The translations under genes were made by a program, and so were the position numbers. From an uncultured Leptospirales bacterium (GTDB lineage: Bacteria > Spirochaetota > UBA4802 > UBA5368): a stretch of DNA of 64,000 nucleotides. The stretch's first letter is position 1, and every line of letters starts with the position of its first letter. This document shows, piece by piece, positions 1 through 64,000 of the stretch. Under the pieces are notes generated by a model, which saw only the letters and a list, made by a program, of their open reading frames with translations, did not search any database and was not told the origin of the DNA. The stretch is taken from the NCBI GenBank assembly GCA_964624235.1, contig CAZUXY010000001.1, positions 143,288-207,287 of the forward strand. Reading direction: 5' to 3'.

Positions 1-780
1 TATGCGTGGGATGTTTTCATAAAAACCTCCTCCGGTAATATGTACCATTCCCTTTATTGGAACAGCCTGTTCCAGGCACTGCATCACCGCACGACAGTAA
101 ATCCTGGTGGGCGTAAGCAGCACGTCCCCGAGCGTAGCGGAAAGATCCTGTATATAGTCGGAGGTGGAAAATCCTTTAACATCGAACAGCAGTTTTCTGA
201 TCAGGGAATAGCCGTTTGAGTGTATCCCGGAAGAAGGAAGACCGATGATGATATCCCCCTCTTTAATACCTCTCCCGTCGATAATATTTTTTTTATCCAC
301 GACACCCACTGCGAAACCGGCGATGTCATAATCGTCGTCGTTCATTACATTGGGGTGCTCTGCGGTTTCACCGCCAACCAGACTGCAGCCGGCCTGTCTG
401 CACCCTTCGGCTACTCCCTTTACAATATCGACGAGCACCGGTTCGTTTAATTTTCCGCACGACAGGTAATCAAGAAAAAAGAGGGGTCTGGCGCCCGATA
501 CCAGGATGTCGTTTACGCACATGGCCACAGCGTCAATACCGATGGTATCGTGACGATTCACCATCTGCGCGATCTTTATCTTGGTACCTACCCCGTCGGT
601 GCCCGACACCAGAACCGGATGTTCCATTTCAGGAAAAGCAGCGGAAAAAAGGGCCCCGAAGCCACCGATATCGGTTATGACCCTTTCAGAAAACGTGGAT
701 TTAACGATTGGGGCGATCTTCTTTACGAACCTGTTCCCCCCTTCAACGTCTACACCTGATTCTTTATAGGTAAAACCCAT
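1..780 (-). CDS. purM: Phosphoribosylformylglycinamidine cyclo-ligase (AIR synthetase), C-terminus cut by window edge
   Basis: Minus-strand translation from the ATG at 780 reads MGFTYKESGVDVEGGNRFVKKI...GGETAEHPNVM..., the canonical PurM N-terminus. The ORF runs open to position 1, so it is absent from the ORF track. Confidence 0.85.
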   Translation of the reverse strand, partial: MGFTYKESGVDVEGGNRFVKKIAPIVKSTFSERVITDIGGFGALFSAAFPEMEHPVLVSGTDGVGTKIKIAQMVNRHDTIGIDAVAMCVNDILVSGARPLFFLDYLSCGKLNEPVLVDIVKGVAEGCRQAGCSLVGGETAEHPNVMNDDDYDIAGFAVGVVDKKNIIDGRGIKEGDIIIGLPSSGIHSNGYSLIRKLLFDVKGFSTSDYIQDLSATLGDVLLTPTRIYCRAVMQCLEQAVPIKGMVHITGGGFYENIPRI

Positions 781-982
781 AATAACCCTTTCTTGTAATT
801 GAACTTTGAGTTCTTCAGTATCCTCTGAATAATCAACGGGACCACATGTCCTGTCACAGGACTTTTGAATTCTTTTCAACGTTTTCACAAGCACTTTTTT
901 TAATTAGTGATTGCCACAACCACAATACCGCAATTACACTGTACATGTACACAGCCTCTATTCCACTACACCGGGATAATTC

Positions 983-1801
983 GTGGGACTTAACCGTAAC
1001 GAGATTGAACAACTGATTGCAAAGCTGCGGGACAGATACGCCCGCTATGCAAAAAAACACAACACATCGTGGTTCAATATTTCCCCTTTTGAAGAACGGC
1101 TGGAAATGGCCGTACAGAAGAAAATGAATCTGGAGGGTTTTATTCTTTCGGAAATATCATACTTCGAAAAACTTAGGGAGAAATACGAAAAGAAAAAAAA
1201 GGAAAAACCGTTCACCGCGCTCGTGGATTCCATACTCGAACAGTACGCTTCACGCATAAAAAAATACCCTCCCATATTTTTTCATCCCGAAGCTCATCTG
1301 GAAATGGTACACCTCTATGGCGCCCTGAGGGGATTTGCCTCAAGGTTATTCCCGGTACTTCGACTCATCATCAAGGAAGCCGCGCATAAAACCATTCTCA
1401 ATGAAATTGATATGAAGCTCGGCTTCCTCGCCGTGCCGCAGGGTACTCATCACTCGAAGCGAGTCGCCGACCACGTAATGGTGCTTTCGAGGCCGGCAGG
1501 ACCGGGCAGGGAGCTTGAGAATGAGAGGGACAAGAACAACTATCTGAGGGAAGCGGCGTTTCTTTTGCATGAAATACACGACTTTTGCGGGGAATTGATG
1601 AATAACCGCGACCCGGATTGGGACCTCCCACTGCGTTTTGACCGGTTATACCTGGTGGGAGAAACGAAAAAAAATATAATCGAAGAATTTTCCCCTTATA
1701 CCGGTTGCGGCGCTATCATCAAGGTACAGGAATCGGCCGCCTCTATCATTGAGGATTTCAGGCTGGGTGCTTTTAACGGGAAACCGGTTACGTCTTCTTG
1801 A
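983..1801 (+). CDS. Hypothetical protein
   Basis: 272-aa ORF with a GTG start and no motif I recognise. Convergent with the REC-PP2C gene. Confidence 0.45.
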   Translation: MGLNRNEIEQLIAKLRDRYARYAKKHNTSWFNISPFEERLEMAVQKKMNLEGFILSEISYFEKLREKYEKKKKEKPFTALVDSILEQYASRIKKYPPIFFHPEAHLEMVHLYGALRGFASRLFPVLRLIIKEAAHKTILNEIDMKLGFLAVPQGTHHSKRVADHVMVLSRPAGPGRELENERDKNNYLREAAFLLHEIHDFCGELMNNRDPDWDLPLRFDRLYLVGETKKNIIEEFSPYTGCGAIIKVQESAASIIEDFRLGAFNGKPVTSS

Positions 1802-3440
1802 TGCAGATCATAGTTATGTCATCCTCCTGCTTTTCATATCCGGTAAACTCATACACCGTTCCGATTATAGAATGAAGCATGTCCCTGGACGGTATATTTA
1901 TATATTCCATGAATTTTTCCACCAGACGCCGGTCGCCGTACATTTCCCTGCTCTCCCTGGAAACGGATTCCGTAATTCCATCAGTGTATAACAGAATACA
2001 GTCTCCATTCTCCAGCGTGAAAGAAATATCGGTAAATTCACTGTCCTCAAAAAAACCTATTAATGATCCTGTTTTATTCAGTAAAAGGTAATTCTTTGTC
2101 CGGTCCTGATAGTGTATGGCCGGAGGGTGTCCGCCCGAAGAAAACAGCACTTCACCGGTCTGTATATTGATCTGGCATACAATTACCGTTCCGAAATAAT
2201 AGAGCCCGGCAATGTCATTGGTCAGTATGTTATTCACCGCGTTTATGGTAAAGGAAGGTGTGAACCTCCTCAGGGAAAAAGTCCGGAAGAGTGACCGTAT
2301 TTCATTACCGATGAACGACGATGCCATGCCGTGCCCGGAAACATCGCAAAGGATAATCTGGTAGACATCGTCGTCAAGATAGAACCCGTCGAAAAAATCT
2401 CCCGAAATGTCCTCGGCGGGCATAAAAACAGATGCGATGTCAAAACCCTTAATATTATCAAACTGGGGCAGCAGCGACACCTGGATTCTTCTGACCTTGG
2501 AGACCTCGTTCTTATACATTGCATACTGATGATCGAGTTCGTGTTGAATCTGAATCCTTTCGGCGATGATCCCTAAAAAATCCACGCTGAGCGAAATGAG
2601 GTTTTTATCATCCTGCTCAAAAGGGCTGAGCCTTTCCATCAGCAGATATCCTGAAATATGGTTGTTAATAAGAACAGGGGACAGGGCGCAATGGATTTCT
2701 CTTCCATCGGATGATTTTATTTTTACCGACATTATGGGTGTGCTAATTGTGTTGTCATTAAGTTTCAAACGTGTCCTTAGACGGTCAAAATCCATAAAGC
2801 TTTGAGCTCCGTCATAGACCTCCTTAAAAATCGTATCCATAATCCCCTTCCGTTCCAGAACGAGCTCAATGTATCCCAGGTCCAGGATTTTCCCGACAGA
2901 AGAAAATTCCCTGGTCAGAACATTGAAATTATCAACGTTAATGTTTTTCTGAATAATCCTGTTCAGTTGATACAGCTTTTTGGAGAATTCCAGCTGGTAG
3001 TTAAATGCCGAATAAAGTTTGTCCTGGTAGGCTTTGATTTTTTTGCAGTTTTTAACCTTTGACTGGACCTCAAAGGGGACGAAAGGTTTTCTGATATAAT
3101 CATTCGCTCCCGCTTCGTATCCTTTTATTATAAATTCTTCCTCATTTTCCGCAGTGATCATTAAAATAAAGAGCTTCTCATACTGGCTGTCCCTGCGTAT
3201 TTCTCTGCAAATTTCAATGCCATCACCATCGGGAAGTACCAGATCCAGCAACAACACATCCGGATAAAAATGGGGAAGCAGATCCTGAAATTCCAGATAC
3301 GTTCCCACACCGGTAAAATGATAGTCCGTTGACAGCAGGTCCGACAGAATTCGTCTTACCATTCTGTCGTCATCAAGGGCCAGTACTCTCAGGCGTGAGT
3401 CATGATTATTGTATTGTACACTATTCCGCATACCCAACAT
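1788..3440 (-). CDS. Response regulator with REC domain and PP2C/SpoIIE-type serine phosphatase output (RsbU-like)
   Basis: N-terminal LRVLALDDD...LLLDLVLPDGDGIEICREIR...DYIRKPF (REC). C-terminal DISGDFFD...CDVSGHGMASSF...LYTDGITE (PP2C/SpoIIE). The ATG at 3440 has an AGGAA 10 nt upstream; the track's longer start at 3479 has no RBS. Confidence 0.8.
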   Translation of the reverse strand: MLGMRNSVQYNNHDSRLRVLALDDDRMVRRILSDLLSTDYHFTGVGTYLEFQDLLPHFYPDVLLLDLVLPDGDGIEICREIRRDSQYEKLFILMITAENEEEFIIKGYEAGANDYIRKPFVPFEVQSKVKNCKKIKAYQDKLYSAFNYQLEFSKKLYQLNRIIQKNINVDNFNVLTREFSSVGKILDLGYIELVLERKGIMDTIFKEVYDGAQSFMDFDRLRTRLKLNDNTISTPIMSVKIKSSDGREIHCALSPVLINNHISGYLLMERLSPFEQDDKNLISLSVDFLGIIAERIQIQHELDHQYAMYKNEVSKVRRIQVSLLPQFDNIKGFDIASVFMPAEDISGDFFDGFYLDDDVYQIILCDVSGHGMASSFIGNEIRSLFRTFSLRRFTPSFTINAVNNILTNDIAGLYYFGTVIVCQINIQTGEVLFSSGGHPPAIHYQDRTKNYLLLNKTGSLIGFFEDSEFTDISFTLENGDCILLYTDGITESVSRESREMYGDRRLVEKFMEYINIPSRDMLHSIIGTVYEFTGYEKQEDDITMICIKKT

Positions 3441-3866
3441 GCCTGTGTATTTCCTGAAATCGATCCAGAAAAAACACATGATGTAAATTCCGATTAATGG
3501 TTCTATGTATCGATAAACAATAAACCGGTTTTCCGATTATTTCAACCAGTTTCTTTAATTGTACGAACAACCGCAACCCATGCCTGGAATTGCAGTAAAA
3601 CAAATATCAGGTGAATCCACTCATCCAGAAAATTATACGGCCGGTATATGTAGTTATTTTTTCCTGTAAAAGCACAGGGATTATTATGACGTGTGGTGGT
3701 TACCCCTGTACAGAATGGAAAGAAATCAATACTAAAAACAGTCGACTTTGTCTTTATACCCTCACACTGTTGATTCAGTATTCATGCCCTTACGATTCAT
3801 ATTGACAATTACCTACCGCAGAAGGGCATAGAAATTTATAGATTCGTTATCATTGCAACGGGTATC

Positions 3867-4565
3867 CTATTCATCCCTGCCGCCCAGTACGCCGGCACGG
3901 ATCAGAAAGTACAAAAGCGTCATGATAGCCGACGCGGCCGCGGCAACGTAGGTCATTGCGGCCGCCGACAAAACCCTGTTTACCCCGGTCATCTCACTGG
4001 AACTCAAAACACCATATGAAGAAAGCATGGCTTTTGCCCTTGTCGATGCATTGAATTCCACCGGCAAGGTAACCAGCTGGAACACAACTACCGCGCTGAA
4101 AAGGACAATACCTATCTTCACCAGACCCAGTGAGCCGATGATGAATCCTGCCATAATGATTATCCACGACAGATTAGAGCCGACCGATGCGGTAGGTGCC
4201 ATCATGTTCCTCAGCACCAGGGGGGTATATCCCTTGGCGTGCTGGACAGCATGTCCTGTCTCGTGAGCGGCAACGCCGAGAGAGGCCAGAGAATTACTTC
4301 TGAATACCTCCGGCGAGAGACGAACCACCTTCTTTATAGGGTCATAATGGTCCGAAAGAAATCCCGTTGTTTCAACCACAGGTATATGTCCAAGCCCGTT
4401 TCTGCTTAGAATAAGTTCCGCCACTTCGGATCCCGTTACATTCCCTCGTGATGCAACCTTTGAATATTTATTAAAGGTGCTTTTTACCCTGAAGGATGCC
4501 CACAGCGAAAGCAAAAGCACCGGTGCCATCATCATCCAGTATAAAGGATCTATCCCAAGAAACAT
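3867..4565 (-). CDS. Membrane zinc metallopeptidase (YugP/Zn_peptidase_2-like)
   Basis: HETGHAVQH (HExxH) motif flanked by hydrophobic helices. GGAGG RBS before the ATG at 4565. Confidence 0.65.
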   Translation of the reverse strand: MFLGIDPLYWMMMAPVLLLSLWASFRVKSTFNKYSKVASRGNVTGSEVAELILSRNGLGHIPVVETTGFLSDHYDPIKKVVRLSPEVFRSNSLASLGVAAHETGHAVQHAKGYTPLVLRNMMAPTASVGSNLSWIIIMAGFIIGSLGLVKIGIVLFSAVVVFQLVTLPVEFNASTRAKAMLSSYGVLSSSEMTGVNRVLSAAAMTYVAAAASAIMTLLYFLIRAGVLGGRDE

Positions 4566-4904
4566 TTTGCACCTCCGTGATTAAAAAGCAAACTCTACCG
4601 ATATTCAGCACTGTCATTAAGAGTTATACAGTCTCTCAGAGACAAGTACCTGATTATATCACTACTTAATAATTTACTACATTTTATCATACGCGTAACT
4701 AAATTATTACCTATAAGTAGTAAAAACATGATTTTGTTACCGGCTGGGATGTTTTTGTTTTTTTAAAAATCAACCCGATGCTGAAAAAAAAATTGAAATT
4801 GTAAATTAATTTAAATTATTTCCTTTCAAAGACATAAAAATGAGCAAGTCAATATGATTTGACAACAACAATCATGCTCATTATCTTTGATCTAACCTCA
4901 AGTA

Positions 4905-6776
4905 TTGGATTTCTTTATGAAAAAAATCTTTGGTATTGTAATTGTTTTATCACTTACGGGATGCGGAAGCACCCTTTCTAATAAAAAAGCATTTCCCCCA
5001 TCAAAATCAACCGAAAGCTGGGTACTATACAGCAACGGATTGTTCCATCTGAACGCGAAGAATTACAAAACCGCGTTAAAATACCTTCATGAAGCGGAAA
5101 AGTCTAATACCGAACTTGACAGGGTATATTATCATATTGCTTTTTGTTATTATAATACTTATGATTATGATTCCGTAAAAAAATACTCAGAACTCGCAAT
5201 CAAACACAATCCCCGTTACACCAAGCCTTACTACCTGCTCTATTCGATGTACATGAACCTGCAGAATTATGAAAAGGCAGCAGCTATCCTTGAGACCTTG
5301 CGCCACCAGGAGCAGGACAACATCAATGTCAGCTACACACTGGGTACACTTTATTATTCAAGACTCAAACAATGGGACAACGCAGAAAAGACATTTAAAT
5401 CCATACTGGAAACCGCTTCAATAAAACCGGTGGATGACTATTTTCAGGAGCATTCAGCCTATTACCTCGGTCACATCTACTATTCAAAAGGCCAGGTCAA
5501 CAGTGCGATTGAGCATTTTAAACTGTGTTCCGAGATAAACCCCGATAATCATTCTGCGCTTTATGCACTTGCTATTCTCTACATGGACCGGTATGAAGTT
5601 GATGAATCACTGGAGTATGCTCTTCTTTATCTGCACTTTTTCCCTGACAATGTAAAAATCAATTCCATAACCGGAAGAATTTTATATTTAAAGAGCGACC
5701 GGAGAGCTTCGATACACCTGAAGAAAGCAATGTTCAACACCGGCTTTGATGGATTAATCGCAAGAGCTTTATACAACGAACTTCTCCATAAAGACAAAGA
5801 CGCAGTGGTACTGTTGAAAAAAGTCATTAAAGGCAATACAACCTACATCTCCCCTCACCTGGCCCTGGCAAGGATCAATCTGCGCAAAAATAATAAAACA
5901 GGTTCGGTAAGCGAGTTTTTTACCGCCGGAATACTGTTCTACCGCTATCGTTTGTATGATAATGCACGTGAAAGCTTCATTAAGGCGCTTTCGATAAATG
6001 ATAAAATCCCCGAATGTTATTTTTATCTCGCCAAAGTTTATGAGGAAACCGAAAGGTTCAGCCAGGCAATGGTAAATTATAAAAAGGTTCTGGAATTGAA
6101 ACCCTCAGCCGAAATTCTGATCCATATAGGCTATCTTTACAGCCTGAAAAGCAACTTCCATAACGCCACGCTGTACATGGATCGCGCCATAGAGATGGAC
6201 CCCAAGAATTCCAAATCATATTTTTTTAAAGGACTCATATTCACACAGATGGACCGTTATCCGGATGCGGAGAAGATGGTACGCCATGCAATTTCTCTCA
6301 ACGAAGAAAATGACGAATACCACTTTTACCTGGCAACCATTCTGGAGAAGCAGAACCGCTTCGATGAAACCGTCGTATCGTTGAAAAAAGCCATTCGGTA
6401 CAATCCTCAAAGCGCAAAATCATATAACTTCCTCGGATACCTTTATGCCGATAAGAATATGAACATTGATGAATCTATTTCCCTTATAAAAAAAGCTCTT
6501 GAATTCGAACCCGATAATGGAGCTTATCTGGATTCACTGGGATGGGCATACTACAGAAAAAAAGATTTTGACCTGGCATTGAAAAAATTGCTTGAGGCGG
6601 AACTGAAGCTTGACAGGGAAAAGAATCCCGATCCCGTTGTATATGATCATATAGGCGATACCTATAAAGAGCTGGGTAATTTTAAAAAGGCTCTGGAATA
6701 CTGGAAAAAGTCCGTAAAAATGAAAAAGGACACTAAAATTGAGAAAAAAATCAAAGGCATTAGAATTATTGAGTGA
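4905..6776 (+). CDS. TPR-repeat lipoprotein
   Basis: Signal peptide ending LTGCGS (lipobox), followed by many TPR-like Y/A/L-rich repeats. Confidence 0.75.
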   Translation: MDFFMKKIFGIVIVLSLTGCGSTLSNKKAFPPSKSTESWVLYSNGLFHLNAKNYKTALKYLHEAEKSNTELDRVYYHIAFCYYNTYDYDSVKKYSELAIKHNPRYTKPYYLLYSMYMNLQNYEKAAAILETLRHQEQDNINVSYTLGTLYYSRLKQWDNAEKTFKSILETASIKPVDDYFQEHSAYYLGHIYYSKGQVNSAIEHFKLCSEINPDNHSALYALAILYMDRYEVDESLEYALLYLHFFPDNVKINSITGRILYLKSDRRASIHLKKAMFNTGFDGLIARALYNELLHKDKDAVVLLKKVIKGNTTYISPHLALARINLRKNNKTGSVSEFFTAGILFYRYRLYDNARESFIKALSINDKIPECYFYLAKVYEETERFSQAMVNYKKVLELKPSAEILIHIGYLYSLKSNFHNATLYMDRAIEMDPKNSKSYFFKGLIFTQMDRYPDAEKMVRHAISLNEENDEYHFYLATILEKQNRFDETVVSLKKAIRYNPQSAKSYNFLGYLYADKNMNIDESISLIKKALEFEPDNGAYLDSLGWAYYRKKDFDLALKKLLEAELKLDREKNPDPVVYDHIGDTYKELGNFKKALEYWKKSVKMKKDTKIEKKIKGIRIIE

Positions 6777-7635
6777 TACATCAACATTCCGAACCACTTT
6801 TATTAAATCGCTAGCTTTCCTTCATATATTTGCGATATTTACGCTGACGATGTTTACATGCGCCGAGAAGCGGATGATCGTCGATAAGCGGCTTATGGTT
6901 TCCAGTGAGAAGAAATCCCGTGAACTGCTGGAGAGAACCCACACCATCAATAAACATTCACCGGAATTCTTCAGCGCTGCGTTTTCAGTGGACGGTATCT
7001 ACAACAAAAAAAGGATCACGTCCATTGGAACTGTTATGTACAAAAAAAAACCCCGGCTGATCAGATTGTCGTTTGTGGATGCGGTCTTTAAAAGCCCTAT
7101 TGTCACACTTATTCAGGATCGAGAAACCGTAAAGATCCATTTTCCTATTGAGAAAACACTCTATATCGACAACATCAATACCCTCGATCTCAGAAATTAT
7201 TTGAACTTTGATATTGAATTCAGCTTTTTCTACACTCTGACCGGGGGACAGATCCCGCTGCTGCCTGGTTTTGCCATCAAAAAGGAGCTTACCGAAGTCG
7301 GTGCCGATGCATCCGAGAAAGAGAGATGTTTCCTGATACTGGAGAACAGGGATTTCTTTCAGACTTTGTCTTTCAAAAATCAGATTCCCGACAAAATACT
7401 GTTTATCAATAAGGCAAGCAGAACCAGGATAGAGATTTATCTGGGCAGGCCGGAGATCAGGGGAGAGTCGGTATTCTTCAGGCAGATTCGTTTTGTTAAT
7501 GTTCAAAACGGAGATAAGATCAACTTCCTTTTCAAAAATCTTGATTATTCAAATGAACCCAGTGTCGCATCGATAACAACTTTAAAGACGGTCGATAAAA
7601 CCCGGGTTATACACATGGTTCCCCGGAAACGGTAA
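6739..7635 (+). CDS. Hypothetical protein, probable lipoprotein
   Basis: 298-aa ORF. N-terminal hydrophobic stretch LAFLHIFAIFTLTMFTC ends in Cys. Overlaps the upstream TPR gene by 38 bp; the exact start is uncertain. Confidence 0.45.
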   Translation: MRKKSKALELLSDTSTFRTTFIKSLAFLHIFAIFTLTMFTCAEKRMIVDKRLMVSSEKKSRELLERTHTINKHSPEFFSAAFSVDGIYNKKRITSIGTVMYKKKPRLIRLSFVDAVFKSPIVTLIQDRETVKIHFPIEKTLYIDNINTLDLRNYLNFDIEFSFFYTLTGGQIPLLPGFAIKKELTEVGADASEKERCFLILENRDFFQTLSFKNQIPDKILFINKASRTRIEIYLGRPEIRGESVFFRQIRFVNVQNGDKINFLFKNLDYSNEPSVASITTLKTVDKTRVIHMVPRKR

Positions 7636-8848
7636 AACGGCGGTAAACACCAATCATCTGTACCACCGCATTCTGCCATCTGAATTCACGCTGTATCCTT
7701 TCCCTGCCCATGACGCCGAGTTCTTTCTTTTTTTTCTTATCGCACATAAGATCGTCAATAGCCGATGCCAGCGCGACCTCATCACGCGCGGGGACTATCA
7801 CTCCGGCGTCACCCACCACTTCGGGCAGTGCTCCTCCGTCGCTTGAAATAACTGAAATCCCACAGGCCATCGCCTCGGCGGCGGGAAGCCCGAATCCTTC
7901 ATACACCGACGGCACCACCGCAAACTCGGATTCGCTGTAGAGTTTCACCAGATCCGCAGTGCTGGCCTTTCCGGTGAAACGAATCCTGTCGTTGATACCG
8001 AGCCTTCTGACCAGTTCCATGGTTATACGACGGTGAGGAGCCCCTCCGTCAACCACCGTCAGCACCACGGGACTTTTCACACGTTTCATGGCCCTGGCAA
8101 GATACACGAAACCCTTTTTGCCGTCCTCGACATTGCCCACAAAAAGAATCTGATTCTTTTTTTTCCTGATGCCCTTCAGCGGTTTGAATACATCTGTGTC
8201 CATTCCGTTGTAAACGACCGTCTGCATTTCCAACGGTACCCCGAAATCCATCCTGATACGCCTTCTGGAATCCTCAGATACCGTAATAATATGGTCAAGC
8301 CTTTTGGATACTATCCGCTGCATCAGGACAGGGTAAAACATTACACCTTTAAGCTTGTTTCTGAAAGACGAGGCCCGTTCCAGCACGTTTTCCATGTCAA
8401 CCGTGAGAGGATGGTGTATAGTGGCAATCACCGGGATCCCCAGACTCTTCATAAGCAGCAACCCGTAACCGAGGCACTGATTGTCATGGATCACATCAAA
8501 CCCGTATTTTTCATGCAGCTTTCTTACTAGTACAAACGCCCTGAAACTGAAGGTGCTGATTTCCGAGAAAGCACCGAGTCTGGTCGCCGAGTATTCATAA
8601 AGATTCAAGAGTTTAAAAATGTCGAAAGGACTTTCCCGATTAATAAAACCCGTTCCGCCCTTTATATAATATTCATTGTTATGTATATAATGTACGTGTA
8701 CCCCTTCTATTATGGTGGGATATGGAGGGCCGACGACTATATGGATTTCATGCCCCTGTCGTACCATTTCTTCGGCAATGTACTTTAAATAAATTCCCTG
8801 GCCGCCGCTGTATGGATTGCCCCTGTAACAGAGTATGCAGATTTTCAA
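7607..8848 (-). CDS. Glycosyltransferase family 4 (GT-B, group 1)
   Basis: N-terminal MKICILCYRGNPYSGGQG. C-terminal EGFGLPAAEAMACGISVISSDGGALPEVV motif typical of GT4. Confidence 0.85.
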   Translation of the reverse strand: MKICILCYRGNPYSGGQGIYLKYIAEEMVRQGHEIHIVVGPPYPTIIEGVHVHYIHNNEYYIKGGTGFINRESPFDIFKLLNLYEYSATRLGAFSEISTFSFRAFVLVRKLHEKYGFDVIHDNQCLGYGLLLMKSLGIPVIATIHHPLTVDMENVLERASSFRNKLKGVMFYPVLMQRIVSKRLDHIITVSEDSRRRIRMDFGVPLEMQTVVYNGMDTDVFKPLKGIRKKKNQILFVGNVEDGKKGFVYLARAMKRVKSPVVLTVVDGGAPHRRITMELVRRLGINDRIRFTGKASTADLVKLYSESEFAVVPSVYEGFGLPAAEAMACGISVISSDGGALPEVVGDAGVIVPARDEVALASAIDDLMCDKKKKKELGVMGRERIQREFRWQNAVVQMIGVYRRFTVSGEPCV

Positions 8849-9480
8849 TAGCGAGGCCCCCCTGTCACACTATAGAGATTTCCCATGGTCACTACCCTGG
8901 ATGGATCGAGCTTCTTTACAATCCTTGCGGGATTACCGGCAACCACGACGTTGGATGGTACATTTTTCGAGACCACCGCACCGGCCGCGACTACGGAGTT
9001 TTTACCGATCCTTACCCCCTTACATATAATGGCCGAGTCTCCTATCCATACGCCTTTTTCCAGCACTATCGGCGAAGTTTTACCGATGGGACTTATGCGG
9101 TTATGCAGATCGTGCCAGTCAGCGTCGGTGAGGTATGCGTAGTTTGCCAGCATGCAGTCGTCACCTACCGTGATTCCGCTGGCACTGCTCATGCGCACCC
9201 CGTTCATTACCAGAACATTGTCTCCGATAGAGATGGACCCTTCATGTTCCCCCATTTTAACCGTGGTAAGCCTGGTCTTGTCACCATTGGCGCCGATAAT
9301 AACCACATTTTCTCCCAGGCTGATATTGGGACCGTATACCTCGACGTTCCATATCCCCCAGACTATGGGCCTTTTTTTAATGAAAGAGAATTTTTTTCTG
9401 AAGAACAGATAATAATAAAGAAGGGAACGGATTTTAAACATGGCCTTGAATAAAACCGATCGATGCAGATAATCAGACAT
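8845..9480 (-). CDS. Hexapeptide-repeat (LbH) O-acetyltransferase, WbbJ/WcaF/maltose acetyltransferase-like
   Basis: Repeated [LIV]G-x4 hexapeptide pattern (IGDNVLVMNGVRM..., IGDSAIICKGVRIGKNSVVAAGAVV). 4-bp overlap with the GT4 gene. Confidence 0.8.
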   Translation of the reverse strand: MSDYLHRSVLFKAMFKIRSLLYYYLFFRKKFSFIKKRPIVWGIWNVEVYGPNISLGENVVIIGANGDKTRLTTVKMGEHEGSISIGDNVLVMNGVRMSSASGITVGDDCMLANYAYLTDADWHDLHNRISPIGKTSPIVLEKGVWIGDSAIICKGVRIGKNSVVAAGAVVSKNVPSNVVVAGNPARIVKKLDPSRVVTMGNLYSVTGGPRY

Positions 9481-9771
9481 GATTGTTCCCCATTGTTTTC
9501 CTGCTTCCCGGATAGCAGTCTGTTGAGTTCTTAACCGGGGAAAAATGAATGGTTTTTTATTGATTTTTAAAGAAACACCCGATATAATAAAATCTCAATT
9601 ACACACTGTCATGAGCAGACAGTGACATGCGGTTTACGTCAATCAATTTTACAGTTTCATTGCGCCGACACGGGTACGTGGTTTTTTTATCATCTGAATA
9701 ATCATCCTAAAATGATTTAATACACTTTTTTTAGCATCAAATATCGATCACGGTTCAGGAGACTGGAAACA

Positions 9772-11118
9772 ATGTGTGACACCATCGTCGCCACCGCCGA
9801 AGCCACCTTGGATAAAACAACAATCCTGGCGAAAAACAGCGATCGTGAACCCAATGAGGTTCAACTGCTGATGCACCTGCTCCCTGTAAAACATCAGAAG
9901 AACATGAAGGTTGAGTGTACTTACATCAGCATACCTCAGGCGCCCCGGACCAACGAGGTGCTTATATCCCGGCCTTTCTGGATGTGGGGCTGTGAAATGG
10001 GAGTCAATGAACACGGACTTGCCATAGGCAACGAAGCGGTTTTCACAAAGGAACCTTACAGAAAAACGGGCTTGACGGGGATGGATTTAATTCGCCTTGC
10101 CCTCGAGCGGTGCGCCGGCGCTGTAGAAGCGCTGTCATGTATTACCGATCTTTTGGCACAACACGGCCAGGGTGGGAAATGCGGATATACCGCCGGTTTG
10201 AAATACCATAATTCATTCATTATTGCCGATAAGAAAGAGGCATGGGTACTGGAAACGGCGGATTACCAGTGGGCGGCAGTTAAAGTCAGAGGGGTTCGAT
10301 CCATTTCAAACGGTCTAACCATAGAAGAACACTACGATCAGTCATCCAAGGGACTTGAAGACTATGCTTTACATAAAGGGTATTTGAAAAAGCATGAGAC
10401 ATTTAATTTCAGAAAAGCGTTTACCGATTCTTTTTACACCTATTTCAGTAAATGCAGTATACGCCAGTGCCGAACCACTGAACTTTTATCCGGACATGCC
10501 GGGAATATTACCCCTGAACTGATGATGTTTTTTCTCAGGGATCATGGCCCGGGCGAACGATATCTGCCCCCTCATGAGACCAGCATGGGAACCGTCTGCA
10601 TGCACGCATCCATGGGTCCTCTGAGGCCCAGCCAGTCGACTTCGGCGCTGGTTGCACATCTAAGAAAAAAGACTCCTACATACTGGGCTACCGGCTCATC
10701 GGGAACCTGCACCGGCATATTCAAGCCCTTCTATCTGAAAGGCAATAAAATTGATTTTCTTCCTCATGAAGCGGGTTCCCGGTTTGACCACGGAATTCCG
10801 TGGTGGAAGCATGAGCTTCTGCACAGAAGAGCCCTGATGAAATATTCTTTCTGGCAGAATAACCTTATGATCGAAAGAAATGCTCTGGAAAAGAGTTTTA
10901 TCGAGATGGATACAAAAGCGATGAAATCTTCAGCCGGCACCGGACATGTACACAGACTTGCCGGCCTCTCCAGACAATGCTTCAATGAAGCAGCGACCGC
11001 GACCGATGAATGGAACGAAAAACTGAAAAACGCTCCTGGGGATAACGATGTGCCATATCTATACCGTCGCTTCTGGGCGTCCCAGAATCGCAAGGCCGGT
11101 ATTGCCGGTCAGTTATGA
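9772..11118 (+). CDS. Peptidase C69 family (Ntn-hydrolase dipeptidase/secernin-like)
   Basis: Starts MCDTIVAT..., the Met-Cys nucleophile start typical of C69 enzymes. 448 aa. GGAG RBS. Confidence 0.65.
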   Translation: MCDTIVATAEATLDKTTILAKNSDREPNEVQLLMHLLPVKHQKNMKVECTYISIPQAPRTNEVLISRPFWMWGCEMGVNEHGLAIGNEAVFTKEPYRKTGLTGMDLIRLALERCAGAVEALSCITDLLAQHGQGGKCGYTAGLKYHNSFIIADKKEAWVLETADYQWAAVKVRGVRSISNGLTIEEHYDQSSKGLEDYALHKGYLKKHETFNFRKAFTDSFYTYFSKCSIRQCRTTELLSGHAGNITPELMMFFLRDHGPGERYLPPHETSMGTVCMHASMGPLRPSQSTSALVAHLRKKTPTYWATGSSGTCTGIFKPFYLKGNKIDFLPHEAGSRFDHGIPWWKHELLHRRALMKYSFWQNNLMIERNALEKSFIEMDTKAMKSSAGTGHVHRLAGLSRQCFNEAATATDEWNEKLKNAPGDNDVPYLYRRFWASQNRKAGIAGQL

Positions 11119-11126
11119 AGCGGAAA

Positions 11127-11792
11127 TTAAATCATGGAAAACACGTAACGTTTGATCAAATCAAAATTTTTTTTCACTTCCGACGCTCCGGCGATATATT
11201 CCATATGTCCCGGAAGCAGGTATTCAATATCGAGTGATGAAATCTTTTCAACGCTTTCCTTGAGTTTTTCCCCGCTCCCTCCTGGGAAATCAACTCTCCC
11301 GACACTTTCCCTGAACACCAGGTCCCCGCAGACCAGGGCTTTTTTATCTTTCCAGTATACGCATATCGATCCGGGGGAATGGCCGGGTGTGTGATAGATT
11401 TCCAGCTCGACTCCGTTGATCAGCAAAGGCCCCTCTTCCAGGATCATATCGAACCTCAATTCAGGGAAATTCATTCCCATCATTGCAAAAAACTTCGGAC
11501 CGACCTCGTTAACAAAATCTATCTCATCCCTGTGCATCGCAATGGGGATATTTTTCCCCATGAAATGCTGGCTGCCTTCAAAGTGGTCGGGATGGGAATG
11601 AGTGTTGAAGACATAGCGTATGTCATCGGGATCGAGCTTATCGGCCATGAAATCGTTAAGTCTGATATCCATCTGCCGAGCAAGCCCTGGGTCGAAAAGA
11701 ATATTCAAAGGGTCCCCGAAATAATACATATTGCAGTTATTCTCGAAAAATCCCCGCCATACATAGCCGTATATTCCATCATCGATCTTCAT
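11127..11792 (-). CDS. MBL-fold metallo-hydrolase
   Basis: NTHSHPDHFEGS (HxHxDH), HTPGHSPGS and CGDLVF motifs. The ATG at 11792 has an AAGGAG RBS that overlaps the glyS stop, suggesting translational coupling. The track's start at 11885 overlaps glyS. Confidence 0.8.
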   Translation of the reverse strand: MKIDDGIYGYVWRGFFENNCNMYYFGDPLNILFDPGLARQMDIRLNDFMADKLDPDDIRYVFNTHSHPDHFEGSQHFMGKNIPIAMHRDEIDFVNEVGPKFFAMMGMNFPELRFDMILEEGPLLINGVELEIYHTPGHSPGSICVYWKDKKALVCGDLVFRESVGRVDFPGGSGEKLKESVEKISSLDIEYLLPGHMEYIAGASEVKKNFDLIKRYVFSMI

Positions 11793-11805
11793 GCAGAGCA
11801 TCTCC

Positions 11806-13881
11806 TTATTCCGAAATCTTGGAAAAATCCATAAATGTTCTGAAGGGATCCAGTATCGAATCCAGGAGCGCAAGCCGGGTATCACGCAGCTCCATGTCTT
11901 CTGCCATTACCATTACCTTGTCGAAAAAGGCGTCTACAATCCCTTTACCCTCAATAAGCACCCTGAAAAGCGTAGTATAATCATTTTTTTCAATACACTC
12001 ACTTATGGTAGCCCTGCGGGAATCAAAGAAATTAAAAAGCGCTTTTTCCGTATCTTCCTTCATTGAGTCCTTTTTGAAGGTAAGTATGTAATCGGGGTTT
12101 TTCTGCCTGAAGGCGCTGACGATGTTATTCATGCGTTTAAAACTTAAAAGCATTTCCGTGAACCCCTCGGTACTGCGGAATTCATTCAGGCTCTTTGCTC
12201 GCCGATACAGTTCCAGGTAATCGAAATACTGGGTCGCCATGCATGCGTCAATCTCGTCGTAGCGAAGGCCGTTCTCCATATAAATCGTATTTGCCCTGGC
12301 CGATATAAAAGCCAGAATTTTATCGATAAGCCCGCTCCCCTGTTTGTACATCGGTGCGCATTTCTGAAGCAAAGCCCCCATATCCAGATGCAGATTCGAA
12401 GCCATCAGCATTTCTACTACAGCACTGGCCTGCCGCCGCAGGGCATAGGGATCCTGCGAACCGGTGGGAATGTTTCCCACCGAAAAAGAACCGAAAAGGT
12501 TGTCAACCTTTTCCGCCAGGGACACCACTACGCTCACCAAACCCCGGGGGAGCGGATCATTTTGAAACCTTGGTTTATAATGATCATCAATGGCATCTGC
12601 GACCTCCGGATCTTCACCGTCCAGGAGCGCGTAGACCCGGCCGATCTTACCCTGCAGAGAGGTAAACTCGAAAACCATGGCCGTGTTGAGATCGGCCTTA
12701 CACAGGAGTGCGGCCCGTTGTATTTTTTCCCGTATCGTGTCCGTGCACGAAAACATACCGCTCAGATATTCGGCGATCTTCCCGATCCTTTCTGTTTTCT
12801 GGTAAATGGTTCCCAGTTCTTTATGGAAAAGCACATTGTTAAGGGATTCAACTTTATCATAAAGACTGCTTTTTGTATCCTCATTGAAAAAAAACCGTGC
12901 ATCATTGAATCGTGCCCTGATCACCCTTTCATTGCCCGCTTTCACGTGATCGGTGGCGGGATTGTTTGAAACCACCAGAAAGTTCGGCAGTAATTTCCCG
13001 TTTCTGTCCCGAACTGCGAAATATTTCTGATGCTCCTTCATCTCAGTGATCAGCACGATGTCAGGTATCTCCAGATATTCACTGCCGAACCCGCACGTAA
13101 CCACGACGGGATCTTCGGTGAGAAAACACACGGTTTCCAGCAGTTCCTCATCAGAAACAAGATTACCTTTTAAGGCCTTCGCTGCCTTTTCCAGAGCGGC
13201 CAGTATGCTGCTTCTTCTTTCACGGTGGTCTACCGTTACGCCACTGGCTTTAAGCACCGATTCATACTCGGCAACCGAAGAGATTTCGATCATCCTGTTG
13301 TGCTGAATATAATGCCCCCGCGTACTGTTCGTAGATGAAATTCCTTCATGGGCATAGGGGATGAGCCGGTCATTGAAAAGAATAAGAAAATAGGCAATGG
13401 GCCGCGGGAAGGTGATTTTTTTATCGCTCCATCTCATCTTTTTGGGAAAATGAAGAGTGCGTATCAACTGATCCACTAACTCTGGTATGATTTCTTTGGT
13501 TGAATGCGCTACCATCTTCTTTTTTGCGAAAATATATTCACCTTTATCGGTTTTTTTATCGTAAAGTTCCTGAAGCTCCAGACCGTTCCCTTTCAGAAAA
13601 CCCTGAAGTGCCCTGGTAGGTTTACCGTCAGCGTCATAGGCCGTTTTCAGCGAAGGCCCCTTGATCTCAACCTCATCCTCACTCTGCAGATCTGCAACCC
13701 CGCTTGCCATTATGACCATCCTGCGGGGAGTCGCAGATACATCGATTTTATCATACCCGATTCTGTACTCTTCGAGTTTTTTACCGAACTCATTCCGCGC
13801 CTGTTCGATTGCGGGGGGGATATATCCCGCGGGTATCTCTTCGGTACCGATTTCACAGAGAAAGTTGGCATTCTCAAGCAT
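11806..13881 (-). CDS. glyS: Glycine--tRNA ligase beta subunit
   Basis: 691 aa. N-terminus MLENANFLCEIGTEEIPAGYIPPAIEQ is the canonical GlyS start. No glyQ is adjacent. Confidence 0.9.
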   Translation of the reverse strand: MLENANFLCEIGTEEIPAGYIPPAIEQARNEFGKKLEEYRIGYDKIDVSATPRRMVIMASGVADLQSEDEVEIKGPSLKTAYDADGKPTRALQGFLKGNGLELQELYDKKTDKGEYIFAKKKMVAHSTKEIIPELVDQLIRTLHFPKKMRWSDKKITFPRPIAYFLILFNDRLIPYAHEGISSTNSTRGHYIQHNRMIEISSVAEYESVLKASGVTVDHRERRSSILAALEKAAKALKGNLVSDEELLETVCFLTEDPVVVTCGFGSEYLEIPDIVLITEMKEHQKYFAVRDRNGKLLPNFLVVSNNPATDHVKAGNERVIRARFNDARFFFNEDTKSSLYDKVESLNNVLFHKELGTIYQKTERIGKIAEYLSGMFSCTDTIREKIQRAALLCKADLNTAMVFEFTSLQGKIGRVYALLDGEDPEVADAIDDHYKPRFQNDPLPRGLVSVVVSLAEKVDNLFGSFSVGNIPTGSQDPYALRRQASAVVEMLMASNLHLDMGALLQKCAPMYKQGSGLIDKILAFISARANTIYMENGLRYDEIDACMATQYFDYLELYRRAKSLNEFRSTEGFTEMLLSFKRMNNIVSAFRQKNPDYILTFKKDSMKEDTEKALFNFFDSRRATISECIEKNDYTTLFRVLIEGKGIVDAFFDKVMVMAEDMELRDTRLALLDSILDPFRTFMDFSKISE

Positions 13882-14069
13882 GGGGTCCTCATCGTCTGAT
13901 CAACTTTGTAATTTCCCGTCCGTTTTGATCATCAGGTTTCACTATCACTCATTCCCGCTTATACCTACGAGAAATCCGGCCGGGCCAGATGGTATTGCAT
14001 ATAGGGTAATGTTTTCGGGGGCAAGTACTTTTTCTTCTAACAATTGGGGGGGATGAAAACCATAAAGGT

Positions 14070-15206
14070 TTATCGGATATACTTATGTGGATTCAGATTC
14101 CTGCCGCTTTTAATCAGCTCAAAATGAAGATGGGGCCCAGTTGATAATCCCGTGTTGCCGCTGCGACCGATATACTGTCCCTGTTTAACATACTGGCCTG
14201 CTTTCACACTTATCTGCGAAAGATGACCATAGAGGGATTTCCAGCCGTCCGGATGAGCTATCAGCACCGTTTTACCATAACCGCCAAGCCATCCCGTATA
14301 TGTTACCTTGCCGTATTTCGTCGCTCGTATCCATTCATAATTCGCCCGTATATCTATCCCTTTGTGGAATTCATACGCAGCGGGGTTAAACGGACTTCTC
14401 CTCCACCCATAACCGCAATTAATCCTTCTGCTGAAGGCCGGCCACAGGAAACCGGGGATAATATCCAGGGGCTTTGCATCGGGAAGAAAAACGTCATCGC
14501 CGTCCGACATGAAATCAGTGTTCCTGATGTTGTTTTCAGCAAGTATTCTTTCAATTGGTATTTTGTATTTTGCCGCGATAGCCTGTAGTGTCTGCCCTTT
14601 TTTTACTGTGTAGAGTATACCGTCTTTGTTGGGTATTTTCAGTACCGTTCCCTCGTGAATGATATCGTAAGAGACAAGTTTATTATTGCCGCAGATGGTA
14701 TCCATTGATACACCGTACTTGCGGGCGATTTCACTAAGCGTTTCGCCTTTCTCAACCCGGTGGATACGCAGTATAAGACTGGGATGAGCTTCAGGGGCTG
14801 AATAGTCGGTATCGATCGAGCGTACCAGCAGATCTTTCTGCTCTTCATCGGACAAAGGCACCGTTTGTCCTTTAAAGGAAGGATAAAAAAATAATCCCAC
14901 GAACAAACCGCCGGTTAAAAGTACTGCCGTTAACATAGCCCTGACGACTGCCGGCCTAAATCGAGCAATTCGCGACCCGGGGGATTTTCTCACGGTAGTG
15001 TTGTTGTGTTTATTACGGTATAAAGGAAGTGAACGAAATGGAATACGCGGATGCAGAAACCATTCAACCAGTCGTGTTAAGGGATTACGCGTAAAAGTAA
15101 AGAGATAGAATTTCTTCCTGCCGCGATAAATAATCACGGCGTTCTGTGCCGACAGCGAAACCGTCAGTTTTCCAATTCGGAAAGTTTTTGACCAGAACAG
15201 TTTCAT
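14070..15206 (-). CDS. LysM-domain M23 family metallopeptidase (LytM-like)
   Basis: Two LysM repeats (GETLSEIARKYGVS..., GQTLQAIAAKYKIP...). M23 motifs HKGIDIRA and GNTGLSTGPHLHFE. The N-terminal 90 aa of the track ORF are basic and low-complexity. A likelier start is the ATG at 14936, immediately before the membrane anchor MLTAVLLTGGLFVG. Confidence 0.85.
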   Translation of the reverse strand: MKLFWSKTFRIGKLTVSLSAQNAVIIYRGRKKFYLFTFTRNPLTRLVEWFLHPRIPFRSLPLYRNKHNNTTVRKSPGSRIARFRPAVVRAMLTAVLLTGGLFVGLFFYPSFKGQTVPLSDEEQKDLLVRSIDTDYSAPEAHPSLILRIHRVEKGETLSEIARKYGVSMDTICGNNKLVSYDIIHEGTVLKIPNKDGILYTVKKGQTLQAIAAKYKIPIERILAENNIRNTDFMSDGDDVFLPDAKPLDIIPGFLWPAFSRRINCGYGWRRSPFNPAAYEFHKGIDIRANYEWIRATKYGKVTYTGWLGGYGKTVLIAHPDGWKSLYGHLSQISVKAGQYVKQGQYIGRSGNTGLSTGPHLHFELIKSGRNLNPHKYIR

Positions 15207-15268
15207 TAAAAGAATAATCCACTGACACCCGGGGAATCCTAATGTTAGTATCGGAGGTTCTTTTTATA

Positions 15269-15682
15269 TTATTTAGAAGCCTTGTCAGAGAATTTTTCAG
15301 TACCCGTATTGAAAGATTCCTCTATCGCTTTCTTTGCGTCTTTTTTCTGCCCGCCTGTGATAGTGATATGGCCCTGCGCTACTACACCACGCTGAATGGT
15401 CAGGGTGGGCGTTACAATATCCCCCAGCACCCTTCCGGTTTCCAACAGACGAACCTCATCCTCGGCTTTAATATTGCCTATCACCGTACCCGCCACCACC
15501 ACTGAGCGGGCATTTATATTGGTTTTCACTTTTCCGGTTTCGCCCACCACAAGTTCTTCTTCCGTACGTATATCCCCCTCGAACTTGCCGTCTATCTTCA
15601 ATGAACCGCTGATATAGAATTTCCCTTCAAATATCGAACCTTCACCGATGGTACTGTTTACGGCATCGCCCTTGCTCGCCAT
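15269..15682 (-). CDS. Bactofilin (CcmA/DUF583 family cytoskeletal protein)
   Basis: 137 aa of beta-helical repeats (GKFEGDIRTEEELVVGETGKVKTNINARSVVVAGTVIGNI...) with a K-rich tail. GAGG RBS. Confidence 0.85.
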   Translation of the reverse strand: MASKGDAVNSTIGEGSIFEGKFYISGSLKIDGKFEGDIRTEEELVVGETGKVKTNINARSVVVAGTVIGNIKAEDEVRLLETGRVLGDIVTPTLTIQRGVVAQGHITITGGQKKDAKKAIEESFNTGTEKFSDKASK

Positions 15683-15831
15683 AGTTTAAACCTCGTTTTA
15701 AAAAATATTGCGTGGGTTTTTTCCGCTCTGACAGGCGGAGATGAACCAGGTATTCCCGGTTTGTACTATAACCAGGAAAATTCCCGAGACAGATTATCAT
15801 TGCAGGTAGGGTTATTATTTCAAGAAGTTTT

Positions 15832-17097
15832 TCACCCGCGCTGTATGGAGACGTTGTGCCTGTCCTGGCTGGGCATTTTACCTATAGATACGAGAGTGAG
15901 ATCCCTGTTGTCAAAAAGAAATCCGCTCAGACGGTTAAAGTCATCCATGGTTACGGCATTGATGCGTTGCACGATTTCCGCGAAGGGAATATCCCTGCCA
16001 TACACCATTTCATTTTTAGCCAGTTGTCCCATTCTGACTTCATTGCTCTCCAGGCTCAGGGCCAGATTCCCGATCATGAAAGTCTTGGCATCTTCCAGTT
16101 CTTCACGGCTGATACCGTCTTTCAACATGCTTTCGCATTCCTTTATGATCAGGTCAAGTGCTCTTTCATAACTTTCAGGAGATGTGCCGCAATAGACACC
16201 GAAGATTCCCCTGTCTTTATACGAAGAATGAAATGAGTAAACAGAATAACAGAGCCCTTCTTTTTCCCTTATATTCTGGAAAAGCCTGGACGACATGCTT
16301 CCACCAAGAATCGTGCTCAGGGTGTACAGAGCCCATCTCTGTTCATCATTCCTGTTGAGTCCTTCCGTACCGAGGCAGAAATGCACCTGTTCCAGGTCTT
16401 TGGCGATATGGCGGCGGCAGACTCTTTCAGGCGTCTGCTTGTATCGATGCAAAACCGTTTCCGATCTCCTGGAACCGCCGTTGAAATTCCTTTCTATTAG
16501 TGAACGGGCATCCTCGACCTTAAAGTTTCCTACAATGACAAAAATGCACTGGTCCGAGGTATAATGCTTTCTGTAAAATTCAACAAGCTTCTCCCTGGTC
16601 ATCCGGGCTATGGTTTCCTGTGTGCCCAGTATTGAATGCCCCAGCGGATGATTTGACAGCATGCATTCCATGAAAACGTCATGTATCAGTTCATCCGGAG
16701 TATCTTCATACATTCTTATTTCTTCGAGTATTACGTTTTTCTCTTTCGAAATTTCGTATTCATCGAACAGTGAATTATAGTACATGTCCGCAAGTAGTTG
16801 TACCGACATCTCAAGGAAATCGGAAACCACGTTTATATAGTAACAGGTATACTCACGGTTGGTCGCGGCATTGTGCTGGCCTCCGACCCTGTCGACTATC
16901 TGTGCTATCTCTTTCGCAGAATACTTCGGGGTCCCTTTAAAAAGCATATGCTCGATGAAGTGGGCATAGCCTCTCTCTTCATCGAGTTCATCACTGGAAC
17001 CGGTTTTAATCCACAACCCGACCGATATGGATACTACACCCTCTACGGGCTGCAGAAGTACGGTCATTCCGTTTTCCAGTGAGTATTTAGCAAACAT
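15832..17097 (-). CDS. M16 family zinc peptidase (pitrilysin/insulinase-like)
   Basis: HFIEHMLFKGT inverted zinc-binding motif (HxxEH). 421 aa. Immediately downstream of pnp. Confidence 0.85.
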   Translation of the reverse strand: MFAKYSLENGMTVLLQPVEGVVSISVGLWIKTGSSDELDEERGYAHFIEHMLFKGTPKYSAKEIAQIVDRVGGQHNAATNREYTCYYINVVSDFLEMSVQLLADMYYNSLFDEYEISKEKNVILEEIRMYEDTPDELIHDVFMECMLSNHPLGHSILGTQETIARMTREKLVEFYRKHYTSDQCIFVIVGNFKVEDARSLIERNFNGGSRRSETVLHRYKQTPERVCRRHIAKDLEQVHFCLGTEGLNRNDEQRWALYTLSTILGGSMSSRLFQNIREKEGLCYSVYSFHSSYKDRGIFGVYCGTSPESYERALDLIIKECESMLKDGISREELEDAKTFMIGNLALSLESNEVRMGQLAKNEMVYGRDIPFAEIVQRINAVTMDDFNRLSGFLFDNRDLTLVSIGKMPSQDRHNVSIQRG

Positions 17098-17108
17098 ATC
17101 GGATTTCT

Positions 17109-19187
17109 CTATCTTTTTAAGGCATCCTTTCTGCTTAAATCGATCCGTCCCTGCCGATCGATCCCGATCACCTTGACCTGCACCTCGTCCCCTTCTTTTA
17201 GGAGATCTGAAACACGGTTTACCTTCTGGAAATCGAGCTTGGATATGTGGATGAGTCCTTCCTTGCCGGGAAGAATCTCCACAAAGGCACCGTACTCCAT
17301 CACCTTCTTTACGCGTCCGCTGTAGATCTTACCCACCATGACATCTTCGGTTATAGCCTTGATTTTATCAATGGCCTTTTCAATGGACTCCTTGTCGGGC
17401 GCCGAAATACAGACAGTCCCGTCGTCCTCAATATCGATATCAGCTCCGGTTTCCTCGATTATGGCTTTAATCACTTTTCCTCCGGGCCCGATAATTCCTC
17501 CGATTTTGTCGACGTGCACGGTGATCATGGCAATTCTCGGCGCATGCGGAGCAAGTTCTTTTTCAGGTTCGGATATAACTGCATTCATTTTCTCCAGGAT
17601 ATGCATCCTGCCCTCCCTGGCCTGCGCCAGGGCCTCTCTCATGATCTGAGGAGTGATGCCTTCAATTTTAATATCCAGCTGGAACGCGGTTATACCCGTC
17701 GAGGTACCGGCAACCTTGAAATCCATATCCCCAAGGTGATCTTCAAGTCCCATAATATCGCTCAGAATGGCATATCTGTCCCCTTCCATAATAAGGCCCA
17801 TCGCTATTCCCGCAACAGCCGATTTAATGGGTACACCTGCGTTGAAAAGAGCCAGTGAACCAGAGCAAACTGAAGCCATTGAAGAAGAACCGTTGGATTC
17901 AAGAATTTCCGATACCACACGGATTGTGTAAGGGAAATCCATCTGATCAGGGAGAACATATCCCAACGCTCTCTCGGCAAGCATCCCATGACCGATTTCA
18001 CGTCTCCCGGTACCGCCGACCCTTCCGGTTTCTCCAACCGAAAAAGGAGGGAAATTGTAGTGCAACATAAACCTTCTAAAGCTCTCCCCCTCCAGCGCAT
18101 CCAGTCGCTGCGAGTCCCTTACCGTGCCCAGCGTTACCACACCCAGGCTCTGGGTTTGACCTCTGGTAAAAAGTGAAGAGCCGTGCGCCCTGGGGAGTAT
18201 GCCCACCTTTACATCAATGGGTCTTATCTCTTTCAGAGTGCGGCCATCAGCTCTGATCCCTTTATCCAGTATCCTGCTTCGCATCATCTCATAATCCAGT
18301 CCATCCATTAGAGATGCAGTCTGTGTACAGGTTTCAGGGTACTTCTCTTTCAAATCCTCTATAGCTTTATCAACACACTTCTTGAAAGTATCTTCCCTTT
18401 CCTTTTTTTCTTTTACATTGATCAGGTTTTCAATATCCGCCAGGAACCTTTCTCTCAATTCGGCTTCCAGCTTTTTGTCCAATTTTTTAGGGGAATACTC
18501 CATCACTGGTTTCCCTACCTGACGCTTTAGCTCTTCCTGGGCTTCACATAACTTTTTTATTTGTTCGTGCGCGAATTCCACGGCTTTGACCATGTCTTCT
18601 TCGCTTACATTTTTTGCCGATCCCTCGATCATGGTGACAGCTTTACCTGTCCCGGCAACCACCAGGTCTATATCACTTTTTTCAACTTCTTCAAAGGTGG
18701 GATTGACCAGGAAACTGCCGTCTATCCTTCCCACCCGGACGGCCCCTACGGGACCGTGAAAGGGTATCCCTGAAACAATCAGGGCAGCCGAGGCTGAATT
18801 TATCGCCAGCACATCGGTTTGGATTTTCTGGTCTGATGAAAGAACATATATTATGATCTGAACCTCATTAATGAAATCTTCAGGGAAAAGCGGCCTTATC
18901 GGCCTGTCGGCAAGCCTGCTGGTCAGGACCTCACGATCACTGGGTTTACCTTCCCTTTTGATATAGCCACCGGGGATTTTACCCGCAGCATAAAATTTTT
19001 CACGATAGTCCACCATAAGCGGAAAAAAATCCTGCCCTTCAACCACATCCCTGGAAACCACTACTGAAGCGAATACGATGGCTTCTCCGATCGAAACGGC
19101 GACCGCACCATCCGCCTGCTTCGCCAGGTATCCGGTATTGAATATAATACGATCGCGCCCGACTCCTGCGCTTACTTCCACACTCAT
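17109..19187 (-). CDS. pnp: Polyribonucleotide nucleotidyltransferase (PNPase)
   Basis: 692 aa with two RNase PH-like halves followed by KH and S1 domains (…GKVIKAIIEETGA…, …GKIYSGRVKKVMEYGAFVEI…). Confidence 0.95.
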   Translation of the reverse strand: MSVEVSAGVGRDRIIFNTGYLAKQADGAVAVSIGEAIVFASVVVSRDVVEGQDFFPLMVDYREKFYAAGKIPGGYIKREGKPSDREVLTSRLADRPIRPLFPEDFINEVQIIIYVLSSDQKIQTDVLAINSASAALIVSGIPFHGPVGAVRVGRIDGSFLVNPTFEEVEKSDIDLVVAGTGKAVTMIEGSAKNVSEEDMVKAVEFAHEQIKKLCEAQEELKRQVGKPVMEYSPKKLDKKLEAELRERFLADIENLINVKEKKEREDTFKKCVDKAIEDLKEKYPETCTQTASLMDGLDYEMMRSRILDKGIRADGRTLKEIRPIDVKVGILPRAHGSSLFTRGQTQSLGVVTLGTVRDSQRLDALEGESFRRFMLHYNFPPFSVGETGRVGGTGRREIGHGMLAERALGYVLPDQMDFPYTIRVVSEILESNGSSSMASVCSGSLALFNAGVPIKSAVAGIAMGLIMEGDRYAILSDIMGLEDHLGDMDFKVAGTSTGITAFQLDIKIEGITPQIMREALAQAREGRMHILEKMNAVISEPEKELAPHAPRIAMITVHVDKIGGIIGPGGKVIKAIIEETGADIDIEDDGTVCISAPDKESIEKAIDKIKAITEDVMVGKIYSGRVKKVMEYGAFVEILPGKEGLIHISKLDFQKVNRVSDLLKEGDEVQVKVIGIDRQGRIDLSRKDALKR

Positions 19188-19245
19188 TGTTTTACCTCTT
19201 TTCCAATTACTTTACTGCATACCCATGGCATAAACCGGGCCGATC

Positions 19246-19503
19246 CTATCGGCGAAGCCCCAGAGATTCAATCAGGCTTCTGTACTTTTGAAGATCAATT
19301 TTTTTAAGATAATCCAGAAGCCGTCTGCGCTGGCCTACGAGCTTTAAAAGCCCCCTTCGGGAATGAAAATCCTTCTTGTGGACCTTGAAATGCTCCGTAA
19401 GATGGTTGATTCGCTCGGTCAGAAGCGCAATCTGGACATCCGGAGAACCAGTATCTTTGTCATGACGCTTGTACTGGTTGATCACTTCCTGTTTCTGACG
19501 CAT
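19246..19503 (-). CDS. rpsO: 30S ribosomal protein S15
   Basis: 85 aa, ...[27 protein letters not shown]...LIESLGLRR matches the S15 consensus. Confidence 0.95.
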
Positions 19504-19651
19504 GATGTGTTAAAATCCTCCTCATATAAGTATGATACCATGATTATAATATTGAGGGCATTCCCCTCTCATTGACTCCCTGAATAATGATTATAATGAA
19601 AAACCATAAACCACCCCTGCGGCGACCATTGATCCGGTAGCTTATACGCCA

Positions 19652-20575
19652 TCACCCGCTGAATACATTCAAATATTTGACCGACCAATTATCGATATCC
19701 ACGTGTGCAATGGCAATAAGATTTTGAGCGCCATTGAATATTAAATAGGGAGCGTCCCACCTAGAATCCATCATCAGTATATCACCTTTCGAGAACAAAG
19801 CACCATTTAAAATTTTCGCAACCACGGCATCATTGACGATTATTCGGTTGAAATGGGAAAGCCCTTCCTCCGGACATCGCAGGAATTTCTTGCTGTTTAT
19901 TCCCCCGTGTATAAACTCCTTCAATTCGTCGATCGTTACCGCTTCATCCACATTAAAAATACCTGATTCGAGCCGCCGTAATTCTGCAAGATACGCCCCA
20001 CAACCGAGATACGAACCGATATCCCTGGCCAGCGATCGTATATACGTTCCTTTTGAACACAATACATCTATGGTCAGAGTTTTTTCTTCGGCATCGTGTT
20101 CAATCACCTGCAGTTCCTCAATAACGGTACGCCGGGGTGGAAGGTCGACCGCCTCCCCTTTTCGCATCAGGTCCGAAGCCCTCTTTCCGGAAATTTTCAG
20201 CGCTGAATAAGCCGGCGGCACCTGCATCAATTCACCGGTGAACAGGTTTCGCAACTGTTCGAATAACCGCTTATCGAGGGGGGGGCATGTGCCGACTGAA
20301 ATCACCCTGCCTTCTGAATCGCAGGTTTCGGTACTCACCCCCAGCTTTATCACACCTCTGTATCGCTTATTGCTCTCAAGAAAATACCTTGCAAGCTTTG
20401 TCAGGCGCCCCGTGCAGATGACCAGCAATCCTGAAGCGGATTTGTCGAGAGTTCCGGAATGTCCAATCTTCTTGATACCGGCAAGCTTCTTGATTTCCTC
20501 GATGGCTTTATAGGAGGTTATACCCTTCTTTTTATCCAGCAGCAGGATGACGTCCCTGAATATTTCCTTTTGCAT
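19652..20575 (-). CDS. truB: tRNA pseudouridine(55) synthase
   Basis: GITSYKAI..., GHSGTLDKSASGLLVICTG (catalytic Asp motif), and a C-terminal PUA-like extension. Lies between rbfA and rpsO. Confidence 0.9.
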   Translation of the reverse strand: MQKEIFRDVILLLDKKKGITSYKAIEEIKKLAGIKKIGHSGTLDKSASGLLVICTGRLTKLARYFLESNKRYRGVIKLGVSTETCDSEGRVISVGTCPPLDKRLFEQLRNLFTGELMQVPPAYSALKISGKRASDLMRKGEAVDLPPRRTVIEELQVIEHDAEEKTLTIDVLCSKGTYIRSLARDIGSYLGCGAYLAELRRLESGIFNVDEAVTIDELKEFIHGGINSKKFLRCPEEGLSHFNRIIVNDAVVAKILNGALFSKGDILMMDSRWDAPYLIFNGAQNLIAIAHVDIDNWSVKYLNVFSG

Positions 20576-20580
20576 CCTGA

Positions 20581-20979
20581 TTACCGCGGCGTTTCATTGT
20601 CTCCTGATGGATCTTCCATATCGTTTTCTGTATCCGGTTCCTTAACCAGTTTATCGATCAGGCCGACCATGTGTACTCCATGCTCTATTGACCTGTCCAG
20701 ATGAAACTTTATCTTCGGAGTAGTGCGCAGCCTTATTTCCCTGCCCACAAGGTACTGTACATAGTTTTTCGCAGATTCAAGCCCGGCGAAGGATTTCCTT
20801 ATATCTTCCTCAGTGCCCATAACCGAAACAAAAACATCGGCAACCGAGTAATCTTTAGCCAGTTTAACCCTGGTAACGGTGGTAAAACCTATTCTCGGAT
20901 CTTTAATCTCCTTGATCAGGGACTCAGCCACGACACGTCTGATTAATTCCTCAAGTCTTTCCCTTCTGTGGGTCGTCAT
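20581..20979 (-). CDS. rbfA: Ribosome-binding factor A
   Basis: RRERLEELIRRVVAESLIKEIKDPRIGFTTVTRVKLAKDYSVADVFVSV... is the RbfA consensus. Confidence 0.9.
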   Translation of the reverse strand: MTTHRRERLEELIRRVVAESLIKEIKDPRIGFTTVTRVKLAKDYSVADVFVSVMGTEEDIRKSFAGLESAKNYVQYLVGREIRLRTTPKIKFHLDRSIEHGVHMVGLIDKLVKEPDTENDMEDPSGDNETPR

Positions 20980-20988
20980 CGGTTATGC

Positions 20989-23454
20989 TCAATCCAGGGT
21001 CTTCGTAATTTCAACGGTCTTGTAGGCTTCGAAGTTATCCCCTTCTTTTATGTCATTATATCCTTCCAGTGCGAACCCGCATTCCTGACCCGCTTCCACC
21101 TCGGAGGCATCGTCTTTAAAACGTTTGAGCGAACGAAGCGCGCCGTCGAAAACCACCACCCCGTCTCTGATCAGGCGAACACTGTTTTTCCGCTGCACTT
21201 TTCCCGTTAAAATCATGGAACCCGCAACCGTCCCGAACTTGGATATCTTGAATACCTGCCTTACCTCCCCTGTGCCCACAACCTCTTCCTGTATTTCGGG
21301 AGAGAGCATGCCCTCCATGGCCGACTTTATGGAACTGGTCACCTCGAAAATGATGTTGAAAAACTTTATGGAAACCTTTTCCTTTTCGGCTATTTCGGTA
21401 ACCCTTGCAGTCGGTCGCACATGGTATCCTATAACAATAGCGTTTGATGCCGATGCCAGCATGACATCAGATTCATTAATTCCGCCGGTTCCCGCATGTA
21501 TCACCTTCACCCTCACTTCGCCGGTGGAGAGTTTTTCAAGAGATTCCTTAAGAGCCTGCACGGACCCATCCACATCCGCTTTTATGATAACCCTAAGTTC
21601 CTGGACCTCACCCTCGCGTATCATTTCATTGAGGTCTTCCAGGGTAACCTTGCGCAGCTTCTTCACAGACTCAATGCGTCGAAGTTCCATCCTTTTCTGC
21701 GATATCTGTTTCGAATATTTATCCGACTCCACCACCTGAAAAGGGTCTCCAGCCGAGGGTACACCGGAAATTCCCAGCACTTCAACCGGTGATGACGGAG
21801 GGGCTTCCGTTGCCGGTATCCCCTGATCATTGAACATTGCGCGAATTTTACCTGAATATATGCCCGCAAGAAAAAAGTCCCCGTTGTGCAGGGTGCCGTT
21901 CTGGACCAGTATGGTCGCTACGGGACCTCTGCCGGGATCAATTTTCGACTCGATAATCGTACCCCTGCCATAGAGTTTCGGATTTGCCTTGAGTTCGAGC
22001 ATTTCCGCCTGTATCAGGATCAGTTCGAGGAGTTCACTGATGTGAAGCTTCTGCTTGGCGCTCACTTCGGCGAAGAGTGTAGTTCCGCCCCATTCTTCAG
22101 GGATGAGTTCATAGTTCGCAAGGTCCTGTTTGATCTTCTGAATGTTAGTATCCGGCAGATCTATCTTGTTGATGGCGACGATGATGGGGACATTGGCAGC
22201 GCGGGCATGGTTTATCGCTTCGATCGTCTGCGGCATTACACCGTCATTGGCGGCCACCACCAGAACCACGATATCTGTTACACTGGCCCCACGGGCGCGC
22301 ATGGTTGTAAATGCCTCATGTCCGGGAGTGTCAAGGAAAGTGATTTTCTGGTCTTTTATGGTTACCGTATAGGCGCCGATATGCTGAGTTATGCCTCCAA
22401 ACTCTCCTTCGGTCACATTAGTCTGCCGTATGGCATCCAGAAGCTTGGTCTTGCCGTGATCCACGTGTCCCATAACGGTTACAATCGGAGGTCTCTTTAT
22501 ATTGTCTTCAGTCCGATCCTCTTCTTCCTGCCGTATTACTGTTTCTTCGTAGAGAGAAACGACCTTTACCTCGGTCCCGTATTCCGAAGAAAGAATCTCC
22601 GCCGTTTCCGCGTCTATGATCTGGTTTATAGTGGCCATCATACCCAGCTTCATAAGCTTGGCGATAACTTCATTCGCCTTTACATTCAGTTTCTTTGCCA
22701 GATCCCCTACGGAAATGCTTTCGGTTATTTCGATTGACTTCGGGGTAATTGCGATCCGTGGAAGATCCTGTTCTCCTTTTTTGTATGCTTTCCTTTTTCT
22801 GAAGATATCCTTTTCTTCATTTTGATCTTTCTTTTTATATAAACTTTTTTTTGTGTCCTTTTCCTTTTCTTTTTCTTTGGACTTTTTTCTTTTCTCCTTT
22901 TCGGCGATAACCAGCGCGTCTTTATTGGCTGCAGGCACACCCGAGGCGGTTACATCCCTGCCTTTTTTTGCTTCTACGGTTGAAGGCGCCTTGCGCTCCA
23001 TAGGCTTATCAAGTGGCCTTCTCTTATCTTTAAATCTGGGTTTTTCACGGGTATCTTCTTTTCTGGGAGCCCGTTGTTCTCCCTTCTCATCTTTTCTTGC
23101 AGGCTTAGAGGCAGCGGTTTTTCTCTCTTCCCTGGGTTTTTCTTCCCCCACTTGCTTTTTGCGGGCTTCCTCGTCGTGCTTTTCCTTAATCAGTTCTTTG
23201 GATATGTGTACTTTTCTTTTAAGCTTGATCTTGGCACCGGACCTTTCACTGCGCTCGTTCTTCTTATCAATTAATTCCTTTGCGGCTTTTGCCCTGTGTT
23301 CCTTGATTACCTCTATCTTCTTCTCTATTAGAAAAACATCCTTCTCGGACAAATCAGCATCGGGCGAATCACAGGAAATACCCAGATCGGTGCAGATAGT
23401 GATTACATCTTCAGGCGATACATGGTTTGTGGTGGCAATATCAATAGCTTTCAT
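20989..23454 (-). CDS. infB: Translation initiation factor IF-2
   Basis: 821 aa. Low-complexity K/E-rich N-terminal region followed by the GTPase domain ([16 protein letters not shown]...DTPGHEAF...NKID) and the conserved C-terminal domains. Confidence 0.95.
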
Positions 23455-23527
23455 CTATACCTTAATCCAATATGAATTAAATTTTCACTCTAGCTGGACG
23501 ACACGCATCTACGGCCGCATCAGTCAT

Positions 23528-24928
23528 TTATTCACCTTCGGTTTTATTTTCCGCCGTATCCTCCGTAGCATCATTGCTTGTATCACGATTCTCCGCGGAT
23601 TCTTCTTTTACCGCGTCTTCATCGTATTCGCCTTCCTCTTCTTCTTCAAAATCCACCGATTCAGCCAGTATGTCCATTATCTTTTTCGCGGTCTTCTCGC
23701 CTATGCCGTCAATTTTCATAAGATCTTCATATGAGGTCTCAACCAGGTCTTCTACCGAAAAGAGCCCCCCCGCCTCCAGCAGTTTTATGGTGCGCTGATC
23801 AAGTCCGGGAAGTTCATCGAGGGGCGTTTCATCCTCGTTACGCTGTGAGAACAGCTGTTCCACCATGGCCCTGGATTCACTGGAACTCAGGAACTCGCGA
23901 TACTGCTCCTCGGTTTTAATATCGATGTCGAAACCGCACAGCCTGGTGGCAAGCCGCGCATTGTGACCCGCTTTGCCGATGGCGAGCTTATATTGCTCTT
24001 TCTCAACCACAGCGATGACTCCTCCATTTCTGGTTTCAATAACCTCTTTTACCTGGGCCGGAGTAAGGGAGTTCGCAGCCATCACCTTTTTTTCCGAATC
24101 GTACTGCACTACGTCTATCTTTTCACCTTCCAGCTCACGAACGATGGACTGTATCCGGATCCCTTTCATCCCCACGCAGGCCCCGACGCTGTCGATGTCG
24201 TCTCTTTCGCTCGATACCGCGACCTTTGTCCTCAGTCCGGGTTCACGGACAATTGTCATGATTTTAACCACACCGTCGTAAACTTCGGGTATTTCCATCT
24301 CGAAAAGCTTATGTATAAACTTGGGATTTACCCTGGAAAGAACGATGCTTGGTCCCTTGGTATTCTTCTGGACCGCGAGCACCAGGGCCTTTATCCGTTC
24401 ACCGGTCTTGAAATGCTCAAGGGGTGACTGCTCCCGAGAGGGGAGTATGCCTTCCGTACGCCCCAGATCCACGAAAATGGCGTCCCTCGTTTTTCTCTGC
24501 AGATAACCGTTGATAAGGTCACCTTCTTTGTCCTTGTATTCATTATAAATGATGTTCTTTTCCGCTTCCTTGATCTTTTGAATGATGACCTGTTTTGCTG
24601 TTTGTGCTGCAATGCGTCCGAATGACTCGAGAGGGTTTTCTTCAACATCGATATCATCACCGAGCGCAACGTCGGAACGGATTGCCTTCGCTTCATTGTA
24701 CGAAACTTCCTCGGCACGGTTTCTGGGGGTGTTAACCACCATCTTCCTGGAAACTACCTTCACATTGTTCTTGTCCCGTTCGAAAACCACCTTCACGTTG
24801 CTGGTGGTTCCGTACTGTTTTTTATAAGCCGAAACCATTGCAGATTCAACGATCTCTTCAATGATTTCACGGCCTATTCCCTTCTCAGTGGCAATCTGAT
24901 GTAATGCCTCGAAAAAATTGCTGCTCAT
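23528..24928 (-). CDS. nusA: Transcription termination/antitermination factor NusA
   Basis: N-terminal NusA domain, S1 and two KH domains, then an acidic C-terminal tail. Sits in the canonical position upstream of infB. Confidence 0.95.
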   Translation of the reverse strand: MSSNFFEALHQIATEKGIGREIIEEIVESAMVSAYKKQYGTTSNVKVVFERDKNNVKVVSRKMVVNTPRNRAEEVSYNEAKAIRSDVALGDDIDVEENPLESFGRIAAQTAKQVIIQKIKEAEKNIIYNEYKDKEGDLINGYLQRKTRDAIFVDLGRTEGILPSREQSPLEHFKTGERIKALVLAVQKNTKGPSIVLSRVNPKFIHKLFEMEIPEVYDGVVKIMTIVREPGLRTKVAVSSERDDIDSVGACVGMKGIRIQSIVRELEGEKIDVVQYDSEKKVMAANSLTPAQVKEVIETRNGGVIAVVEKEQYKLAIGKAGHNARLATRLCGFDIDIKTEEQYREFLSSSESRAMVEQLFSQRNEDETPLDELPGLDQRTIKLLEAGGLFSVEDLVETSYEDLMKIDGIGEKTAKKIMDILAESVDFEEEEEGEYDEDAVKEESAENRDTSNDATEDTAENKTEGE

Positions 24929-24976
24929 GACCGATCCTTTCCCTTACACCTTGAAAATAATTGTTTTACGGTTTCG

Positions 24977-25429
24977 CTATAGTTCCAGATTGGCGCTCGA
25001 AATGTTCTCAAAACCTATTTGCACTTCATTACCTTCGCTTATTACGGTAATTCCATCGGATTCATTAACTTCTGACATAATCCCTTTGACCGCCACCCTG
25101 CCGGTATCACCATCATAAACTACTTTTACCTTCGATCCCTTGAATCGTATGAATTCAGATGGATTTCTCAGGCTTCTGTTCACTCCCGGAGATGATACCT
25201 CCAACGAATAATTAGGCAGAATTCTTTCCTCGTCAAGTTTCCGTGAAAGCTCTTTGCTGTAAATTTCACAATCCCTGTGGGAAATACCGTCAGGGTGATC
25301 GATTTTTATCGTTAGCCTGGTGTTCTCGCCCTTAAGAAAAATAAACGATTCATAAATTGTATATCCGGTTTCAGAAGCCGCTGAGACGATTATTTCTGTG
25401 ATCCTGGATTTTATTCCCTGGAATATCAT
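24977..25429 (-). CDS. rimP: Ribosome maturation factor RimP
   Basis: 150 aa with ...LEVSSPGVNRSLRNPSEFIRFKGSKVKV... DUF150/RimP signature. First gene of the nusA-infB operon. Confidence 0.85.
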   Translation of the reverse strand: MIFQGIKSRITEIIVSAASETGYTIYESFIFLKGENTRLTIKIDHPDGISHRDCEIYSKELSRKLDEERILPNYSLEVSSPGVNRSLRNPSEFIRFKGSKVKVVYDGDTGRVAVKGIMSEVNESDGITVISEGNEVQIGFENISSANLEL

Positions 25430-25454
25430 TAAAAGACACCGCTATATGGCAAAA

Positions 25455-25477
25455 AGAGAGTGGGTTTGCCACTCTCT
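25455..25477 (-). terminator. Intrinsic terminator/attenuator-like hairpin in the rimP leader
   Basis: On the minus-strand RNA this reads AGAGAGUGG-CAAAC-CCACUCUCU followed by UUUUG. It lies about 25 nt upstream of the rimP ATG and downstream of a TTGAAA -35-like hexamer. Confidence 0.4.
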
Positions 25478-25604
25478 CCTTATATGCAAAAACACCTAAG
25501 GATTCGGAAAATTACTTTTCCATGGACAATATGGTAAAAACAACTATTAATTTCAAGTTTTTTTCTAATGGAAGTAAACAAGACAAGCGGTGCCGGCATC
25601 ACCA

Positions 25605-27506
25605 TCATTGCATTGATTCTGTGGGCTTATTCACTTTCTTGGAAATTAAAAGTTTCGAAAGCTCGTAATGATAGGTTATTCTTTTTCCCTGTTCCATACA
25701 CTGTTTAAAATAGAACGACGCTTCTGAAGGGTGCCGTCTTACCGTCAAGGATCTTAACCCAATAAAAAAGTATCCCTCAGTAAGCCTTGTTTTTCTTTCA
25801 GCTTCCGATCCATCCCGCGCCCTCTGGATAAGTGTTTTGTCACTAATACTCCCCGCGGCAAATAATAAAAGCTGGACTGCCCATTTCCTATTGTTCTTCG
25901 GCAGGGTTTTTTTCAGTTTGTCCGTATATACTGCATAATCCTTAACTGATACCCCTGACAGCAGAAAGATTTTCCATACCCGGGCACAATAATTTCCCGG
26001 AGAAATGGAGAGAACCTTTTCGAAATCTTTCAGTGCACCGCCGTTATCGGCCATGGCAAACCTTACAATTCCCCGGTTAAGTAAATGAAGTTCAGATCCA
26101 GGTTCCGCCATTGACGCCCTGGTAAAATCTTCAATCGCATGGTCATATGAACCCGTATAAAAATACACCACTCCCCGGTTGCCGTATGCGACTGCAGAAT
26201 CCGGCCGTATTTCAAGTGCCCTGTTGAAATCCGATAACGATCTTTCCATATCCATCAGGAACAGGGCGGTGCTCCCTCTGTTGATATACGCCTCAACATA
26301 ACCATGGTCCAACTGCAGACACCGGTTGAAATCCTTCATCGCATCTTTGAAACGACCTCTAATGTAAAACAATGTCCCCCTGTTGTAATAAAGAACAGGA
26401 TCATCGGCCGATAACCGCAGGGCTCTGGTAATATCCTCCCCGGCTTTAACATAATCACCCCTGCCGGAATAGGAATGGGCCCGGCCGAGAAGCGCAGTTT
26501 CATTATTCGGGTCTTGCTCGAGTATCCGGTTGAATTCACGGATCGCCCCGACGTTGTTTCCCTTTTTCAGTAAGGCAACGGCCCGATCTACCGAATTTTT
26601 TTCGGCAGGTTTAATATCGTCTTCCGTGGTTTTCCTTATTGGTTTTTCAGTGTAAGCAAAACCTCTACCCTTTTCAGCAAGTTTAAGGTTGCTTCTGGCT
26701 TCAGTATCCGAAGGATTGAATTTGAGGGCTGAAGAATAATCCGATTGTGCAAGTCTGAACTCCTTTTTCCGATGATGGATGATTCCCCGGTTTCGGTACA
26801 GACTGGCATTATAGGGATCCATCGCTATCGCCTTAGAAAAATCCGAGAGGGCCTTTTCATAATCATTTCTTCTGGCATGGGAAACCGCACGATTATTATA
26901 ATACACAGGGTCGTTTTTATCGATCTCAATGGCCCTGTTGTAATCCTTCATGGCCCGCTCCAGATCACCGGTCATGGAATACACAATTCCACGGTTATTA
27001 TACGCACTGGCGTAATCAGGCCTGATTTTCAGGGCACTGCTGTAATCATCAACAGCCTGGGGGTACTGTCCCAGCTCTGTTCTAGCGTTCGCCCGGTTGT
27101 AGTATGCTTCTGCATATTCAGGGTTATTTTTTATCGCCCTGGTGTAGTCGTCAACGGCCCGTGCAGGTTTTCCCAGAGAGGCCAATATGCCGCCGCGGTT
27201 GTTATAGGCTCTATCAAAGGCGGGATCGAGTTCCAAAGCCTGGTTCAGATCCTCCAGGGCTTTCATTGTCAGACCTTTTTTGCCGTAGGCATACCCTCTA
27301 TTATAAAGCAGTCGTGCCCGTAAACGGTTCCCGTCTTCAGGGGTCCATTGCTGAATCGCCAGGGTCCAGTATCTGATTTTCAGATCAAGGTCCTTTTCTG
27401 CATAGGCCTTTTCCGCATAATCCTTCATCCCCTGACCCGGCACCAGTGCCGCAGTCATAAACGGTAAAATGATTGAAATGAAGAGTACAATAAGGATTTT
27501 TTTCAC
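25605..27506 (-). CDS. TPR-repeat protein, secreted
   Basis: At least 12 TPR repeats (AYYNRG/AYNNRG periodicity). The likely start is the GTG at 27506, giving MKKILIVLFISIILPFMTAA (signal peptide) with an AGGTAAAAT RBS. The track's longer start lacks an RBS. Confidence 0.75.
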   Translation of the reverse strand: MKKILIVLFISIILPFMTAALVPGQGMKDYAEKAYAEKDLDLKIRYWTLAIQQWTPEDGNRLRARLLYNRGYAYGKKGLTMKALEDLNQALELDPAFDRAYNNRGGILASLGKPARAVDDYTRAIKNNPEYAEAYYNRANARTELGQYPQAVDDYSSALKIRPDYASAYNNRGIVYSMTGDLERAMKDYNRAIEIDKNDPVYYNNRAVSHARRNDYEKALSDFSKAIAMDPYNASLYRNRGIIHHRKKEFRLAQSDYSSALKFNPSDTEARSNLKLAEKGRGFAYTEKPIRKTTEDDIKPAEKNSVDRAVALLKKGNNVGAIREFNRILEQDPNNETALLGRAHSYSGRGDYVKAGEDITRALRLSADDPVLYYNRGTLFYIRGRFKDAMKDFNRCLQLDHGYVEAYINRGSTALFLMDMERSLSDFNRALEIRPDSAVAYGNRGVVYFYTGSYDHAIEDFTRASMAEPGSELHLLNRGIVRFAMADNGGALKDFEKVLSISPGNYCARVWKIFLLSGVSVKDYAVYTDKLKKTLPKNNRKWAVQLLLFAAGSISDKTLIQRARDGSEAERKTRLTEGYFFIGLRSLTVRRHPSEASFYFKQCMEQGKRITYHYELSKLLISKKVNKPTESMQ

Positions 27507-27931
27507 GATTTTACCTGTTACAATTAAAGAAACATGCGAGCATATTAGCAACCGGCTTGGGTGATTTTGGCAACAAATACACTCCGCACGACAATGCTCC
27601 CGAAGCGCCTTCGATAAAAAACCTGGCCGTTCATCCTGCAATCTTTGAATACACCAGGGACTTACACAAAAAATCAAGAAATAATTCATGAAAGGTTTTT
27701 CTGCTTTTTTTCAGGAACGGCATGCAGGTAATCATTTCAATTATCTCATTTTTTATACTTATTCCGCAATCCATTGAATTTTTTATGGTTTTTTATAAAA
27801 TGTTTATTATGCTTATACTTCATGTACCAGATCATGATTTGTGGGAGTATCCAGTCGATTCAATTTTTCGCTTAGCAGAGAACAAAAAGCATCCAATTAT
27901 CCATATCTGACAGAAGGAGTGTAAATAAAAA

Positions 27932-28411
27932 ATGGAAGAAATTAAAAACATAGCTCTGGTGGCCCATGATAACCGGAAGGGTGATCTTATCGAATGGGTG
28001 GAATGGAATTACCAGACGCTGATGCAGCACAATCTGACCTGCACGGGAACGACAGGAACACTGGTCGAAAAAACCATATACGACAAGTATGTTACCCAGA
28101 ATGGAACAGGACCGTCATCAATAGGAATACACAAGCTGAGATCGGGACCGCTGGGGGGTGACCAGCAGCTTGGTGCGCTCATCGCAGAAGGAAAGATAGA
28201 CCTTCTGATTTTTTTCTGGGACCCCATGGAACCCCAGCCCCATGACGTGGATATCAAGGCATTGCTCCGTATATCGGTGCTCTACAATATACCCACCGCC
28301 TGTAACCGTTCCACGGCTGATTTCCTTATTTCCTCACCACTGTTGAATCAGCACTATCAGCAGAAATTAAAAGACTACTCAACCTACATTAAACGGAATG
28401 TGGCCTTGTAG
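27932..28411 (+). CDS. mgsA: Methylglyoxal synthase
   Basis: IALVAHDNRK...CTGTTG...GPLGGDQQLGALIAEGKIDLLIFFWDP...PHDVDIKALLRI matches the MgsA consensus. Strong GAAGGAG RBS. Confidence 0.9.
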   Translation: MEEIKNIALVAHDNRKGDLIEWVEWNYQTLMQHNLTCTGTTGTLVEKTIYDKYVTQNGTGPSSIGIHKLRSGPLGGDQQLGALIAEGKIDLLIFFWDPMEPQPHDVDIKALLRISVLYNIPTACNRSTADFLISSPLLNQHYQQKLKDYSTYIKRNVAL

Positions 28412-28640
28412 TACAGTGTACCGGGACCCACACCGCGCAGGATCTGCTCTATTAATACGGGGCGGCATCCGGTTTGGTCTACTGGTTGCACTCCCTTGAT
28501 TAAAATTCCATTGACCATAAATCAGAACCGGTGTTATAGAAACATACGATCATACAGTTTCTATGGATCATGATTTTATTGATTTTGCACCTCTGAAGTT
28601 CGATGATTACCGGATTTTTCGTTGCGCATAACCATTATTC

Positions 28641-29183
28641 ATGAAAAAAGTTTTGGCAGAAAATAAGAAAACCATTAAGATTTCGCTTACAGTGATAGTG
28701 CTGACCGTTGTAATTCTAGCCGTTCTGAACTGGCCTGCCGCTCCTCTTCCCAACGGATATACCGTAGACCGCATACTCATTGAAAAGCAGAAACATACAC
28801 TTACCATGTTTCAAGGAATGCGTCCCATCGTAATTTATCGTGTTTCGCTGGGTATGTCTCCTCACGGTCATAAGTTGAAAGAGGGAGACGACCGTACCCC
28901 GGAAGGAATATATCATGTTGAAGAAAAAAATTCACAAAGCGGATATTACCTTTCGTTGCAGCTTACCTACCCCGAACTGGAAGATATTATAAGAGCCGAG
29001 TCTCTGGGGTTCACACCCGGCTTCGATATCGCAATACACGGATTAAAAAACGGTTTCGGGTGGCTGGGGAAACTCCATCGGATACATGACTGGACCTACG
29101 GCTGTATATCGGTGACAAACACTGAAATGAAACGTATTTTTCATAGCGTTGAAACGGGGACACTGGTAGAGATAAGACCGTGA
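28641..29183 (+). CDS. L,D-transpeptidase (YkuD domain) with N-terminal membrane anchor
   Basis: TM helix LTVIVLTVVILAVL. Catalytic motifs IAIHG and YGCISV. Confidence 0.75.
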   Translation: MKKVLAENKKTIKISLTVIVLTVVILAVLNWPAAPLPNGYTVDRILIEKQKHTLTMFQGMRPIVIYRVSLGMSPHGHKLKEGDDRTPEGIYHVEEKNSQSGYYLSLQLTYPELEDIIRAESLGFTPGFDIAIHGLKNGFGWLGKLHRIHDWTYGCISVTNTEMKRIFHSVETGTLVEIRP

Positions 29184-29218
29184 GCCGGTACAGCGTATAC
29201 CCCGGCGGACAAACCCGC

Positions 29219-31240
29219 TCAGGTACGTGAACACACTGTGTCTATTTCCAGGGCCGCCAGAAAACCTCCGTGTATTGCGTCGTTAAGACGTGAAGGCTTT
29301 ATGCAATCACCGACAGCTTTATACGGAATTCCTGTCTCCTGTATACGGCCGGAGATGCTCTTTACCGGTCGTGATCCCGCTGCAATCACGACGTTGTCGT
29401 ACTCTCTGGTCTCTTTTTTCCCTTCCCTTTCGAAATCCACGACGGCACCGGCTACCGAGAGCACCTTTGCCCCGGTGATAATCTCCACTCCGTAACGATC
29501 CAGGTTGATGTTCACCACCCATCGTGTCGACCGCCCAATATCATTACCCGCCCGCGGAAGCATTTCGAATACCGTTACCTCTTTGGACCCGTGGAACATC
29601 AGTTCCCTCAGGCGATATTCCGGCTCCGCGCCATGGGCAAAAAGGAAGTGCAGCGTCTCGGGGGTCAGGGTTCCTTTAACCGCCAGAAAAAGCGCGGTCT
29701 CCAGTCCTACGGCGCCGCCGCCGATGACCGCAACCCGCTTCCCCACCGGCGTGTTTTCCCGAAGCAGCTTCCAGGCCGAAAGCACCTTTTCGTCTTCGAG
29801 CCCTTTAACAGGAGGGTAAAACGCCTCTGCACCCTCAGCGACTATAATAAAATCCGGACCGCTTTCTCTGATCGTTTCAACGGTAACTTCGGTGTTGACT
29901 TTTACCGGTATGTTAAGTGCGCGTATCATTGCCTTGTAATAACGGATTATCTCCCACAGTTCGTTCTTGTGTGGTGGTGCGCCGGCAATCCACAGCTGGC
30001 CGCCTATTTCTCCTTCCTTTTCATAGATTTCCACCCGGTGCCCGGCTGTGGCAGCGGTTACACCTGCCTCCAGCCCTGCGGGCCCGGCCCCGATCACCAT
30101 TATCTTTCGTGGTCGTGTCGTTTTCTTTACTACTCTTTCACCTTCGTATCCCGCCCTGGGATTTGCGATACAGAACACCGGTTTTCCGCTGAATATCGTA
30201 TCGGTGCAACCCTGGTTACAGGCGACGCAGGGACGTATCTCGTCGGTCCTTCCTTCAAAGGCTTTTCTGGGCCATTCCGGGTCGGCGATAAGCACACGTC
30301 CCAGGTTTACCATGTCTGCCACCCCGTCCCTGATGAGTTTTTCCGCAATGTCGGGATTGGAGATACGGTTTGAGGCCATTACAGGAATCGATACCGCCCG
30401 TTTGATATTGAAAGCAAGATAGGTATAGGCCCCCCGGGGGACGTCCATAGGAAGCTGAGGTACCCGGGTTTCATGCCATCCCCCGGTTACGTTGATTAGA
30501 TTCACCCCGGCCTGCTCATACACGCGCGCAATAGCGGGGGTCTCTTCGTCGGTGTTGCTGCCCGGCACGAAATCGTTGCCGGCCATTCGTACGCTGATAG
30601 GGTAGTCCCTGCCCAGGGTTTTCCTCATCGATTCGATGATTTCCCGGGGAAACCTGATCCTGTTCTCAAAGGAACCTCCATATTCGTCGGTACGCAGGTT
30701 TTTCACCGGTGAGAGGAACTGAGTGATAAGATACCCGGCCGATGCGATGATTTCCACTCCGTCAAACCCCGCCTCTTTCGCCCTCACGGCCGCTTTAACG
30801 AAAGCTTCCTGGGTATTTTTAATATCTTCCAGGGTCATTTCCCTGGGTGTTTCTTTCGTATAACGTGAGTATATCTCGGATGGGGCCAGGGCCCTATTTC
30901 CATCTATCAGGACTGAGTAAGTATAGGCACCGGCATGGAACAGCTGTATCCATGCCCTGGCACCTTCTTCTTGTATTATTCGGGTAAGCTTTTTAAATGA
31001 AGGAACAGTATCATCACCAGCGATGGAAAGAGGTATTATGCCGGCACCCAATCTGTCCACACCGACCGGACCCACCGTTACCATGCCGGTTCCTCCCCTG
31101 GCCTTTTCAGCAAAATAGTGATAATAGCGGTCGTTCAGCCTGCTATCATAGGAAAACAGCAGGCCCAGTGAAGGGTAGGCTATACGGTTTTTTATTTCAA
31201 CTCCGTTGATTTTAATAGGGCTGAACAGGTAGGTGTACAT
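29219..31240 (-). CDS. NADH:flavin oxidoreductase of the FadH/2-enoate reductase family (OYE TIM-barrel + 4Fe-4S + FAD/NAD(P) domain)
   Basis: N-terminal OYE-like barrel. CVACNQGC...C Fe-S motif. C-terminal MVIGAGPAGLEAG and AVIGGGAVGLE dinucleotide folds. The ATG at 31240 has an AAAGGAG RBS. Confidence 0.8.
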   Translation of the reverse strand: MYTYLFSPIKINGVEIKNRIAYPSLGLLFSYDSRLNDRYYHYFAEKARGGTGMVTVGPVGVDRLGAGIIPLSIAGDDTVPSFKKLTRIIQEEGARAWIQLFHAGAYTYSVLIDGNRALAPSEIYSRYTKETPREMTLEDIKNTQEAFVKAAVRAKEAGFDGVEIIASAGYLITQFLSPVKNLRTDEYGGSFENRIRFPREIIESMRKTLGRDYPISVRMAGNDFVPGSNTDEETPAIARVYEQAGVNLINVTGGWHETRVPQLPMDVPRGAYTYLAFNIKRAVSIPVMASNRISNPDIAEKLIRDGVADMVNLGRVLIADPEWPRKAFEGRTDEIRPCVACNQGCTDTIFSGKPVFCIANPRAGYEGERVVKKTTRPRKIMVIGAGPAGLEAGVTAATAGHRVEIYEKEGEIGGQLWIAGAPPHKNELWEIIRYYKAMIRALNIPVKVNTEVTVETIRESGPDFIIVAEGAEAFYPPVKGLEDEKVLSAWKLLRENTPVGKRVAVIGGGAVGLETALFLAVKGTLTPETLHFLFAHGAEPEYRLRELMFHGSKEVTVFEMLPRAGNDIGRSTRWVVNINLDRYGVEIITGAKVLSVAGAVVDFEREGKKETREYDNVVIAAGSRPVKSISGRIQETGIPYKAVGDCIKPSRLNDAIHGGFLAALEIDTVCSRT

Positions 31241-31334
31241 TGAAAGCTCCTTTGAACATAACAATGTAATGTCAGGTGTAGTACACCATAGTTTCCGGTA
31301 TTGTCTGAACGCAAGTCCTTTTTAGCGTTAAAGA

Positions 31335-31387
31335 TTCGGGGACGCCTGTGAATTCAATTTTCAAGTACAACAGGTCTTGTCCCCGAA
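31335..31387 (-). promoter_or_regulatory. Intercistronic imperfect hairpin between the FabK-like and FadH-like genes
   Basis: TTCGGGGAC...GTCCCCGAA outer stem with an inner CCTGT/ACAGG pairing. No U-tract follows on either strand. Confidence 0.3.
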
Positions 31388-31418
31388 TAGAAAAACAGAC
31401 AGTAAACCTGTAGTGATA

Positions 31419-32456
31419 TTAACCTATCATGGTGCCAACGGTTTTTTTAACCGCTTTTGCTTCACTTACAATACGTTTGATTATATCGGCGACCTTGGGC
31501 GTATCTTTAATTATACCGGTAACCTGTCCCAGGGGGAGTACTCCTTTTTCGTTGTCTCCGTTGACTGTACCTACCTTAAAAGCCTTGAATCCATTCGCCA
31601 TCGTGGCCATCTGGCGTGCCTTACCGTATCCTGAAAGGAGTATAGCGAAAGCCAGCTTCATCCATGGAAATCCCAGAGAATTCGCTATTTCACGGGAGTT
31701 GTAGGCAGCGGTGATCAGGTTCAGCGGTTTCTTTGCAATTTTTAACGCCTTTTCTGATTTCATGAACCGCGCGGGGAGACCGTCGATTTTCGGGGTGTAA
31801 ATCGTATCATAGACGGTCTTCTCGATGCTTAGCTTTTTCATCTGCTCGTGCACCGGGCTTTCCACCGAATTCATGAACCGTGTACCCATGGATACACCTT
31901 CTGCGCCCAGCGCCAGCGCGGCCGCAAGCCCCCTCCCGTCTGCGAAACCCCCTGCGGCGATTACAGGGATCTTCACCGTGTCGACAATGCTGGGGATGAG
32001 TACCAGCGAGGTGACCGCCCCACCGTGACCTGCCGCTTCGTGGCCGGTAACGATCAGGGCGTCGGCTCCTGATTTTTCCGCCGCCAGTGCATGCCGGTGT
32101 GTGGTCACGGTGGCTATCACTTTCCCACCGTACGCATGAGCCCCCTCGGTGATCCGGTCGCCCTTGCCAAGTGCGTAATTGATTACCGGTACCTTTTCCT
32201 CTATAAGCACCATGGCGTTGCGTTCAGCGCCGGGAAAGTACAGGGCTATGTTGGCGCCGAATGGTTTCTTGGTAAGCTTGCGTATTTCACGCACCGCTTC
32301 ACGTGTCTGTTCCGCAGTGAGAATACCGGTGGCGAGTATGCCCAGACCCCCCGCATTGCTTACGGCGGCGACCAGTCTGGGCACGCTGATCCAGCTCATG
32401 CCGGAAAGTATGATAGGGTATTCGATGCCGAAAAGCCTGGTAATACGGGTTTTCAT
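31419..32456 (-). CDS. Nitronate monooxygenase (NMO/2-nitropropane dioxygenase) family flavoprotein, FabK-like enoyl-ACP reductase II candidate
   Basis: MKTRITRLFGIEYPIILSGMSWIS...AGGLGILATG... N-terminus typical of the NMO/FabK family. GAGGAG RBS. Confidence 0.7.
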   Translation of the reverse strand: MKTRITRLFGIEYPIILSGMSWISVPRLVAAVSNAGGLGILATGILTAEQTREAVREIRKLTKKPFGANIALYFPGAERNAMVLIEEKVPVINYALGKGDRITEGAHAYGGKVIATVTTHRHALAAEKSGADALIVTGHEAAGHGGAVTSLVLIPSIVDTVKIPVIAAGGFADGRGLAAALALGAEGVSMGTRFMNSVESPVHEQMKKLSIEKTVYDTIYTPKIDGLPARFMKSEKALKIAKKPLNLITAAYNSREIANSLGFPWMKLAFAILLSGYGKARQMATMANGFKAFKVGTVNGDNEKGVLPLGQVTGIIKDTPKVADIIKRIVSEAKAVKKTVGTMIG

Positions 32457-32613
32457 TGTATGCTCCTCAGGGTTCGCAACACGGCGATCCTATTTTATTT
32501 GATTAACGCAATATGATGTTTTCCCAGTACAGGACACCTCGGGAAATGTTTATTTTTCAAGGAATTTTTAAGTGAAGACGAGAGACAGCAGTAAAAATCG
32601 CATGATGCCGGTG

Positions 32614-32976
32614 CTACTGGTTTCTGAGATTTTTGTACACAGTATCGGAAAGAAGCCCGAGGTGTATCTGGTCGGCGATCATACTCTTCACAATAAGATT
32701 AATCTCTTTCCACGGAATAAACCTGCCGTCATCCAGCATTACCTGCAAATGGGAATGCTCCTCGTCGAATCCCAGATTCTTTATTATGACCGGTACCGTG
32801 TCATCCCCGAAACAGCGAAACTCCAGTTCGAGATCCAGCGTTTCCCCTTCACCCTGCTTGAAAATCTGATTAACAAAGGCATCAAGCAGCATTTCTGCGG
32901 CATGTATCTGCATGCCCGCATCTGCAAGCATGCGTCCATAGTTCTCCATTTCATGCGATTCAGGCCGGTAGGGCAT
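32614..32976 (-). CDS. Hypothetical protein
   Basis: 120-aa acidic ORF with a GGAGGAG RBS and no motif I recognise. Confidence 0.45.
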   Translation of the reverse strand: MPYRPESHEMENYGRMLADAGMQIHAAEMLLDAFVNQIFKQGEGETLDLELEFRCFGDDTVPVIIKNLGFDEEHSHLQVMLDDGRFIPWKEINLIVKSMIADQIHLGLLSDTVYKNLRNQ

Positions 32977-33280
32977 TTGTATTACTCCTCCTTAACATCC
33001 ATAAGAAAGATTATGCAGTGGGTGATACAAGGTTTTACGGCATAAAATGTCAGGCTGATACATCATATTATAACCCCAGACGGTTGAACTGGAATCAGGC
33101 GCTCAATAGAAACAGTCATATCTGAAATTATTTCCAATCAAACGATTTCCACCATTCGACAATTCACTTTTCCGCACAATAACCCGAAAGCATTACCGTT
33201 TGCCACATGCCTGTCTGGTTCCACTTTTACCACCCGCGTGTACATAATGCCGGTATCATTTTCACGGTAATATGAAAAAA

Positions 33281-34798
33281 CTAAAAGTCATAACGGTACA
33301 GGGCTCCTTCTTTCATGACCATGCGTACCGTCTTCATGGCCTTTATCTGGGTCAGCGGATTTCCTTCTACGGCGATCATGTCCGCCTTTTTACCCTTTGT
33401 GATAGTGCCAATGGCATCATCCATCCCCAGCGTTTTCGCATTGATCGATGTGGCCATCTTTAGCACATCGGCGGGAGGAATCCCCGCTGCAACGAACCTC
33501 TGCAGTTCGTCGCAGTATCGACCGAAAAAGCCGCAGTAATAACCGCCCAGATCAGTCCCTATACCTAGCTTCGCGCCTGCTCTGAAAAGTTTCCTTAAAT
33601 TGGAAACCTGGTTTGCATGCATATCCATGAGATACTGCCGGTCGAAGACCAGTTTTTTTCTATCTTCCATTGAAATATTTTTTTTGCCCTGTACCACGGA
33701 AACACCGAGCTCCGATTTCATCTGCCTTACCGCCTCGGGTACCAGAAATTCAGTCCCCTGTTTTTCAACGAGTTCAAGAAGATCTTCTTCAATGAATACA
33801 TCACCATAGGCCATGAGGGTAGCGTGTATAACCATGTTTTTATTCATGAATTTTTCCACATACCGGTCCGGGATTATACCATCCAGTGGCATGTGTTCGA
33901 GCGTGTGAAAACCAAGGTCCACTCCCTTCATAAAACCCGACAGCAGCGGTTCGTGCAGGGCGCACTTGATATCGTGTAGTTTCCCTGTTTCCAGTATCGC
34001 CCGGTATCCTTCGTCGGTATGGTTCGGTAATGCCCGCGGATGATATGAATACGAATGGTCCTGGTGCAGGGTCTTGAGCCACTGCGCCCCTTTGCCTATC
34101 ATTTCCAGGCACGCTTCCTTTATTTGCCCCACGGTTTCAGTACGTTCCGCATAGTTGCCCCCCAGAAGCACTTTAATGACAGGATTCGTAAAATAGGGCG
34201 CCTTCTCCGGGGCACCCAGTATTTTTCCCTTTCTGGCGGCGACAGGGGAGAGGGAGCTAATCACCCGGGGACCTGGTATTTCCTTGCGGTCCGCCAGTGC
34301 CCTGAATTTGAGTATCTTTCCAGGAAAACCTCCCATGTCACGTACGGTAGTGACCCCTCCCATGATACAGCTTTTGAAGTTCATGATCAGCTGATCGTTC
34401 ATCTGGCGGACCGCATCAAGATTGATGTGATACATAAAAGGCACGGTCATGTGGACATGGTTGTCGATCAGTCCCGGGAGGAGCGTCATACCCTTAAGAT
34501 CAACTTCATTGTATCCCTCCGGCTTTGCCAGGCTCTTTTCCCGAACCACATCCTCTATAGCGCCGTCTTTTACCAGCACGGCCAGTCCATCCCGAAGACC
34601 GGTAAAGACCCCATCAAATAACCTGAAATTCTTCAAAACAAGTTTTTTGATAAACTTTGGTTTCCAGTCGACCGGCTTACCGCACCCCGCAAGTGCGGTC
34701 ATAAAAGTACTACTCGTCAACAGGGCGCCGGCGCCCAGTACCGTTGCGCCAAGAAAGTCCCGCCGAGTGCTGCCCTGATTTCCGTCTTTATGTTTCAT
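33281..34798 (-). CDS. Amidohydrolase-superfamily enzyme, Tat-exported lipoprotein
   Basis: Twin-arginine motif TRRDFLGATVLGAGALL followed by the lipobox LAGCG. Metal-binding GLIDNHVHM (HxH). 505 aa. Confidence 0.75.
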   Translation of the reverse strand: MKHKDGNQGSTRRDFLGATVLGAGALLTSSTFMTALAGCGKPVDWKPKFIKKLVLKNFRLFDGVFTGLRDGLAVLVKDGAIEDVVREKSLAKPEGYNEVDLKGMTLLPGLIDNHVHMTVPFMYHINLDAVRQMNDQLIMNFKSCIMGGVTTVRDMGGFPGKILKFRALADRKEIPGPRVISSLSPVAARKGKILGAPEKAPYFTNPVIKVLLGGNYAERTETVGQIKEACLEMIGKGAQWLKTLHQDHSYSYHPRALPNHTDEGYRAILETGKLHDIKCALHEPLLSGFMKGVDLGFHTLEHMPLDGIIPDRYVEKFMNKNMVIHATLMAYGDVFIEEDLLELVEKQGTEFLVPEAVRQMKSELGVSVVQGKKNISMEDRKKLVFDRQYLMDMHANQVSNLRKLFRAGAKLGIGTDLGGYYCGFFGRYCDELQRFVAAGIPPADVLKMATSINAKTLGMDDAIGTITKGKKADMIAVEGNPLTQIKAMKTVRMVMKEGALYRYDF

Positions 34799-35034
34799 CG
34801 CCCAGCCTCCATACCTAAATGCTCACCCTATTATCGTATAACCCGGCTGAACCTTTGTGTCAATGATATTGAATTGCTGACAAAGGATTATTGCATCATT
34901 CCATGTAAATGGGAATAAACGGTCAGATAAAAAGAACCGCCGATACTGCGTATCTAATTGAATGTTCATAGATTTTAGTCTGACAGAAAGGTAGTTGAAC
35001 ATTATGCGAGAGTTGCAAGAAGCCGGAGTACAAG

Positions 35035-35637
35035 CTAAAATATCTGCATAATCGCCTCTGCCATAAGGCGGTATCCAAACACAGTGGGATGAACCAGATC
35101 GGCCTGCACCAGCTTGCGGAACTCAACCCCCTCTGCGATCTTACGCTGCCAGTATTCATGCACCTTGACCAGCGGCAGGTTGTGCTGTGTTGAAAGCGCC
35201 GAAAGCCGCTCATAGAATTGACCGGCATAACTGTTTTCGCGGGGATTGCCCAGACACACCGAAGTGACAAGCACGATCTCTGAATCGACACCACTTCTGA
35301 TCTCCCCGATTATCTGAGATATGCTTTGCCCGAACTCATCGGGTGTATAACCGGTAAAGGCATCATTAAGGGCGAACTGAATGAATACAAGATCGGGATC
35401 GCCATCCACAACATCATAACGTACCCTGGTCAATCCCCCCTGAGCGGTGTCGCCGGGTATACCCCGGTTCAACAGGGAAAAAGCGGCAGCGGGGTATCTG
35501 GACTTGAGCATCTCATCAAGAAAATCAAGATATCCCTTTTGCACCATCCACCCCTGGGTTAAAGAGTCCCCCAGTGCGATTATAGTTACGGGTGAACCGC
35601 TCATTAGTTTCGCAATAGTTTTTTCAGGCTTATGCAT
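35035..35637 (-). CDS. SGNH/GDSL hydrolase
   Basis: All four SGNH blocks are present: GDSLTQG, GIPGDT, NDA and DLVHP. Confidence 0.75.
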   Translation of the reverse strand: MHKPEKTIAKLMSGSPVTIIALGDSLTQGWMVQKGYLDFLDEMLKSRYPAAAFSLLNRGIPGDTAQGGLTRVRYDVVDGDPDLVFIQFALNDAFTGYTPDEFGQSISQIIGEIRSGVDSEIVLVTSVCLGNPRENSYAGQFYERLSALSTQHNLPLVKVHEYWQRKIAEGVEFRKLVQADLVHPTVFGYRLMAEAIMQIF

Positions 35638-35808
35638 TCAGTGCCCTTAACAAAATATAGTTTACTTTATAACTCATTTTGTATAAGTGTAGTTATCCAT
35701 AGATCATGTCAACGAGAAAAGAACTGGGACTTCGCAAATGATCCGGACAACACGAAAATACAACAACTACAGCCCCGGAGAAAGGGTGTGCTTTTATGGA
35801 GGAATAAT

Positions 35809-36813
35809 ATGAAAAAGGTTCTGATTACAGGAGGGACGGGTTTTATAGGGAACAGCCTGGTGGAAGCTAATCTCAGGAAAAAAAACAAGGTAAGGGTGCT
35901 TGTACTGCCGGGTGATCCCGATGAAGCAATCCTGAAAAGCAAAAAGGTGGAAGTTGTATACGGGGATGTCAGGGATTACGCCTCGCTGGAAAAAGCCTGT
36001 AAGGGTATGGACATCGTTTTCCACTGCGCCGCGGTAGTTACCGACTGGGCGCCCCGTAAACTCTTTGATGAAGTCACCATAGGCGGAACCGAGAATATAT
36101 GCCGCGCCGCACTCAAGGCGAAGGTTAAAAGATTTGTCGATATGAGCACCAACGACGTGTTCGGCATGGATGAAAAGAATGTTATGGATGAAACCTTCCC
36201 GCTGCGTCCGTGGAATGAACCGTATCCCGATACGAAAATAGCTGCGGAACGGATTACCTGGGAGTATTATAAAAAAGGACTCCCGGTAACCATGGTTTAT
36301 CCCTGCTGGGTTTTCGGACCCGGGGACAAGACCTTTGTTCCGCTCATTGCCGATGCCATTGTCAAACGAGAACTGATATTCTGGCGGAGGGATGTCATTG
36401 TATGGCCTACCTATATTGAAAACCTGGTGGATCTGCTCATGCTGATAGCCGAAGACCGTCGTGCGGTGGGGAACGGTTATCTGGTGCACGATGGTGAATC
36501 AATCACGTTCCAGGAGTTCTGCACCGACATCGCGAAATCCCTCGGTGTGCCGCCGATAAAGACTCACATCCCCTATTTCCTTGCGTATGTCGCATCATGG
36601 TGTATGGAACTGGTATGGAAGGCGCTGAAGATCAAGACCAGACCGCTCCTGACCACCTATACGGTCAAAAACCTTGGTTCCCGCTTCAGGTTCTCAATCG
36701 CGAAAGCAGAAAGGGAACTGGGATGGAAACCGAGGATTCCGTTCAGGAAAGGATTCGAGAAAACCATGGAATGGTTGAAAACGCTGGATGCGGCGACGCT
36801 GAAACAGAAGTAA
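35809..36813 (+). CDS. NAD(P)-dependent epimerase/dehydratase (extended SDR, 3-beta-HSD-like)
   Basis: MKKVLITGGTGFIGNSLV Rossmann motif and catalytic YPDTK (YxxxK). GGAGG RBS 6 nt before the ATG at 35809. The track's start at 35632 is an upstream extension. Confidence 0.8.
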   Translation: MKKVLITGGTGFIGNSLVEANLRKKNKVRVLVLPGDPDEAILKSKKVEVVYGDVRDYASLEKACKGMDIVFHCAAVVTDWAPRKLFDEVTIGGTENICRAALKAKVKRFVDMSTNDVFGMDEKNVMDETFPLRPWNEPYPDTKIAAERITWEYYKKGLPVTMVYPCWVFGPGDKTFVPLIADAIVKRELIFWRRDVIVWPTYIENLVDLLMLIAEDRRAVGNGYLVHDGESITFQEFCTDIAKSLGVPPIKTHIPYFLAYVASWCMELVWKALKIKTRPLLTTYTVKNLGSRFRFSIAKAERELGWKPRIPFRKGFEKTMEWLKTLDAATLKQK

Positions 36814-36824
36814 TTTGAGGTGCC

Positions 36825-38012
36825 TTATATCTGTACGCTTTTTTTAACAGACTCGCGCACTTCCCGGCAGATCTGAAGTTCCTCGTTGGCGGCTATTACC
36901 ATACCGGCGATAGGGCTTGTGTGTTTTGTAATAAAAGAGCGATGGTTGTTATTTGATTTGTCATCAACCTCTATTCCCAGGTACGAGAAATGAGAAAGCA
37001 CTTCTTTTCTAAGTTTCCATGAATGCTCTCCTATCCCCCCGGTGAACACGATTGCGTCGATGCCGTTCATTACGGCTATATAAGAACCGATTGTAGCGAC
37101 CAGCCTGTTGATAAGTATACTGTTCGCCAGACCCGCCCTGGTGTCGCCTGCAAGGGCCAGTTCTTCTATGGTACGGTAATCACTGCTTTTCCCGCTTATG
37201 CCGAGGAGACCTGACTGCCTGTTTATAATCTCCTTCGTTTGCTCCGTGGTGAACCCCTGCGTGAGCAGAAAGAGTATAATCTCAGGATCGAAGGAACCGC
37301 TTCGGGTTCCCATGGGCAGCCCTTCCAGCGGTGTAAAGCCCATTGATGTATCAAAACTCTCCCCGTGGCGGACGGCGCAGATACTCTGGCCGTTGCCGAG
37401 GTGACAGGTGATTATCTTCAAATCGGATGCGGGTTTTCCCATCAATTCGGCGGCCCTGTACGTCACGTACTTGTGACTGGTTCCGTGAAACCCGTATTTT
37501 CTGATGCCGAATTTGTGATAAAGATCCAGTGGCAGCGCATATAGAAATATTTCTTCCGGCATGGTTTGATGGAAAGCGGTATCGAAAACGGCGAATTGGG
37601 GTATACCAGGAAGCGCACCCGCAAGTATTTCTATGCAGGACACATTAATGGGATTATGGAGCGGCGCGAGGTAAGAAATCTTCTTAAGTTCATCGACCAC
37701 CCCGCGGGTTATTCCGGTAATCGACTTATATCGTTCCCCACCGTGGACCACCCGGTGACCTACGGCGGTTATATCTTTACGACTCTTCAGGACCTGAAGC
37801 GTTTCCATCTGGTTCAGCATGTCTGTAATAGCATCCCCATGGGTACTGATAATGCAGTTTTCCTTCCCGGAGTTGATGTTTCTTAAACAGGACCCCGTAA
37901 ATGCCGTTCCAATGCCGTCATAATGTCCCCTGATCAGCACCTCTTCGGTAGCACCGTTGAAGAGTTGGAATTTCAGCGAACTGCTGCCGGCGTTTACCAC
38001 CAGTATTTTCAT
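36825..38012 (-). CDS. ackA: Acetate kinase
   Basis: MKILVVNAGSSSLKFQLF N-terminus and ...ITCHLGNGQS... are acetate/propionate kinase signatures. About 395 aa from the ATG at 38012. Confidence 0.85.
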   Translation of the reverse strand: MKILVVNAGSSSLKFQLFNGATEEVLIRGHYDGIGTAFTGSCLRNINSGKENCIISTHGDAITDMLNQMETLQVLKSRKDITAVGHRVVHGGERYKSITGITRGVVDELKKISYLAPLHNPINVSCIEILAGALPGIPQFAVFDTAFHQTMPEEIFLYALPLDLYHKFGIRKYGFHGTSHKYVTYRAAELMGKPASDLKIITCHLGNGQSICAVRHGESFDTSMGFTPLEGLPMGTRSGSFDPEIILFLLTQGFTTEQTKEIINRQSGLLGISGKSSDYRTIEELALAGDTRAGLANSILINRLVATIGSYIAVMNGIDAIVFTGGIGEHSWKLRKEVLSHFSYLGIEVDDKSNNNHRSFITKHTSPIAGMVIAANEELQICREVRESVKKSVQI

Positions 38013-38052
38013 GAATGTGTCCGAGACCGCCTTTATTCCTCTAGACGGCACT

Positions 38053-38083
38053 GCAGGGCCGCGGCTTTGAACCGCGGCCCTGC
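38053..38083 (-). promoter_or_regulatory. GC-rich intercistronic hairpin between xsc and ackA
   Basis: GCAGGGCCGCGG-CTTTGAA-CCGCGGCCCTGC is a perfect 12-bp stem, extendable to about 15 bp. No U-tract follows. Confidence 0.4.
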
Positions 38084-38094
38084 GGCCAGGAGGT

Positions 38095-39819
38095 TTATAC
38101 CATACTTAAGTGTTTGTATTTCGGCAAATAACGTACCGCCGGTTTGAACGCGTCTCTTCTGAAAGGTTCGGCAAGCACCTTCTCCCCTCCCTCGATAACG
38201 GCGTTTATCACCACCGGTTTACCGCATTTTACCGCCTCCTGAACCACATCCTTGACCTCTTTATAATCCTCTACCTTGAAGCCTACGGCTCCCATATCAC
38301 GGGCAAGCTGGGCGTAATCAGGATTGGTGGGAAGGTTAACGCCGACGTACCGGTTTTGAAAGAAATCGATCTGGTTCTTTTTCTCAGCACCCCATTCCAG
38401 ATTGTTGAATACCACCGCAATGACGGGTATATTTTCCCTTACCGCGGTCATCACTTCACTGAGACCGCTGATACCCCATGCTCCGTCACCCTGCAACGCA
38501 AAAACCGGCTTATCGGGCGCTCCCACCTTTGCGCCGATGGCGGCACCGTAAGCAAACCCGCAGTTTCCCCAGCTGAGCGCAGCGATATGCTGACGGGGGC
38601 CGTTGAACTTGAGATAGCTGTTGCAGATGGAACAGTTGTTTCCGATATCAGTCGCCACCAGGGATCCCGCCGGCATGGCTTCCGACAGTTCTTTTATGAA
38701 CCTTCTGGGATGCATGAGCTTATTGGTTGAAGATGACCATTTGTCCAGTTCATCCTTCCAGGCCTCTTTCTCTTTCTGAACGTCCTTGAGTCTGGACTCG
38801 TCACTCTTCCTTTCAGGTGCAATTTCCTTTATTGCAGAAAGCAGCTGATGGGCAAACTGTTTTGCATCCGCCATTATTCCCAGATCGGTTTTTTTGGAAA
38901 GACCGAACTGCGACGCATCGATATCGACCTGTATTATTTTTGCGTTCTTGGGCCAGTAATCGAAGTCATATTGCGGTAAAGTTCCAAAGGGCCCCAGACG
39001 GGTTCCCAGGGCCAGTACCAGATCGGATTTGACTATGGTTCTCATTGCTGCTTTGGATCCGCAATACCCGATAGGTCCCACCGCCAGCGCATGATCGGCC
39101 GGAAAACTGTCGTTATGCAAATAGGTGTTTACCACCGGGGCGGTGAGGTATTCGGCAAGGGCTCTGGTTTCATCATGCGCATTTGACATAGAAACCCCTC
39201 CTCCCGCGAGGATTACGGGATACTTCGCCTTTAAAAGTATCTCGGCCGCCGTCCTGATCTGGTCCACCGATCCCGGTCCGTAGACAACATCTTCCGTGGG
39301 ATATATGTCATCATTGACTTCACCGTAAAAATAATCCCTGGGGATGTTCAATTGCGCCGGCCCACCGAGCAGCTTCGACATATAAAAACATCGTCGTGCC
39401 AATTCGGCCATTCGTTCAGGCCTGTTGACTCTGACCTGATACTTGGTACACTTTTCAAACCAGGGCATCTGGTCCAGTTCCTGGAAGCCGCCCTTACCCA
39501 GACCCATACTGCCCGTTTCAGGGGTAATGGCTATGACCGGAGAATGGGCCCAGAATGCCGCCGTTATAGCAGAAATAAAATTGGCCGCACCTGGACCGTT
39601 CTGTGCAATACATACTTGAGGTTTACCGGTAACACGGGCATATCCGTCCGCCGCGTGGGCGGCCGCCTGTTCATGAGCAACCATTACAAATCGTATCCCC
39701 GCATCGGGAAACAGATCAAGGGCATCCATAAAGGCGCTTCCAACTATTCCGAAGACATTAGTAATCCCTTCAGCTACAAGAGTCTCAACTAGTGCCTCAG
39801 AGGGTGTCATTTTCGGCAT
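38095..39819 (-). CDS. xsc: Sulfoacetaldehyde acetyltransferase-like ThDP enzyme (Xsc family)
   Basis: MPKMTPSEALVETLVAEGITNVFGIVGSAFMDALDLFPDAGIRF..., ...NGPGAANFISAITAAFWAHSPV..., ...DIGNNCSI..., ...EWGAEKKN... and ...EPFRRDA... match my recollection of characterised Xsc sequences much better than acetolactate synthase. The ATG at 39819 has an AAGGAGGTG RBS. Confidence 0.65.
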   Translation of the reverse strand: MPKMTPSEALVETLVAEGITNVFGIVGSAFMDALDLFPDAGIRFVMVAHEQAAAHAADGYARVTGKPQVCIAQNGPGAANFISAITAAFWAHSPVIAITPETGSMGLGKGGFQELDQMPWFEKCTKYQVRVNRPERMAELARRCFYMSKLLGGPAQLNIPRDYFYGEVNDDIYPTEDVVYGPGSVDQIRTAAEILLKAKYPVILAGGGVSMSNAHDETRALAEYLTAPVVNTYLHNDSFPADHALAVGPIGYCGSKAAMRTIVKSDLVLALGTRLGPFGTLPQYDFDYWPKNAKIIQVDIDASQFGLSKKTDLGIMADAKQFAHQLLSAIKEIAPERKSDESRLKDVQKEKEAWKDELDKWSSSTNKLMHPRRFIKELSEAMPAGSLVATDIGNNCSICNSYLKFNGPRQHIAALSWGNCGFAYGAAIGAKVGAPDKPVFALQGDGAWGISGLSEVMTAVRENIPVIAVVFNNLEWGAEKKNQIDFFQNRYVGVNLPTNPDYAQLARDMGAVGFKVEDYKEVKDVVQEAVKCGKPVVINAVIEGGEKVLAEPFRRDAFKPAVRYLPKYKHLSMV

Positions 39820-39909
39820 AATATACACCTCCTTATCCTTTTAAAATATGATTTATGCATAGTGCACAAGAACACCGCTGCATGAGCTTTTACAATTTAC
39901 ACCTGCTTT

Positions 39910-39944
39910 AATGAATATAATTCATATAATGAATTATATTCATT
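39910..39944. promoter_or_regulatory. Perfect 16-bp inverted repeat (candidate operator) in the xsc / FAD-FeS divergent control region
   Basis: AATGAATATAATTCAT-ATA-ATGAATTATATTCATT. It contains two TATAAT hexamers and abuts a TTGACA hexamer (39949-39954, minus strand) placed to serve the xsc promoter. Confidence 0.5.
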
Positions 39945-40193
39945 TTGATGTCAACATTTTTTCAAAGTAATTATGTTACTGCGCCCTGATAAATATAAAG
40001 TATATTTCGCAGTTTTCACTTTCATTAACCCAAAACAGAAAAAGTACCTGACACCTAATATCCGGTACTCTGATCTCGTGGATTTTTTGATTGACGGTAT
40101 TTATGTAGGCCATAGAACTGCAAATTTTGTGCTATACTGTCTTTATCAAATCATATGACCTGGTTTGTTGTCTACACATAAGAGGACGTCTGG

Positions 40194-43100
40194 ATGATGA
40201 AAAAAGATTTTAAGTTCAGGGAAATTCCATATAACTATACGTCGTTTTCCGACCGTGAAATAATACTCAAATATTACGATGAAGAAACCCTTGGAATTCT
40301 GGATTCACTGCGCAGCAAGCGGATCACCGGCAGGAGCGCAAAGCTGCTGTTCGAGGTGATCGGTGATATTTTTATTATTGAAAGAAACCCCTATATTTAC
40401 AATGACCTTCTGGAAAACAGGAAAAAACGTAATCGTCTGAGAAAACTGCATAACGCCCGTCTGGATATCATTGAACAAGGCGCAAACGGCAATACCCTGG
40501 TGTTGAAAGTGGTGGGAAAAACCCGCACCCTCGATAATAAATTCTTTGAAAGTTTTCCCCACGAAAAAAAATTCAGAGATAAAACCTGCAAGGCACTGAA
40601 AGCTGTAACATCAATCAATAACATTCATTTTACCGCATTTCATAAAGTATCCCATGCCACCGATTCATCAGACTGGCGTGTGGAATATCCTGCCGTTATA
40701 GTATATCCCGACTCTGCAGATGAAATACCCGGACTTGTCCACGCGGCAAAAAAACTTGGCCTCTCGATCATACCAAGGGGTGGCGGTACGGGACTTACCG
40801 GTGGCGCTGTGCCGGTACGTAAAAATACCATGATCATTAATACTGAAAAACTCAACCGTATAGGGACTATCGATACAGTAACGGAAAACGGCATAACATT
40901 CCCTGTCATCAGTATGGAAGCCGGAGCAGTTACTGAAGAGGTAATCGACCACTGCCATGAAAAGGGATACATATTCGCAACCGACCCCACATCCGCATGG
41001 GCATCTACTATTGGTGGGAACATCGCTGAAAACGCCGGTGGAAAAAAATGTGTAATCTGGGGAACGGCCATTGATAACATATATTCCTTCAGAATAGTGA
41101 ACGCACAGGGTCAACTGCTGGAGGTTAAACGACAAAACCATCCCTATCGCAAGATCCTTCCTGATGATGCGGTTTCTTTTGACGTAAACCTGATTACCGG
41201 ACGTAAGCAACAGAGGCTGAAATCGGTTCACCTCAACGGTACCGATATAAGAAAAAAGGGACTGGGCAAGGACATCACAAACAAATCACTTAAAGGAACG
41301 CCGGGGATACAGAAAGAAGGAGGCGATGGTATAATCGTATCGGCGACCTTTGTATTGTACCAGCCCTTTGCCTTCTGTAGAACCGTCTGCCTGGAGTTTT
41401 TCGGCAATAATCTCATTAATGCATCCAGGGCTATAGTTGATATCAAGAATAATTTCGAAAATAATAATGAAGTATTCCTTACCGCACTTGAACATTTTGA
41501 TGAAAAGTACGTACATGCGGTAAATTACCGAAATAAATCCAACCGGAACGAGATTCCAAAGGCGGTTCTGTTGATTGATATCGAGTCAAATAATAATGAC
41601 ATGCTTGATATCGCGGCGAAAAACATCATCTCGCTGGTTGAAAAATACAACACTGAAGCTGTTACAGCCGGTGATGACAAGGAACGCGAACTGTTCTGGA
41701 AAGACAGGAAGAATCTCGGTGCCATTGCAAAACACACCAATGCATTCAAACTCAATGAAGACATCGTTATCCCTATGGATAAGCTTCCCGATTTCGCCGA
41801 TTTCATTGAAAAGCTCAATCTTCAAAAAGAACTGGAAAATAATATCGGAATTCTTGAAAACCTGAAGGACTATCTGCTTGAACTACGCGTGAAACAGAAC
41901 GAGCATTTCGGTAACATCAGAATAGATTCATTCCTTGATTTACTGGAAAACAAAAAAACTGAATATCTTGAATTCCTCGAAAACCTGGATAATTCCTGCC
42001 GGATATTGAAGGTTTTTCCAAACAACGGCGATAAAGACAAAACCGTCTTCAAGATGATCCAGGATGGAGAGCTTTCTGTATCCTTCGATGAAGACGTAAT
42101 GCGGCAATTTATACGGATGTTTCACGGTTATGACGAAATACTGGAACGTTTTCAAGATATCACGAGCGAGGAAGCTAAAAGAAAAATAATCATCGCTACC
42201 CACATGCATGCGGGCGACGGCAATGTACATGTGAATATCCCGGTTCATTCAAATGACTATATAATGATGCAGGAAGCAGATGAAACGGCGGGTATAGTGA
42301 TGAAAAAGACCGTGGATCTCGGCGGGGTGATATCAGGAGAACACGGCATCGGACTCACCAAACTAAGGTTCATCGGCCAGGATGTCCTTGACGGCTATGC
42401 CGAATACAAGCGGGAAAATGACCCTGAAAACCTTTTTAATCCGGGGAAACTCACCTTAGATTTCCCGCTGCACAGGATATACACTCCATCTTTCAATCTC
42501 CTTGAACTGGAAGCCTTTATCCTGAAAGCAACCGATCTGGAAAAACTCTCCATGTCCATCGCGTCATGCGTACGCTGCGGAAAGTGCAAGTCCGTATGTA
42601 ACACCCATTACGCCGGAGGAACGATGTTTTATAATCCCAGGAACAAGATCCTCGGGGTAGGGCTCATTATTGAGGCAGTACTTTACGATGCTCAGACATC
42701 GAATTCCCTTTCTTTTCGTAATTTCAGAAAACTGCAGGAGATCTCAGACCATTGCACCATGTGCCATAAATGCCAAGTGCCATGCCCGGTCAAAATTGAC
42801 TTTGGCAACATTACCCTTACCATAAAAGAGCTGATGGTACACAGGAGAAAATCCAAGTTCAAGCTGGTCACATGGGTGACGCTTTTTTACCTCAGGAGGA
42901 AGGGTTTCTATATAAACAAAGTTTTTCGTTTGGGATTACTGAGACTGGGATATACCGCCCAGAGGGCCGGCTACATTATGCACCGACCCTTTAAAAGGAT
43001 CACCGCATCGCTGTTACCCGGCATCAATGCTTTTCTTAACAGTAAACTTCCCAGAACGGGCAACAAGTCGGTTAGAGAACTGTTCGGCCTCAAAGGCAGC

Positions 43101-43910
43101 AACACGTTTTTTGCATTCGAAAACCATGATCTACCTGTTAAGAAAAGTGTGTTCTATTTCCCGGGCTGCGGTTCCGAAAGAATGTTCCCTGAAATCAGCC
43201 TGGCGGTCCTTGCGCTGCTTTACAATGCCGGTATACGAGTGGTTATACCGCCCGAATACCTGTGCTGCGGATATCCTTTACTTGCAAACGGCAGGGTCGA
43301 ACAGTCCGATATCAAGAGCTTTGAAAACCGCGTAATACTGCACAGGGTCGCAGACATCATCGGATATATGGATATAAGCAGTGTCATTGTCTCATGCGGC
43401 ACCTGTTACGAAATGCTGGAAAAATACGAAGTCGGTAATATCTTCAACGGTGCGGAACTCATCGATATTAACGAATTTCTCGCTAGAGAAAAACTGTATG
43501 TTATTGACGGGCAGGAAAAATCACCGCTGGTTTATCACGACCCCTGCCATACCCCGCTGAGACACATGGGTTACGAAGCGGCTTTTCACAACCTGTTTGG
43601 CCGTACCCCCGTTTTGATTCCAAATTGCTGCGGTGAAGGGGGTACTCTGGCGCTTTCTACACCTGAAATATCAAACCTTTTGCGCGAAAGGAAGAGAATG
43701 AATATTATTTCCAGGGCGGTTCCCACACGCGCCAACATCCTCACCACATGTCCAAGCTGTGTACAGGGGCTGTCAAAAACAAACGGGCACCCCCATTTTG
43801 CCGGCAAATCGCTGACGGTGTACTTTGCCGAACGTGTACTTGGTAAACACTGGAACAAAGAATTTCTTTCTAAGGCTACACAGGGTGGTGTCGAGCGGAT
43901 GATATTCTAG
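40194..43910 (+). CDS. FAD-linked oxidase fused to 4Fe-4S/CCG-domain Fe-S oxidoreductase (YdiJ/GlcD-GlcF-fusion-like D-2-hydroxyacid dehydrogenase), 1238 aa
   Basis: FAD-PCMH motif IIPRGGGTGLTGGAVP. GEHGIGLTKLRF...NPGKL oxidase C-terminus. CVRCGKCKSVC and CTMCHKCQVPCPVKID ferredoxin motifs. Two CCG repeats (CCGYPLL, CCGEGGT). About 160 aa of unassigned N-terminus and about 300 aa of low-complexity insertion. Confidence 0.8.
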   Translation: MMKKDFKFREIPYNYTSFSDREIILKYYDEETLGILDSLRSKRITGRSAKLLFEVIGDIFIIERNPYIYNDLLENRKKRNRLRKLHNARLDIIEQGANGNTLVLKVVGKTRTLDNKFFESFPHEKKFRDKTCKALKAVTSINNIHFTAFHKVSHATDSSDWRVEYPAVIVYPDSADEIPGLVHAAKKLGLSIIPRGGGTGLTGGAVPVRKNTMIINTEKLNRIGTIDTVTENGITFPVISMEAGAVTEEVIDHCHEKGYIFATDPTSAWASTIGGNIAENAGGKKCVIWGTAIDNIYSFRIVNAQGQLLEVKRQNHPYRKILPDDAVSFDVNLITGRKQQRLKSVHLNGTDIRKKGLGKDITNKSLKGTPGIQKEGGDGIIVSATFVLYQPFAFCRTVCLEFFGNNLINASRAIVDIKNNFENNNEVFLTALEHFDEKYVHAVNYRNKSNRNEIPKAVLLIDIESNNNDMLDIAAKNIISLVEKYNTEAVTAGDDKERELFWKDRKNLGAIAKHTNAFKLNEDIVIPMDKLPDFADFIEKLNLQKELENNIGILENLKDYLLELRVKQNEHFGNIRIDSFLDLLENKKTEYLEFLENLDNSCRILKVFPNNGDKDKTVFKMIQDGELSVSFDEDVMRQFIRMFHGYDEILERFQDITSEEAKRKIIIATHMHAGDGNVHVNIPVHSNDYIMMQEADETAGIVMKKTVDLGGVISGEHGIGLTKLRFIGQDVLDGYAEYKRENDPENLFNPGKLTLDFPLHRIYTPSFNLLELEAFILKATDLEKLSMSIASCVRCGKCKSVCNTHYAGGTMFYNPRNKILGVGLIIEAVLYDAQTSNSLSFRNFRKLQEISDHCTMCHKCQVPCPVKIDFGNITLTIKELMVHRRKSKFKLVTWVTLFYLRRKGFYINKVFRLGLLRLGYTAQRAGYIMHRPFKRITASLLPGINAFLNSKLPRTGNKSVRELFGLKGSNTFFAFENHDLPVKKSVFYFPGCGSERMFPEISLAVLALLYNAGIRVVIPPEYLCCGYPLLANGRVEQSDIKSFENRVILHRVADIIGYMDISSVIVSCGTCYEMLEKYEVGNIFNGAELIDINEFLAREKLYVIDGQEKSPLVYHDPCHTPLRHMGYEAAFHNLFGRTPVLIPNCCGEGGTLALSTPEISNLLRERKRMNIISRAVPTRANILTTCPSCVQGLSKTNGHPHFAGKSLTVYFAERVLGKHWNKEFLSKATQGGVERMIF

Positions 43911-44120
43911 TACTGTTCCCTTACCGGTTTCAGTTATTACAGACAGAAATTATTTCCCTGGTTAAGGGCTCCTCTTCCTCGACTATGAAGGTCAGAACTT
44001 CATCCTGATATTTAAAGCCAACAGCGTTTCATCATCAGACGATACCACAGCATATTCACGCAACCCTGTCGCTGATCCATGTCGGCACAGGGTTGCGTCT
44101 GGAAATAAGTAACGGGCTTT

Positions 44121-44858
44121 CTATCGAAGCGCTTCCTTGGAAAACAGCGAATCTCTAAGCGGCATATTATAATCAACTGCTTTTATTATCAGTTCGGTCC
44201 GTCCTTTGCCGTCTCCCTGATGCATAACCGCTATGAAAGGAGTTAAAATCCCCTTAATTCTTTTTACATCATGGTTTTCAAGGTACTTGTGCAGTGATCC
44301 GTTCTTGTATATGTCAATACGCACAACGAAATAATCGGATTTTCTTACATACAGAATTGATTTTTCATAAACCCACTTACTTTGCTTCTTGACCGCCTGT
44401 ACCATGTAACAATCCGCACCGACCGCACTGCCGTCTCCAAGATATTTGTACTCATATCCATCAAGTTCCCTTGTTTCCAGGTCCTCATAGTAAAAATGGG
44501 AATTAACAAAGGGCTTGTCCTTATCGTCAGATATTATCCTTTTGACCTTCCCTGATGAAAGCATCAGCCACTGATCATCGTCTCTGCCCTTGTACGAATG
44601 GGTCAGCAGTTTAATCCTGGTGGGTTTGGTGAAAGAAATGAGTATCCGGTCGTTTCCACCTTGCTTTTTTGTCAGCATTTCCAGTTCTTTGACAGTGGTT
44701 CTTCCTCCCTTGACAATATTCATTGCAGCATTGCTTCTTCCGCTGTCCGGTTTGGAAAGCCTGTCGTTTTTTTCCATTATCTCACGCCCCGTAAGCGCAA
44801 AAACAGGAGAGATAGAAAAAAACAGAATCAATGCAGCGAGAGTTAGCATTCTTTTCAT
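44121..44858 (-). CDS. Outer-membrane lipoprotein-sorting (LolA-like) family protein
   Basis: Signal peptide MKRMLTLAALILFFSISPVFA and a 245-aa beta-rich sequence. Typical partner downstream of MMPL exporters. Confidence 0.6.
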   Translation of the reverse strand: MKRMLTLAALILFFSISPVFALTGREIMEKNDRLSKPDSGRSNAAMNIVKGGRTTVKELEMLTKKQGGNDRILISFTKPTRIKLLTHSYKGRDDDQWLMLSSGKVKRIISDDKDKPFVNSHFYYEDLETRELDGYEYKYLGDGSAVGADCYMVQAVKKQSKWVYEKSILYVRKSDYFVVRIDIYKNGSLHKYLENHDVKRIKGILTPFIAVMHQGDGKGRTELIIKAVDYNMPLRDSLFSKEALR

Positions 44859-44983
44859 TGAAACCTCCTTGTAAATAGTATCACTGGGTATAACCCGGAA
44901 AACTTTGTTATGAATTCCCTGACAAACTCATTCGGTAACTGAAAATTCATCACGGGAATCATATGCAAAATTCATAACCGCAA

Positions 44984-47656
44984 TCAGCAATCACTCTCTT
45001 TAATGTTAAAAAACCTGCCTATATAAAAATACCTCCAGAACCATGATGAGGATTTAGACTTTTCAAGCGATACACCCGTAGTGATAATCACAGAGGGGAG
45101 AATCAGTAGAGCACCCATGGTTGTGGCTATCATGGTATTGCCCGCAAGTATACCGAAATATACAACCGGGCTGAAACTGGATACCACCAGCACCGAGAAT
45201 CCGAAAATGAGCGCCAGTGAAGTATAAATAATGGCCTTTCCCGATGTCGAGATGGTTTTTGCTATTATTTCTTCAGGAGAGAGATTGTGACTATTATAAT
45301 GCCTATAGGTGTTTAAAAAGTGGATAGTATCATCGACCCCTATTCCAATGGTCAGTGATGCAATGATTGCGGTGGCAATATCAAGGCGGATCCCGGTCCA
45401 TCCCATCAGGCCGAAATTAATAAGTATCGCGACCGATATCGGGATCATGGATAACAGGCCAGCTTTAAGGTTCTTAAAGAGTAATACCACAACCAGACAT
45501 ACGGCCGCCAGACTGAATAGTAAACTGAATAACTGTCCCTGCACCACATACTCCGACAATCGAATAAATATTGAAGGTTCTCCGGTGATTTTATATGCTG
45601 CCGGTCCGGTCAGTTTAGAGTTCAGATATGCAGCTACCCTGTCATGAATAATCTTTGTTTCAGCGGTTCCAAGAATTTTATTTCCGGATTCACCCAGCCT
45701 TGCGAAAATAAGCGCGGTACGATATTCCGGGTCCAGGTACGGTTCAAACTCGTCAGCCCTTCCGTCAAAATCATCATCCGCGCCGGTATATATTTCCAGA
45801 TAATCCATGATATCAACACGGGAATCGGGAATCCTGTAATAATTTATACTATCGTTGTTCATCGCCATGTGCATGGTCTTGATTATATCGGGGAAAGCAT
45901 CGGTACGGCCGATATGCAGATCCTCTGTGCTGGTCAGCCAGTGCCTGATTTCTTCCACGGTTCTGAGAAATTCAGGATTCTTTATTCCATCACTTTCCCC
46001 GGAATCGATCAGTATACTCATACCATATGACCCACCGTATTTCTCAGCAATCAACCGGCTGCTGGTACGCACATAATCGTGTTCCTTGAAATAAGCCGAA
46101 AGAGTGGTTTCCACCTTTACCCTGGTCAGTCCCACCATTGATATAATCAGTATTAACACTGTAACGGCAAGAACCGAACGCGGATGGCGTGTAGATAACC
46201 GTATGAAAACCCCCACCAGCAGGTCTATACGAGTTTTTACCTGATCACCGTTACGTTTAACGATTTTTTTCTTGGTTCTTGAATGTGGGAGAAGCATTAG
46301 ACAGGCCGGTATGAGCGAAGAAGAAATAATTACTGAGAATAAAACCCCGACTGCCGAAAAAAGACCCCATTCCCGAATACCCACCACCTGGTTGGTCAGC
46401 AGGGATATAAAACCGATGAAAGTGGTGCCGCCTGCCAGTATTATCGTAACACTGATATGGGACATTGTACTGCGTAACCCTTCGCTTTTACCCATGCGCC
46501 CTATTTCAGAAAAGTACAGATAATACTGGTTTAAAATGTGAATGGAATAAGAACTCCCGACGGCGATGATCAGGGGCGGAAGGGATATGCCGATAATCGT
46601 TATGCTGTATCCAAGATACCCCATCAGTCCGAGTACCCAGATATCCCCGATAATTAATGTACAGAATGGTAAAATGACCCCCCGCACCGAACGGAAATTC
46701 AGGTAAAACACAATTACGATAACAAGTATGACCAGAGGCAGGAAAGTATACAGATCACGGTGCATATAATCATTCATCTTGATCCCGATGATCGGCACGC
46801 CCTGCGGTGTGATGGTAAGCGCTTTATACCCTGCGGCAATATCCCAGACCCTTTTCGTTATATCGTCATCCTTCTTGATGTTTTCCAGCTTCACCATGAC
46901 ACAGAAATCGGTGATCACACCGGTGCGAGGGTCGGTAGAGTACAGGGCCCCCTTGAACGCCGGGTTTTTGGTAAGGCGCTTTTGAAAATTGAGTATATCC
47001 TTAGGTGAAGCCGGCAACTTGCGTTTACCCAGGAGATCCTTATCGATTATTTCTTTTGCCGTCAATGTGTCATCTGTGCCACTAATGTCCTTTGCAGTTA
47101 AAGGAGATAAAACCGCATCTATATGACGTTTTTTCTTAAGTTTTGCTGTTTCTACGATATGATCATGTATCCGTTTTAGGTTGCTCTTGCTGAGCTTAGT
47201 ACCAAGCCTGTAATGCGCTTGTATGTATCTTTCCAACTCTCGTGAGAATGGGGCATCATCTCTGAAATTGTTCAAGAGGACCGCGGGTTCAATTTCACCG
47301 CTTGATGAGAGATCACGCAAACGTTGTATCCTTCGGTTTTCCTTCGATTCGTCGGAATCCTTGTATTCCTCAAGATCGGTGATCAGGTCGTTTACGAGCG
47401 AAAGTGTCTTGGGCGACCAGAGGTCATTACATGTGATGTTCATAATGATGAACTTACCGAGATTGCCGTAGACTTTTTTTACTTCTTCATAATAGAGATA
47501 CTGGGTATCCTTTTTGGGCATCATGACTTCCAGCGAATTATCAAAATTTAGCCGCGGCACACCTGTTCCAAGCACCAGGGTTATTGCCGAAATGATAACG
47601 ATTATTTTTTTCGGATGGCTCAGTACATATTTAATATAACGATCAAGCATATTCAT
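44984..47656 (-). CDS. MMPL/RND-superfamily exporter (HpnN-like lipid transporter)
   Basis: 890 aa with two 6-TM bundles separated by large periplasmic loops. The start overlaps the TetR stop (ATGA). Confidence 0.85.
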   Translation of the reverse strand: MNMLDRYIKYVLSHPKKIIVIISAITLVLGTGVPRLNFDNSLEVMMPKKDTQYLYYEEVKKVYGNLGKFIIMNITCNDLWSPKTLSLVNDLITDLEEYKDSDESKENRRIQRLRDLSSSGEIEPAVLLNNFRDDAPFSRELERYIQAHYRLGTKLSKSNLKRIHDHIVETAKLKKKRHIDAVLSPLTAKDISGTDDTLTAKEIIDKDLLGKRKLPASPKDILNFQKRLTKNPAFKGALYSTDPRTGVITDFCVMVKLENIKKDDDITKRVWDIAAGYKALTITPQGVPIIGIKMNDYMHRDLYTFLPLVILVIVIVFYLNFRSVRGVILPFCTLIIGDIWVLGLMGYLGYSITIIGISLPPLIIAVGSSYSIHILNQYYLYFSEIGRMGKSEGLRSTMSHISVTIILAGGTTFIGFISLLTNQVVGIREWGLFSAVGVLFSVIISSSLIPACLMLLPHSRTKKKIVKRNGDQVKTRIDLLVGVFIRLSTRHPRSVLAVTVLILIISMVGLTRVKVETTLSAYFKEHDYVRTSSRLIAEKYGGSYGMSILIDSGESDGIKNPEFLRTVEEIRHWLTSTEDLHIGRTDAFPDIIKTMHMAMNNDSINYYRIPDSRVDIMDYLEIYTGADDDFDGRADEFEPYLDPEYRTALIFARLGESGNKILGTAETKIIHDRVAAYLNSKLTGPAAYKITGEPSIFIRLSEYVVQGQLFSLLFSLAAVCLVVVLLFKNLKAGLLSMIPISVAILINFGLMGWTGIRLDIATAIIASLTIGIGVDDTIHFLNTYRHYNSHNLSPEEIIAKTISTSGKAIIYTSLALIFGFSVLVVSSFSPVVYFGILAGNTMIATTMGALLILPSVIITTGVSLEKSKSSSWFWRYFYIGRFFNIKESDC

Positions 47657-48246
47657 TACCTTCCGGCTTTAATTGCCAATGAAGACATCAGCATGGTTCG
47701 GAATGACGCGATTGTTTCTTCAATGGTAAGATTGTTTTTCAGTATAAATTCGGGCTTGAAAACGGTTTCGCTGGCCCCTTTGAAAAAACCTGATACGAAA
47801 CAGGGATTCAATTCTATGAACAATCCCATTTTTACACCCCTGGTATAGTTTTCCATAAACAGATTGCTCAGTTCATTAATAAAAACGGTAAGCTTGGCGG
47901 CGATATCCGGATAAAACCTGTGTACATCCTCCAGAAGGATCGTGGAAAAATTCCTGAAGAGTGAAAAGGTAATTTCAAAACAATGATGGAGTTTTTGCAG
48001 AGGATTTTCTTCTGATTTATGGACACTATCAAAGCTGGATTTCAGAAGTGAAAAGATACCATCAGCTATTTCGTATACCATATCATCCTTGCTCTGATAG
48101 TATTTATAAATGGTTTTTTTGGATATACCGCATTCATGGGCCAGTGTGTCGATGGTAATACGTTTAAGCCCGTAAATAAAGGAAAGATCACGGAATTTTT
48201 CGAATATCTGTTGTTTTACCCTGTCGTTCATGGCGTTGATACTCAA
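47656..48246 (-). CDS. TetR/AcrR family transcriptional regulator
   Basis: HTH: ITIDTLAHECGISKKTIYKYYQSKDDMV. Confidence 0.85.
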   Translation of the reverse strand: MSINAMNDRVKQQIFEKFRDLSFIYGLKRITIDTLAHECGISKKTIYKYYQSKDDMVYEIADGIFSLLKSSFDSVHKSEENPLQKLHHCFEITFSLFRNFSTILLEDVHRFYPDIAAKLTVFINELSNLFMENYTRGVKMGLFIELNPCFVSGFFKGASETVFKPEFILKNNLTIEETIASFRTMLMSSLAIKAGR

Positions 48247-48472
48247 AGAAAGGAAACCAAGAAAACTTAAATAGTTTCCTCATTTCTTGTCAAGGCAAAT
48301 ACTCATAATATAAATAAAAGTTCTGATTGTTGAATATATAATTAATATTAACAGTTTATTATTCGAGTATGTATATAGAGTTCACACCGCCTTGATTCAA
48401 ATTCAATGAGAACATAATGATTAGTAAAAAAGTACACATTATGACAACAAGCAACTGTACAGGAGAATTGTT

Positions 48473-49252
48473 ATGAATCGAGCAGTGCTTTTGCTGATGA
48501 TATTCATGATACCGGCCCTTTTTTGTGCACGCACGGTTTCTGTTCCCGAAAGGCACGATTCCCAGCCGCTACAGAAAAACCTTCACAGTTTTTTCTCCAT
48601 GTGTGAGCGGGATATACTCAATGCGGCAAAAGTCATCTCAGACAGGGATCTTATCAGGAATTTGACACATTTGCATAGAATGAATGCAGGGGGCAAAAAG
48701 TATTATCTGCTTGAAAGAGAAGCAATAACCGAGATGATCAAATCGGTAACTGAAGGCATATACTCGGATTTCATCCTGATCAATCGCCATGAGGTTGTGA
48801 TATATACCCGGGAGAACGACCAGATATTCGGGAAAAAAGTAAGTAGCTCTTTGATCGGATCCCCCCTGGACCATTGCGTCAAAAATTCGAGCCATGGAAT
48901 GTATATTGAAGACACATCGTCGTTTCCGCCGGAATCAGGACAATACAATTTGTTTATCTCTGCAACAGTGGTTAAAGAGGAAACCGTTCACGGGGTTTTC
49001 ATATTACAGGTAGGTACAGGGAAAATCGAAGAATCAACCCCGCCGAATACAACGATAATCGACAGGGAAGGCATGATTCGCATTTCGAGAAACCATAAAG
49101 ATTTGCTTTCTCCTTACCCTTTTTATGGGAAGATGGATGTTAATGGTATTGGGAAAGGCCGGTTAATGGTATTTGAAAACGCTGATATCGTTTTCAAATA
49201 TTTTCTATTTGAATTCAGAAACCTGAAATGGATAATCGTTGTCGGAAGGTAG
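48473..49252 (+). CDS. Secreted hypothetical protein (possible periplasmic sensor-like domain)
   Basis: Signal peptide MNRAVLLLMIFMIPALFCA. 259 aa. Ends with a hydrophobic KWIIVVGR just before the stop. Confidence 0.45.
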   Translation: MNRAVLLLMIFMIPALFCARTVSVPERHDSQPLQKNLHSFFSMCERDILNAAKVISDRDLIRNLTHLHRMNAGGKKYYLLEREAITEMIKSVTEGIYSDFILINRHEVVIYTRENDQIFGKKVSSSLIGSPLDHCVKNSSHGMYIEDTSSFPPESGQYNLFISATVVKEETVHGVFILQVGTGKIEESTPPNTTIIDREGMIRISRNHKDLLSPYPFYGKMDVNGIGKGRLMVFENADIVFKYFLFEFRNLKWIIVVGR

Positions 49253-49274
49253 CCAGGGGAATTATGAAATCTTC

Positions 49275-50543
49275 CTAAGAGGACAGAAAATCTGCTATAC
49301 GAGAATGCACATCACCAAAAAAATTATAGGTCTCAGGATGGACCAGCCTGAGCTGATGAATCTTCATTGCAAGATCCATTATTGCTTTATCATCAAGATA
49401 CTTCTTACCGCTTTTCAGTATTCCCTGAACTAGACCCGGAAGCAATAAAAGGGGTTCGATATTTTCTCTGGAAATGTATTCCTTTACTCCTCGTTCCTTA
49501 ATAATACCAGTTTCCAAATCATCCTCATCAATCAATGATACTATAAGTTGTCCTGACCGGATTTTATGAAATTCATCAATGGTGAAATGATTATTCATCA
49601 GCAGAATAACATCTGAATTTGTGAATATATTTTCTGCCGTTGTTGCGAGTCCTCCCGATTTTTCAAAAACATGCATCAGTTTTTCATTATTGTCATAACC
49701 CAGCACCCTCAGACATCCCATAGACAGCAGCAACCGGGTCATGCGTATCGCTGAAACACCGATACCGATAATACCGATATTGGACTCGTTGGGTTGAAAC
49801 CGGTTCTTTTTAAATAAATGCAGTATTTCAACAAGGAGGGTTAAAGGAAGTTCATCCCCCGCAACACTCAACACCGGTTTGGATACTTCCGAACTAATTT
49901 GCTCATAAAAAGCAATATCTTCCAGGTCCTCAATAAATTGAAGACGAAAAGCTGCAAACCCCGGCTCAAGGGTCTTTATGCATTTGATAATTCCTTCAAT
50001 GAACTGATATTTCGCAACGATGGGATATGCACTTATTTCACTGAATTGGGCAATTATGGCCGAATCTCGTTCCACGTCCGTATAGTGATCGTAAACGACT
50101 GATTCAGGAACCTCCACTCTTTCCTTGATGAACGCGAAGTTCGCAATATTACTGCTTACCCCTGAGAATGATGAACCCTGGCCCTGCTGTATCTTTTCCT
50201 TAATATAATGAGAAGCGCCCAGTAACTTTAATTCCAGGTCGTGTTTGTTTTCAACCGGCATGCGGCTTTTAAAACGCAGCATTCCTCCCTGCAGAGAATT
50301 CTCAAGCAGGTTTTCTTTTTCTTTTATCCGGTAATACTCTGTTGCAGATTCAAGAAATTCAATAACTCCATCAAAGTGCTGTTTAAGTCCGTATATGATC
50401 TCCAGATCGTAAAGCTCCCAGTCACGGGATTCTTCAAGCCTTACCATTTTTTGAAGATCACATTGTTTAACATGAAGTTGCTCAGCCAGTTCGGGGAGAT
50501 GACCTCGCTTGATCTCGAGTAGTAATCTTGAAATAATTTTCAC
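49275..50543 (-). CDS. Hypothetical protein with Rossmann-like segment
   Basis: 422 aa. NIGIIGIGVSAIRMTRLLLSMGC...VLGYD resembles a dinucleotide-binding fold. No catalytic motif recognised. Confidence 0.45.
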   Translation of the reverse strand: MKIISRLLLEIKRGHLPELAEQLHVKQCDLQKMVRLEESRDWELYDLEIIYGLKQHFDGVIEFLESATEYYRIKEKENLLENSLQGGMLRFKSRMPVENKHDLELKLLGASHYIKEKIQQGQGSSFSGVSSNIANFAFIKERVEVPESVVYDHYTDVERDSAIIAQFSEISAYPIVAKYQFIEGIIKCIKTLEPGFAAFRLQFIEDLEDIAFYEQISSEVSKPVLSVAGDELPLTLLVEILHLFKKNRFQPNESNIGIIGIGVSAIRMTRLLLSMGCLRVLGYDNNEKLMHVFEKSGGLATTAENIFTNSDVILLMNNHFTIDEFHKIRSGQLIVSLIDEDDLETGIIKERGVKEYISRENIEPLLLLPGLVQGILKSGKKYLDDKAIMDLAMKIHQLRLVHPETYNFFGDVHSRIADFLSS

Positions 50544-50709
50544 AATTCAGTACTGTAGTATCAGTGATTTTATTTATATTATCGAAATCATCCAGCCCGC
50601 CGCTTAATACTTAAATAATCCTTACAAATATATATTTATACCTCTGTGAGACGGTGCCAGATTGACTTAATCACTCAGAGCCATTAGCTGTTAAACGAAG
50701 ATAAACACG

Positions 50710-51303
50710 TCAGGAGTACAACCCGATATAGCTTTTACCTGTATGTAGAACCCTCTGCAGAATGACCTCAGGTACTTTTCCGGATCTCAAGGTATCCATC
50801 GATGTGAACAACAGGAAATCCTTTTCGTCATAACTAATACCCATGGAATTAAATAAATGCCGTATGACGGTAACCGAAGGAATGAACATACCGGTATAAT
50901 CGGCGCCTGCAGAAGCGATGAAAAGACCCCTGCCCTCCGCCTTCCTCGACTCTCCCCGCCGCCTCTTTTCCCAGATAACCTGAAATCTATCTATCATTGT
51001 TTTTATGGGGCCGGGCAGAGACGAAAAGTATACAGGTGATGATATCGTGACCAGATCTGCATCTTCCATCAGATCATACAAAGGAGTCATATCATCAAAA
51101 AAAATGCATCCATTAAAACTCCTGCAATGCCCGCAGGCAATGCAAGGGTGGATTATTTTCTGATAAACATGAACCTCGTTTATTACCGCTCGACCGGAAA
51201 AGCACGACAGAAACTCCCTGTGCAGGGTTGATGAAATCCCCTTCTCTCTCGGACTCCCGAAGAGCGACAGAATCCGGGGCTCAATCTTCCTTGAGACGGG
51301 CAA
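50710..51303 (-). CDS. Iron-sulfur flavoprotein (Isf) / NADPH-dependent FMN reductase-like
   Basis: LFGSPRE flavodoxin-like start and compact cysteine motif [13 protein letters not shown] (Cx2Cx2Cx5C) diagnostic of Isf. The annotated start overlaps the upstream gene by 23 bp. Confidence 0.65.
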
Positions 51304-52285
51304 AGATCATTCTCCCCGCGGTGGTCTGAAGTACGGAGGTGACCGTGACATCCACATCGGAGTTTAACCTTCTCCGACCGTTTTCCACCACCACCATGGT
51401 ACCGTCATCAAGATATCCGATAGCCTGGTTAGGATCCTTACCTTCTTTAATCAGCGATACTTTCATTTCTTCACCTGGAAGCACTATCGGTTTCAGGGCA
51501 TTGGAAAGCTGGTTGATGTTAAGCACACTCACTCCATGAAACTCGGCGACCTTGTTGAGGTTGAAGTCATTCGTGATGATAATCGCCTTCATAACTTTTG
51601 CTAGTTTCACCAGTTTTGAATCCACCTCTCCAATTTCGGGGAAGTCAATATCGGAAATCTTGACCATAATGGTCTGGTCTTTCTGCATCTTGTTGAGTAT
51701 ATCAAGCCCGCGCCTTCCCCGGTTTCTTTTAATGGAATCAGCGGAATCGGCTATCATCTGAAGTTCATTTAAAACGAAGTTTGGAATTACAAGGATCCCT
51801 TCAATGAAACCGGTATCGCAAATATCGGCAATCCTGCCGTCAATGATTACGCTGGTATCCAGTATCTTGTATGCCACACCGCTCTCTTTGCCCTCTTCAT
51901 GTTTTTCAGGTATGATTAAATCTATAATCGCGATATCTTCATGGTTTATGATGAAAAAAAGCATGATGGCAAAACCGACAACATGATATACCAGTCCAGA
52001 TACAACGGCACTCTGGTTATCCGTCAAACCCAGAGGGATCGAGGTGAAGGCCAGAACCAGCAGGCGGCTCAGAATCAGGCCTATAAAAAGACCCAGTATT
52101 GCCGATATGATTATCCTTGATGAAAAGGTGTGTGATATATACTCGATAACTATAATCAGCAACAATGCGACAATTATAGAGACAAAACCCGATATCAGTA
52201 CCGCTTGCAATGAAATCTGCATAAAATATAAAACGGTAAACAGTACGGAAGAAATTATGAACAGTACTCTAAAAAAAGTTATCAT
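51281..52285 (-). CDS. PIN and TRAM domain membrane protein (YacL-like)
   Basis: N-terminal TM helices. PIN ([12 protein letters not shown]...) and C-terminal TRAM ([19 protein letters not shown]). Confidence 0.8.
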
Positions 52286-52433
52286 ATGAATGCACTCCTT
52301 TTGTGCAGTGAGATGGTACCCGCGGGACTGCCGGGAGCTCCCCTGATTTCAGGCACATGACTCCTGTGTAAAATCATACTTGTACAATCGTGAGACTACA
52401 ACGAGGGAGACTGCGGGTACAAAACAATACTGA

Positions 52434-52913
52434 TTATGAAGATAGCGCTTCAGAAACCAGATTTCCGGCCTCTTCGATATTAATGCTTTTCGCAAGGGCG
52501 ATTTCATGTATAACGAGTTGATAGGCGTTTTCATATAATTTCCTTTCCATTATCGACAGCTCTTTTTCCTTTCCCCGTCGATACAAGTCCCGTGCGACTT
52601 CACCCACTTCATATATCGAACCGCTTTTTACTTTGTCTATATTGCCCTGGTATCTGAGTTTCCAGTCATCTTCAGTAATCACTTCCTTTTTCTTCAAAAG
52701 TTCCAGGACTTTCTTCACCTCACGGTTCGAAATAATGGATCTGATACCTATGCTTTGAGCGTTATCGACGGGAATCATGACTTTCATTCCGCTGTTGATA
52801 ATGGTGATCATGTAAAACCTGTTTCTTTTGCCAAGAACGGACTTCTTTTCTATGGCTTCAATCAACCCGACACCATGCATTGGATATACAATTTTATCAC
52901 CGACTTTATACAT
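52434..52913 (-). CDS. CarD/CdnL family RNA-polymerase-binding transcription factor
   Basis: [29 protein letters not shown]... matches the CarD_TRCF N-domain. Confidence 0.85.
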
Positions 52914-53110
52914 AGGTTACCCCAAAAATACCAAATAATGCCCGCATTCCCCACAACAAATTATCATAAAATAGTACTCCATTATAGCATGGAAAATTCG
53001 TACGTTCAAGAAGAAAATGTTTCTGATGCTCCTGTACATGGTTGCATATACGCAATACACCGATATGATACTAAATATTGCCTCATTCCATACTGACTCA
53101 ATCGACATTA

Positions 53111-55402
53111 TTATTTTTCATCGGTTTTAAGCCCTTCTTTCTCCATGTAAAGATCCAGCACGGATTTCATAGGGGTGTCCACTTCGGTACTGCCGTAAAG
53201 CGCGGTATAATCAAGGTTTACCGGCGGCGGCGGGAATACTGGATCATTCATTCCGTTATATACATCCCTCATATACATCCCCCAGAGCGGCGCTGCAACG
53301 GAAGCACCTGCCTGGTGTTTCCCCAGCGACATGAAGGGACGGTCATATCCTACCCATACGATCGCGGCTATGTCCGGAGTGAATCCGCAAAACCATGCGT
53401 CGGTCCAGTTGGAAGTCGTTCCTGTTTTCCCGGCGCATTGTTTGACGAAACCCGCTTTTACCCTGATTGCTTCCGTGGGTGTTCCCCCGTTTACCACACC
53501 CTGCATCATCGATGTCATGATATACGCCGTCCGCTCGGATATAATTTGTATGCTCCCGTTCATTTCTTTCGCCGCAATAATGTTGCCTACTTCCTCTTCC
53601 ATGTTTACCAGCTCATTGCCGTCACGATCGGTAATATAACGGATTGCATAAGGAATAACGTCCCTTCCTCTGTTTGCATAGATGGCGTATCCTGTTGCCA
53701 TTTCCAAGGGAGTTAATTCGGAAACTCCCAGCGCCAGCGATGGACTTGGAGTAAAACGCGATTCGCTTACTTTGAGAATCTTTGATGCATAATCGATAAT
53801 ACGGTCTGCCCCCACTATGTCGTATATTCTGACCGAAATAATATTTATTGAAGCGGCCAGTGCCCGTTTAAGGCTCACCATGCCGGTATAGTTGCCTTCA
53901 TAATTACTGGGAGCCCAGGTTTCGCCGGATGCGTCAATATCAACAATGGGTGCGTCAGGCAACGTGGTAAAAGGACTTATATAACGGGCTTCTATACCCG
54001 CACCGTAAACAAAAGGTTTGAACGCCGATCCCGGCTGACGCCTGGCCTGGACTGCCCGGTTATACTGGTTGGAAACAGTAAACTCCGAACCGCCGATCAT
54101 GGTGGTTATATAACCCGTCTGTGGCTCTATGGCGATAAACGCGCCCTCAACCGTCAGGGACGTCGAGATGTTTGAGGTAAGAGCCCGGAAGCTTTCAAAG
54201 GACTGATTCACCGCACCCATGTCGAGCAGCAGAGTAAGCATGTCAATAGCATCGGTGGTACCTTCGAGCATGGTTTTTTTGAAGACCGTTTCAAAATCGC
54301 TTTTAATAACAATACCAGGCAGGTTGAAAATTGTACGAAGTGTTCCATAGGCGCCGAAAAGGCTCCGGTCCACCGCACTATTGTAATACCGGTTTGCGTT
54401 TTCCGATAACTCGTTCTGTTTCTGCAACGCCGGAAGAAAATATTTTTCCGCGATTTCCTGTCTTCTGAGGTTCAACGTGGTATAAACCTGTAGACCCTCA
54501 TTATACACGGCATCTTTGCCGAAACGCGCCGTGAGTATCTGCCTCACATAATCGGTGAAGAAAGGCGCCTTGTCTTCTTCCTTGGTAAATGCTGTTTTCG
54601 TGGTAAACTCGGTTTTAATTGAATCAATATACGCAGGCCAGAACTTTTCGTAGACGACTCTGGCCTTTACAATAGTCAGATATCCGCAGTCCACTATCCG
54701 GTTAAGGGTATCCCAGTTTTTCTCAAATGCGATTCGGGGATTCATTAATGGGGAATGTCTGCCGGGTGCCGAAGGAAGGGCGGCCAATACCGAGCTTTCA
54801 GCAACACTGAGCTGGTTTACCGTCTTGCCAAAGAAGAGTTGTGCCGCCGATGAAATCCCGTAACAGCCATGGCCGAGATATATCTGGTTGAAGTACATCT
54901 CGAGAATTTCTTCCTTGGTGAACTTTTTTTCTATCTGCAGGGCAAGAATCGCTTCAAGCGCCTTTCTCATCACAGTACGTTCACCAGTGGTGAAAAGCCT
55001 CTTTGCCAGCTGCTGGGTAATTGTTGAGCCGCCTTGCACCACTCTGCCTGCCAGGATGTTTTTCACCATTGCCCTGGCGATTCCTTTGGGATTAATTCCA
55101 AAGTGGTTGTAGAAATCCTTGTCCTCGGTCGCGACAAACGAGTTTACCAGGTTTTTCGGCAATTCCTCGAAGGAAACAAGGTCCCTTTTCTCTTTAAAGA
55201 GTTCTGCGATCAGTTCACCATTGACATCGTACACTTTTGTCGGCAGGCTGGGTTGAAACTGTTTAAGATTGTCAATTCCCGAAAAATTTTTAATCTGGGA
55301 GGTTATATACCCAAACATCACTCCACCCAAGAGTGAAAACCCAAATACCAGCATTAAAGCTATCTTCTCAATCTTTTCAATATTAATCTTTACTGTATCC
55401 AT
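53111..55402 (-). CDS. Class A penicillin-binding protein (PBP1A: transglycosylase + transpeptidase)
   Basis: GT51 motifs ATEDKDFYNHFGI and GGSTITQQLAKRLF. Transpeptidase SAFKP and KTGTT motifs. Confidence 0.9.
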   Translation of the reverse strand: MDTVKINIEKIEKIALMLVFGFSLLGGVMFGYITSQIKNFSGIDNLKQFQPSLPTKVYDVNGELIAELFKEKRDLVSFEELPKNLVNSFVATEDKDFYNHFGINPKGIARAMVKNILAGRVVQGGSTITQQLAKRLFTTGERTVMRKALEAILALQIEKKFTKEEILEMYFNQIYLGHGCYGISSAAQLFFGKTVNQLSVAESSVLAALPSAPGRHSPLMNPRIAFEKNWDTLNRIVDCGYLTIVKARVVYEKFWPAYIDSIKTEFTTKTAFTKEEDKAPFFTDYVRQILTARFGKDAVYNEGLQVYTTLNLRRQEIAEKYFLPALQKQNELSENANRYYNSAVDRSLFGAYGTLRTIFNLPGIVIKSDFETVFKKTMLEGTTDAIDMLTLLLDMGAVNQSFESFRALTSNISTSLTVEGAFIAIEPQTGYITTMIGGSEFTVSNQYNRAVQARRQPGSAFKPFVYGAGIEARYISPFTTLPDAPIVDIDASGETWAPSNYEGNYTGMVSLKRALAASINIISVRIYDIVGADRIIDYASKILKVSESRFTPSPSLALGVSELTPLEMATGYAIYANRGRDVIPYAIRYITDRDGNELVNMEEEVGNIIAAKEMNGSIQIISERTAYIMTSMMQGVVNGGTPTEAIRVKAGFVKQCAGKTGTTSNWTDAWFCGFTPDIAAIVWVGYDRPFMSLGKHQAGASVAAPLWGMYMRDVYNGMNDPVFPPPPVNLDYTALYGSTEVDTPMKSVLDLYMEKEGLKTDEK

Positions 55403-55600
55403 ACGAAAATACCCAGTACTATGCGGTTACACTTTGCAGATTTTCGCCATAAGCGGGTTTTGCTCTACAGGTGTTTTTTGTACCAGATGCAGGAGGTTGT
55501 TGCAGAAAGCAAGTATTAAATCCCCATCATGCTATTGTAATGACGCTCAGCTATCTGTAGTATCCACGTGGAACCTTTCTGCTCTATAAAAATTTATTTT

Positions 55601-55801
55601 TCATTGGCGGGATGCTCTGGATACATAACCGATCACCCAAAGCACCCCAAAGATAATAAGTACAACGAGAAAAAGCTCAGCCAGTATGCTTACGGTTCCG
55701 GCTATAATTCTGAGCAGAAGTGGAATTATGTATTTGATGATCAGGTACAAAACAGTGACCACCCCAACTGCATAAAGCCCATATCTCACGGCATCCGGCA
55801 T
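55601..55801 (-). CDS. Small two-helix membrane protein (hypothetical)
   Basis: 66-aa ORF consisting of two hydrophobic helices. Lies between the PBP1A and htrA genes. Confidence 0.3.
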   Translation of the reverse strand: MPDAVRYGLYAVGVVTVLYLIIKYIIPLLLRIIAGTVSILAELFLVVLIIFGVLWVIGYVSRASRQ

Positions 55802-55872
55802 AATAATCTTCTCCCCTTATTTTATTATATATTCCGAGTTCATGTTTCCTTTTATTAATCCTTTAAAACACC

Positions 55873-57021
55873 CTAAGGTCTTTCTGCCACAGTGATAAAC
55901 AGGTTTACTAAAGCTTTGTTCCTCCAGACAGTCAGCTTCAGTGTTTTACCTATCGGGGATTTTCCCACATAATCGATCAGATCCTCATAAGTTTTTATAT
56001 TTGTATCATCAATCTTTAAAACAACATCACCCGGCAGTACTCCGCCCCTGTGGGCGGGACCATTCTTTATGATACCGCCTATAAGGGCTCCCTCGGGTTG
56101 TTTCAAACCCAGCTGACGCGCGTTCTCCTCGTTAAGAGGGATTATTTGTACCCCGATGAATCCCCGCTTGATCTTTTTATACTTTTTTAACTGATCAAGT
56201 ATGGATTTCGCCGTATTAATGGGAATAGCGAATCCAATTCCCATATTCCCGCCCGTCCTGGAATAAATCATACGGTTGATCCCGATAACCTCTCCGTAAA
56301 TATTAATGAGTGGACCGCCTGAATTACCCGGATTGATCGAAGCATCGGTCTGTATATGAGATTGTGATGCTCCCATCATGTCGACGTCCTTCCTCCCTGT
56401 TGCGCTTATTACTCCTACGGTGAACGTCTTATCCAGTCCAAACGGGTTGCCGATAGCGATCGCCCAGTCTCCGACCTTTACATTATCAGAGTTTCCGAGA
56501 TATACCGGTTTCAACTTCCCCCTTGGATTGATTTTAAGCAAAGCAATATCAGTCCGTTCATCGGAGCCGATTATTACTGCCGGATAAAGATCATTCTCTA
56601 TTTTTACAGTAACTTTATCCACATTGGCTATTACATGATGGTTGGTACATATATATCCGTCCTCGGACAGTACAAAACCAGTGCCCAGACCGGTCCTTCT
56701 CTGGACCCTGGGGCCCGTATTCCCCTCAGGCATACCGAAAAACTGACGGAAAAAGGGATCATCAAAAAAAGGATGCTGCGGCAGTTTCACCATCTGTTCT
56801 GTTGAAATGAATACTACCCTGTCTTTATACAGTTCATATATGTCCCTGAATGTTTTCTGAATTTCCCAGGCTTTTGCAGATTCAGAGCTTTTTTTTATGG
56901 GAGATTCCTGGGATTCCCCAAAAACGGGGATGTCCTTCCTGGAACAGGAAAAAGGGTAAAAGAAAAGAGAAACGGTAAAAACTACCACTATAGGAAGCAG
57001 ATACTTTTTTATAGACTTCAT
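55873..57021 (-). CDS. htrA: Do/DegP/HtrA family serine protease with PDZ domain
   Basis: Catalytic triad context TNHHV...D...GNSGGPLIN, signal peptide, C-terminal PDZ. AAGGAG RBS. Confidence 0.9.
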   Translation of the reverse strand: MKSIKKYLLPIVVVFTVSLFFYPFSCSRKDIPVFGESQESPIKKSSESAKAWEIQKTFRDIYELYKDRVVFISTEQMVKLPQHPFFDDPFFRQFFGMPEGNTGPRVQRRTGLGTGFVLSEDGYICTNHHVIANVDKVTVKIENDLYPAVIIGSDERTDIALLKINPRGKLKPVYLGNSDNVKVGDWAIAIGNPFGLDKTFTVGVISATGRKDVDMMGASQSHIQTDASINPGNSGGPLINIYGEVIGINRMIYSRTGGNMGIGFAIPINTAKSILDQLKKYKKIKRGFIGVQIIPLNEENARQLGLKQPEGALIGGIIKNGPAHRGGVLPGDVVLKIDDTNIKTYEDLIDYVGKSPIGKTLKLTVWRNKALVNLFITVAERP

Positions 57022-57629
57022 TATTGATCTCCTTGATGCTCTCAGTACCAGATATAGAGGATAAATCTACCCCGTTGTTACATAAATATAAACAGATAGA
57101 TTCATTGTGTTCATAAAACAAAGCGGACAGTTTATTGTTTCAGTCTTCTACTAAGGTACATCATGGTTCTGTAATCAAGCAAGTTTTTATTCATTCTTGT
57201 ATCCCCATCACGCGGTGCATACCTTTTCCATTATGAATCCAGCATATCACTACCTTGTACTTACTGTATTATACAGTTGAATATTATTGTAACAGTTTCT
57301 ATTCTAATTAGAGCGATGGCGAGGGTTGAACAAATGAGTTGAAAGAGACCTTAATTCTTTCTGCGTGCGGTCGGTCAACGGATGAGAATAGTAAAACAAT
57401 AAGGATAATCCGCCACCTGCCCATGAGTTAATAACTACCGTTAAAAATAAAAAGGAAAAAACCCGGGATGTTTCCGCGAATCACCGTACTGGAATACGGA
57501 ATAAATTTGATTCTTGAAAATAAATCACAGCACACGAATATCCCTAATGATAGATAAGCCTGACTGCGCGTAAAAAAAATCAAATGTAGACTGAGGATAC
57601 TCCATACGGGCTATCCGATACCCATCGAA

Positions 57630-59402
57630 TTATTTCGCGTCTTTAAGCCTTTTACCGAGCTCATTGTATTCCTGCCAGAGTTCATCCGGAAGACGGTCAC
57701 CGAAGATCTTAAGAAATTCATTATGACCTTTCATCTCCTCAATCCATTCGTTCTTGCTTATGGTGAGGAGTTGCTTCATGGCTTTTGAATTAAGGTCAAG
57801 TCCATCGACCGGTATATCGTCGTAATTCGGGATCAGACCTATGGGAGTTTCTCTCGCCCTCACTCGACTGAAGCAGCGATCGATTATCCATTTCAGAACC
57901 CTGAGGTTTTCACCAAAACCGGGCCACAGGTACTTCCCGTTTTCATCCTGACGGAACCAGTTTACATGAAAAATTTTCGGCGGATTCTCCATTTTTTTTC
58001 CCATGGAAAGCCAGTGACCAAAATAGTCCCCCATATGATAACCGCAGAAGGGCAACATTGCCATAGGGTCTCTGCGCACCTCACCAAGAGTACCGTACTG
58101 AGCCGCGGTCCTCTCCGACGCCATGGTTGCTCCCACATACACACCGTGCTGCCAGTTAAACGATTCATAAACCAGAGGAGTCAGCCTGGCTCTTCGGCCC
58201 CCGAACAGTATGGCCGAGATGGGAACACCCCTCGGATCCTGCCAGTGGGGTGAAATGCTGGGACACTGGCTTAACGGAGCGGTGAACCGGGCATTGGGAT
58301 TAGCACCCGGTTCCGGCGAATCCTTGGTCCATTCATTGCCTTTCCAGTCGATTCCCTTTTCAGGTACCGGGCCATCCATCCCTTCCCACCACACGTTCAG
58401 GTCGGGCGTAAGCAGAAGGTTGGTGAAAATGGTGTTTTTTCTGATGGTCGCCATGGCGTTGGGATTTGTTTTATAATTGGTCCCGGGTGCCACTCCGAAG
58501 AATCCATTTTCCGGATTTATCGCCCACAGCCTCCCGTCTTCACCGATCCTCATCCAGGCAATATCGTCCCCAACAGTCCATATCTTATATCCGGGCATGG
58601 TTTCAGGGGGTACAAGCATGGCAAGGTTGGTTTTCCCGCAGGCGGAAGGGAATGCACCCGCAATATAGGCCGTCTCCCCTTCGGGATTTTCAATACCTAC
58701 AATCAACATATGTTCGGCCAACCATCCCTCAATCCGGGCGAGATGGCTTGCGATGCGCAGCGCCAGGCACTTCTTACCCAGCAGCACATTACCGCCGTAA
58801 CCGGAACCGACGCTCATTATGGTGTTATACTCCGGGAAATGGCAGATATATCTGCGGGTGATATCAAGGTCCGCTTTGCCGTGCAGCCCTTTGGTGAATT
58901 CACCGTATTGTCCCAGCTCCTTCCATGCGACATTTCCCATACGCGTCATGATCCTCATATTCAGGACCACATATATACTGTCTGTTATTTCCACACCGAT
59001 TTTATTGAAACTGGAACCGGGAATCCCCATGATAAAGGGAAGCACGTACATTTTCCTTCCCCTCATGGATCCGTCGAAGATGGCTGAAAGCTTATCATTC
59101 GCTTCTTTCGGCGACATCCAGTTGTTTGAGGGGCCCGCATCATCTTTGTTATTGGTGCAGATGAAGGTCAGGTGCTCTGTCCGTGCAACATCATTTTGGG
59201 CGGTCCTGTGATAGACGCTTCCAGGTAATTTTTTTTGATCCAGTTCAATAAGTTCTCCGGTACTGAAAGCTTCCTTCTGAAGTTCCAGTTTTTCCTCTTC
59301 GGTCCCGTCGATCCATACGATCTGGTCGGGTTTTGTCAACCTGGCGACTTCATCGACCCATTCTAAAACGCCCTTGTGTTGAGTGAGCGGAACAGTATGC
59401 AT
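57630..59402 (-). CDS. pckG: Phosphoenolpyruvate carboxykinase (GTP)
   Basis: 590 aa. ...CHFPEYNTIMSVGSGYGGNVLLGKKC..., ...NWFRQDENGKYLWPGFGEN... are GTP-PEPCK signatures. Confidence 0.9.
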   Translation of the reverse strand: MHTVPLTQHKGVLEWVDEVARLTKPDQIVWIDGTEEEKLELQKEAFSTGELIELDQKKLPGSVYHRTAQNDVARTEHLTFICTNNKDDAGPSNNWMSPKEANDKLSAIFDGSMRGRKMYVLPFIMGIPGSSFNKIGVEITDSIYVVLNMRIMTRMGNVAWKELGQYGEFTKGLHGKADLDITRRYICHFPEYNTIMSVGSGYGGNVLLGKKCLALRIASHLARIEGWLAEHMLIVGIENPEGETAYIAGAFPSACGKTNLAMLVPPETMPGYKIWTVGDDIAWMRIGEDGRLWAINPENGFFGVAPGTNYKTNPNAMATIRKNTIFTNLLLTPDLNVWWEGMDGPVPEKGIDWKGNEWTKDSPEPGANPNARFTAPLSQCPSISPHWQDPRGVPISAILFGGRRARLTPLVYESFNWQHGVYVGATMASERTAAQYGTLGEVRRDPMAMLPFCGYHMGDYFGHWLSMGKKMENPPKIFHVNWFRQDENGKYLWPGFGENLRVLKWIIDRCFSRVRARETPIGLIPNYDDIPVDGLDLNSKAMKQLLTISKNEWIEEMKGHNEFLKIFGDRLPDELWQEYNELGKRLKDAK

Positions 59403-59443
59403 CCTTCCCTCCCTTGAACGGTATTGTCACAACATAATGATGC

Positions 59444-59466
59444 CGGGGAAAACCCCCTGGTTTTTA
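59444..59466 (+). terminator. Terminator-like hairpin plus T5 in the pckG / 59749-gene divergent region
   Basis: CCGGGG-AAAA-CCCCCTGG followed by TTTTT on the plus strand, 40-65 nt upstream of the pckG start on the opposite strand. Confidence 0.3.
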
Positions 59467-59748
59467 TAAGGAATTTCCTGGTAGATTTTCGCGCGAGGAA
59501 CAAGGTAACCGGTCAATGGGGAATACCCGGCACGCTTAAAGAGCTTTTGAATCCTTAAAAAAATAACACACCGGTGTCAATAAAAAAAAGCAACTGTCCG
59601 ACGGTCGAAAGGTGAATTATCAGAGTGATTGTGTCGATTTGATTGTATATTTTTATTGATTTGTTCTGTCATGAGGATGATTCTGGGCATTAAAAAATTA
59701 TATGAAACCCCGTTATGTATAGAACAGTTTTTTCTGTTGAGGTTTATT

Positions 59749-60852
59749 ATGAGCCAGACGTTTGCACTTCCAGAATATCGGTCGCCAGATTTCAATTCTA
59801 AAGTTTTCAAGGACTGCCCGGTAGTCGGTTTCAAGGAAGCTGAATTCGATGGAGTTGCACCGGAGCATTATCATGCCACCTCCATTTACCCGGAGTATTT
59901 TCAGATAAAGCGTGGAGAATGGAAGCTGGCTGAATCTTCACGCATGGACTGTGTCGTTATATCAGAACACGGCATACTTAAAGCCGTGGAATTCAGGCAT
60001 ATAAAAAAGGGAGACCCGGTAATCGTAGGACGCACCGAAGATGGAGAAGAAGGAATCTATGTGCACACGACAGGATTCGCTCCTCCAGCGGAGTCACGGG
60101 AAAAATTTTCATTTCACACACGAAGAACCAGGGAAACACCATTTTCAAGGGATTATGACAGTATTTATGAATTACTGAAACATGAAAGAGAGATGGGCAA
60201 TATCGTCTGGATTTTAGGACCGGCGGTTACTTTTGATTATGATTCGAGAAAATCCATGACCGGTCTCATCGAAAACGGGTATGTTCACGCATTGCTGGCA
60301 GGAAACGCCCTCGCGGTGCACGATATCGAAGCATCCATGTTTGGAACGGGTCTGGGACAGGATATTTACACCAAGGAGTATCGCAGACTTGGACATTATC
60401 ATCATCTCGATGCCATTAATGCCGTTCGCAGATACGGTTCGATGAAAAATGTTTTTCACAAGGGACTGCTTCGCGATGGTATTATTTGTTCATGTTTGAA
60501 GAAACAAATCCCTTTTGTACTGGCCGGCTCCATAAGAGACGACGGTCCCCTCCCCGATGTCATTGGGGATGTGTATGAAGCACAGGACCGTATGAGGGCG
60601 GTATTGTCAAAGGCAACAACGGTGATAGCGCTGGCGACCCAACTCCATGCCATCGCTTCGGGGAACATGTTACCGTCGCACCAGGTGAGAGAAGGAGTAG
60701 TGCGTCCGGTTTACTTTTATATAGTCGACATATCGGAATTCGCCCTGGATAAACTTGCGAATCGCGGCAGTCTCGAAGTGCGCGGCATAGTAACAAACGT
60801 GCAGGATTTCCTGATCAATGTAAGCAGGGCTCTTACTGAGGGCTCATCATAA
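59749..60852 (+). CDS. Conserved hypothetical protein (about 367 aa from the RBS-supported ATG)
   Basis: GAGG RBS 6 nt before the ATG at 59749. The track's TTG at 59629 adds a hydrophobic extension without an RBS. No motif recognised with confidence. Confidence 0.5.
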   Translation: MSQTFALPEYRSPDFNSKVFKDCPVVGFKEAEFDGVAPEHYHATSIYPEYFQIKRGEWKLAESSRMDCVVISEHGILKAVEFRHIKKGDPVIVGRTEDGEEGIYVHTTGFAPPAESREKFSFHTRRTRETPFSRDYDSIYELLKHEREMGNIVWILGPAVTFDYDSRKSMTGLIENGYVHALLAGNALAVHDIEASMFGTGLGQDIYTKEYRRLGHYHHLDAINAVRRYGSMKNVFHKGLLRDGIICSCLKKQIPFVLAGSIRDDGPLPDVIGDVYEAQDRMRAVLSKATTVIALATQLHAIASGNMLPSHQVREGVVRPVYFYIVDISEFALDKLANRGSLEVRGIVTNVQDFLINVSRALTEGSS

Positions 60853-61003
60853 TTAATTATATATTCACCTTTTCTTCATATTCCCTTCAGCCGCTTTCTC
60901 CATTATTCGTTACGGTAACAACCGCCGGTATAAACCTTTACTGAACCTGTAGACGGGTACAGGACAAAGCGTTTACGGTTAATTATTTAAAAGGGGTATG
61001 TGT

Positions 61004-61879
61004 ATGGACCTTAATCAGCAAAATACTAACTCTAGTCCCAGAGAGAACCGCACTTCGATCGGTGCCATTATAACCAGGCCTTACCTGATGGCAATAAACA
61101 GATTTCAGGTTAAAATCAAACTGTTTATAGAAAAGGAGGATTTCATTATTAAAACCGCCGAGAACGATTTTGAACTGGAGCAGGTTCTAAGACTCAGACA
61201 TGATGTATTCATCAGGGAACTGTTGAACAAAAAGAAACTGTTCGGGATCGACATCGACAAGTATGACATGCTTTGCGATCACCTGCTGGTTATTGAAAAA
61301 AATACCGGAGCCTATGTAGGTACATACAGATTGAATTCAGACCTGTATTCGGACTGTTTTTATTCCGAGAAGGAGTTTAATCTGGGAACCCTTATGAATG
61401 TGCCGGGCCTGAAACTGGAGATTGGAAGGGCGTGTATACGCCGGGATTTTCGTAAAAGCAATATGATGGGCCTGCTCTGGGAAGGAATATACGCGTATAT
61501 GGCCCTTATGAACGCCCGTTATGTATTCGGATGTTCCAGCATCATGACTACCAACATGATCGAGATCGCCATGGTTCACAAATACCTGGTCGACAACAAC
61601 CATTGCACTTTCGAGACGGGTGCATATCCGGTGAATAAATACAGGATCAAGGAATTCAACAAGTACCTGGATATGGTCGAAAAGATGAATATACACGAAG
61701 TATATATAAAGGCGGAGAAACTCATCCCGAGATTAATAAAAGATTATTTTAATTTCGGTGCAAAAATCCATGGTGAACCCGCTCTCGATAAGAACTTCCG
61801 TTGTATCGACGTGCTCACTATGCTCGATCTTCAATCCATGAATCACAGTTATAAAGACCAGCGGCTGACGGCGAAATAA
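61004..61879 (+). CDS. GNAT-fold N-acyltransferase of the OlsB / N-acyl amino acid synthase family
   Basis: ...LRLRHDVFIRELL...KYDMLCDHLLVIEKNTGAYVGTYRL... resembles the OlsB/Acetyltransf_5 core. The ATG at 61004 has an AAGGGG RBS at good spacing. Confidence 0.6.
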   Translation: MDLNQQNTNSSPRENRTSIGAIITRPYLMAINRFQVKIKLFIEKEDFIIKTAENDFELEQVLRLRHDVFIRELLNKKKLFGIDIDKYDMLCDHLLVIEKNTGAYVGTYRLNSDLYSDCFYSEKEFNLGTLMNVPGLKLEIGRACIRRDFRKSNMMGLLWEGIYAYMALMNARYVFGCSSIMTTNMIEIAMVHKYLVDNNHCTFETGAYPVNKYRIKEFNKYLDMVEKMNIHEVYIKAEKLIPRLIKDYFNFGAKIHGEPALDKNFRCIDVLTMLDLQSMNHSYKDQRLTAK

Positions 61880-62082
61880 TATCCCTCACCTCTCTTCATC
61901 CTCTGCGTGAGGATGAGGAGAGTTCCGTTTTCATACCCTCACCCATCTCATGTCTATTGCTTCAGCCTTGCCCCTCCTTTAATCTGAAACCGCACAAAAA
62001 ATACTTTATTTTATCATGTATTGCGGAAACAATGTTTTCTAAAAGACGCGGGACAATGTACACCGGATAAAGGACCCAGAAG

Positions 62083-63525
62083 ATGAAGCATCAGGGGATG
62101 ATTTTGCTTTTTGTATGCAATCTTGCGGTTACTAATGGGCTTTACGCGGAAGACCCCCAATCCCTCACCCGAAAGGGTATAGACCTCAGCGAAAAAAAAC
62201 AGTACAGCGAAGCGGCCAGAGAATTCAAAAAGGCGATTGATATCCACAACAATTCCTCGGCGAAATCCTATCACAACATGGGATGGGTGCTTGAACTTAA
62301 AGGGGAAACCGGAGAGGCGATAAAGCATTACGAAGAAGCACTGCGGAGAAATCCTTCACAAATCCCAACCTATGAGAGAGTGGGATACCTCTATTTCAAA
62401 ACCGGCGATTACGAAAAGGCTGTTGCCGCGGGCGAATATGTGATAAAGGTCGATCCGAAGAACCAGTCGGTAATACGATGGTTGCCCGAGGCTTACAAAC
62501 TAAAGCTGCAGAAGGAAATGCTCCTCGCCAGGAAACAGGAGGAGGAAAAAAAGAAACAGCAGGAAAAGCAAAAACCAGATGAAAAGCAGGAAAAGAAGGA
62601 AGAAAAAACCTCACGATTTTTATTCGCCACCTTCGACTTCATGCTCAGAACCGGTTACTATTTTGATGAGAACAAGTTCAAATACGTCGATACCGAAGGC
62701 CTTTACTCAAGTTTCCCTGAAATGCTGTATGTCAATATCACCCCCCTGCCGGCATGGGAGTTCGATCTTGCGGCAGGCCGTCCCTATCTGGGTGCGATGA
62801 CCCCCGATGTAATAATACATACTGAAACCCTTCAGGCCATGTTGCATATGGGCCCTTGGCATCTGGGCGCGGGCATTATGGGAAACCATTACCGCGATGA
62901 TTTCAATTTCGGGAAAAAATACGCGCTGACCGATTTTAAGGCCGGGGTCCTTTTCGGCGTAAAAAAAGAAAAATACACCACCAGGTTCGCCTTTTACCCC
63001 CGGTTCCTTCCCCATGACGGTCCGCAATCCAGCGGTAAATCCCTTGATGTGAGCATGTTCGAATTCAGCTATCACTATACGGTGGATACCGCACTGGGTT
63101 ACTATTCAAAAATTTCCGCCAAAGATTACTATTTCTTCAACCATACCGACAGGCGGTCCAATTACTACGGGGTTTACGATATCACCTTCGGTGTTTCACT
63201 GAACAGGCTTACCGAAGTTAAAAAGAAAAAATATTTAACTTTCATCCTGGAATTTACGGAAAGATTTTACCTTAGAAACCTCGACAATGACGACCCGTAC
63301 AGTCTGGCAAACGGGCAGGGACTTTTCGGCGCCGATGCCGATGGATGGTTCAGCGGGCATCCCTTTTCGGGCTTTTACACCCAGGGCCACCAGCTTTCAT
63401 TACGTGTTGAGGAGTGGTTGAACGCTTACCTGTTCCTCTACCAGTCATTTGTGTTCGAGATGGCCGGCACCAAAGGAGACCACAATGAATTCTCACTGCT
63501 TCTTGGTGTAGGCGGAAGCTACTGA
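62083..63525 (+). CDS. Outer-membrane protein: N-terminal TPR repeats, K/E-rich linker, C-terminal beta-barrel-like domain
   Basis: Signal peptide. Three TPR-like repeats. Linker KQEEEKKKQQEKQKPDEKQEKKEEK. C-terminal 330 aa with alternating aromatic/hydrophilic pattern, ending ...LLGVGGSY (terminal aromatic). Confidence 0.5.
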   Translation: MKHQGMILLFVCNLAVTNGLYAEDPQSLTRKGIDLSEKKQYSEAAREFKKAIDIHNNSSAKSYHNMGWVLELKGETGEAIKHYEEALRRNPSQIPTYERVGYLYFKTGDYEKAVAAGEYVIKVDPKNQSVIRWLPEAYKLKLQKEMLLARKQEEEKKKQQEKQKPDEKQEKKEEKTSRFLFATFDFMLRTGYYFDENKFKYVDTEGLYSSFPEMLYVNITPLPAWEFDLAAGRPYLGAMTPDVIIHTETLQAMLHMGPWHLGAGIMGNHYRDDFNFGKKYALTDFKAGVLFGVKKEKYTTRFAFYPRFLPHDGPQSSGKSLDVSMFEFSYHYTVDTALGYYSKISAKDYYFFNHTDRRSNYYGVYDITFGVSLNRLTEVKKKKYLTFILEFTERFYLRNLDNDDPYSLANGQGLFGADADGWFSGHPFSGFYTQGHQLSLRVEEWLNAYLFLYQSFVFEMAGTKGDHNEFSLLLGVGGSY

Positions 63526-63529
63526 CCAC

Positions 63530-64000
63530 ATGAATCTTGAAGAATGCCGGATTTTTACCGAGAAAGTTGCCAGGGACGCCGGGCCTATCCTGATGGGATC
63601 CTTCAGGTCGTCGAATATATCGGTATCCATGAAAAGCGCATCCGATCTCGTGACCAATGCAGACCGTGAATCGGAAGAGTATCTTGTAAACCGCATTCGC
63701 AGCCGATATCCCGACCACACGATCGTCGCCGAAGAGGGAAGCCGCATCGAAGGGCCGAAGGAATATATATGGTTCCTGGACCCGCTGGACGGGACCAATA
63801 ATTTTGCGCACGGAATCCCGGTGTTCAGTCTCTCCCTGGCGCTCTACTCGAGAAAAACCGGGAAAGTAATGGTGGGAGTGGTGTATGACCCTGTTCACCA
63901 TGAATTATTCAGCGCCGCCAGAGGAACAGGAGCATTCCTCAACTCCCGGGAAGTTACCGTTTCGAGTACTGTAACTCTGGAAAACTCGATACTCGCCACC
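63530..64000 (+). CDS. Inositol monophosphatase family protein (SuhB-like), N-terminal part
   Basis: ...VAEEGS...WFLDPLDGTNNFAHGIPVFSLSLAL... are IMPase motifs. Runs off the window end. Confidence 0.8.
   Translation, partial: MNLEECRIFTEKVARDAGPILMGSFRSSNISVSMKSASDLVTNADRESEEYLVNRIRSRYPDHTIVAEEGSRIEGPKEYIWFLDPLDGTNNFAHGIPVFSLSLALYSRKTGKVMVGVVYDPVHHELFSAARGTGAFLNSREVTVSSTVTLENSILAT

Follow-up and report, generated by a model that had tools for sequence, protein, structure and literature searches.

The stretch of DNA analyzed here (64 kb, from an uncultured Spirochaetota bacterium of Leptospirales-like affiliation; hereafter the window) carries xsc followed on the same strand by ackA and, divergently across an intergenic region, a large gene whose product combines DUF3683, FAD_binding_4, FAD-oxidase_C, Fer4_8, CCG, and DUF3400 domains in that order (Pfam; Table 1). 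All three open reading frames were confirmed at the positions given by a sequence-only reading of this DNA, and the control region that it put at 375 bp is present and measures 374 bp. The large product is 1238 aa long, or 1237 aa when the second ATG is taken as the start, and the Xsc product is 100% identical to a database protein of the same length (P0001). For ackA the longest ORF (36825–38051, minus strand) opens with a GTG at 38051; the likely start is the ATG at 38012 (N terminus MKILVVN), and the product is called at a length of 395 aa in identical contigs.

Table 1. Genes and predicted elements of the locus (window coordinates)
Feature	Position	Strand	Description
ackA	36825–38012	-	Acetate/propionate-family kinase; 395 aa from ATG 38012
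Stem-loop	38053–38083	-	Perfect 14-bp, GC-rich stem, no T-tract; xsc stop to ackA start
xsc	38095–39819	-	574 aa; ThDP-dependent sulfoacetaldehyde acetyltransferase (predicted activity)
Divergent intergenic region	39820–40193	.	374 bp; xsc-proximal half holds promoter and operators
Two tandem putative operators	39911–39943	.	15-bp palindromes, ATGAAT-N3-ATTCAT
Sigma-70-type promoter of xsc-ackA	39926–39954	-	TTGACA-17 nt-CATTAT; predicted, promoter scan
Putative extended -10 of DUF3683 gene	40130–40138	+	TGcTATACT; about 56 nt 5′ of start codon
DUF3683 dehydrogenase gene	40194–43910	+	DUF3683/FAD_binding_4/FAD-oxidase_C/4Fe-4S/CCG/DUF3400 (Pfam architecture)

Xsc, AckA, and the content of the window

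The xsc product exceeds the curated cutoffs of both Xsc models (759 bits on TIGR03457, cutoff 676.4; 846 bits on NF005713, cutoff 620) and falls under those of all AHAS models (about 370 bits or less, cutoffs 538–976) and of the POX and OXC models. TPP_enzyme_N, _M, and _C domains are all found (Pfam), and an alignment of nine orthologs (mean column identity 82%) shows no variation in the GDGAWG...NN ThDP/Mg motif or in the Glu that activates the cofactor (AHEQAAAH). Identity to Xsc proteins of Spirochaetota and Desulfobacterota is 70–86%, including a full-length match at 75% to P0062 of Humidesulfovibrio idahonensis (locus L004), which lies in a taurine cluster (xsc-Aminotran_3-AlaDH-ABC-EamA). 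The protein is a bona fide Xsc, for which sulfoacetaldehyde cleavage is predicted, and the Xsc-family call of the sequence-only reading stands on these scores and on the ortholog in the taurine cluster.

AckA passes the family model (TIGR00016, 454 bits, cutoff 293) and matches PF00871 with 452 bits across positions 1–391 of 392; the equivalog models for acetate or propionate specificity are under their cutoffs, and the call is therefore to the acetate/propionate kinase family. The gene adjoins xsc in 13/80 species-level Xsc loci (9/60 when each flank must span 2 kb or more), and the pair also occurs in other Spirochaetota loci (L006, L008, L170, and L172). The stem-loop between the two genes folds strongly (MFE -41.4 kcal/mol, z = -4.0, with 0/200 shuffles folding as well) and was not called by a terminator scan; it may serve intercistronic processing or stability, or may act as a partial attenuator.

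Xsc would convert sulfoacetaldehyde and phosphate to acetyl phosphate and sulfite in a ThDP-dependent reaction, from which AckA would form acetate and ATP with ADP. The same two steps operate in the anaerobe Taurinivorans muris LT0009, where the route from taurine through Xsc to AckA has been demonstrated and Pta is unneeded (PMC10507020, which also cites taurine fermentation by Desulfonispora thiosulfatigenes). Unlike T. muris, the window has no tpa, ald, or transporter gene near xsc. Likewise, H. idahonensis has a full taurine uptake and transamination set and no adjacent ackA, whereas the window has the reverse. With curated thresholds passed, the pair recurring across anaerobe genomes, and this precedent in the literature, the substrate-level phosphorylation proposed from sequence holds up. 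The Xsc-to-AckA route is biology already known, of which the window, from an uncultured member of the Spirochaetota, is a further example.

The xsc-ackA operon is isolated amid housekeeping genes. Essentially all window ORFs of at least 150 aa were scanned with Pfam and NCBIfam models, and these scans found no aminotransferase (class III included), alanine dehydrogenase, IseJ, SauS, ComDE, Pta, or TauE. They bear out the earlier statements that the window has no known sulfoacetaldehyde-generating enzyme, no TauE-type sulfite exporter, and an acetate kinase in place of Pta. No sulfoacetaldehyde source, sulfite exporter, or xsc regulator is visible in the 64 kb, nor are serA, serC, or serB. Rfam and tRNA scans of the window gave zero matches, and the control region is therefore taken to be without a riboswitch.

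Three candidates within the window were set aside. A TetR gene (47656–48246), considered as the xsc regulator, has no detectable similarity to the TetR of the cassette described below and groups with RND/LolA-like genes. An extended-SDR gene convergent with ackA (35632–36813), considered as a remnant of a cassette epimerase seen in L170, shares only 29% identity over 164 aa with it, a likeness at the family level, and has no operator upstream. A 61-aa ORF in the intergenic region (39973–40158), called by a public gene caller, is probably spurious because it has no family match and, identical contigs apart, is not called in relatives.

Putative operators shared by xsc-ackA and an SDR/ThDP cassette

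The predicted promoter of xsc-ackA is the top promoter-like site of the intergenic region, matching at 10/12 positions. Its -10 element is overlapped by two tandem palindromes, ATGAATATAATTCAT and ATGAATTATATTCAT, whose centers are 18 bp apart and which jointly form a perfect 16+16 inverted repeat. The same TTGACA-plus-operator layout lies 5′ of xsc in L057, L093, L172, L006, L008, L011, and L090. We searched for the operator motif across 2.6 Mb of related loci, for which about 0.3 exact matches are expected by chance from base composition. Exact or one-mismatch copies were found 5′ of xsc (L057, L091, L093, L090, L006, L008, and L172) and 5′ of a cassette of SDR, ThDP, MFS, SDR, and TetR genes (L007, L008, L011, and L175), with a further copy 5′ of a glyoxalase-SDR operon in L008. 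In these loci the motif was never seen with DUF3683 genes that lack an xsc neighbor. A few additional one-mismatch matches, mostly intracoding, look like chance. The arrangement suggests that the sigma-70-type promoter would drive xsc-ackA as one operon controlled by a putative repressor, with the tandem sites covering its -10 region.

The cassette comprises an SDR, a ThDP enzyme resembling HACL and benzaldehyde lyase, an anion-type MFS transporter, a second SDR, and a TetR regulator. Its ThDP gene (ThDP2) adjoins xsc in 10/80 species-level genomes, of which Desulfatibacillum alkenivorans DSM 16219 and Desulfosarcina widdelii PP31 are the two cultured ones, and one of its SDR genes (SDR_B) does so in 15/80 (tblastn). 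On one 99-kb contig, xsc (L172) and the cassette (L175) lie 44 kb apart with near-identical promoter/operator layouts, each with AAAAACATTGAC ahead of two ATGAAY-N3-RTTCAT sites at an 18-bp spacing. In L170, a different palindrome is common to xsc and a TetR-ThDP-SDR-transporter cassette. Because promoter/operator design is shared in this way among related spirochaetes, we take xsc-ackA to be the last module of a regulon whose parts are dispersed. The window itself has the xsc-side operator and no cassette, and the cassette ThDP enzyme was not found on the 262,175-bp contig that contains the window (best 120 homologues); the cassette may be present elsewhere in this genome, as the syntenic L172/L175 organism would suggest by analogy.

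Sulfoacetaldehyde would thus be made outside the window, most likely by the cassette and alternatively by a taurine aminotransferase. Judged from gene content and shared operators, the cassette is a likelier source than the DUF3683 gene. We tentatively propose that anaerobes of the Spirochaetota and Desulfobacterota have an undescribed sulfonate regulon under repressor control that ends in xsc-ackA, and in which the lyase-like ThDP enzyme, two SDRs, and anion transporter would form a new route to sulfoacetaldehyde; this is a conjecture that could well be wrong. Such a route may involve acyloin-type C-C cleavage of an oxidized C3 sulfonate, for example DHPS or sulfolactaldehyde, or an enzyme that is unrelated to ComDE and decarboxylates sulfopyruvate. 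When the two cassette SDRs were searched against the PDB, all matches were of the generic FabG/HBDH type, with no known sulfonate SDR, and we found no published description of the cassette in the literature.

The taurine alternative is that a conventional pathway (Tpa plus Ald, or TauXY) ends in xsc-ackA, with aminotransferase and transporter genes elsewhere in the genome and the cassette uninvolved. The T. muris route and the Humidesulfovibrio xsc-tpa-ald-ABC cluster with its 75%-identical Xsc are consistent with it, as are Tpa-like genes adjoining xsc in 10/80 genomes (TauE does so in 12/80; tblastn) and an Aminotran_3 gene 7 kb from xsc in the spirochaete locus L007. We nonetheless think it unlikely, given that the window lacks both aminotransferase and alanine dehydrogenase and that the operator associates xsc in spirochaete relatives with the SDR/ThDP/MFS/SDR cassette and not with an aminotransferase. 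This apparent co-regulation with the cassette in place of taurine genes also separates the window operon from the T. muris system.

The DUF3683 dehydrogenase beside xsc

The sequence-only reading described the divergent gene as YdiJ-like and of GlcD-GlcF type. The first description fits the general architecture, since E. coli YdiJ likewise fuses a GlcD-type FAD domain to a 4Fe-4S/CCG (GlcF/GlpC-like) module (PMC9504171), and fails at the equivalog level, where the YdiJ model NF049975 scores it at 70 bits (cutoff 1350) and matches residues 131–315 alone. The window protein differs from YdiJ in adding an N-terminal DUF3683, a C-terminal DUF3400, and a cap-domain insertion of about 100 aa. The second description is not sustained (GlcD TIGR00387, 193 versus 568 bits; GlcF NF008434, 53 versus 333 bits), and the LdhH model is far under its cutoff. 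Best PDB matches are to glycolate oxidase, D-lactate dehydrogenase, and D-2-HG dehydrogenase.

DUF3683 homologs in Spirochaetota, Leptospirales, and Ignavibacteria are 58–72% identical to the window protein, and proteobacterial-type members from metagenomes are 40–43% identical. Their neighbors elsewhere are RuvB, HemJ-like, homoserine dehydrogenase, threonine-synthase-like and cysteine-synthase-like PALP, and MiaA genes. In Pfam architecture (identical), length (similar), high conservation, and housekeeping contexts, the window protein resembles BPHYT_RS03150 and HSERO_RS19500, for which a role as non-canonical 3-phosphoglycerate dehydrogenase has been put forward (Price et al. 2018, PMC5764234). 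Auxotrophy associated with the Burkholderia DUF3683-family gene is rescued by serine, and a DUF3683-family protein did not complement an E. coli serA mutant (PMC5764234). BPHYT_RS03150 is compared with the window protein by architecture, and the proposed role in serine synthesis comes from genetics. E. coli YdiJ is a D-2-hydroxyglutarate dehydrogenase metabolically tied to SerA and serine synthesis (PMC9504171). The family thus reads as a D-2-hydroxy-acid-type dehydrogenase, either a substitute for 3-phosphoglycerate dehydrogenase or a D-2-hydroxyglutarate recycler, with a genetic link to serine.

Adjacency of this gene to xsc is rare. DUF3683 lies beside xsc in 1/80 Xsc loci (species-level representatives) and in 2/80 DUF3683 loci. 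Because gene counts from crude ORF clustering come out too low in high-GC loci, they were redone with tblastn, which found the pairing in 0/60 Xsc loci and 0/43 DUF3683 loci among those with full flanks (at least 2 kb on both sides). Gene-neighborhood conservation of all three genes, the lack of which the sequence-only reading named as counting against its proposal, thus extends to xsc-ackA and not to the FAD/Fe-S gene, which has no such pairing outside the immediate clade. Within that clade, about five related Spirochaetota lineages retain the adjacency (the window, L057/L091, L090, L092/L093, and L172/L173), with the genes divergent across 270–375 bp; synteny of unrelated housekeeping genes is kept there too. 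The nearest Xsc relative (86% identity) and other spirochaete Xsc loci at 81% identity lack a DUF3683 neighbor, and in L006 the same upstream neighbors lie directly beside xsc with DUF3683 missing. In L092/L093 an IS110 insertion lies between the two genes; the operator has stayed on the xsc side, and the DUF3683-proximal promoter region on that of the DUF3683 gene.

The intergenic region is itself divided. Comparison of upstream regions shows separate conserved promoter elements in the DUF3683-proximal ~110 bp, including a TTGACG box common to the window, L057/L091, and L092/L093, and TTTGTGCTATACTG, which is identical in the window and L090. The putative extended -10 was read by eye, a simple promoter scan being silent there. 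The DUF3683 gene would accordingly have its own promoter and be a neighbor of xsc through lineage-specific gene order alone.

These data bear on the proposal that the dehydrogenase oxidizes isethionate or sulfolactate to feed Xsc, the three genes forming one catabolic unit with a shared control region. The conserved divergent adjacency, the ability of GlcD-type flavoenzymes (the kind found among the best PDB matches) to oxidize 2-hydroxy acids, and the lack of another feeder in the window are all compatible with it, and an analogy exists in six Burkholderiales genomes, where a different YdiJ-like FAD/Fe-S fusion of about 980 aa is divergent from xsc and adjoins TauE. We consider it very improbable: the pairing is missing from all full-flank loci and from close spirochaete Xsc relatives, the IS110 split and the operator distribution assign the operator to xsc, and the family is conserved across phyla in housekeeping contexts with serine-synthesis genetics (PMC5764234). 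The chemistry also argues against it, in that isethionate is not a 2-hydroxy acid and oxidation of sulfolactate would yield sulfopyruvate, requiring a decarboxylase that is absent here. Because the adjacency is kept in about five lineages, a functional recruitment of the enzyme as a sulfonate dehydrogenase confined to this clade is possible, at long odds. We do not consider the dehydrogenase part of the xsc-ackA functional unit; most probably it has a housekeeping function and lies next to xsc by accident of gene order.

Least probable of all is a drift of this clade's Xsc-like enzyme to a non-sulfonate substrate, such as phosphorolysis of another 2-substituted aldehyde from the lyase cassette: the window has no sulfite exporter, sulfite reductase, or known sulfonate gene, the cassette enzymes have no sulfonate-specific family assignment, and Xsc mechanism and structure are scarcely characterized (PMC13327070), with no Xsc entry in the PDB (top match BbmA, 240 bits), but the score above the curated equivalog cutoff, the 70–86% identity to Xsc proteins of which one lies in a taurine cluster, and the 82% mean column identity (alignment A1) leave scant scope for a change of specificity.

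Implications for desulfonation in Spirochaetota

Together, our results suggest, with a probability of roughly 0.7, that the locus holds an operator-controlled xsc-ackA desulfonation module belonging to a dispersed regulon, with the DUF3683 gene uncoupled from it. Annotation of the giant FAD/Fe-S protein as an isethionate or sulfolactate dehydrogenase was tempting, is unsupported, and has now been removed. The locus adds to the evidence for DUF3683 as a conserved housekeeping family, for which SerA substitute and D-2-HG dehydrogenase are both candidate functions. The SDR/ThDP-lyase-like/MFS/SDR/TetR cassette is the better target in the search for a new sulfoacetaldehyde-forming pathway. Energy-conserving desulfonation by Xsc and AckA would extend to uncultured Spirochaetota, a modest addition to the anoxic fermenters and respirers of organosulfonates.

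Xsc, acetate kinase and their genomic setting

The ORF map and family scans recover all three genes named in the sequence-only reading (see table), and the enzyme that it assigned to the Xsc family passes both Xsc models, with the acetolactate synthase, pyruvate oxidase and oxalyl-CoA decarboxylase models all far under cutoff. Its homologs cluster closely, at 70–86% identity across Spirochaetota and Desulfobacterota, and an alignment of nine Xsc orthologs has a mean column identity of 82%. In Humidesulfovibrio idahonensis, the Xsc (75% identical) is part of a classic xsc-Aminotran_3-AlaDH-ABC-EamA taurine cluster. Across 80 species-representative Xsc loci, xsc has a Tpa-like neighbour in 10 and a TauE neighbour in 12. 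The PDB contains no Xsc structure for comparison. Judging by family models and homology, we accept the protein as a predicted Xsc.

The gene for acetate kinase adjoins xsc in 13/80 of these loci (9/60 when at least 2 kb is available on both flanks), and also in most spirochaete relatives fetched one by one. In Taurinivorans muris, Xsc yields acetyl phosphate and sulfite and AckA then yields ATP, and the same paper cites Desulfonispora thiosulfatigenes for the same chemistry (PMC10507020). The proposed ATP-forming role of the pair is supported, with the pair recurring among the 80 Xsc loci; because the chemistry is documented for T. muris, this half of the finding is already known. The stretch from the xsc stop codon to the ackA start contains a hairpin with a perfect 14-bp GC-rich stem (MFE −41.4 kcal/mol, z = −4.0). 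Because it lacks a T-tract, we regard it as a probable intercistronic element for stability or attenuation.

By family scans, the remaining window is ordinary chromosome, with the housekeeping genes glyS, pnp, truB, infB, nusA, rimP, mgsA, PBP1A, carD and pckG and several oxidoreductases and hydrolases, and the best homologs come from Spirochaetota and Leptospirales MAGs. The same scans bear out the absences reported earlier, finding no aminotransferase, IseJ, SauS, ComDE, Pta or TauE in the window, and tRNA and Rfam scans of it returned no tRNA genes or Rfam matches. Two further features stand apart: a putative nickel-pincer-nucleotide-dependent ornithine cyclodeaminase, and an OYE/FadH-type Fe-S flavoenzyme (BaiCD/bilirubin-reductase-like; about 480 bits, below cutoffs) beside an NMO/FabK-like flavoprotein, a pair for which we saw no link to xsc.

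Features of the window and of related loci (positions in the window unless preceded by an L-number, which denotes a locus fetched from another genome)
Feature	Position	Strand	Details
OYE/FadH-type and NMO/FabK-like flavoproteins	29219-32456	-	
HpnA/OleD-like extended SDR	35632-36813		
ackA	36825-38051 (longest ORF)	-	likely start ATG 38012, as called in identical public contigs; TIGR00016 454 bits (cutoff 293)
Intercistronic hairpin	38053-38083	-	
xsc	38095-39819	-	574 aa; three POX-type ThDP domains; NF005713 846 bits (cutoff 620); TIGR03457 759 bits (cutoff 676)
Tandem palindromes	39911-39943		
xsc promoter-like site	39954-39926	-	TTGACA, 17 nt, CATTAT
Large gene	40194-43910	+	1238 aa; DUF3683, FAD_binding_4, FAD-oxidase_C, 4Fe-4S dicluster, CCG, DUF3400
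TetR/RND/LolA-like trio	44121-48246	-	
Conserved protein pair	48473-49252; 49275-50543	+; -	
Putative ornithine cyclodeaminase	59629-60852	+	NF052526 583 bits (cutoff 440)
IS110-family transposase	L093:4906-5877; L092:1-934		
YdiJ-like fusion loci	L067 (5909-11713), L068, L070, L080, L083, L089		
SDR/ThDP/MFS cassette	L175:9085-16423; also L007, L008, L011, L014, L016, L019, L020, L025, L030, L031, L032, L042		
Closest Xsc relative	L170:10001-20933		xsc, ackA, aldehyde:ferredoxin oxidoreductase, ThiS-like gene, TetR, ThDP enzyme (591 aa), epimerase-type SDR, SBF transporter, SDR

The DUF3683 gene and its adjacency to xsc

The large divergent gene had been labelled YdiJ-like, a label that fails at 70 bits against a YdiJ cutoff of 1350; family scans also rejected a GlcD/GlcF identity. 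Exactly its domain architecture is found in BPHYT_RS03150 and HSERO_RS19500, mutants of which show serine-rescuable auxotrophy or essentiality, and Price et al. found canonical serA in neither genome; they proposed a non-canonical 3-phosphoglycerate dehydrogenase, and complementation of an E. coli serA mutant with the protein failed (PMC5764234). A Rhodoferax homolog (68% identical) was treated as likely SerA in a later study (PMC11535334). Alternatively, the serine phenotype could come from a D-2-hydroxyglutarate dehydrogenase working together with SerA, a coupling demonstrated for YdiJ, which is related in architecture (PMC9504171). Across Spirochaetota, Leptospirales and Ignavibacteria, members of the family share 58–72% identity over 1,237 aa. 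Its commonest neighbours in 80 metagenome loci are housekeeping genes, with ruvB in 16 loci; a HemJ-like UPF0093 gene, homoserine dehydrogenase, threonine-synthase-like and cysteine-synthase-like PALP enzymes and miaA are also common.

Of the proposed three-gene neighbourhood, xsc-ackA recurs, but the DUF3683 gene accompanies xsc only in a narrow clade. It lies near xsc in 1/80 Xsc loci (L057, a Leptospirales MAG), and xsc-ackA lies near it in 2/80 DUF3683 loci (L091 and L093); when the count is limited to loci with 2 kb or more on each side, the pairing is found in 0/60 and 0/43, respectively. The clade comprises the window, L057 (= L091), L090 (where the operator is located at the contig edge), L092 (= L093) and L172/L173, with L172 and the window having in common a block of PBP1A, CarD, PIN, FMN_red and two hypotheticals. 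The closest Xsc relative, L170 (86% identity), has no DUF3683 gene nearby, and in L006 the same two hypothetical genes lie directly upstream of xsc with no DUF3683 in between. In L092/L093, an IS110 transposase (DEDD_Tnp_IS110 and Transposase_20) separates the operator region of xsc from the promoter region of the DUF3683 gene, having inserted such that the operator stays with xsc and a conserved DUF3683-proximal stretch of ~110 bp stays with the DUF3683 gene. Given the single narrow clade, L170, L006 and the IS110 split, the adjacency follows the pattern expected of inherited gene order rather than of a functional unit. With no pairing in well-flanked loci, the gene missing in L170 and the two genes separated by IS110, the proposal that this FAD/Fe-S enzyme feeds Xsc by oxidising a 2-hydroxy sulfonate is unsupported, and we consider it highly improbable.

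A different FAD/4Fe-4S/CCG fusion is divergent from xsc in six Burkholderiales MAGs, followed by a TauE-family gene, with a LacI-type regulator downstream of xsc. At ~980 aa this fusion is truly YdiJ-like (NF049975 501 bits, under cutoff), and it could be a flavoenzyme, so far undescribed, that feeds Xsc from substrates such as isethionate or sulfolactate. The concept of a GlcD/GlcF-type feeder may therefore hold in other genomes, though not through the DUF3683 family.

Two other gene groups lie beyond the DUF3683 gene. Directly downstream is a trio of TetR, RND (HAE3/MMPL/HpnN-like) and LolA-like genes, present in L057, L095 and L101 and absent from the otherwise syntenic L172; together, the trio and the HpnA/OleD-like SDR hint at a lipid-export system. 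Farther on is a conserved protein pair without family assignment, whose 422-aa member matches the 2-Hacid_dh_C NAD-binding domain only weakly, below threshold (21.5 bits). Homologs of both members are found immediately upstream of xsc in L006, whereas in L172 they lie upstream of the DUF3683 gene.

A predicted operator and a candidate feeder cassette

The best promoter-like site in the intergenic region directs xsc and is overlapped by two tandem 15-bp palindromes, ATGAATATAATTCAT and ATGAATTATATTCAT. Across 2.6 Mb of fetched loci, exact or one-mismatch copies of this operator lie upstream of xsc, of an SDR-ThDP-MFS-SDR-TetR cassette or of a glyoxalase-SDR operon, with about 0.3 exact matches expected by chance (estimated from base composition); a few more one-mismatch matches, mostly within coding regions, look like chance. 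The motif was never found beside DUF3683 genes without xsc in the fetched loci. The genome with the strongest synteny to the window carries xsc (L172) and the cassette (L175) on one contig, 44 kb apart; their promoters are near-identical, both having TTGAC and then two operators spaced by 18 bp.

The cassette, for which we found no published description, encodes SDR_A, a ThDP enzyme, an ACS-type (anion:cation symporter) MFS transporter, SDR_B, sometimes an MCP, and TetR. Its ThDP enzyme adjoins xsc in 10/80 species-level genomes and its second SDR in 15/80. Two cultured strains, Desulfatibacillum alkenivorans DSM 16219 and Desulfosarcina widdelii PP31, are among the carriers. The 64-kb window does not contain the cassette, nor did the top 120 homologs of its ThDP enzyme include one on the window's contig; judging from the synteny with L172/L175, it would be located some 20 kb or more past the 3' end of the window. 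This enzyme is closest to 2-hydroxyacyl-CoA lyases (HACL), oxalyl-CoA decarboxylase and benzaldehyde lyase/formolase. The cassette is a likely feeder: we infer that it would produce sulfoacetaldehyde from a C3 sulfonate. The route would run either from sulfolactate to sulfopyruvate with subsequent decarboxylation, or through acyloin-type cleavage of oxidised DHPS or sulfolactaldehyde. Another serious candidate source of sulfoacetaldehyde is a conventional taurine aminotransferase whose gene lies elsewhere in the genome.

The logic of L172/L175 has a parallel in L170, where a different palindrome, TGACTGRCCGTCCAGTCA, is common to the promoters of xsc and of the TetR gene that heads a TetR-ThDP-epimerase-SBF-SDR cassette; this locus is thereby a second instance of the gene association, under different regulation. 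What is new here is the host lineage and a predicted operator linking xsc-ackA with an uncharacterised cassette that the window does not contain.

Follow-up and report, generated by a model that had tools for sequence, protein, structure and literature searches.

The window analysed here comprises 64,000 nt of contig CAZUXY010000001.1 from an uncultured Leptospirales bacterium. The gene for sulfoacetaldehyde acetyltransferase (xsc) is followed on the minus strand by that for acetate kinase (ackA), and the intergenic region on the other side of xsc, which contains a 35-bp palindrome, is bounded by a divergent gene (Table 1). The xsc product scores 759 bits against the TIGR03457 equivalog (cutoff 676) and 845 bits against NF005713; the family scores confirm the identities that the initial annotation had given to xsc and ackA. 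The gene caller placed the ackA start at the position equivalent to 38012, the second of the two possible start codons. The divergent gene encodes a large fusion protein and is referred to below as the DUF3683 gene. It is divergent from xsc in five of five syntenic Spirochaetota loci, and a link of its product to sulfonate or 2-hydroxyacid oxidation is possible. A 61-residue open reading frame between the two genes (39973-40158, plus strand) was predicted as a gene in metagenome assemblies from the same strain; it is probably spurious, because the orthologous intergenic regions show no conservation there.

Beyond the DUF3683 gene, on the minus strand, lies an operon that encodes a TetR-family protein, an MMPL/RND-like transporter and a LolA-like protein (44121-48279), which is syntenic with one related locus (L004). 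Just upstream of the TetR start (around 48280-48310) is the inverted repeat GGAAAC-N7-GTTTTC, possibly the operon's own operator.

Table 1. Location of the features discussed; positions refer to the window unless a locus is named
Feature	Position	Strand	Basis or remark
ackA, acetate kinase, second gene of the proposed operon	36825-38051	-	Domain and family matches; start GTG 38051 or ATG 38012
xsc, sulfoacetaldehyde acetyltransferase, 574 aa, first gene of the proposed regulated operon	38095-39819	-	TIGR03457, NF005713, Pfam domains
Ribosome-binding site GGAGG	39828-39832	-	8 nt before the xsc ATG; direct reading; conserved in the five-locus alignment
Perfect 35-bp palindrome, candidate tandem operator with four half-sites	39910-39944		Arm length exceeds all simulations
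Promoter-distal box (box 2 in xsc orientation), ATGAAT-ATA-ATTCAT	39911-39925		Core TGAATATAATTCA at 39912-39924; exact match; half-sites near-invariant in 15 loci
Predicted -10 hexamer CATTAT	39926-39931	-	Spacer 17 nt; junction between the boxes; 10/12 consensus matches; prediction only
Promoter-proximal box (box 1 in xsc orientation), ATGAAT-TAT-ATTCAT	39929-39943		Core TGAATTATATTCA at 39930-39942; exact match; half-sites near-invariant in 15 loci
-35 hexamer TTGACA of the predicted xsc-ackA promoter	39949-39954	-	Consensus scan; perfect in 15/15 xsc loci with the dual box
Fusion protein, 1238 aa: DUF3683, FAD_binding_4, FAD-oxidase_C, 4Fe-4S dicluster, CCG, DUF3400	40194-43910	+	Divergent from xsc
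LolA-like protein	44121-44858	-	Same operon as the window TetR
MMPL/RND-like transporter	44984-47656	-	Same operon as the window TetR
TetR-family ORF, only one in the window	47659-48279	-	First of TetR/MMPL/LolA-like operon; 7.7 kb from the palindrome
Second operon in related genomes	L010: 13247-18991; L020: 13080-18579; L114: whole locus
Palindrome TGACTGGnCGTCCAGTCA upstream of xsc	L001: ~5940-6000; L002: ~6740-6800; L003: ~9850-9900
Arrays of 18-bp period	L127: 1849-1987; L164: 1659-1725; L105: 2459-2561

The palindrome and the predicted xsc promoter

The palindrome has the sequence AATGAATATAATTCAT-ATA-ATGAATTATATTCATT. Its arms (39910-39925 and 39929-39944) are complementary at 16 of 16 positions with a gap of 3 nt, which confirms the flawless symmetry first annotated, and by length it exceeds every other perfect inverted repeat of the window. 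In first-order Markov simulations (n = 40, 64 kb each, gap up to 10 nt) perfect arms reached at most 12 nt, and 13 nt at the local intergenic composition (33% GC), as compared to the 16 nt observed. The repeat is thus unusual even for AT-rich DNA, as had been claimed, and the simulations together with the conservation in orthologous loci (see below) rule out a chance palindrome. The internal sequence is periodic, with four ATGAAT/ATTCAT hexamers of alternating orientation forming four half-sites. These pair into two 15-bp sub-palindromes, ATGAAT-N3-ATTCAT, with a centre-to-centre distance of 18 bp. The two boxes are the only exact matches to TGAAY-N3-RTTCA in the whole window; relaxed matching for further half-site copies gave nine matches against 6.7 expected, which is the level of chance. 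The arrangement suggests that the tandem palindromic boxes are probably occupied by two dimers, not bound as one long dyad.

The promoter predicted for xsc by consensus scan is TTGACA-17-CATTAT. The TTGACA (minus strand, 39954-39949) is located 4 nt from the edge of the palindrome and 6 nt from the box core; it does not directly abut the palindrome, as the initial annotation had it. Measured from its proximal edge, the palindrome lies about 90 nt away from the xsc ATG (39819), a little closer than the approximately 100 nt given there. Both TATAAT hexamers previously noted within the palindrome are present, but they lie on the plus strand, not the strand of xsc, and are not likely to serve as -10 elements. 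The xsc strand carries a single TATAAT, 10 nt from the -35 hexamer, which is the wrong spacing. The embedded TATAAT sequences were ruled out as the -10 hexamer on these grounds of strand and spacing. Judged from the position of CATTAT, transcription would start at about 39919, inside the distal box. The boxes cover the spacer, the -10 hexamer and the +1 position of this predicted promoter, so the proposed overlap with the xsc promoter holds for the core promoter indicated by the consensus scan. Since the operator overlaps the predicted -10 hexamer and start site, repression is implied, and the geometry of the site favours repression over activation.

Conservation across xsc loci

The window was compared with 80 xsc loci from reference genomes, a set that does not include the window's own genome. 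Contigs encoding an identical Xsc protein (L081-L084) derive from the same strain and were discarded as uninformative. The window is syntenic with loci from four Spirochaetota metagenome-assembled genomes (L004, L006, L007, and L008), with protein identities of 50-72%. Common to the five loci are GDSL lipase, epimerase, ackA and xsc, in this order, and then the divergent DUF3683 gene; the synteny of L004 also takes in the LolA-like, MMPL and TetR genes. The alignment of the xsc/DUF3683 intergenic regions of the five syntenic loci has a mean column identity of 39% and contains a single extended conserved island. This island consists of an A-tract, TTGACA, and TGAAY-N3-RTTCA-N5-TGAAY-N3-RTTCA. 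About ten further Spirochaetota xsc loci, which have other upstream neighbours, share the layout of TTGACA and two boxes. Conservation in orthologous xsc upstream regions, which the initial annotation had proposed as a check, is thus found in the four syntenic loci and some ten more. In 15 xsc loci, a perfect TTGACA is located 6-15 nt upstream of box 1. The half-site columns are near-invariant across the xsc loci; the spacers and flanks vary.

The dual-box motif can be written as TGAAYNNNRTTCANNNNNTGAAYNNNRTTCA. In the 1.33 Mb of loci and in the window, all zero-mismatch dual boxes are beside xsc or beside a second operon described below; together with the simulations, this answers the earlier concern that similar sites might be frequent by chance. 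From the sequence comparisons, 39910-39944 is very probably a genuine operator for xsc. The first interpretation of the site, as the target of a dimeric repressor or activator acting in trans over the xsc promoter, is supported by the phylogenetic footprint, and is refined by it in that two boxes would be bound and repression is favoured.

The window differs from its four syntenic relatives in a 6-nt deletion between the -35 hexamer and box 1 (39943-39949), with 6 nt as compared to 12 nt in the other loci. The deletion places the predicted -10 hexamer at the junction between the boxes, away from its position within box 1 in those loci.

The site is located in an intergenic region shared with the DUF3683 gene, whose divergent position is kept in all five syntenic loci, and it could also, or instead, control that gene; alternatively, it could be an activator site. 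The site is about 250 bp from the ATG of the DUF3683 gene, however, and some ten other loci pair the same operator with xsc and have no DUF3683 gene. Its position is always just downstream of an xsc-oriented TTGACA, over the -10 and +1 positions, which is the geometry of a repressor site. Control of the DUF3683 gene or activation is improbable on this evidence, and an operator for the repression of xsc is the preferred assignment.

The 35-mer of the window is predicted to form a perfect 16-bp stem (-14.3 kcal/mol), and a long hairpin or cruciform might itself be the functional element, either as a DNA structure or as an RNA structure in the 5'-untranslated region. The related sites do not retain such a stem. 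Across the 14 sites compared, pairing between the arms holds for 8-10 of the 10 half-site columns, against only 1-4 of the 6 remaining ones, and the predicted hairpins are much weaker (about -4.5 to -11 kcal/mol). If transcription starts near 39919 as predicted, the transcript would include just one half of the palindrome. A scan of 39700-40300 gave no terminator-like site, and no Rfam family was matched at E ≤ 1; with the stem unconserved, an intrinsic terminator or a known structured RNA was rejected. A function of the long hairpin itself is hardly credible in view of these data. As pairing outside the half-sites is lost in relatives, the flawless 35-bp symmetry is particular to this genome. 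The conserved feature, as the alignments present it, is a set of four protein-type half-sites and not a long hairpin.

The Xsc sequences closest to that of the window (85-86% identity) come from three loci of Desulfomonilaceae (L001-L003), not of Spirochaetota. The dual-box motif is absent upstream of xsc in these three loci; a different conserved palindrome, TGACTGGnCGTCCAGTCA, is found there downstream of a TTGAC-like -35 hexamer. They were therefore rejected as regulatory orthologues in spite of having the closest Xsc. The different palindrome at the loci with the closest Xsc suggests that xsc has moved between phyla and come under a different regulator.

Association with a TetR clade

Most Spirochaetota loci contain a second dual box at a distance of 1.5-3 kb, which precedes an operon whose last gene encodes a TetR-family regulator. 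The gene order of this second operon is an SDR, an ALS/HACL/OXC-like TPP enzyme, an MFS anion transporter, a second SDR, and TetR. Its sites follow a perfect TTGACA at 6-32 nt; the sites in L020 and L022, at 6-7 nt, have a short spacing like that of the window. The TPP enzyme is 27% identical to Xsc, and its best NCBIfam matches, PRK05858 (389 bits, cutoff 587) and 2-hydroxyacyl-CoA lyase (329 bits, cutoff 600), are both below cutoff. The second operon may supply Xsc with sulfoacetaldehyde by an as yet undescribed route. A literature search on the SDR/TPP/MFS operon found nothing relevant. No homologues of the second operon are present in the 64-kb window.

Of the 80 loci, 24 encode a homologue of this xsc-linked TetR (41-75% identity) no more than 10 kb from xsc. 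Both the TetR gene and the motif occur in 14 loci, the TetR gene only in 10, the motif only in 7, and neither in 49 (Fisher p = 5e-5 over the 80 loci, a statistic that ignores phylogeny). Of the seven loci with the motif only, three are on truncated contigs and four belong to the syntenic clade of the window. The ten loci with the TetR gene only have no recognisable site. In Desulfobacterales, a variant motif, nGAAC-N3-GTTCG-N5-TGAAT-N3-ATTnn, is located directly upstream of the homologous TetR gene, after TTGACA ... TATAT. The variant has the same two-box, 18-bp architecture and is in an autoregulatory position, in loci where TetR has its own promoter.

The motif was also used on its own, independently of xsc, to scan metagenomes, which gave 80 readable loci. 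Of these, 28 carry a TetR-family open reading frame whose HTH region begins at most 300 bp from the site, and mostly no more than 60 bp from it, where about three would be expected at random placement. Only two of these loci are xsc loci, which indicates that the two-box layout is a general operator type of a TetR clade. Some dual-box matches in the metagenomes belong to long arrays with an 18-bp period and up to eight consecutive matches, located on low-GC contigs and unrelated to xsc (Table 1).

Among proteins of solved structure, FadR of Bacillus halodurans (5gp9/5gpc) comes closest to the xsc-linked TetR, with E = 7.5e-13. In the complex with DNA (5gpc), the FadR operator GATGAATGAATACTCATTCAT is bound by two dimers; each monomer reads ATGA(A/G)T, with Gly42 and Tyr45 contacting the bases (PMC5397183). 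The contact of Gly42 is to the G at the third position of the hexamer. The recognition helix of the xsc-linked TetR, GTIYLYF, is identical to that of FadR, including the base-contacting Gly42 and Tyr45, although the GTIYxYF helix is widespread among TetR proteins and does not prove specificity. Three of the five phosphate-contacting residues of FadR are also kept. The four ATGAAT/ATTCAT hexamers of the window match the hexamer read by the FadR monomer. The protein binding the palindrome probably belongs to this FadR-like TetR clade. The xsc-linked regulator was rejected as a FadR orthologue, as it scores only 61.8 bits against the NCBIfam model FadR_Bac (NF053878, cutoff 200) and the layout of the half-sites differs.

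The 64-kb window contains no gene homologous to that of the xsc-linked TetR, and none is located within 10 kb in the four syntenic loci. The cognate repressor would therefore be located elsewhere in the genome and act in trans; the genome presumably contains such a TetR gene. The earlier statement that no regulator gene is adjacent holds for a regulator of the cognate type, but an unrelated TetR gene (47659-48279) is located 7.7 kb from the palindrome.

This gene, the sole TetR-family open reading frame in the window, could encode the binder, and the synteny of TetR, MMPL, LolA-like, DUF3683 and xsc genes is kept in L004. Its product, however, is only 20-27% identical to the xsc-linked TetRs, and in its recognition helix, KKTIYKYY, the base-contacting glycine is replaced by lysine. 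No ATGAAT box is located upstream of the gene, which has the different repeat GGAAAC-N7-GTTTTC instead, and the co-location with a transporter operon is typical of local efflux regulators. We consider the window TetR to be an unrelated local regulator of a different subfamily, and very unlikely to be the protein that binds the palindrome.

The operator could instead be bound by a regulator of another family (ArgR-like, or Xre-, MarR- or Rrf2-type), with the association with TetR being indirect. Besides the lack of a cognate TetR in the window and its four syntenic relatives, 52 of the 80 metagenome matches are without a nearby TetR gene, and the TGAAT/ATTCA half-sites resemble ARG boxes. The ARG boxes of ArgR/AhrC are 18-bp elements with a TGAAT-N4-ATTCA core; they occur in pairs 2-3 bp apart, with centres about 21 bp apart. 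The window site has in common with them the half-sites and the tandem palindromic boxes over the promoter, but its half-sites are separated by N3 and its centres by 18 bp, its genes are xsc and ackA as opposed to arginine genes, and the motif co-occurs with TetR genes and not with argR. An ARG box was rejected on these differences in spacing and regulated genes. Against any other family stand three independent associations with TetR (the second operon, the Desulfobacterales sites in autoregulatory position, and 28 of the 80 matches found by motif alone) and the agreement of the hexamer with that read by the closest solved TetR relative. A regulator from outside the TetR family is unlikely, though of the alternatives considered it carries the most weight. 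The FadR-like TetR clade is retained as the source of the binder in what follows.

Proposed mechanism and comparison with known systems

In our model, which we judge likely, the palindrome is a tandem operator on a sigma-70-type xsc-ackA promoter for two FadR-like TetR dimers, with the repressor encoded in trans. The sequence, its conservation, its position on the predicted promoter and its statistical association with the TetR clade are observed; binding, stoichiometry, repression, the ligand and a TetR gene of this clade in the genome are inferred. Each box would bind one dimer, so that every monomer reads an ATGAAT hexamer of its own. Together the dimers would cover the spacer, the -10 hexamer CATTAT and the transcription start, and so keep RNA polymerase out. 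The ligand would be a small molecule, probably an intermediate from organosulfonate catabolism, that binds to the C-terminal domain of the repressor and spreads the two HTH domains, with release of the DNA, as shown for FadR. From the derepressed operon, Xsc would split sulfoacetaldehyde into acetyl phosphate and sulfite, and AckA would make ATP from the acetyl phosphate. The repressor gene would lie outside the 64-kb window; in related genomes, the repressor would be the product of the last gene of the second operon, which is under the same operator.

Several features are shared with FadR (YsiA) of Bacillus, an acyl-CoA-responsive TetR repressor. Both sites consist of the hexamer ATGA(A/G)T in inverted repeats and are located on or next to the promoter; two dimers per operator are seen in the FadR structure and would be expected at the window site. 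The FadR operator, in contrast, consists of two overlapping 16-bp units of 6-4-6 type, shifted by about 5 bp within 21 bp, whereas the window has two separate 6-3-6 units 18 bp apart. The regulons differ as well, with fatty-acid degradation for FadR and sulfonate catabolism (xsc-ackA) in the window.

In the TetR/tetO and QacR/IR1 systems, 15-bp-class palindromes are bound by HTH dimers, with two operators or dimers per promoter. Repression there is by promoter occlusion and is relieved by a ligand, and the regulator gene is often autoregulated. The window site shares the 15-bp-class palindromes and their number per promoter and, under the proposed mechanism, would share occlusion of the promoter and relief by a ligand; it differs in the sequence of the half-sites and in having no divergently adjacent gene for a cognate regulator, which would be encoded elsewhere, outside the 64-kb window. 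The mechanism is conventional for the TetR family, and the regulatory element is a solid but fairly ordinary one.

TauR is a sulfonate-responsive activator of MocR/GntR type that acts on tau/xsc genes in Alphaproteobacteria. To our knowledge, it and a few local regulators, all from Proteobacteria, are the known regulators of xsc. TauR differs from the regulator proposed here in being an activator, in its protein family and in its site architecture; xsc in Spirochaetota and Desulfobacterales is linked to a TetR-type gene, and nothing comparable to a TauR-like arrangement was seen at these xsc loci. In the literature searched, we found no description of a TetR-type xsc regulator or of this combination of regulator, operator and regulon.

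Xsc has the central place in the desulfonation of taurine, isethionate, sulfoacetate, and C3 sulfonates, and provides sulfite to sulfidogenic anaerobes. The site gives a precise candidate operator-repressor pair for anaerobic Spirochaetota and Desulfobacterota, its motif is a handle for finding the remaining regulon by motif search, and the pair might be developed into a sulfonate-responsive biosensor. The uncharacterised co-regulated SDR/TPP/MFS/SDR operon of the relatives is the more interesting lead, since it may encode a new sulfonate pathway. It is possible, and we put it forward only tentatively, that these elements together make up a sulfoacetaldehyde regulon of the TetR family, so far undescribed, in anaerobic Spirochaetota and Desulfobacterota. 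In that case the repressor would be the first sensor of TetR type for an organosulfonate or a metabolite derived from a sulfonate, and the second operon a new TPP-dependent route from imported sulfonate to sulfoacetaldehyde.

Within the proposed operon, a perfect GC-rich 12-bp inverted repeat (GCAGGGCCGCGG ... CCGCGGCCCTGC, with a 7-nt loop) is located between the xsc stop codon and ackA (38053-38083). It may form an intercistronic stem-loop that acts as an attenuator or mRNA stabiliser.

Follow-up and report, generated by a model that had tools for sequence, protein, structure and literature searches.

The best-described relatives of the protein analysed here are BPHYT_RS03150 and HSERO_RS19500, on which serine prototrophy depends in genomes that have no standard serA (PMC5764234). 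Mutants of BPHYT_RS03150 are auxotrophs rescued by serine, like serC mutants (Price et al. 2018, PLoS Genet, PMC5764234). HSERO_RS19500 is essential, a family member did not complement E. coli serA (PMC5764234), and a Rhodoferax homologue has been treated as the expected SerA (PMC11535334). These functions were assigned by genetics, not biochemistry, and no biochemical assay of any DUF3683 family member was found in the literature searched. Further afield lie the GlcD, D-LDH and D-2-HGDH enzymes of VAO/PCMH type (PDB 8jde, 9qit, 3pm9 and 6lpn), which are soluble, about 450-480 aa long and without an Fe-S/CCG module. The GlpC, GlcF, LdhH and HdrD-type proteins are separate subunits in which a pair of five-cysteine CCG domains comes after two CxxCxxCxxxC motifs. 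E. coli YdiJ fuses an FAD oxidase, a ferredoxin-type domain and two CCG domains and has a tie to serine metabolism (PMC9504171).

We analysed a window of 64 kb (the whole stretch of DNA, along which all positions below are counted) from a Spirochaetota/Leptospirales-like host, whereas the published genetics come from Burkholderiales. Within this window, which holds no serA, serC or serB, the gene is a real, intact and single ORF. A second in-frame ATG at 40197 yields the 1237-aa form given in public databases. The Pfam set comprises DUF3683, FAD_binding_4, FAD-oxidase_C, Fer4, two CCG domains and DUF3400, and the features, in order, are as follows.

40130..40138, forward strand: extended -10-like match TGCTATACT, a candidate promoter only, by consensus match
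40180..40186, forward strand: Shine-Dalgarno-like AAGAGGA, 7 nt before the ATG, by direct sequence reading
40194..43910, forward strand: complete ORF, 1238 aa (1238 codons) plus stop; the public protein P0001 is 100% identical at 1237 aa
40212..40541, forward strand: DUF3683 (PF12447), residues 7-116, Pfam E 2.4e-37
40689..41126, forward strand: FAD_binding_4 (PCMH-type), residues 166-311, Pfam E 1e-26, with PDB alignments and Foldseek
41133..41249, forward strand: insert 1, residues 314-352, a beta-hairpin with strands 326-335 and 338-348, from MAFFT alignment and model
41250..41330, forward strand: invariant basic loop, residues 353-379, IRKxGLGKD(I/V)TNKxLxGxPGxQKEGxDG
41331..41819, forward strand: cap/substrate sub-domain, residues 380-542, the N-terminal part of FAD-oxidase_C, with R505 and K519-x-N521-E-D
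41820..42185, forward strand: insert 2, residues 543-664, helical, from alignment, conservation and model
42186..42452, forward strand: C-terminal part of FAD-oxidase_C, residues 665-753, with H672, H679, E716, H717 and H670
42561..42797, forward strand: ferredoxin-type 2x[4Fe-4S] (Fer4_8), residues 790-868, with C792/795/798/802 and C854/857/860/864
42798..43148, forward strand: basic helical linker, residues 869-985, net charge +18, from model and composition
43149..43418, forward strand: CCG domain 1, residues 986-1075, Cys 992, 1024, 1025, 1068 and 1071, the best Pfam CCG stretch
43515..43793, forward strand: CCG domain 2, residues ~1108-1200, Cys 1118, 1145, 1146, 1186 and 1189, the second Pfam CCG stretch
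43824..43901, forward strand: C-terminal DUF3400 match, residues 1211-1236, borderline (25.6 bits, cut-off 25)

All domains named in an earlier, sequence-only reading of this DNA, a fused FAD-PCMH, FAD-oxidase_C, 2x[4Fe-4S] and 2xCCG dehydrogenase, were recovered by Pfam and NCBIfam. The cysteine motifs are complete (two CxxCxxCxxxC and two five-cysteine CCG sets), and the AF2 model indicates a confident fold (pLDDT 87.8, pTM 0.88). That reading had also put an extended-10 promoter at 40131-40138; the match exists, but the 9-mer TGCTATACT actually begins one position earlier. A -35 partner at the usual distance is missing, a two-hexamer promoter scan did not return the match, and its position is not conserved in L007, the closest syntenic locus; it stays a candidate promoter by consensus match.

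Homologue searches revealed that the protein is an ordinary full-length member of the large, known DUF3683 FAD/Fe-S oxidoreductase family, with thousands of collinear homologues of ~1235 aa in public data. All candidates scored at E <= 1e-10 (8000/8000), the best 120 of the 8000 being 1220-1262 aa long and carrying PF12447 in 120/120 cases, and a search with residues 1-780 gave 329 cluster representatives (50% identity) at E <= 1e-30. The family ranges across Spirochaetota, Pseudomonadota, SAR324 and others, and members from Burkholderiales, Methylophilaceae, Neisseria, Thiobacillus, Mariprofundus and others are collinear end to end (residues 7-1195) at 39-43% identity. It occurs in streamlined genomes such as Methylophilaceae LSUCC0401 (1.3 Mb), Polynucleobacter and Ca. 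Thioglobus, and also in Mariprofundus, Gallionella and Thiobacillus, groups best known as chemolithoautotrophs; this distribution is of the housekeeping type. The NJ tree is broadly taxonomic, with the Spirochaetota clade sister to a clade with Pseudomonadota members, and fits orthology. With BPHYT_RS03150 and HSERO_RS19500 the protein shares the Pfam plan (DUF3683, FAD_binding_4, FAD-oxidase_C, 4Fe-4S dicluster, two CCG and DUF3400), and it is collinear with Burkholderiales members over residues 7-1195, with all signature and catalytic residues kept. Identity is only ~40%, a value measured to the Burkholderiales branch, the proteobacterial branch that holds the order of the tested organisms, and not to these two sequences.

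About 160 N-terminal residues had previously been left unassigned, and an insertion of ~300 aa had been proposed at residues 430-730. Pfam search and structure prediction resolved the N-terminus as DUF3683 and the inserts as a beta-hairpin and a helical segment. The DUF3683 domain (residues 7-116) is all-alpha, with model helices at 20-27, 30-42, 46-64, 66-74, 76-96 and 101-136 and near-invariant motifs REIPYNYTS (9-17), R43/T45/G46 and RNP (64-66), and residues ~126-165 align with the usual lead-in of GlcD-like enzymes. The proposed insertion was over-stated, since residues 430-542 and 665-730 of it are ordinary FAD-oxidase_C. Residues ~380-542 form a normal but divergent FAD-oxidase C cap, the best Pfam FAD-oxidase_C stretch covers residues 649-753, and q154-313, q374-540 and q669-753 are alignable to solved GlcD/D-LDH chains. 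MAFFT alignment with outgroups showed that the genuine insertions lie at residues ~314-352 and ~543-664. Among the 87 full-length members compared for conservation and insert length, the insert 1 hairpin measures 35-49 aa in 87/87 and is absent from GlcD/D-LDH. Insert 2 spans 30-150 aa (median 137; 86-150 aa in 85/87, with two divergent exceptions of 30 and 34 aa), reaching up to 150 aa at the betaproteobacterial loci L068, L070 and L084 versus 122 aa here. Acidic, without a Pfam match in residues ~543-648 and less conserved than any other part of the protein (conservation 0.36), it prolongs helix 528-567 and continues in helices 571-596, 618-623, 631-642 and 647-661 (pLDDT 78-96); the K/E/N-richness once noted is mild only (D+E 0.21, K+R 0.15, N 0.08). 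Because DUF3683 is a catalogued domain and the extra segments occur across its family, the claim that they are unusual fails.

The flavin module shares its fold with GlcD, D-LDH and D-2-HGDH (Foldseek TM 0.77-0.85, target-normalised; 0.83-0.85 to mouse LDHD for the FAD_binding_4 region), together with the metal triad, the catalytic His and the carboxylate-binding Arg. Identity is 16-19%, and none of those enzymes has DUF3683, the hairpin at 314-352, the basic loop or the insert at 543-664. R505, H672, H679, E716 and H717 are conserved in 87/87 members, R505 aligning with the Arg that binds the substrate carboxylate in solved relatives. By alignment, this set maps to the 2-hydroxy-acid machinery of human D-2-HGDH, in which the metal and catalytic roles of the H672, H679, E716 and H717 equivalents were defined (PMC7801405). 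Beside it lies the family-specific H670. The basic loop, in which R353, K359, D360, K364, K374 and E375 are each present in 87/87, stands in place of the GlcD-like GYDL...GSEGTLG motif and has a lower pLDDT (75-80), like other cofactor/substrate loops. Its invariant R353, K359, K364 and K374 replace Y/A/S of GlcD-like enzymes, and, judged by sequence conservation, these extra basic residues would suit a polyanionic, phosphorylated substrate. The signature is family-specific only in part, since K519-x-N-E-D and N681 are found too in some ordinary GlcD-like proteins.

The Fe-S/CCG module has the motif order of the GlpC, GlcF, LdhH and HdrD-type proteins and is closest to quinone-linked LdhH and to GlpC, the partial NCBIfam matches (LdhH 113 bits, GlpC 87, TfrB 80, GlcF 53) all falling far under family cut-offs. 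Unlike those separate subunits, it is fused to its dehydrogenase and has a basic helical linker of ~117 aa between ferredoxin and CCG. No transmembrane helix was found; helix 905-940 of the linker is strongly amphipathic (muH 0.61, +7), making residues 869-985 a candidate peripheral membrane anchor.

We give about an even chance to the protein being a flavin/Fe-S, probably quinone-linked, D-3-phosphoglycerate dehydrogenase and a putative SerA substitute. The GlcD/D-LDH-like flavin module would oxidise a D-2-hydroxy acid by means of the metal site H672/H679/E716, with H717 as catalytic base and R505 binding the carboxylate. The genetics published for distant orthologues point to D-3-phosphoglycerate as the most likely substrate, which would yield 3-phosphohydroxypyruvate. 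Electrons would pass from FADH2 through two ferredoxin clusters and two CCG clusters to a membrane quinone, with the protein probably membrane-seated via the basic amphipathic linker; we infer the electron acceptor and the membrane association, as we would any role of DUF3683 or the helical insert. The enzyme would be a non-orthologous replacement of NAD-dependent SerA (2-Hacid_dh), with the same proposed reaction and pathway position but no homology, another fold, cofactor (FAD/Fe-S versus NAD) and electron acceptor, and without SerA's ACT/ASB regulatory domains. The equilibrium of NAD-linked PGDH lies far towards 3-PG (PMC6300728), and if the proposal is true, this otherwise unfavourable first step of serine synthesis becomes effectively irreversible.

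A serine phenotype, together with the failed complementation of E. coli serA, would also be accounted for by a D-2-HGDH or by-product enzyme that supports serine synthesis indirectly, recycling D-2-HG from an unrecognised SerA-type dehydrogenase, in parallel to Pseudomonas, where SerA and D2HGDH are coupled, and to E. coli YdiJ. Such coupling is established (PMC6300728; PMC9504171), Acinetobacter FAD-linked oxidase genes adjoining serA are needed in vivo, and the domain plan (FAD, Fe-S, two CCG) is as in YdiJ. We consider this explanation unlikely, however, as Price et al. had no serA candidate with a serine-rescued mutant (PMC5764234) and the resemblance to YdiJ is remote. The protein is indeed larger than YdiJ (1238 versus 1018 aa), as noted before, but the comparison misleads: the two share 27% identity, confined to the FAD-binding domain, the FAD module is nearer GlcD/D-LDH, and the NCBIfam model for YdiJ reaches 70 bits where its cut-off is 1350. 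YdiJ has the metal motif HVDAGVLH versus HAGDGNVH here and lacks DUF3683 and DUF3400, and the two are probably independent fusions. In the alignment with 3pm9, LNED lies against IKHD, so that invariant N521 is opposite a Lys which we take to be the equivalent of Lys401 of human D-2-HGDH; Tyr432, placed by its constant distance to the conserved pair of histidines, falls at H670. Lys401 is the essential C5-carboxylate ligand of the human enzyme (PMC7801405), and these replacements count against D-2-HG, although this residue argument is not decisive because YdiJ-type enzymes may bind 2-HG differently.

There is likewise a small chance that the protein is a self-contained GlcD + GlcF fusion that oxidises a small non-phosphorylated D-2-hydroxy acid, be it D-lactate, glycolate, D-glycerate or D-malate, in respiration or salvage. 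In both sequence and structure, D-lactate dehydrogenases and GlcD come out as the top hits for the flavin module; the Fe-S/CCG part has matches to GlcF, GlpC and LdhH, and many carriers fall in CBB-autotroph groups (Thiobacillus, Thiocapsa, Mariprofundus, Gallionella), which would allow, for example, phosphoglycolate salvage. However, the family is also found in non-autotroph groups (Neisseria, Polynucleobacter, OM43-type Methylophilaceae, Leptospirales), streamlined genomes included, TIGR00387 glcD reaches 193 bits against a cut-off of 568, and H670 and the extra invariant basic residues are not seen in D-LDH/GlcD. No inspected locus has a lactate/glycolate permease, glcE/glcG or lut/lld neighbour, and serine-rescued auxotrophy on glucose would be left unexplained (PMC5764234). 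Another phosphorylated 2-hydroxy acid, such as 4-phosphoerythronate in a PdxR-like vitamin B6 step, alone or beside 3-PG, has a precedent in Sinorhizobium PdxR, a GlcD-family enzyme that depends on FAD and takes a phospho-hydroxyacid as substrate. A PdxR-like role is predicted for DVU0826/0827, a GlcD/GlcF pair, many clades are without PdxB/PdxR, and NAD-dependent SerA and PdxB are mutually homologous (PMC9997740). Nevertheless, serine or casamino acids, with no B6 need, sufficed to rescue the B. phytofirmans mutants (PMC5764234) and pdx genes occur in no inspected neighbourhood, which makes this substrate quite improbable. The picture of a one-off, enlarged YdiJ-like fusion that had gained a novel N-terminal domain along with a unique insertion of ~300 aa has on its side the total length and the Pfam-free stretch in insert 2, but is almost certainly wrong: it is refuted by Pfam, the homologue listing, the MAFFT alignment and the 87-member comparison, which give a PF12447 N-terminus, extras found family-wide across several phyla, a real helical insert of ~120 aa, slightly under the family median, and no specific relationship to YdiJ.

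At every inspected locus the gene is isolated by an intergenic gap or opposite-strand neighbours; no conserved operon or catabolic or transport neighbour was present among these loci, nor any shared gene context indicative of glycolate, D-lactate or 2-HG. Synteny with rpiA is limited to 7 of 80 loci, all gammaproteobacterial, where the gene lies 3' of rpiA on the opposite strand, adjoining it in 4. In E. coli the slot 3' of rpiA holds serA, a position that the two unrelated genes share across some Gammaproteobacteria.

We found that the DUF3683 FAD/Fe-S dehydrogenase of the window is encoded by an uninterrupted open reading frame, with AAGAGGA 7 nt 5' of its ATG. An identical (100%) protein of 1237 aa, starting at the second Met, is present in public collections on contigs of up to 262 kb. 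A homologue search with the focal protein gave E <= 1e-10 for all 8000 candidates scored, the best 120 of which share 57-72% identity with it over ~100% of the length. Because the frame is intact and is matched by both an identical public protein and these homologues, the gene is, on sequence grounds, a real and expressed-looking one and no chance ORF. Its domain make-up is as follows.

The DUF3683 gene and the Pfam matches of its product (residue numbers of the 1238-aa form)
Window 40194-43910, + strand: DUF3683 gene, uninterrupted ORF of 1238 codons plus stop
Residues 7-116: DUF3683 (PF12447), profile positions 2-111 of 114, 128 bits, E 2.4e-37
Residues 166-311: FAD_binding_4
Residues 649-753: FAD-oxidase_C, the best of two stretches
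Residues 790-868: ferredoxin-type dicluster (Fer4_8), 37 bits
Residues 986-1075: CCG, the best of two matched stretches, 51 bits
Residues 1211-1236: DUF3400, borderline, 25.6 bits vs a cut-off of 25

The FAD, oxidase C-terminal, ferredoxin and two CCG parts that the sequence-only reading had recognised in this fusion were all matched by Pfam, and the cysteine inventory is complete (8 + 10 Cys): CxxCxxCxxxC occurs twice (792-802, 854-864), and each of the two CCG sets has five Cys (992/1024/1025/1068/1071; 1118/1145/1146/1186/1189). The ~160 N-terminal residues, which it had left unassigned, proved to be the Pfam DUF3683 domain followed by an ordinary GlcD-like lead-in of ~40 residues. The DUF3683 motifs REIPYNYTS, TGRS and RNP are strictly conserved across the family, which argues for a specific function over a spacer; this domain, or the helical insert described below, may serve in regulation, oligomerisation or partner binding.

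We further compared the focal protein with GlcD and D-LDH chains of the PDB using phmmer, which aligned residues 154-313, 374-540 (weakly) and 669-753. A MAFFT alignment that included divergent family members and GlcD-type outgroups was used to set the insert boundaries and revealed two true insertions, at ~314-352 (insert 1) and ~543-664 (insert 2). After the first comes a remodelled invariant loop, IRKxGLGKD(I/V)TNKxLxGxPGxQKEGxDG, standing where GlcD-like enzymes have GYDL...GSEGTLG. The second separates the NEDxVIP strand from the HxHAGDGNxH metal motif, is acidic in composition and is the least conserved region of the protein (entropy-based conservation of 0.36 vs 0.6-0.75 elsewhere). Among the 87 full-length members, insert 1 measures 35-49 aa in every one, while insert 2 ranges from 30 to 150 aa (median 137; 122 in the focal protein). 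Since residues 380-542 form a normal, divergent cap sub-domain and insert 2 covers only ~120 aa, the ~300-aa insertion previously placed at residues 430-730 is a mixture of ordinary FAD-oxidase_C and this shorter insert. The extra regions are therefore not peculiar to this protein, being family-wide and already catalogued.

The AlphaFold2 model of residues 1-1200, based on an 82-sequence alignment, was confident (mean pLDDT 87.8, pTM 0.88). In this model, DUF3683 is all-helical with six helices, the last of which is a 36-residue helix leading into the FAD domain. Insert 1 folds as a beta-hairpin (326-335 / 338-348), whereas insert 2 forms a helical module extending a 40-residue helix (528-567) and adding helices at 571-596, 618-623, 631-642 and 647-661. 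All of the lower-confidence stretches (191-210, 261-290, 351-380 and 711-720) are highly conserved. Three of these four are loops that bind FAD or substrate in relatives, which suggests that the basic loop at 353-379 is also placed at the ligand site. The linker between the Fer4 and CCG parts (869-985) is helical with a net charge of +18 and contains a strongly amphipathic 36-residue helix (muH 0.61). Transmembrane anchoring was ruled out, as the top 19-residue Kyte-Doolittle mean was 1.8 and lay inside a CCG domain. A Foldseek search of the whole model against the PDB matched only the flavin domains of GlcD, D-LDH, D2HGDH and AGPS, and no solved structure spanning the fused Fe-S/CCG architecture was returned.

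The catalytic and ligand residue roles of human D-2-HGDH are established (PMC7801405), and we transferred them to the focal protein through phmmer, MAFFT and 3pm9 alignments.

Equivalents of human D-2-HGDH residues in the focal protein
Arg386: R505, conserved in 87/87
His434: H672, conserved in 87/87
His441: H679, conserved in 87/87
Glu475: E716, conserved in 87/87
His476: H717, conserved in 87/87
Lys401 (C5-carboxylate ligand): N521, from the 3pm9 alignment
Tyr432 (C5-carboxylate ligand): H670, from fixed spacing to the conserved His pair
Thr390 (C5-carboxylate ligand): G509 (Ala in most members), from the 3pm9 alignment
Asn443 (C5-carboxylate ligand): N681, from fixed spacing to the conserved His pair

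Judged by these residues, the focal protein is predicted to be a competent D-2-hydroxy-acid dehydrogenase. Its distal ligand set differs from that of 6lpn-type D-2-HGDH, with N521, H670 and G509 in place of three of the four C5-carboxylate ligands and only Asn443 kept; here, the 3pm9 Lys is presumed to be the equivalent of human Lys401. The basic-loop residues R353, K359, K364 and K374 are invariant in the family and, like H670, are missing from the GlcD-like outgroups, some of which do contain K519-x-N-E-D and N681. The predicted pocket thus differs from those of D-2-HGDH, D-LDH and GlcD and carries extra conserved positive charge.

We then compared the focal protein with named systems. It has all the sequence features of the family of Burkholderia phytofirmans BPHYT_RS03150 (domains, cysteines, catalytic set and inserts; DUF3400 is borderline), and the proteobacterial members are collinear with it over residues 7-1195 at 39-43% identity. 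The comparison with E. coli YdiJ made in the sequence-only reading was not apt: the YdiJ-type model NF049975 scored 70 bits vs a cut-off of 1350 (NCBIfam), YdiJ itself aligned at 27% identity over 165 aa only (BLASTP), and it was dropped as a reference system. The GlcD equivalogs also fell short (TIGR00387, 193 bits vs 568; PRK11230, 133 vs 897), and no glcE-like gene was found in the window or in any homologue neighbourhood inspected. The 2-Hacid_dh domains of SerA, the NAD-dependent D-3-phosphoglycerate dehydrogenase, are absent (Pfam), so any relation to SerA would be a works-like analogy and not membership. The nearest matches of the Fe-S/CCG module are LdhH, which is quinone-linked, and GlpC.

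A HMMER search with residues 1-780 against 1.84 billion cluster representatives yielded 329 representatives at E <= 1e-30, and a scan of the GTDB species genomes revealed at least 593 confirmed loci. The best 80 of these are collinear over residues ~7-1195 (39-69% identity) and were distributed across Leptospirales and Spirochaetia, Zetaproteobacteria (Mariprofundus, Ghiorsea), sulfur-oxidising and purple Gammaproteobacteria, Betaproteobacteria (Burkholderiales, Methylophilaceae including a 1.3-Mb genome, Neisseria, Thiobacillus, Gallionella, Polynucleobacter), SAR324, Magnetococcales and Thermodesulfobacteriota. Methylacidiphilales and Desulfovibrionaceae harbour divergent branches; that of the latter (P0149 of Desulfovibrio psychrotolerans and P0151 of Mailhella sp., 32-33% identity) has a shorter helical insert and a degenerate DUF3683. 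The GapMind papers list Desulfovibrio/Nitratidesulfovibrio vulgaris without a recognisable SerACB pathway; we found nothing new in them on the DUF3683 family. A neighbour-joining tree broadly tracked taxonomy and placed the focal protein inside a Spirochaetota clade, sister to the clade that contains the Pseudomonadota members, which fits one orthologous, vertically inherited gene. The focal protein adds a Spirochaetota-clade representative to a known family, biochemically uncharacterised, for which a genetic function has been published.

That function comes from Price et al. (2018), who described the same architecture in B. phytofirmans BPHYT_RS03150 and H. seropedicae HSERO_RS19500 (PMC5764234). 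Mutants were unfit in minimal media; casamino acids, or serine supplied as nitrogen source, rescued them, and serine addition did so in part. Mutants in serC behaved likewise, and a standard serA was not found in either genome (PMC5764234). Complementation of E. coli serA by the family gene failed, and the protein was proposed to be the missing phosphoglycerate dehydrogenase (PMC5764234). A 2024 study took a Rhodoferax homologue as the expected SerA (PMC11535334). A literature search for biochemical work on DUF3683 proteins yielded only Price et al. and one citation of it, with no enzymology or structure.

We clustered the ORFs on either side of the gene in 80 genome loci. In every locus inspected, an intergenic gap or opposite orientation separated the gene from those next to it, and no conserved functional partner (substrate-specific catabolic, transport or serC/serB genes) emerged across the 80. 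The commonest neighbours were phoR (14 loci) and phoB (13), mostly in Betaproteobacteria, followed by a HemJ-like gene, a porin, rpiA, ilvA and ubiE. In seven loci of sulfur-oxidising Gammaproteobacteria, the gene lies 3' of rpiA in convergent orientation, directly adjoining it in L017, L030, L032 and L035 and with at least one ORF between in L027 (where an antisense ORF was picked in place of the gene itself), L029 and L066; ilvA is next in 4/7. In E. coli K-12, serA is directly 3' of rpiA. The shared slot may reflect in-place, non-orthologous displacement of serA; as a positional clue to function, this adjacency is weak.

At the sequence level, the protein joins in one chain an intact flavin 2-hydroxy-acid dehydrogenase of the metal-assisted kind and an Fe-S/CCG module for electron transfer. 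We consider the chances about even that it oxidises D-3-phosphoglycerate and passes the electrons to quinone through this module. This substrate is suggested by the published genetics in orthologues, a housekeeping-type distribution that includes streamlined genomes and chemolithoautotroph groups with no known use for lactate or glycolate catabolism, a non-D2HGDH, non-D-LDH pocket with additional invariant basic residues, and the rpiA-linked position corresponding to the serA slot of E. coli K-12. Electrons would run from FAD via 2x[4Fe-4S] and the CCG clusters to quinone at the membrane surface, where the basic amphipathic linker may act as an anchor. The NAD-linked reaction lies far towards 3-phosphoglycerate (PMC6300728), an unfavourable equilibrium that a quinone-linked enzyme would lift. 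Among the alternatives, an indirect role in serine supply through recycling of D-2-hydroxyglutarate appears improbable, weakened by the Lys401 and Tyr432 substitutions and the remoteness from YdiJ. A respiratory or salvage enzyme of the D-lactate/glycolate type, whose flavin domains the model resembles, seems just as unlikely. A PdxR-like phospho-erythronate dehydrogenase is a still fainter prospect. Returning to D-3-phosphoglycerate, a fuller reading, which we hold tentatively and at a little under even chances, is that the family is a quinone-reducing flavin/Fe-S D-3-phosphoglycerate dehydrogenase, linked to the respiratory chain, which replaces NAD-dependent SerA in large parts of Pseudomonadota, Spirochaetota, SAR324 and others and renders the thermodynamically uphill first step of serine synthesis irreversible, with R353, K359, K364, K374 and H670 forming the phosphate pocket and DUF3683, perhaps with the helical insert, acting as a regulatory or oligomerisation stand-in for the ACT domain.

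For the window, these results remove an apparent oddity, as the protein proves to be an unexceptional member of a family already catalogued, and interest attaches to that family as a candidate respiratory-chain-linked SerA replacement and not to this locus. The family is very widespread (hundreds of 50%-identity clusters in several phyla; its carriers include streamlined genomes and groups known for chemolithoautotrophy), and the sole evidence on its function favours a flavin/Fe-S enzyme that replaces SerA without being homologous to it. Should this be true, automated reconstructions that call its carriers serine auxotrophs are wrong, and serine biosynthesis in these organisms is directly coupled to the respiratory chain. 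The residue signatures, corrected insert boundaries, confident model and rpiA synteny reported here are new as leads, not as a discovery.

The window itself is ordinary chromosome (nusA-infB-truB-pnp, glyS, pckG), with no serA, serC or serB within its 64 kb. Upstream of the DUF3683 gene is a divergent xsc-ackA pair (36825-39828, minus strand), in which the sulfoacetaldehyde acetyltransferase gene xsc (PRK07525, 846 bits; TIGR03457, 759 bits; NCBIfam) is directly followed by the acetate kinase gene ackA. This pair could convert sulfoacetaldehyde to acetyl-phosphate and then yield ATP; neither pta nor a sulfite exporter nor any taurine/isethionate gene was seen near it. The region between xsc and the DUF3683 gene contains a perfect 16-nt inverted repeat, AATGAATATAATTCAT-N3-ATGAATTATATTCATT (39910-39944), at a distance of 82 nt from where xsc starts. 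The syntenic Leptospirales locus L007 retains 23 nt of it in the corresponding position (1382-1404). The repeat probably serves as an xsc operator, as the sequence-only reading had assumed. For the extended -10 promoter also proposed there, we found nothing beyond the bare motif. A publicly annotated 61-aa ORF (39973-40158, + strand) overlaps this putative promoter and is probably spurious, as its tblastn matches were confined to contigs of the same organism.

Downstream, a block at 44121-50543 is conserved in the closest relatives (L007, 5413-11981; L009, 5745-11999) and encodes a LolA-like lipoprotein carrier (PF17131), an MMPL/RND-type transporter, a TetR regulator, a 259-aa ORF without a family and a 421-aa ORF with only a weak 2-Hacid_dh_C match. 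Further along, at 59629-60852 (+ strand), we found a 407-aa protein with ArgZ-like C-terminal Rossmann domains (PF21570, E 2.5e-67), in which no N-terminal catalytic domain was recognised; its gene adjoins a GNAT / N-acyl amino acid synthase-like gene at 60998-61879.

Follow-up and report, generated by a model that had tools for sequence, protein, structure and literature searches.

Slam/type XI outer membrane proteins combine a periplasmic tetratricopeptide repeat (TPR) domain with a 14-stranded barrel and have so far been reported from no group other than Proteobacteria. The gene for the cargo is frequently a direct neighbor, and its product has a C-terminal 8-stranded barrel (PMC5449769, PMC8406197). 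The FadL family is defined by an N-terminal hatch or tail that threads the pore (PMC12611786). With regard to aminolipid synthesis, stand-alone synthases with a PF13444 domain are a known class, and adjacency of olsA to olsB is usual, not obligatory (PMC11631085). Synthesis of ornithine lipids is under phosphate-limitation control, and OlsB homologs are common in Leptospirales, with no lipid product reported so far (2026 review, PMC12971839).

Organization of the locus

We analyzed a 64,000-nucleotide stretch of DNA (hereafter, the window) from an uncultured Leptospirales bacterium, in which a gene for a GNAT N-acyltransferase is followed by a gene for a protein with TPRs and a predicted beta-barrel (TPR-barrel protein). 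Both genes are real rather than chance reading frames, because 52 homologs of the former and 42 of the latter were found. The following features were assigned:

59749-60852, + strand: nickel-pincer-nucleotide-dependent ornithine cyclodeaminase variant, upstream neighbor of the GNAT gene (NF052526, ArgZ-like_C_2nd)
61004-61879, + strand: GNAT N-acyltransferase of the PF13444 (OlsB/FeeM/NAS) superfamily, 291 aa, predicted from Pfam, NCBIfam and homolog lengths
61890-61932, + strand: intrinsic-terminator-like element (hairpin scan and folding energy versus shuffles)
62083-62148, + strand: predicted signal peptide (aa 1-22) at the N-terminus of the TPR-barrel protein, probably cleaved near LYA|ED (alignment and model helix 2-18)
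62155-62451, + strand: periplasmic TPR domain, aa 25-123, approximately three repeats (Pfam, alignment and AlphaFold2 model)
62464-62604, + strand: long K/E-rich helix/linker, aa 128-174 (alignment and AlphaFold2 model)
62620-63525, + strand: predicted 14-stranded outer membrane beta-barrel, aa 180-480 plus the stop codon (model, alignment and Foldseek)
63530-64000, + strand: 5' part of an inositol-monophosphatase (IMPase)-family gene, conserved operon partner of the barrel gene

The cyclodeaminase scored 583 bits to NCBIfam NF052526 (versus a cutoff of 440) and matched Pfam ArgZ-like_C_2nd (E=2.5e-67). Its reading frame is open from 59629, the start is probably at about 59671-59749, and on the same contig it was called as L081 7589-8770. 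At the other end, the IMPase-family gene starts 4 nt past the stop codon of the barrel gene and encodes 261 aa on the full contig; the window end cuts this gene.

The GNAT and barrel genes are 203 nt apart and are separated by a strong intrinsic-terminator-like hairpin. It consists of a 14-bp stem (7 G-C pairs) and a 5-nt loop, followed by a T-rich tail (TTCCGTTTTC). The predicted folding energy was -24.9 kcal/mol (z=-5.3), and none of 200 shuffled sequences folded equally well. A crude scan detected no sigma-70-like site in 61923-62082; this negative carries little information, as matches over the region were not above shuffled expectation.

The predicted N-acyltransferase

The GNAT reading frame spans 60998-61879 on the + strand, as given in the initial annotation. 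We prefer the start at 61004 over 60998, because an AAGGGG ribosome-binding site is located 7-9 nt 5' of the ATG at the former position and because homologs measure 287-291 aa (the gene called on this contig encodes 291 aa). The protein matched Pfam Acetyltransf_5 (PF13444; E=9.8e-24, 84 bits, cutoff 22.4) and, slightly below threshold, FeeM (PF21926; 26.1 bits, cutoff 27). These were its sole Pfam matches at E<=0.1, with no match to LuxI or autoinducer synthases, in agreement with the earlier assignment to the OlsB/NAS type; the protein is neither a LuxI homolog nor an ordinary acetyltransferase. The OlsB equivalog models covered it nearly end to end (about aa 45-286), at scores far below the equivalog cutoffs: 115.4 bits to NF052555 (cutoff 320, E=3e-33; aa 49-285 aligned to model positions 23-266 of 278) and 110.5 bits to NF052554 (cutoff 350). 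Models for OlsF and the exosortase-linked acyltransferase gave lower scores, and a sequence search against PDB chains, FeeM included, yielded no match at E<=1. Based on the PF13444 match and the full-length, sub-cutoff alignment to the OlsB models, the protein is classified by sequence as a predicted N-acyltransferase of the OlsB/FeeM superfamily, not as an OlsB equivalog.

No PlsC/OlsA-type gene adjoins the GNAT gene, whose neighbors are the cyclodeaminase and barrel genes, and none of the ten window reading frames of suitable size (200-350 aa) matched PF01553; the reported lack of an adjacent O-acyltransferase was thus confirmed. We also considered ornithine as a substrate of the GNAT, as the adjoining cyclodeaminase gene might imply. 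This link is weak and was rejected, since relatives have intervening genes or no GNAT.

The genomic context of GNAT homologs with 46-57% identity was then examined on their own contigs. The GNAT gene adjoins a gene for one conserved protein of 322-370 aa in every one of the eight independent contexts (L084/85, L086, L087, L088, L089, L091, L092 and L094); an example is L084 8966-10009. These partner proteins (~345 aa) share 45-65% identity among themselves and have alpha/beta-hydrolase matches, all below threshold. No counterpart was found in any window frame or in the loci of the window clade, and the window GNAT is an orphan, lacking the gene that usually accompanies its subfamily. The possibility that the ~345 aa protein is a relative of the window's barrel domain, which would have favored the initial proposal, was rejected, as it has no similarity to any window frame and is a weak relative of alpha/beta-hydrolases. 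Several GNAT-homolog loci adjoin genes for Pst permease, PstS-like, PhoU, PHO4 and PhoBR-like proteins, which fits the phosphate-limitation control of ornithine lipid synthesis, and three contain a large GT4 glycosyltransferase and an alpha-amylase. The GNAT family reaches Fibrobacter and Cloacimonadota; no homolog of the barrel was found in either.

A separate observation is that genes for OlsB-like enzymes of spirochaetes consistently occur together with a gene for an alpha/beta-hydrolase-like protein near phosphate-starvation genes. This protein is a candidate for a non-PlsC second step of aminolipid synthesis, and the pairing may matter more for lipid biology than the barrel family.

The TPR-barrel protein family

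The second reading frame (62083-63525, + strand) encodes 480 aa. TPR matches were detected at aa 28-128 (TPR_2, E=1.4e-17), and the last 300 aa matched nothing in Pfam or NCBIfam. The alignment of homologs argues for a signal peptide, in which a conserved lipobox cysteine is absent. It also revealed an invariant WLP[DE]AY motif (aa 133-138) after the TPR domain and a K/E-rich helix/linker whose length differs among homologs. The C-terminus reads GVGGSY (family pattern GxGGxY), and 34 of the 42 family members end in Y or F. The secretion signal, N-terminal TPRs, charged linker and aromatic C-terminal residue listed in the initial annotation were therefore all recovered.

The 42 full-length homologs (E values from 0 to 4e-87, 36-100% identity) all came from uncultured Spirochaetota, and matches beyond them covered the TPR region alone. 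Sources that name these relatives label them "tetratricopeptide repeat protein" or "hypothetical protein". When a profile of the barrel only was searched against 1.84 billion cluster representatives, 89 proteins were obtained, nearly all of 460-550 aa with a C-terminal barrel; among ten of the most divergent, the named members were from Spirochaetia and one Hydrogenedentota bin. None of 31 divergent members matched any Pfam barrel family. TPR_Slam matches occurred in 15 of these 31 and were all sub-threshold, as expected of generic TPR cross-matches. TPR-barrel proteins are an unnamed family of outer membrane proteins that is restricted to Leptospirales-like Spirochaetota. Named cultured spirochaetes, pathogens included, yielded no member, and the immediate reach of the family is therefore limited.

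Predicted fold

An AlphaFold2 model built with the 42-sequence alignment had a mean pLDDT of 87.5, with most of the C-terminal part above 90. It contains a signal helix, TPR helices (aa 25-123), a long helix (aa 128-174; pLDDT below 50 at aa 159-175) and a beta-barrel (aa 180-479) of 14 long strands, in which short (2-6 residues) and long connections alternate. Since the N-terminus is in the periplasm, the short turns would be periplasmic and the long loops would be outside, a predicted topology that corresponds to the classical pattern of outer membrane proteins. The long loops are unusually conserved, most of all a 28-aa loop at aa 403-430 (consensus NNDxPYxxxNGQGxFGxDxxxWFxGxPFSG), which suggests that the conserved extracellular loops pack into the barrel lumen.

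A Foldseek search against PDB returned outer membrane barrels only. BcsC, FadL and PelBC were found with E values of ~1e-8 to 1e-9. The highest TM-scores per target (0.56-0.59) were obtained for the 14-stranded OmpG. A profile of the whole alignment, searched against PDB sequences, detected TPR proteins only and nothing for the barrel. The model and the fold search support the earlier suggestion of an outer membrane beta-barrel as opposed to a soluble or alpha-helical protein. As modeled, this barrel belongs structurally to the 14-stranded FadL/PorV class and not to the 16-stranded BcsC/PgaA class.

Alternatively, the protein could have a role in envelope structure or biogenesis. It would be either an outer membrane anchor, in which the rigid charged helix and TPR tip form a tether to peptidoglycan-associated proteins or the periplasmic flagellar apparatus, or an accessory barrel of the BAM complex similar to Bacteroidota BamG. 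We regard this as unlikely, though as a live alternative. The helix that would span the distance has the low-confidence segment mentioned above and is variable in length, and the Pfam search detected no OmpA- or Pal-type peptidoglycan-binding domain. BamG-type proteins have been reported for the FCB superphylum, not for Spirochaetota, and act by an N-terminal tail (PMC12611786). This tail is missing in the TPR-barrel protein, and its gene shows no linkage to genes for BamA or BamD.

Gene neighborhoods

Synteny of the barrel gene was scanned with one genome per species; relatives were present at 57 loci, every one in Leptospirales-type Spirochaetota. The barrel gene was full-length in 52 of them, and in 45 of these the upstream sequence extended over 1.3 kb or more. 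A GNAT gene adjoined the barrel gene in 3 of these 45 loci (L002, L006 and L007, the closest clade, all with ~53% barrel identity) and was seen in no other barrel locus of the scan. Overall, the adjacency is limited to the window clade (P0057-P0060, L002, L006, L007 and L090). L003, a nearly equidistant relative, has the cyclodeaminase gene directly 5' of the barrel gene and no GNAT gene, and other genes are upstream of the barrel gene in L005. In the metagenome-assembled genome CAZPZJ01 (L091, L022), the GNAT and its ~345 aa partner are encoded on contig 65, and the barrel and IMPase-family genes are on contig 295.

On the downstream side, the IMPase-family gene directly follows the barrel gene in 28 of 46 loci, or in 28 of 35 when barrel identity is at least 30%. 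In most loci, the stop codon of the barrel gene and the start of the IMPase gene are -4 to +5 nt apart, a spacing that suggests translational coupling. Unbiased clustering of neighbors revealed a conserved block, in the order barrel, IMPase, c2 and purA, with varying genes upstream. A distant subgroup (25-28% identity, Turneriella-like) has a gene for a secreted TPR protein downstream instead. Other recurrent neighbors identified by eye (GmhA-like SIS, STAS, NuoB, MnmA, GGDEF and ATP-grasp proteins) formed no coherent guild. Thus, the constant partner of the barrel gene is the IMPase-family phosphatase gene, not the acyltransferase gene. The c2 protein was also considered as a cargo of the Slam type and was rejected, as it adopts a generic Ig-like sandwich fold.

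These data bear on the initial proposal of a functional pair, in which the GNAT would synthesize a mono-acylated N-acyl amino acid and the TPR-barrel protein would have the dedicated task of exporting this product through the outer membrane. The two genes are indeed same-strand neighbors in the window, in three contigs with identical genes and in L002, L006, L007 and L090. The barrel is closest in structure to channels of the FadL family, which carry hydrophobic molecules (PMC12611786), and outer membranes are enriched in ornithine lipids (PMC12971839). However, adjacency in one clade (3 of 45 species-level loci) contrasts with the lack of linkage in CAZPZJ01 and every other lineage, and the strong terminator lies between the genes. 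In addition, many genomes have the barrel family without a neighboring GNAT, Fibrobacter and Cloacimonadota have the GNAT without a barrel homolog, and each gene has another partner. A dedicated exporter is therefore highly improbable, and a lack of synteny in relatives is an outcome that the initial proposal itself named as its refutation. It is very probable that the GNAT and barrel genes are not a dedicated pair and are chance neighbors in one small uncultured spirochaete lineage. As the proposed synthesis-and-export module is not real, no new lipid-export system can be claimed from this locus; the remaining result is an unnamed outer membrane protein family with a TPR receptor domain and a 14-stranded barrel.

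Possible roles of the two proteins

Our best explanation, which as a whole is tentative, is that of independent genes, one for an orphan aminolipid synthase and one for a partner-gated barrel with Slam-like and FadL-like features. It builds on the observed architecture, fold, limits of the family and gene linkage. The GNAT would be an acyl-carrier-dependent synthase of N-acyl amino acids (lyso-aminolipids). In the window lineage its gene may have moved from the usual partner gene, and its transcript would end at the strong terminator. The barrel gene would be the first gene of a separate operon and would be followed by the IMPase-family gene, the gene for the secreted Ig-like protein and purA.

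The predicted 14-stranded barrel would reside in the outer membrane, with its conserved extracellular loops folded into the lumen as a gate, and the charged helix of ~70 angstroms might hold the small TPR domain in the periplasm for docking of a protein partner. The TPR-barrel protein might then be a partner-gated channel or translocon, in which the Slam/type XI build is realized on a FadL/PorV-like barrel. Three elements of this scheme are inferred, namely gating, docking partner and substrate. Taken by itself, the Slam-like, partner-gated mechanism is the one judged most likely, and even so it should be viewed as a possibility rather than as an expectation.

Comparison with known systems

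The window GNAT resembles synthases of the OlsB, GlsB, OlsF and FeeM types in its PF13444 domain and in the full-length alignment to OlsB models. It differs from OlsB in reaching one third of the equivalog cutoff (115 vs 320), and, unlike OlsB with its PlsC-type OlsA (or the OlsF fusion), it has no adjoining O-acyltransferase.

For the TPR-barrel protein, the resemblance to BcsC and PgaA noted at first holds in part. BcsC, PgaA and PelB also have a TPR region followed by a C-terminal outer membrane barrel, and BcsC and PelBC were among the Foldseek matches. However, their barrels have 16 strands, whereas the modeled window barrel has 14 and is FadL/PorV-like. Also in contrast to these porins, the barrel gene is outside any polysaccharide synthase operon, its neighbors being the IMPase-family gene, c2 and purA.

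The FadL family (FadL and TodX, as well as PorV and Bacteroidota BamG) has a 14-stranded barrel that is structurally similar, at ~10% sequence identity. Another possibility is that the TPR-barrel protein is a FadL-type uptake channel for hydrophobic compounds such as fatty acids or aromatics, in which the TPR domain passes the substrate to a periplasmic carrier. Such a role is unlikely, though a live alternative. PF03349 (Toluene_X/FadL) had no match in the window protein or in the 31 divergent relatives. In the model, the hatch or tail is missing, because strand 1 (aa 180) starts ~5 residues after the periplasmic helix, and the periplasmic TPR domain and helix are in its place. Moreover, no consistent genes for fatty-acid or aromatic catabolism are located near the barrel gene, and barrels of the FadL family also occur in non-transport roles (BamG, PorV).

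The closest architectural match is to Slam/type XI proteins, which include Neisseria Slam1/2 and Xenorhabdus NilB and HrpB and are represented in Pfam by DUF560 (PF04575) with TPR_Slam (PF24575). In both groups, ~480-500 aa comprise a signal peptide, a periplasmic TPR domain of ~100-140 aa, and a linker that leads to the 14-stranded barrel at the C-terminus; paralog duplication is a further likeness. This likeness is by domain order and size, as no solved Slam structure was among the fold-search matches. TPR_Slam scored 16-18 bits in two TPR-barrel members (best E=3.7e-6 across members; cutoff 35.2 bits). In contrast to Slams, DUF560 had no match in the window protein (E<=0.1) or in the 31 divergent relatives (E<=0.01), no lipoprotein or 8-stranded-barrel cargo is encoded next to the barrel gene, and the host phylum is Spirochaetota instead of Proteobacteria. 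Thus, the TPR-barrel protein is not a member of the Slam family, and it may work in a similar mode.

A stronger version of this idea is that the protein is a spirochaetal counterpart of Slam/type XI, an outer membrane translocon that arose independently on a FadL/PorV-like barrel and whose TPR domain receives proteins or lipoproteins destined for the surface. We consider this version improbable. Outer membrane biogenesis and surface-protein export are poorly understood in this phylum; if true, such a counterpart would be the first system of this kind outside Proteobacteria and would offer a starting point for understanding how surface proteins of spirochaetes reach their destination.

Operon of the TPR-barrel gene

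A cytoplasmic IMPase-family phosphatase is probably translationally coupled to the gene of an outer-membrane protein, the TPR-barrel protein. The start of the IMPase-family gene overlapped or abutted the barrel-gene stop codon, the spacing lying between -4 and +5 nt at the majority of loci, and this junction was kept in the window (63530-64000) and in 28 related loci, in relatives down to ~35% identity. The phosphatase scored below the cutoff for each of SuhB, HisN, FBPase and CysQ. Between the IMPase-family gene and purA, in a conserved position, lies a gene for a secreted protein (c2), found on the window's own contig (L081) about 0.7 kb beyond the window end:

L081 12251-12970, secreted protein c2

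Its mature form is ~180 aa long and is predicted by a structure model to adopt an Ig-like beta-sandwich fold; its family, which had no Pfam match, comprises 68 clusters, all from Spirochaetota.

The TPR-barrel gene was duplicated in tandem at five loci (L034, L035, L038, L039 and L043), each copy showing 30-38% identity to the window protein. The most divergent subgroup of the family (loci L040-L053, from Turneriella and Leptospiraceae MAGs; 25-28% identity) was without the downstream IMPase gene; in its place, the barrel gene was mostly followed by a gene for a secreted protein of ~300 aa, conserved and rich in TPRs.

Genes upstream of the GNAT

The immediate upstream neighbor of the GNAT in the window is an ornithine cyclodeaminase variant, and in relatives two extra genes separate the pair:

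Window 59749-60852, nickel-pincer-nucleotide-dependent ornithine cyclodeaminase variant (NF052526, 583 bits)
L002 5842-8749, two genes between cyclodeaminase and GNAT (equivalents in loci L007 and L090)

The adjacency in the window is thus lineage-specific. In these three relatives, one intervening gene codes for a putative coiled-coil lipoprotein of ~250 aa and the other for a secreted protein of 713-731 aa, for which no Pfam match was recorded on L090 and whose C-terminus (..TDFKIW) looks like an outer-membrane beta-signal.

Elsewhere in the window, a LolA-like gene shows that the region carries genes for lipoprotein trafficking; it is unrelated to the GNAT/barrel finding:

Window 44121-44858 (-), LolA-like outer-membrane lipoprotein-sorting protein (PF17131, E=1e-38)

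Partner of the GNAT subfamily outside the window

In all eight contexts outside the window, the GNAT subfamily was adjoined by a conserved protein of 322-370 aa, whose only matches, all sub-threshold, were to alpha/beta-hydrolases. Locations are local to each related locus:

L084 8966-10009, GNAT-partner protein
L086 8983-9951, GNAT-partner protein
L087 6929-7975, GNAT-partner protein
L088 6882-7928, GNAT-partner protein
L089 6895-8007, GNAT-partner protein
L091 1127-2155, GNAT-partner protein
L092 3210-4256, GNAT-partner protein
L094 1393-2439, GNAT-partner protein

Large GT4 and alpha-amylase genes came next in three of these loci, and Pst/PhoU/PHO4/PhoBR genes adjoined several of the eight. 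The partner protein is a candidate for a second enzyme, not of the PlsC type usual beside OlsB, in a phosphate-limitation aminolipid pathway of Spirochaetota.
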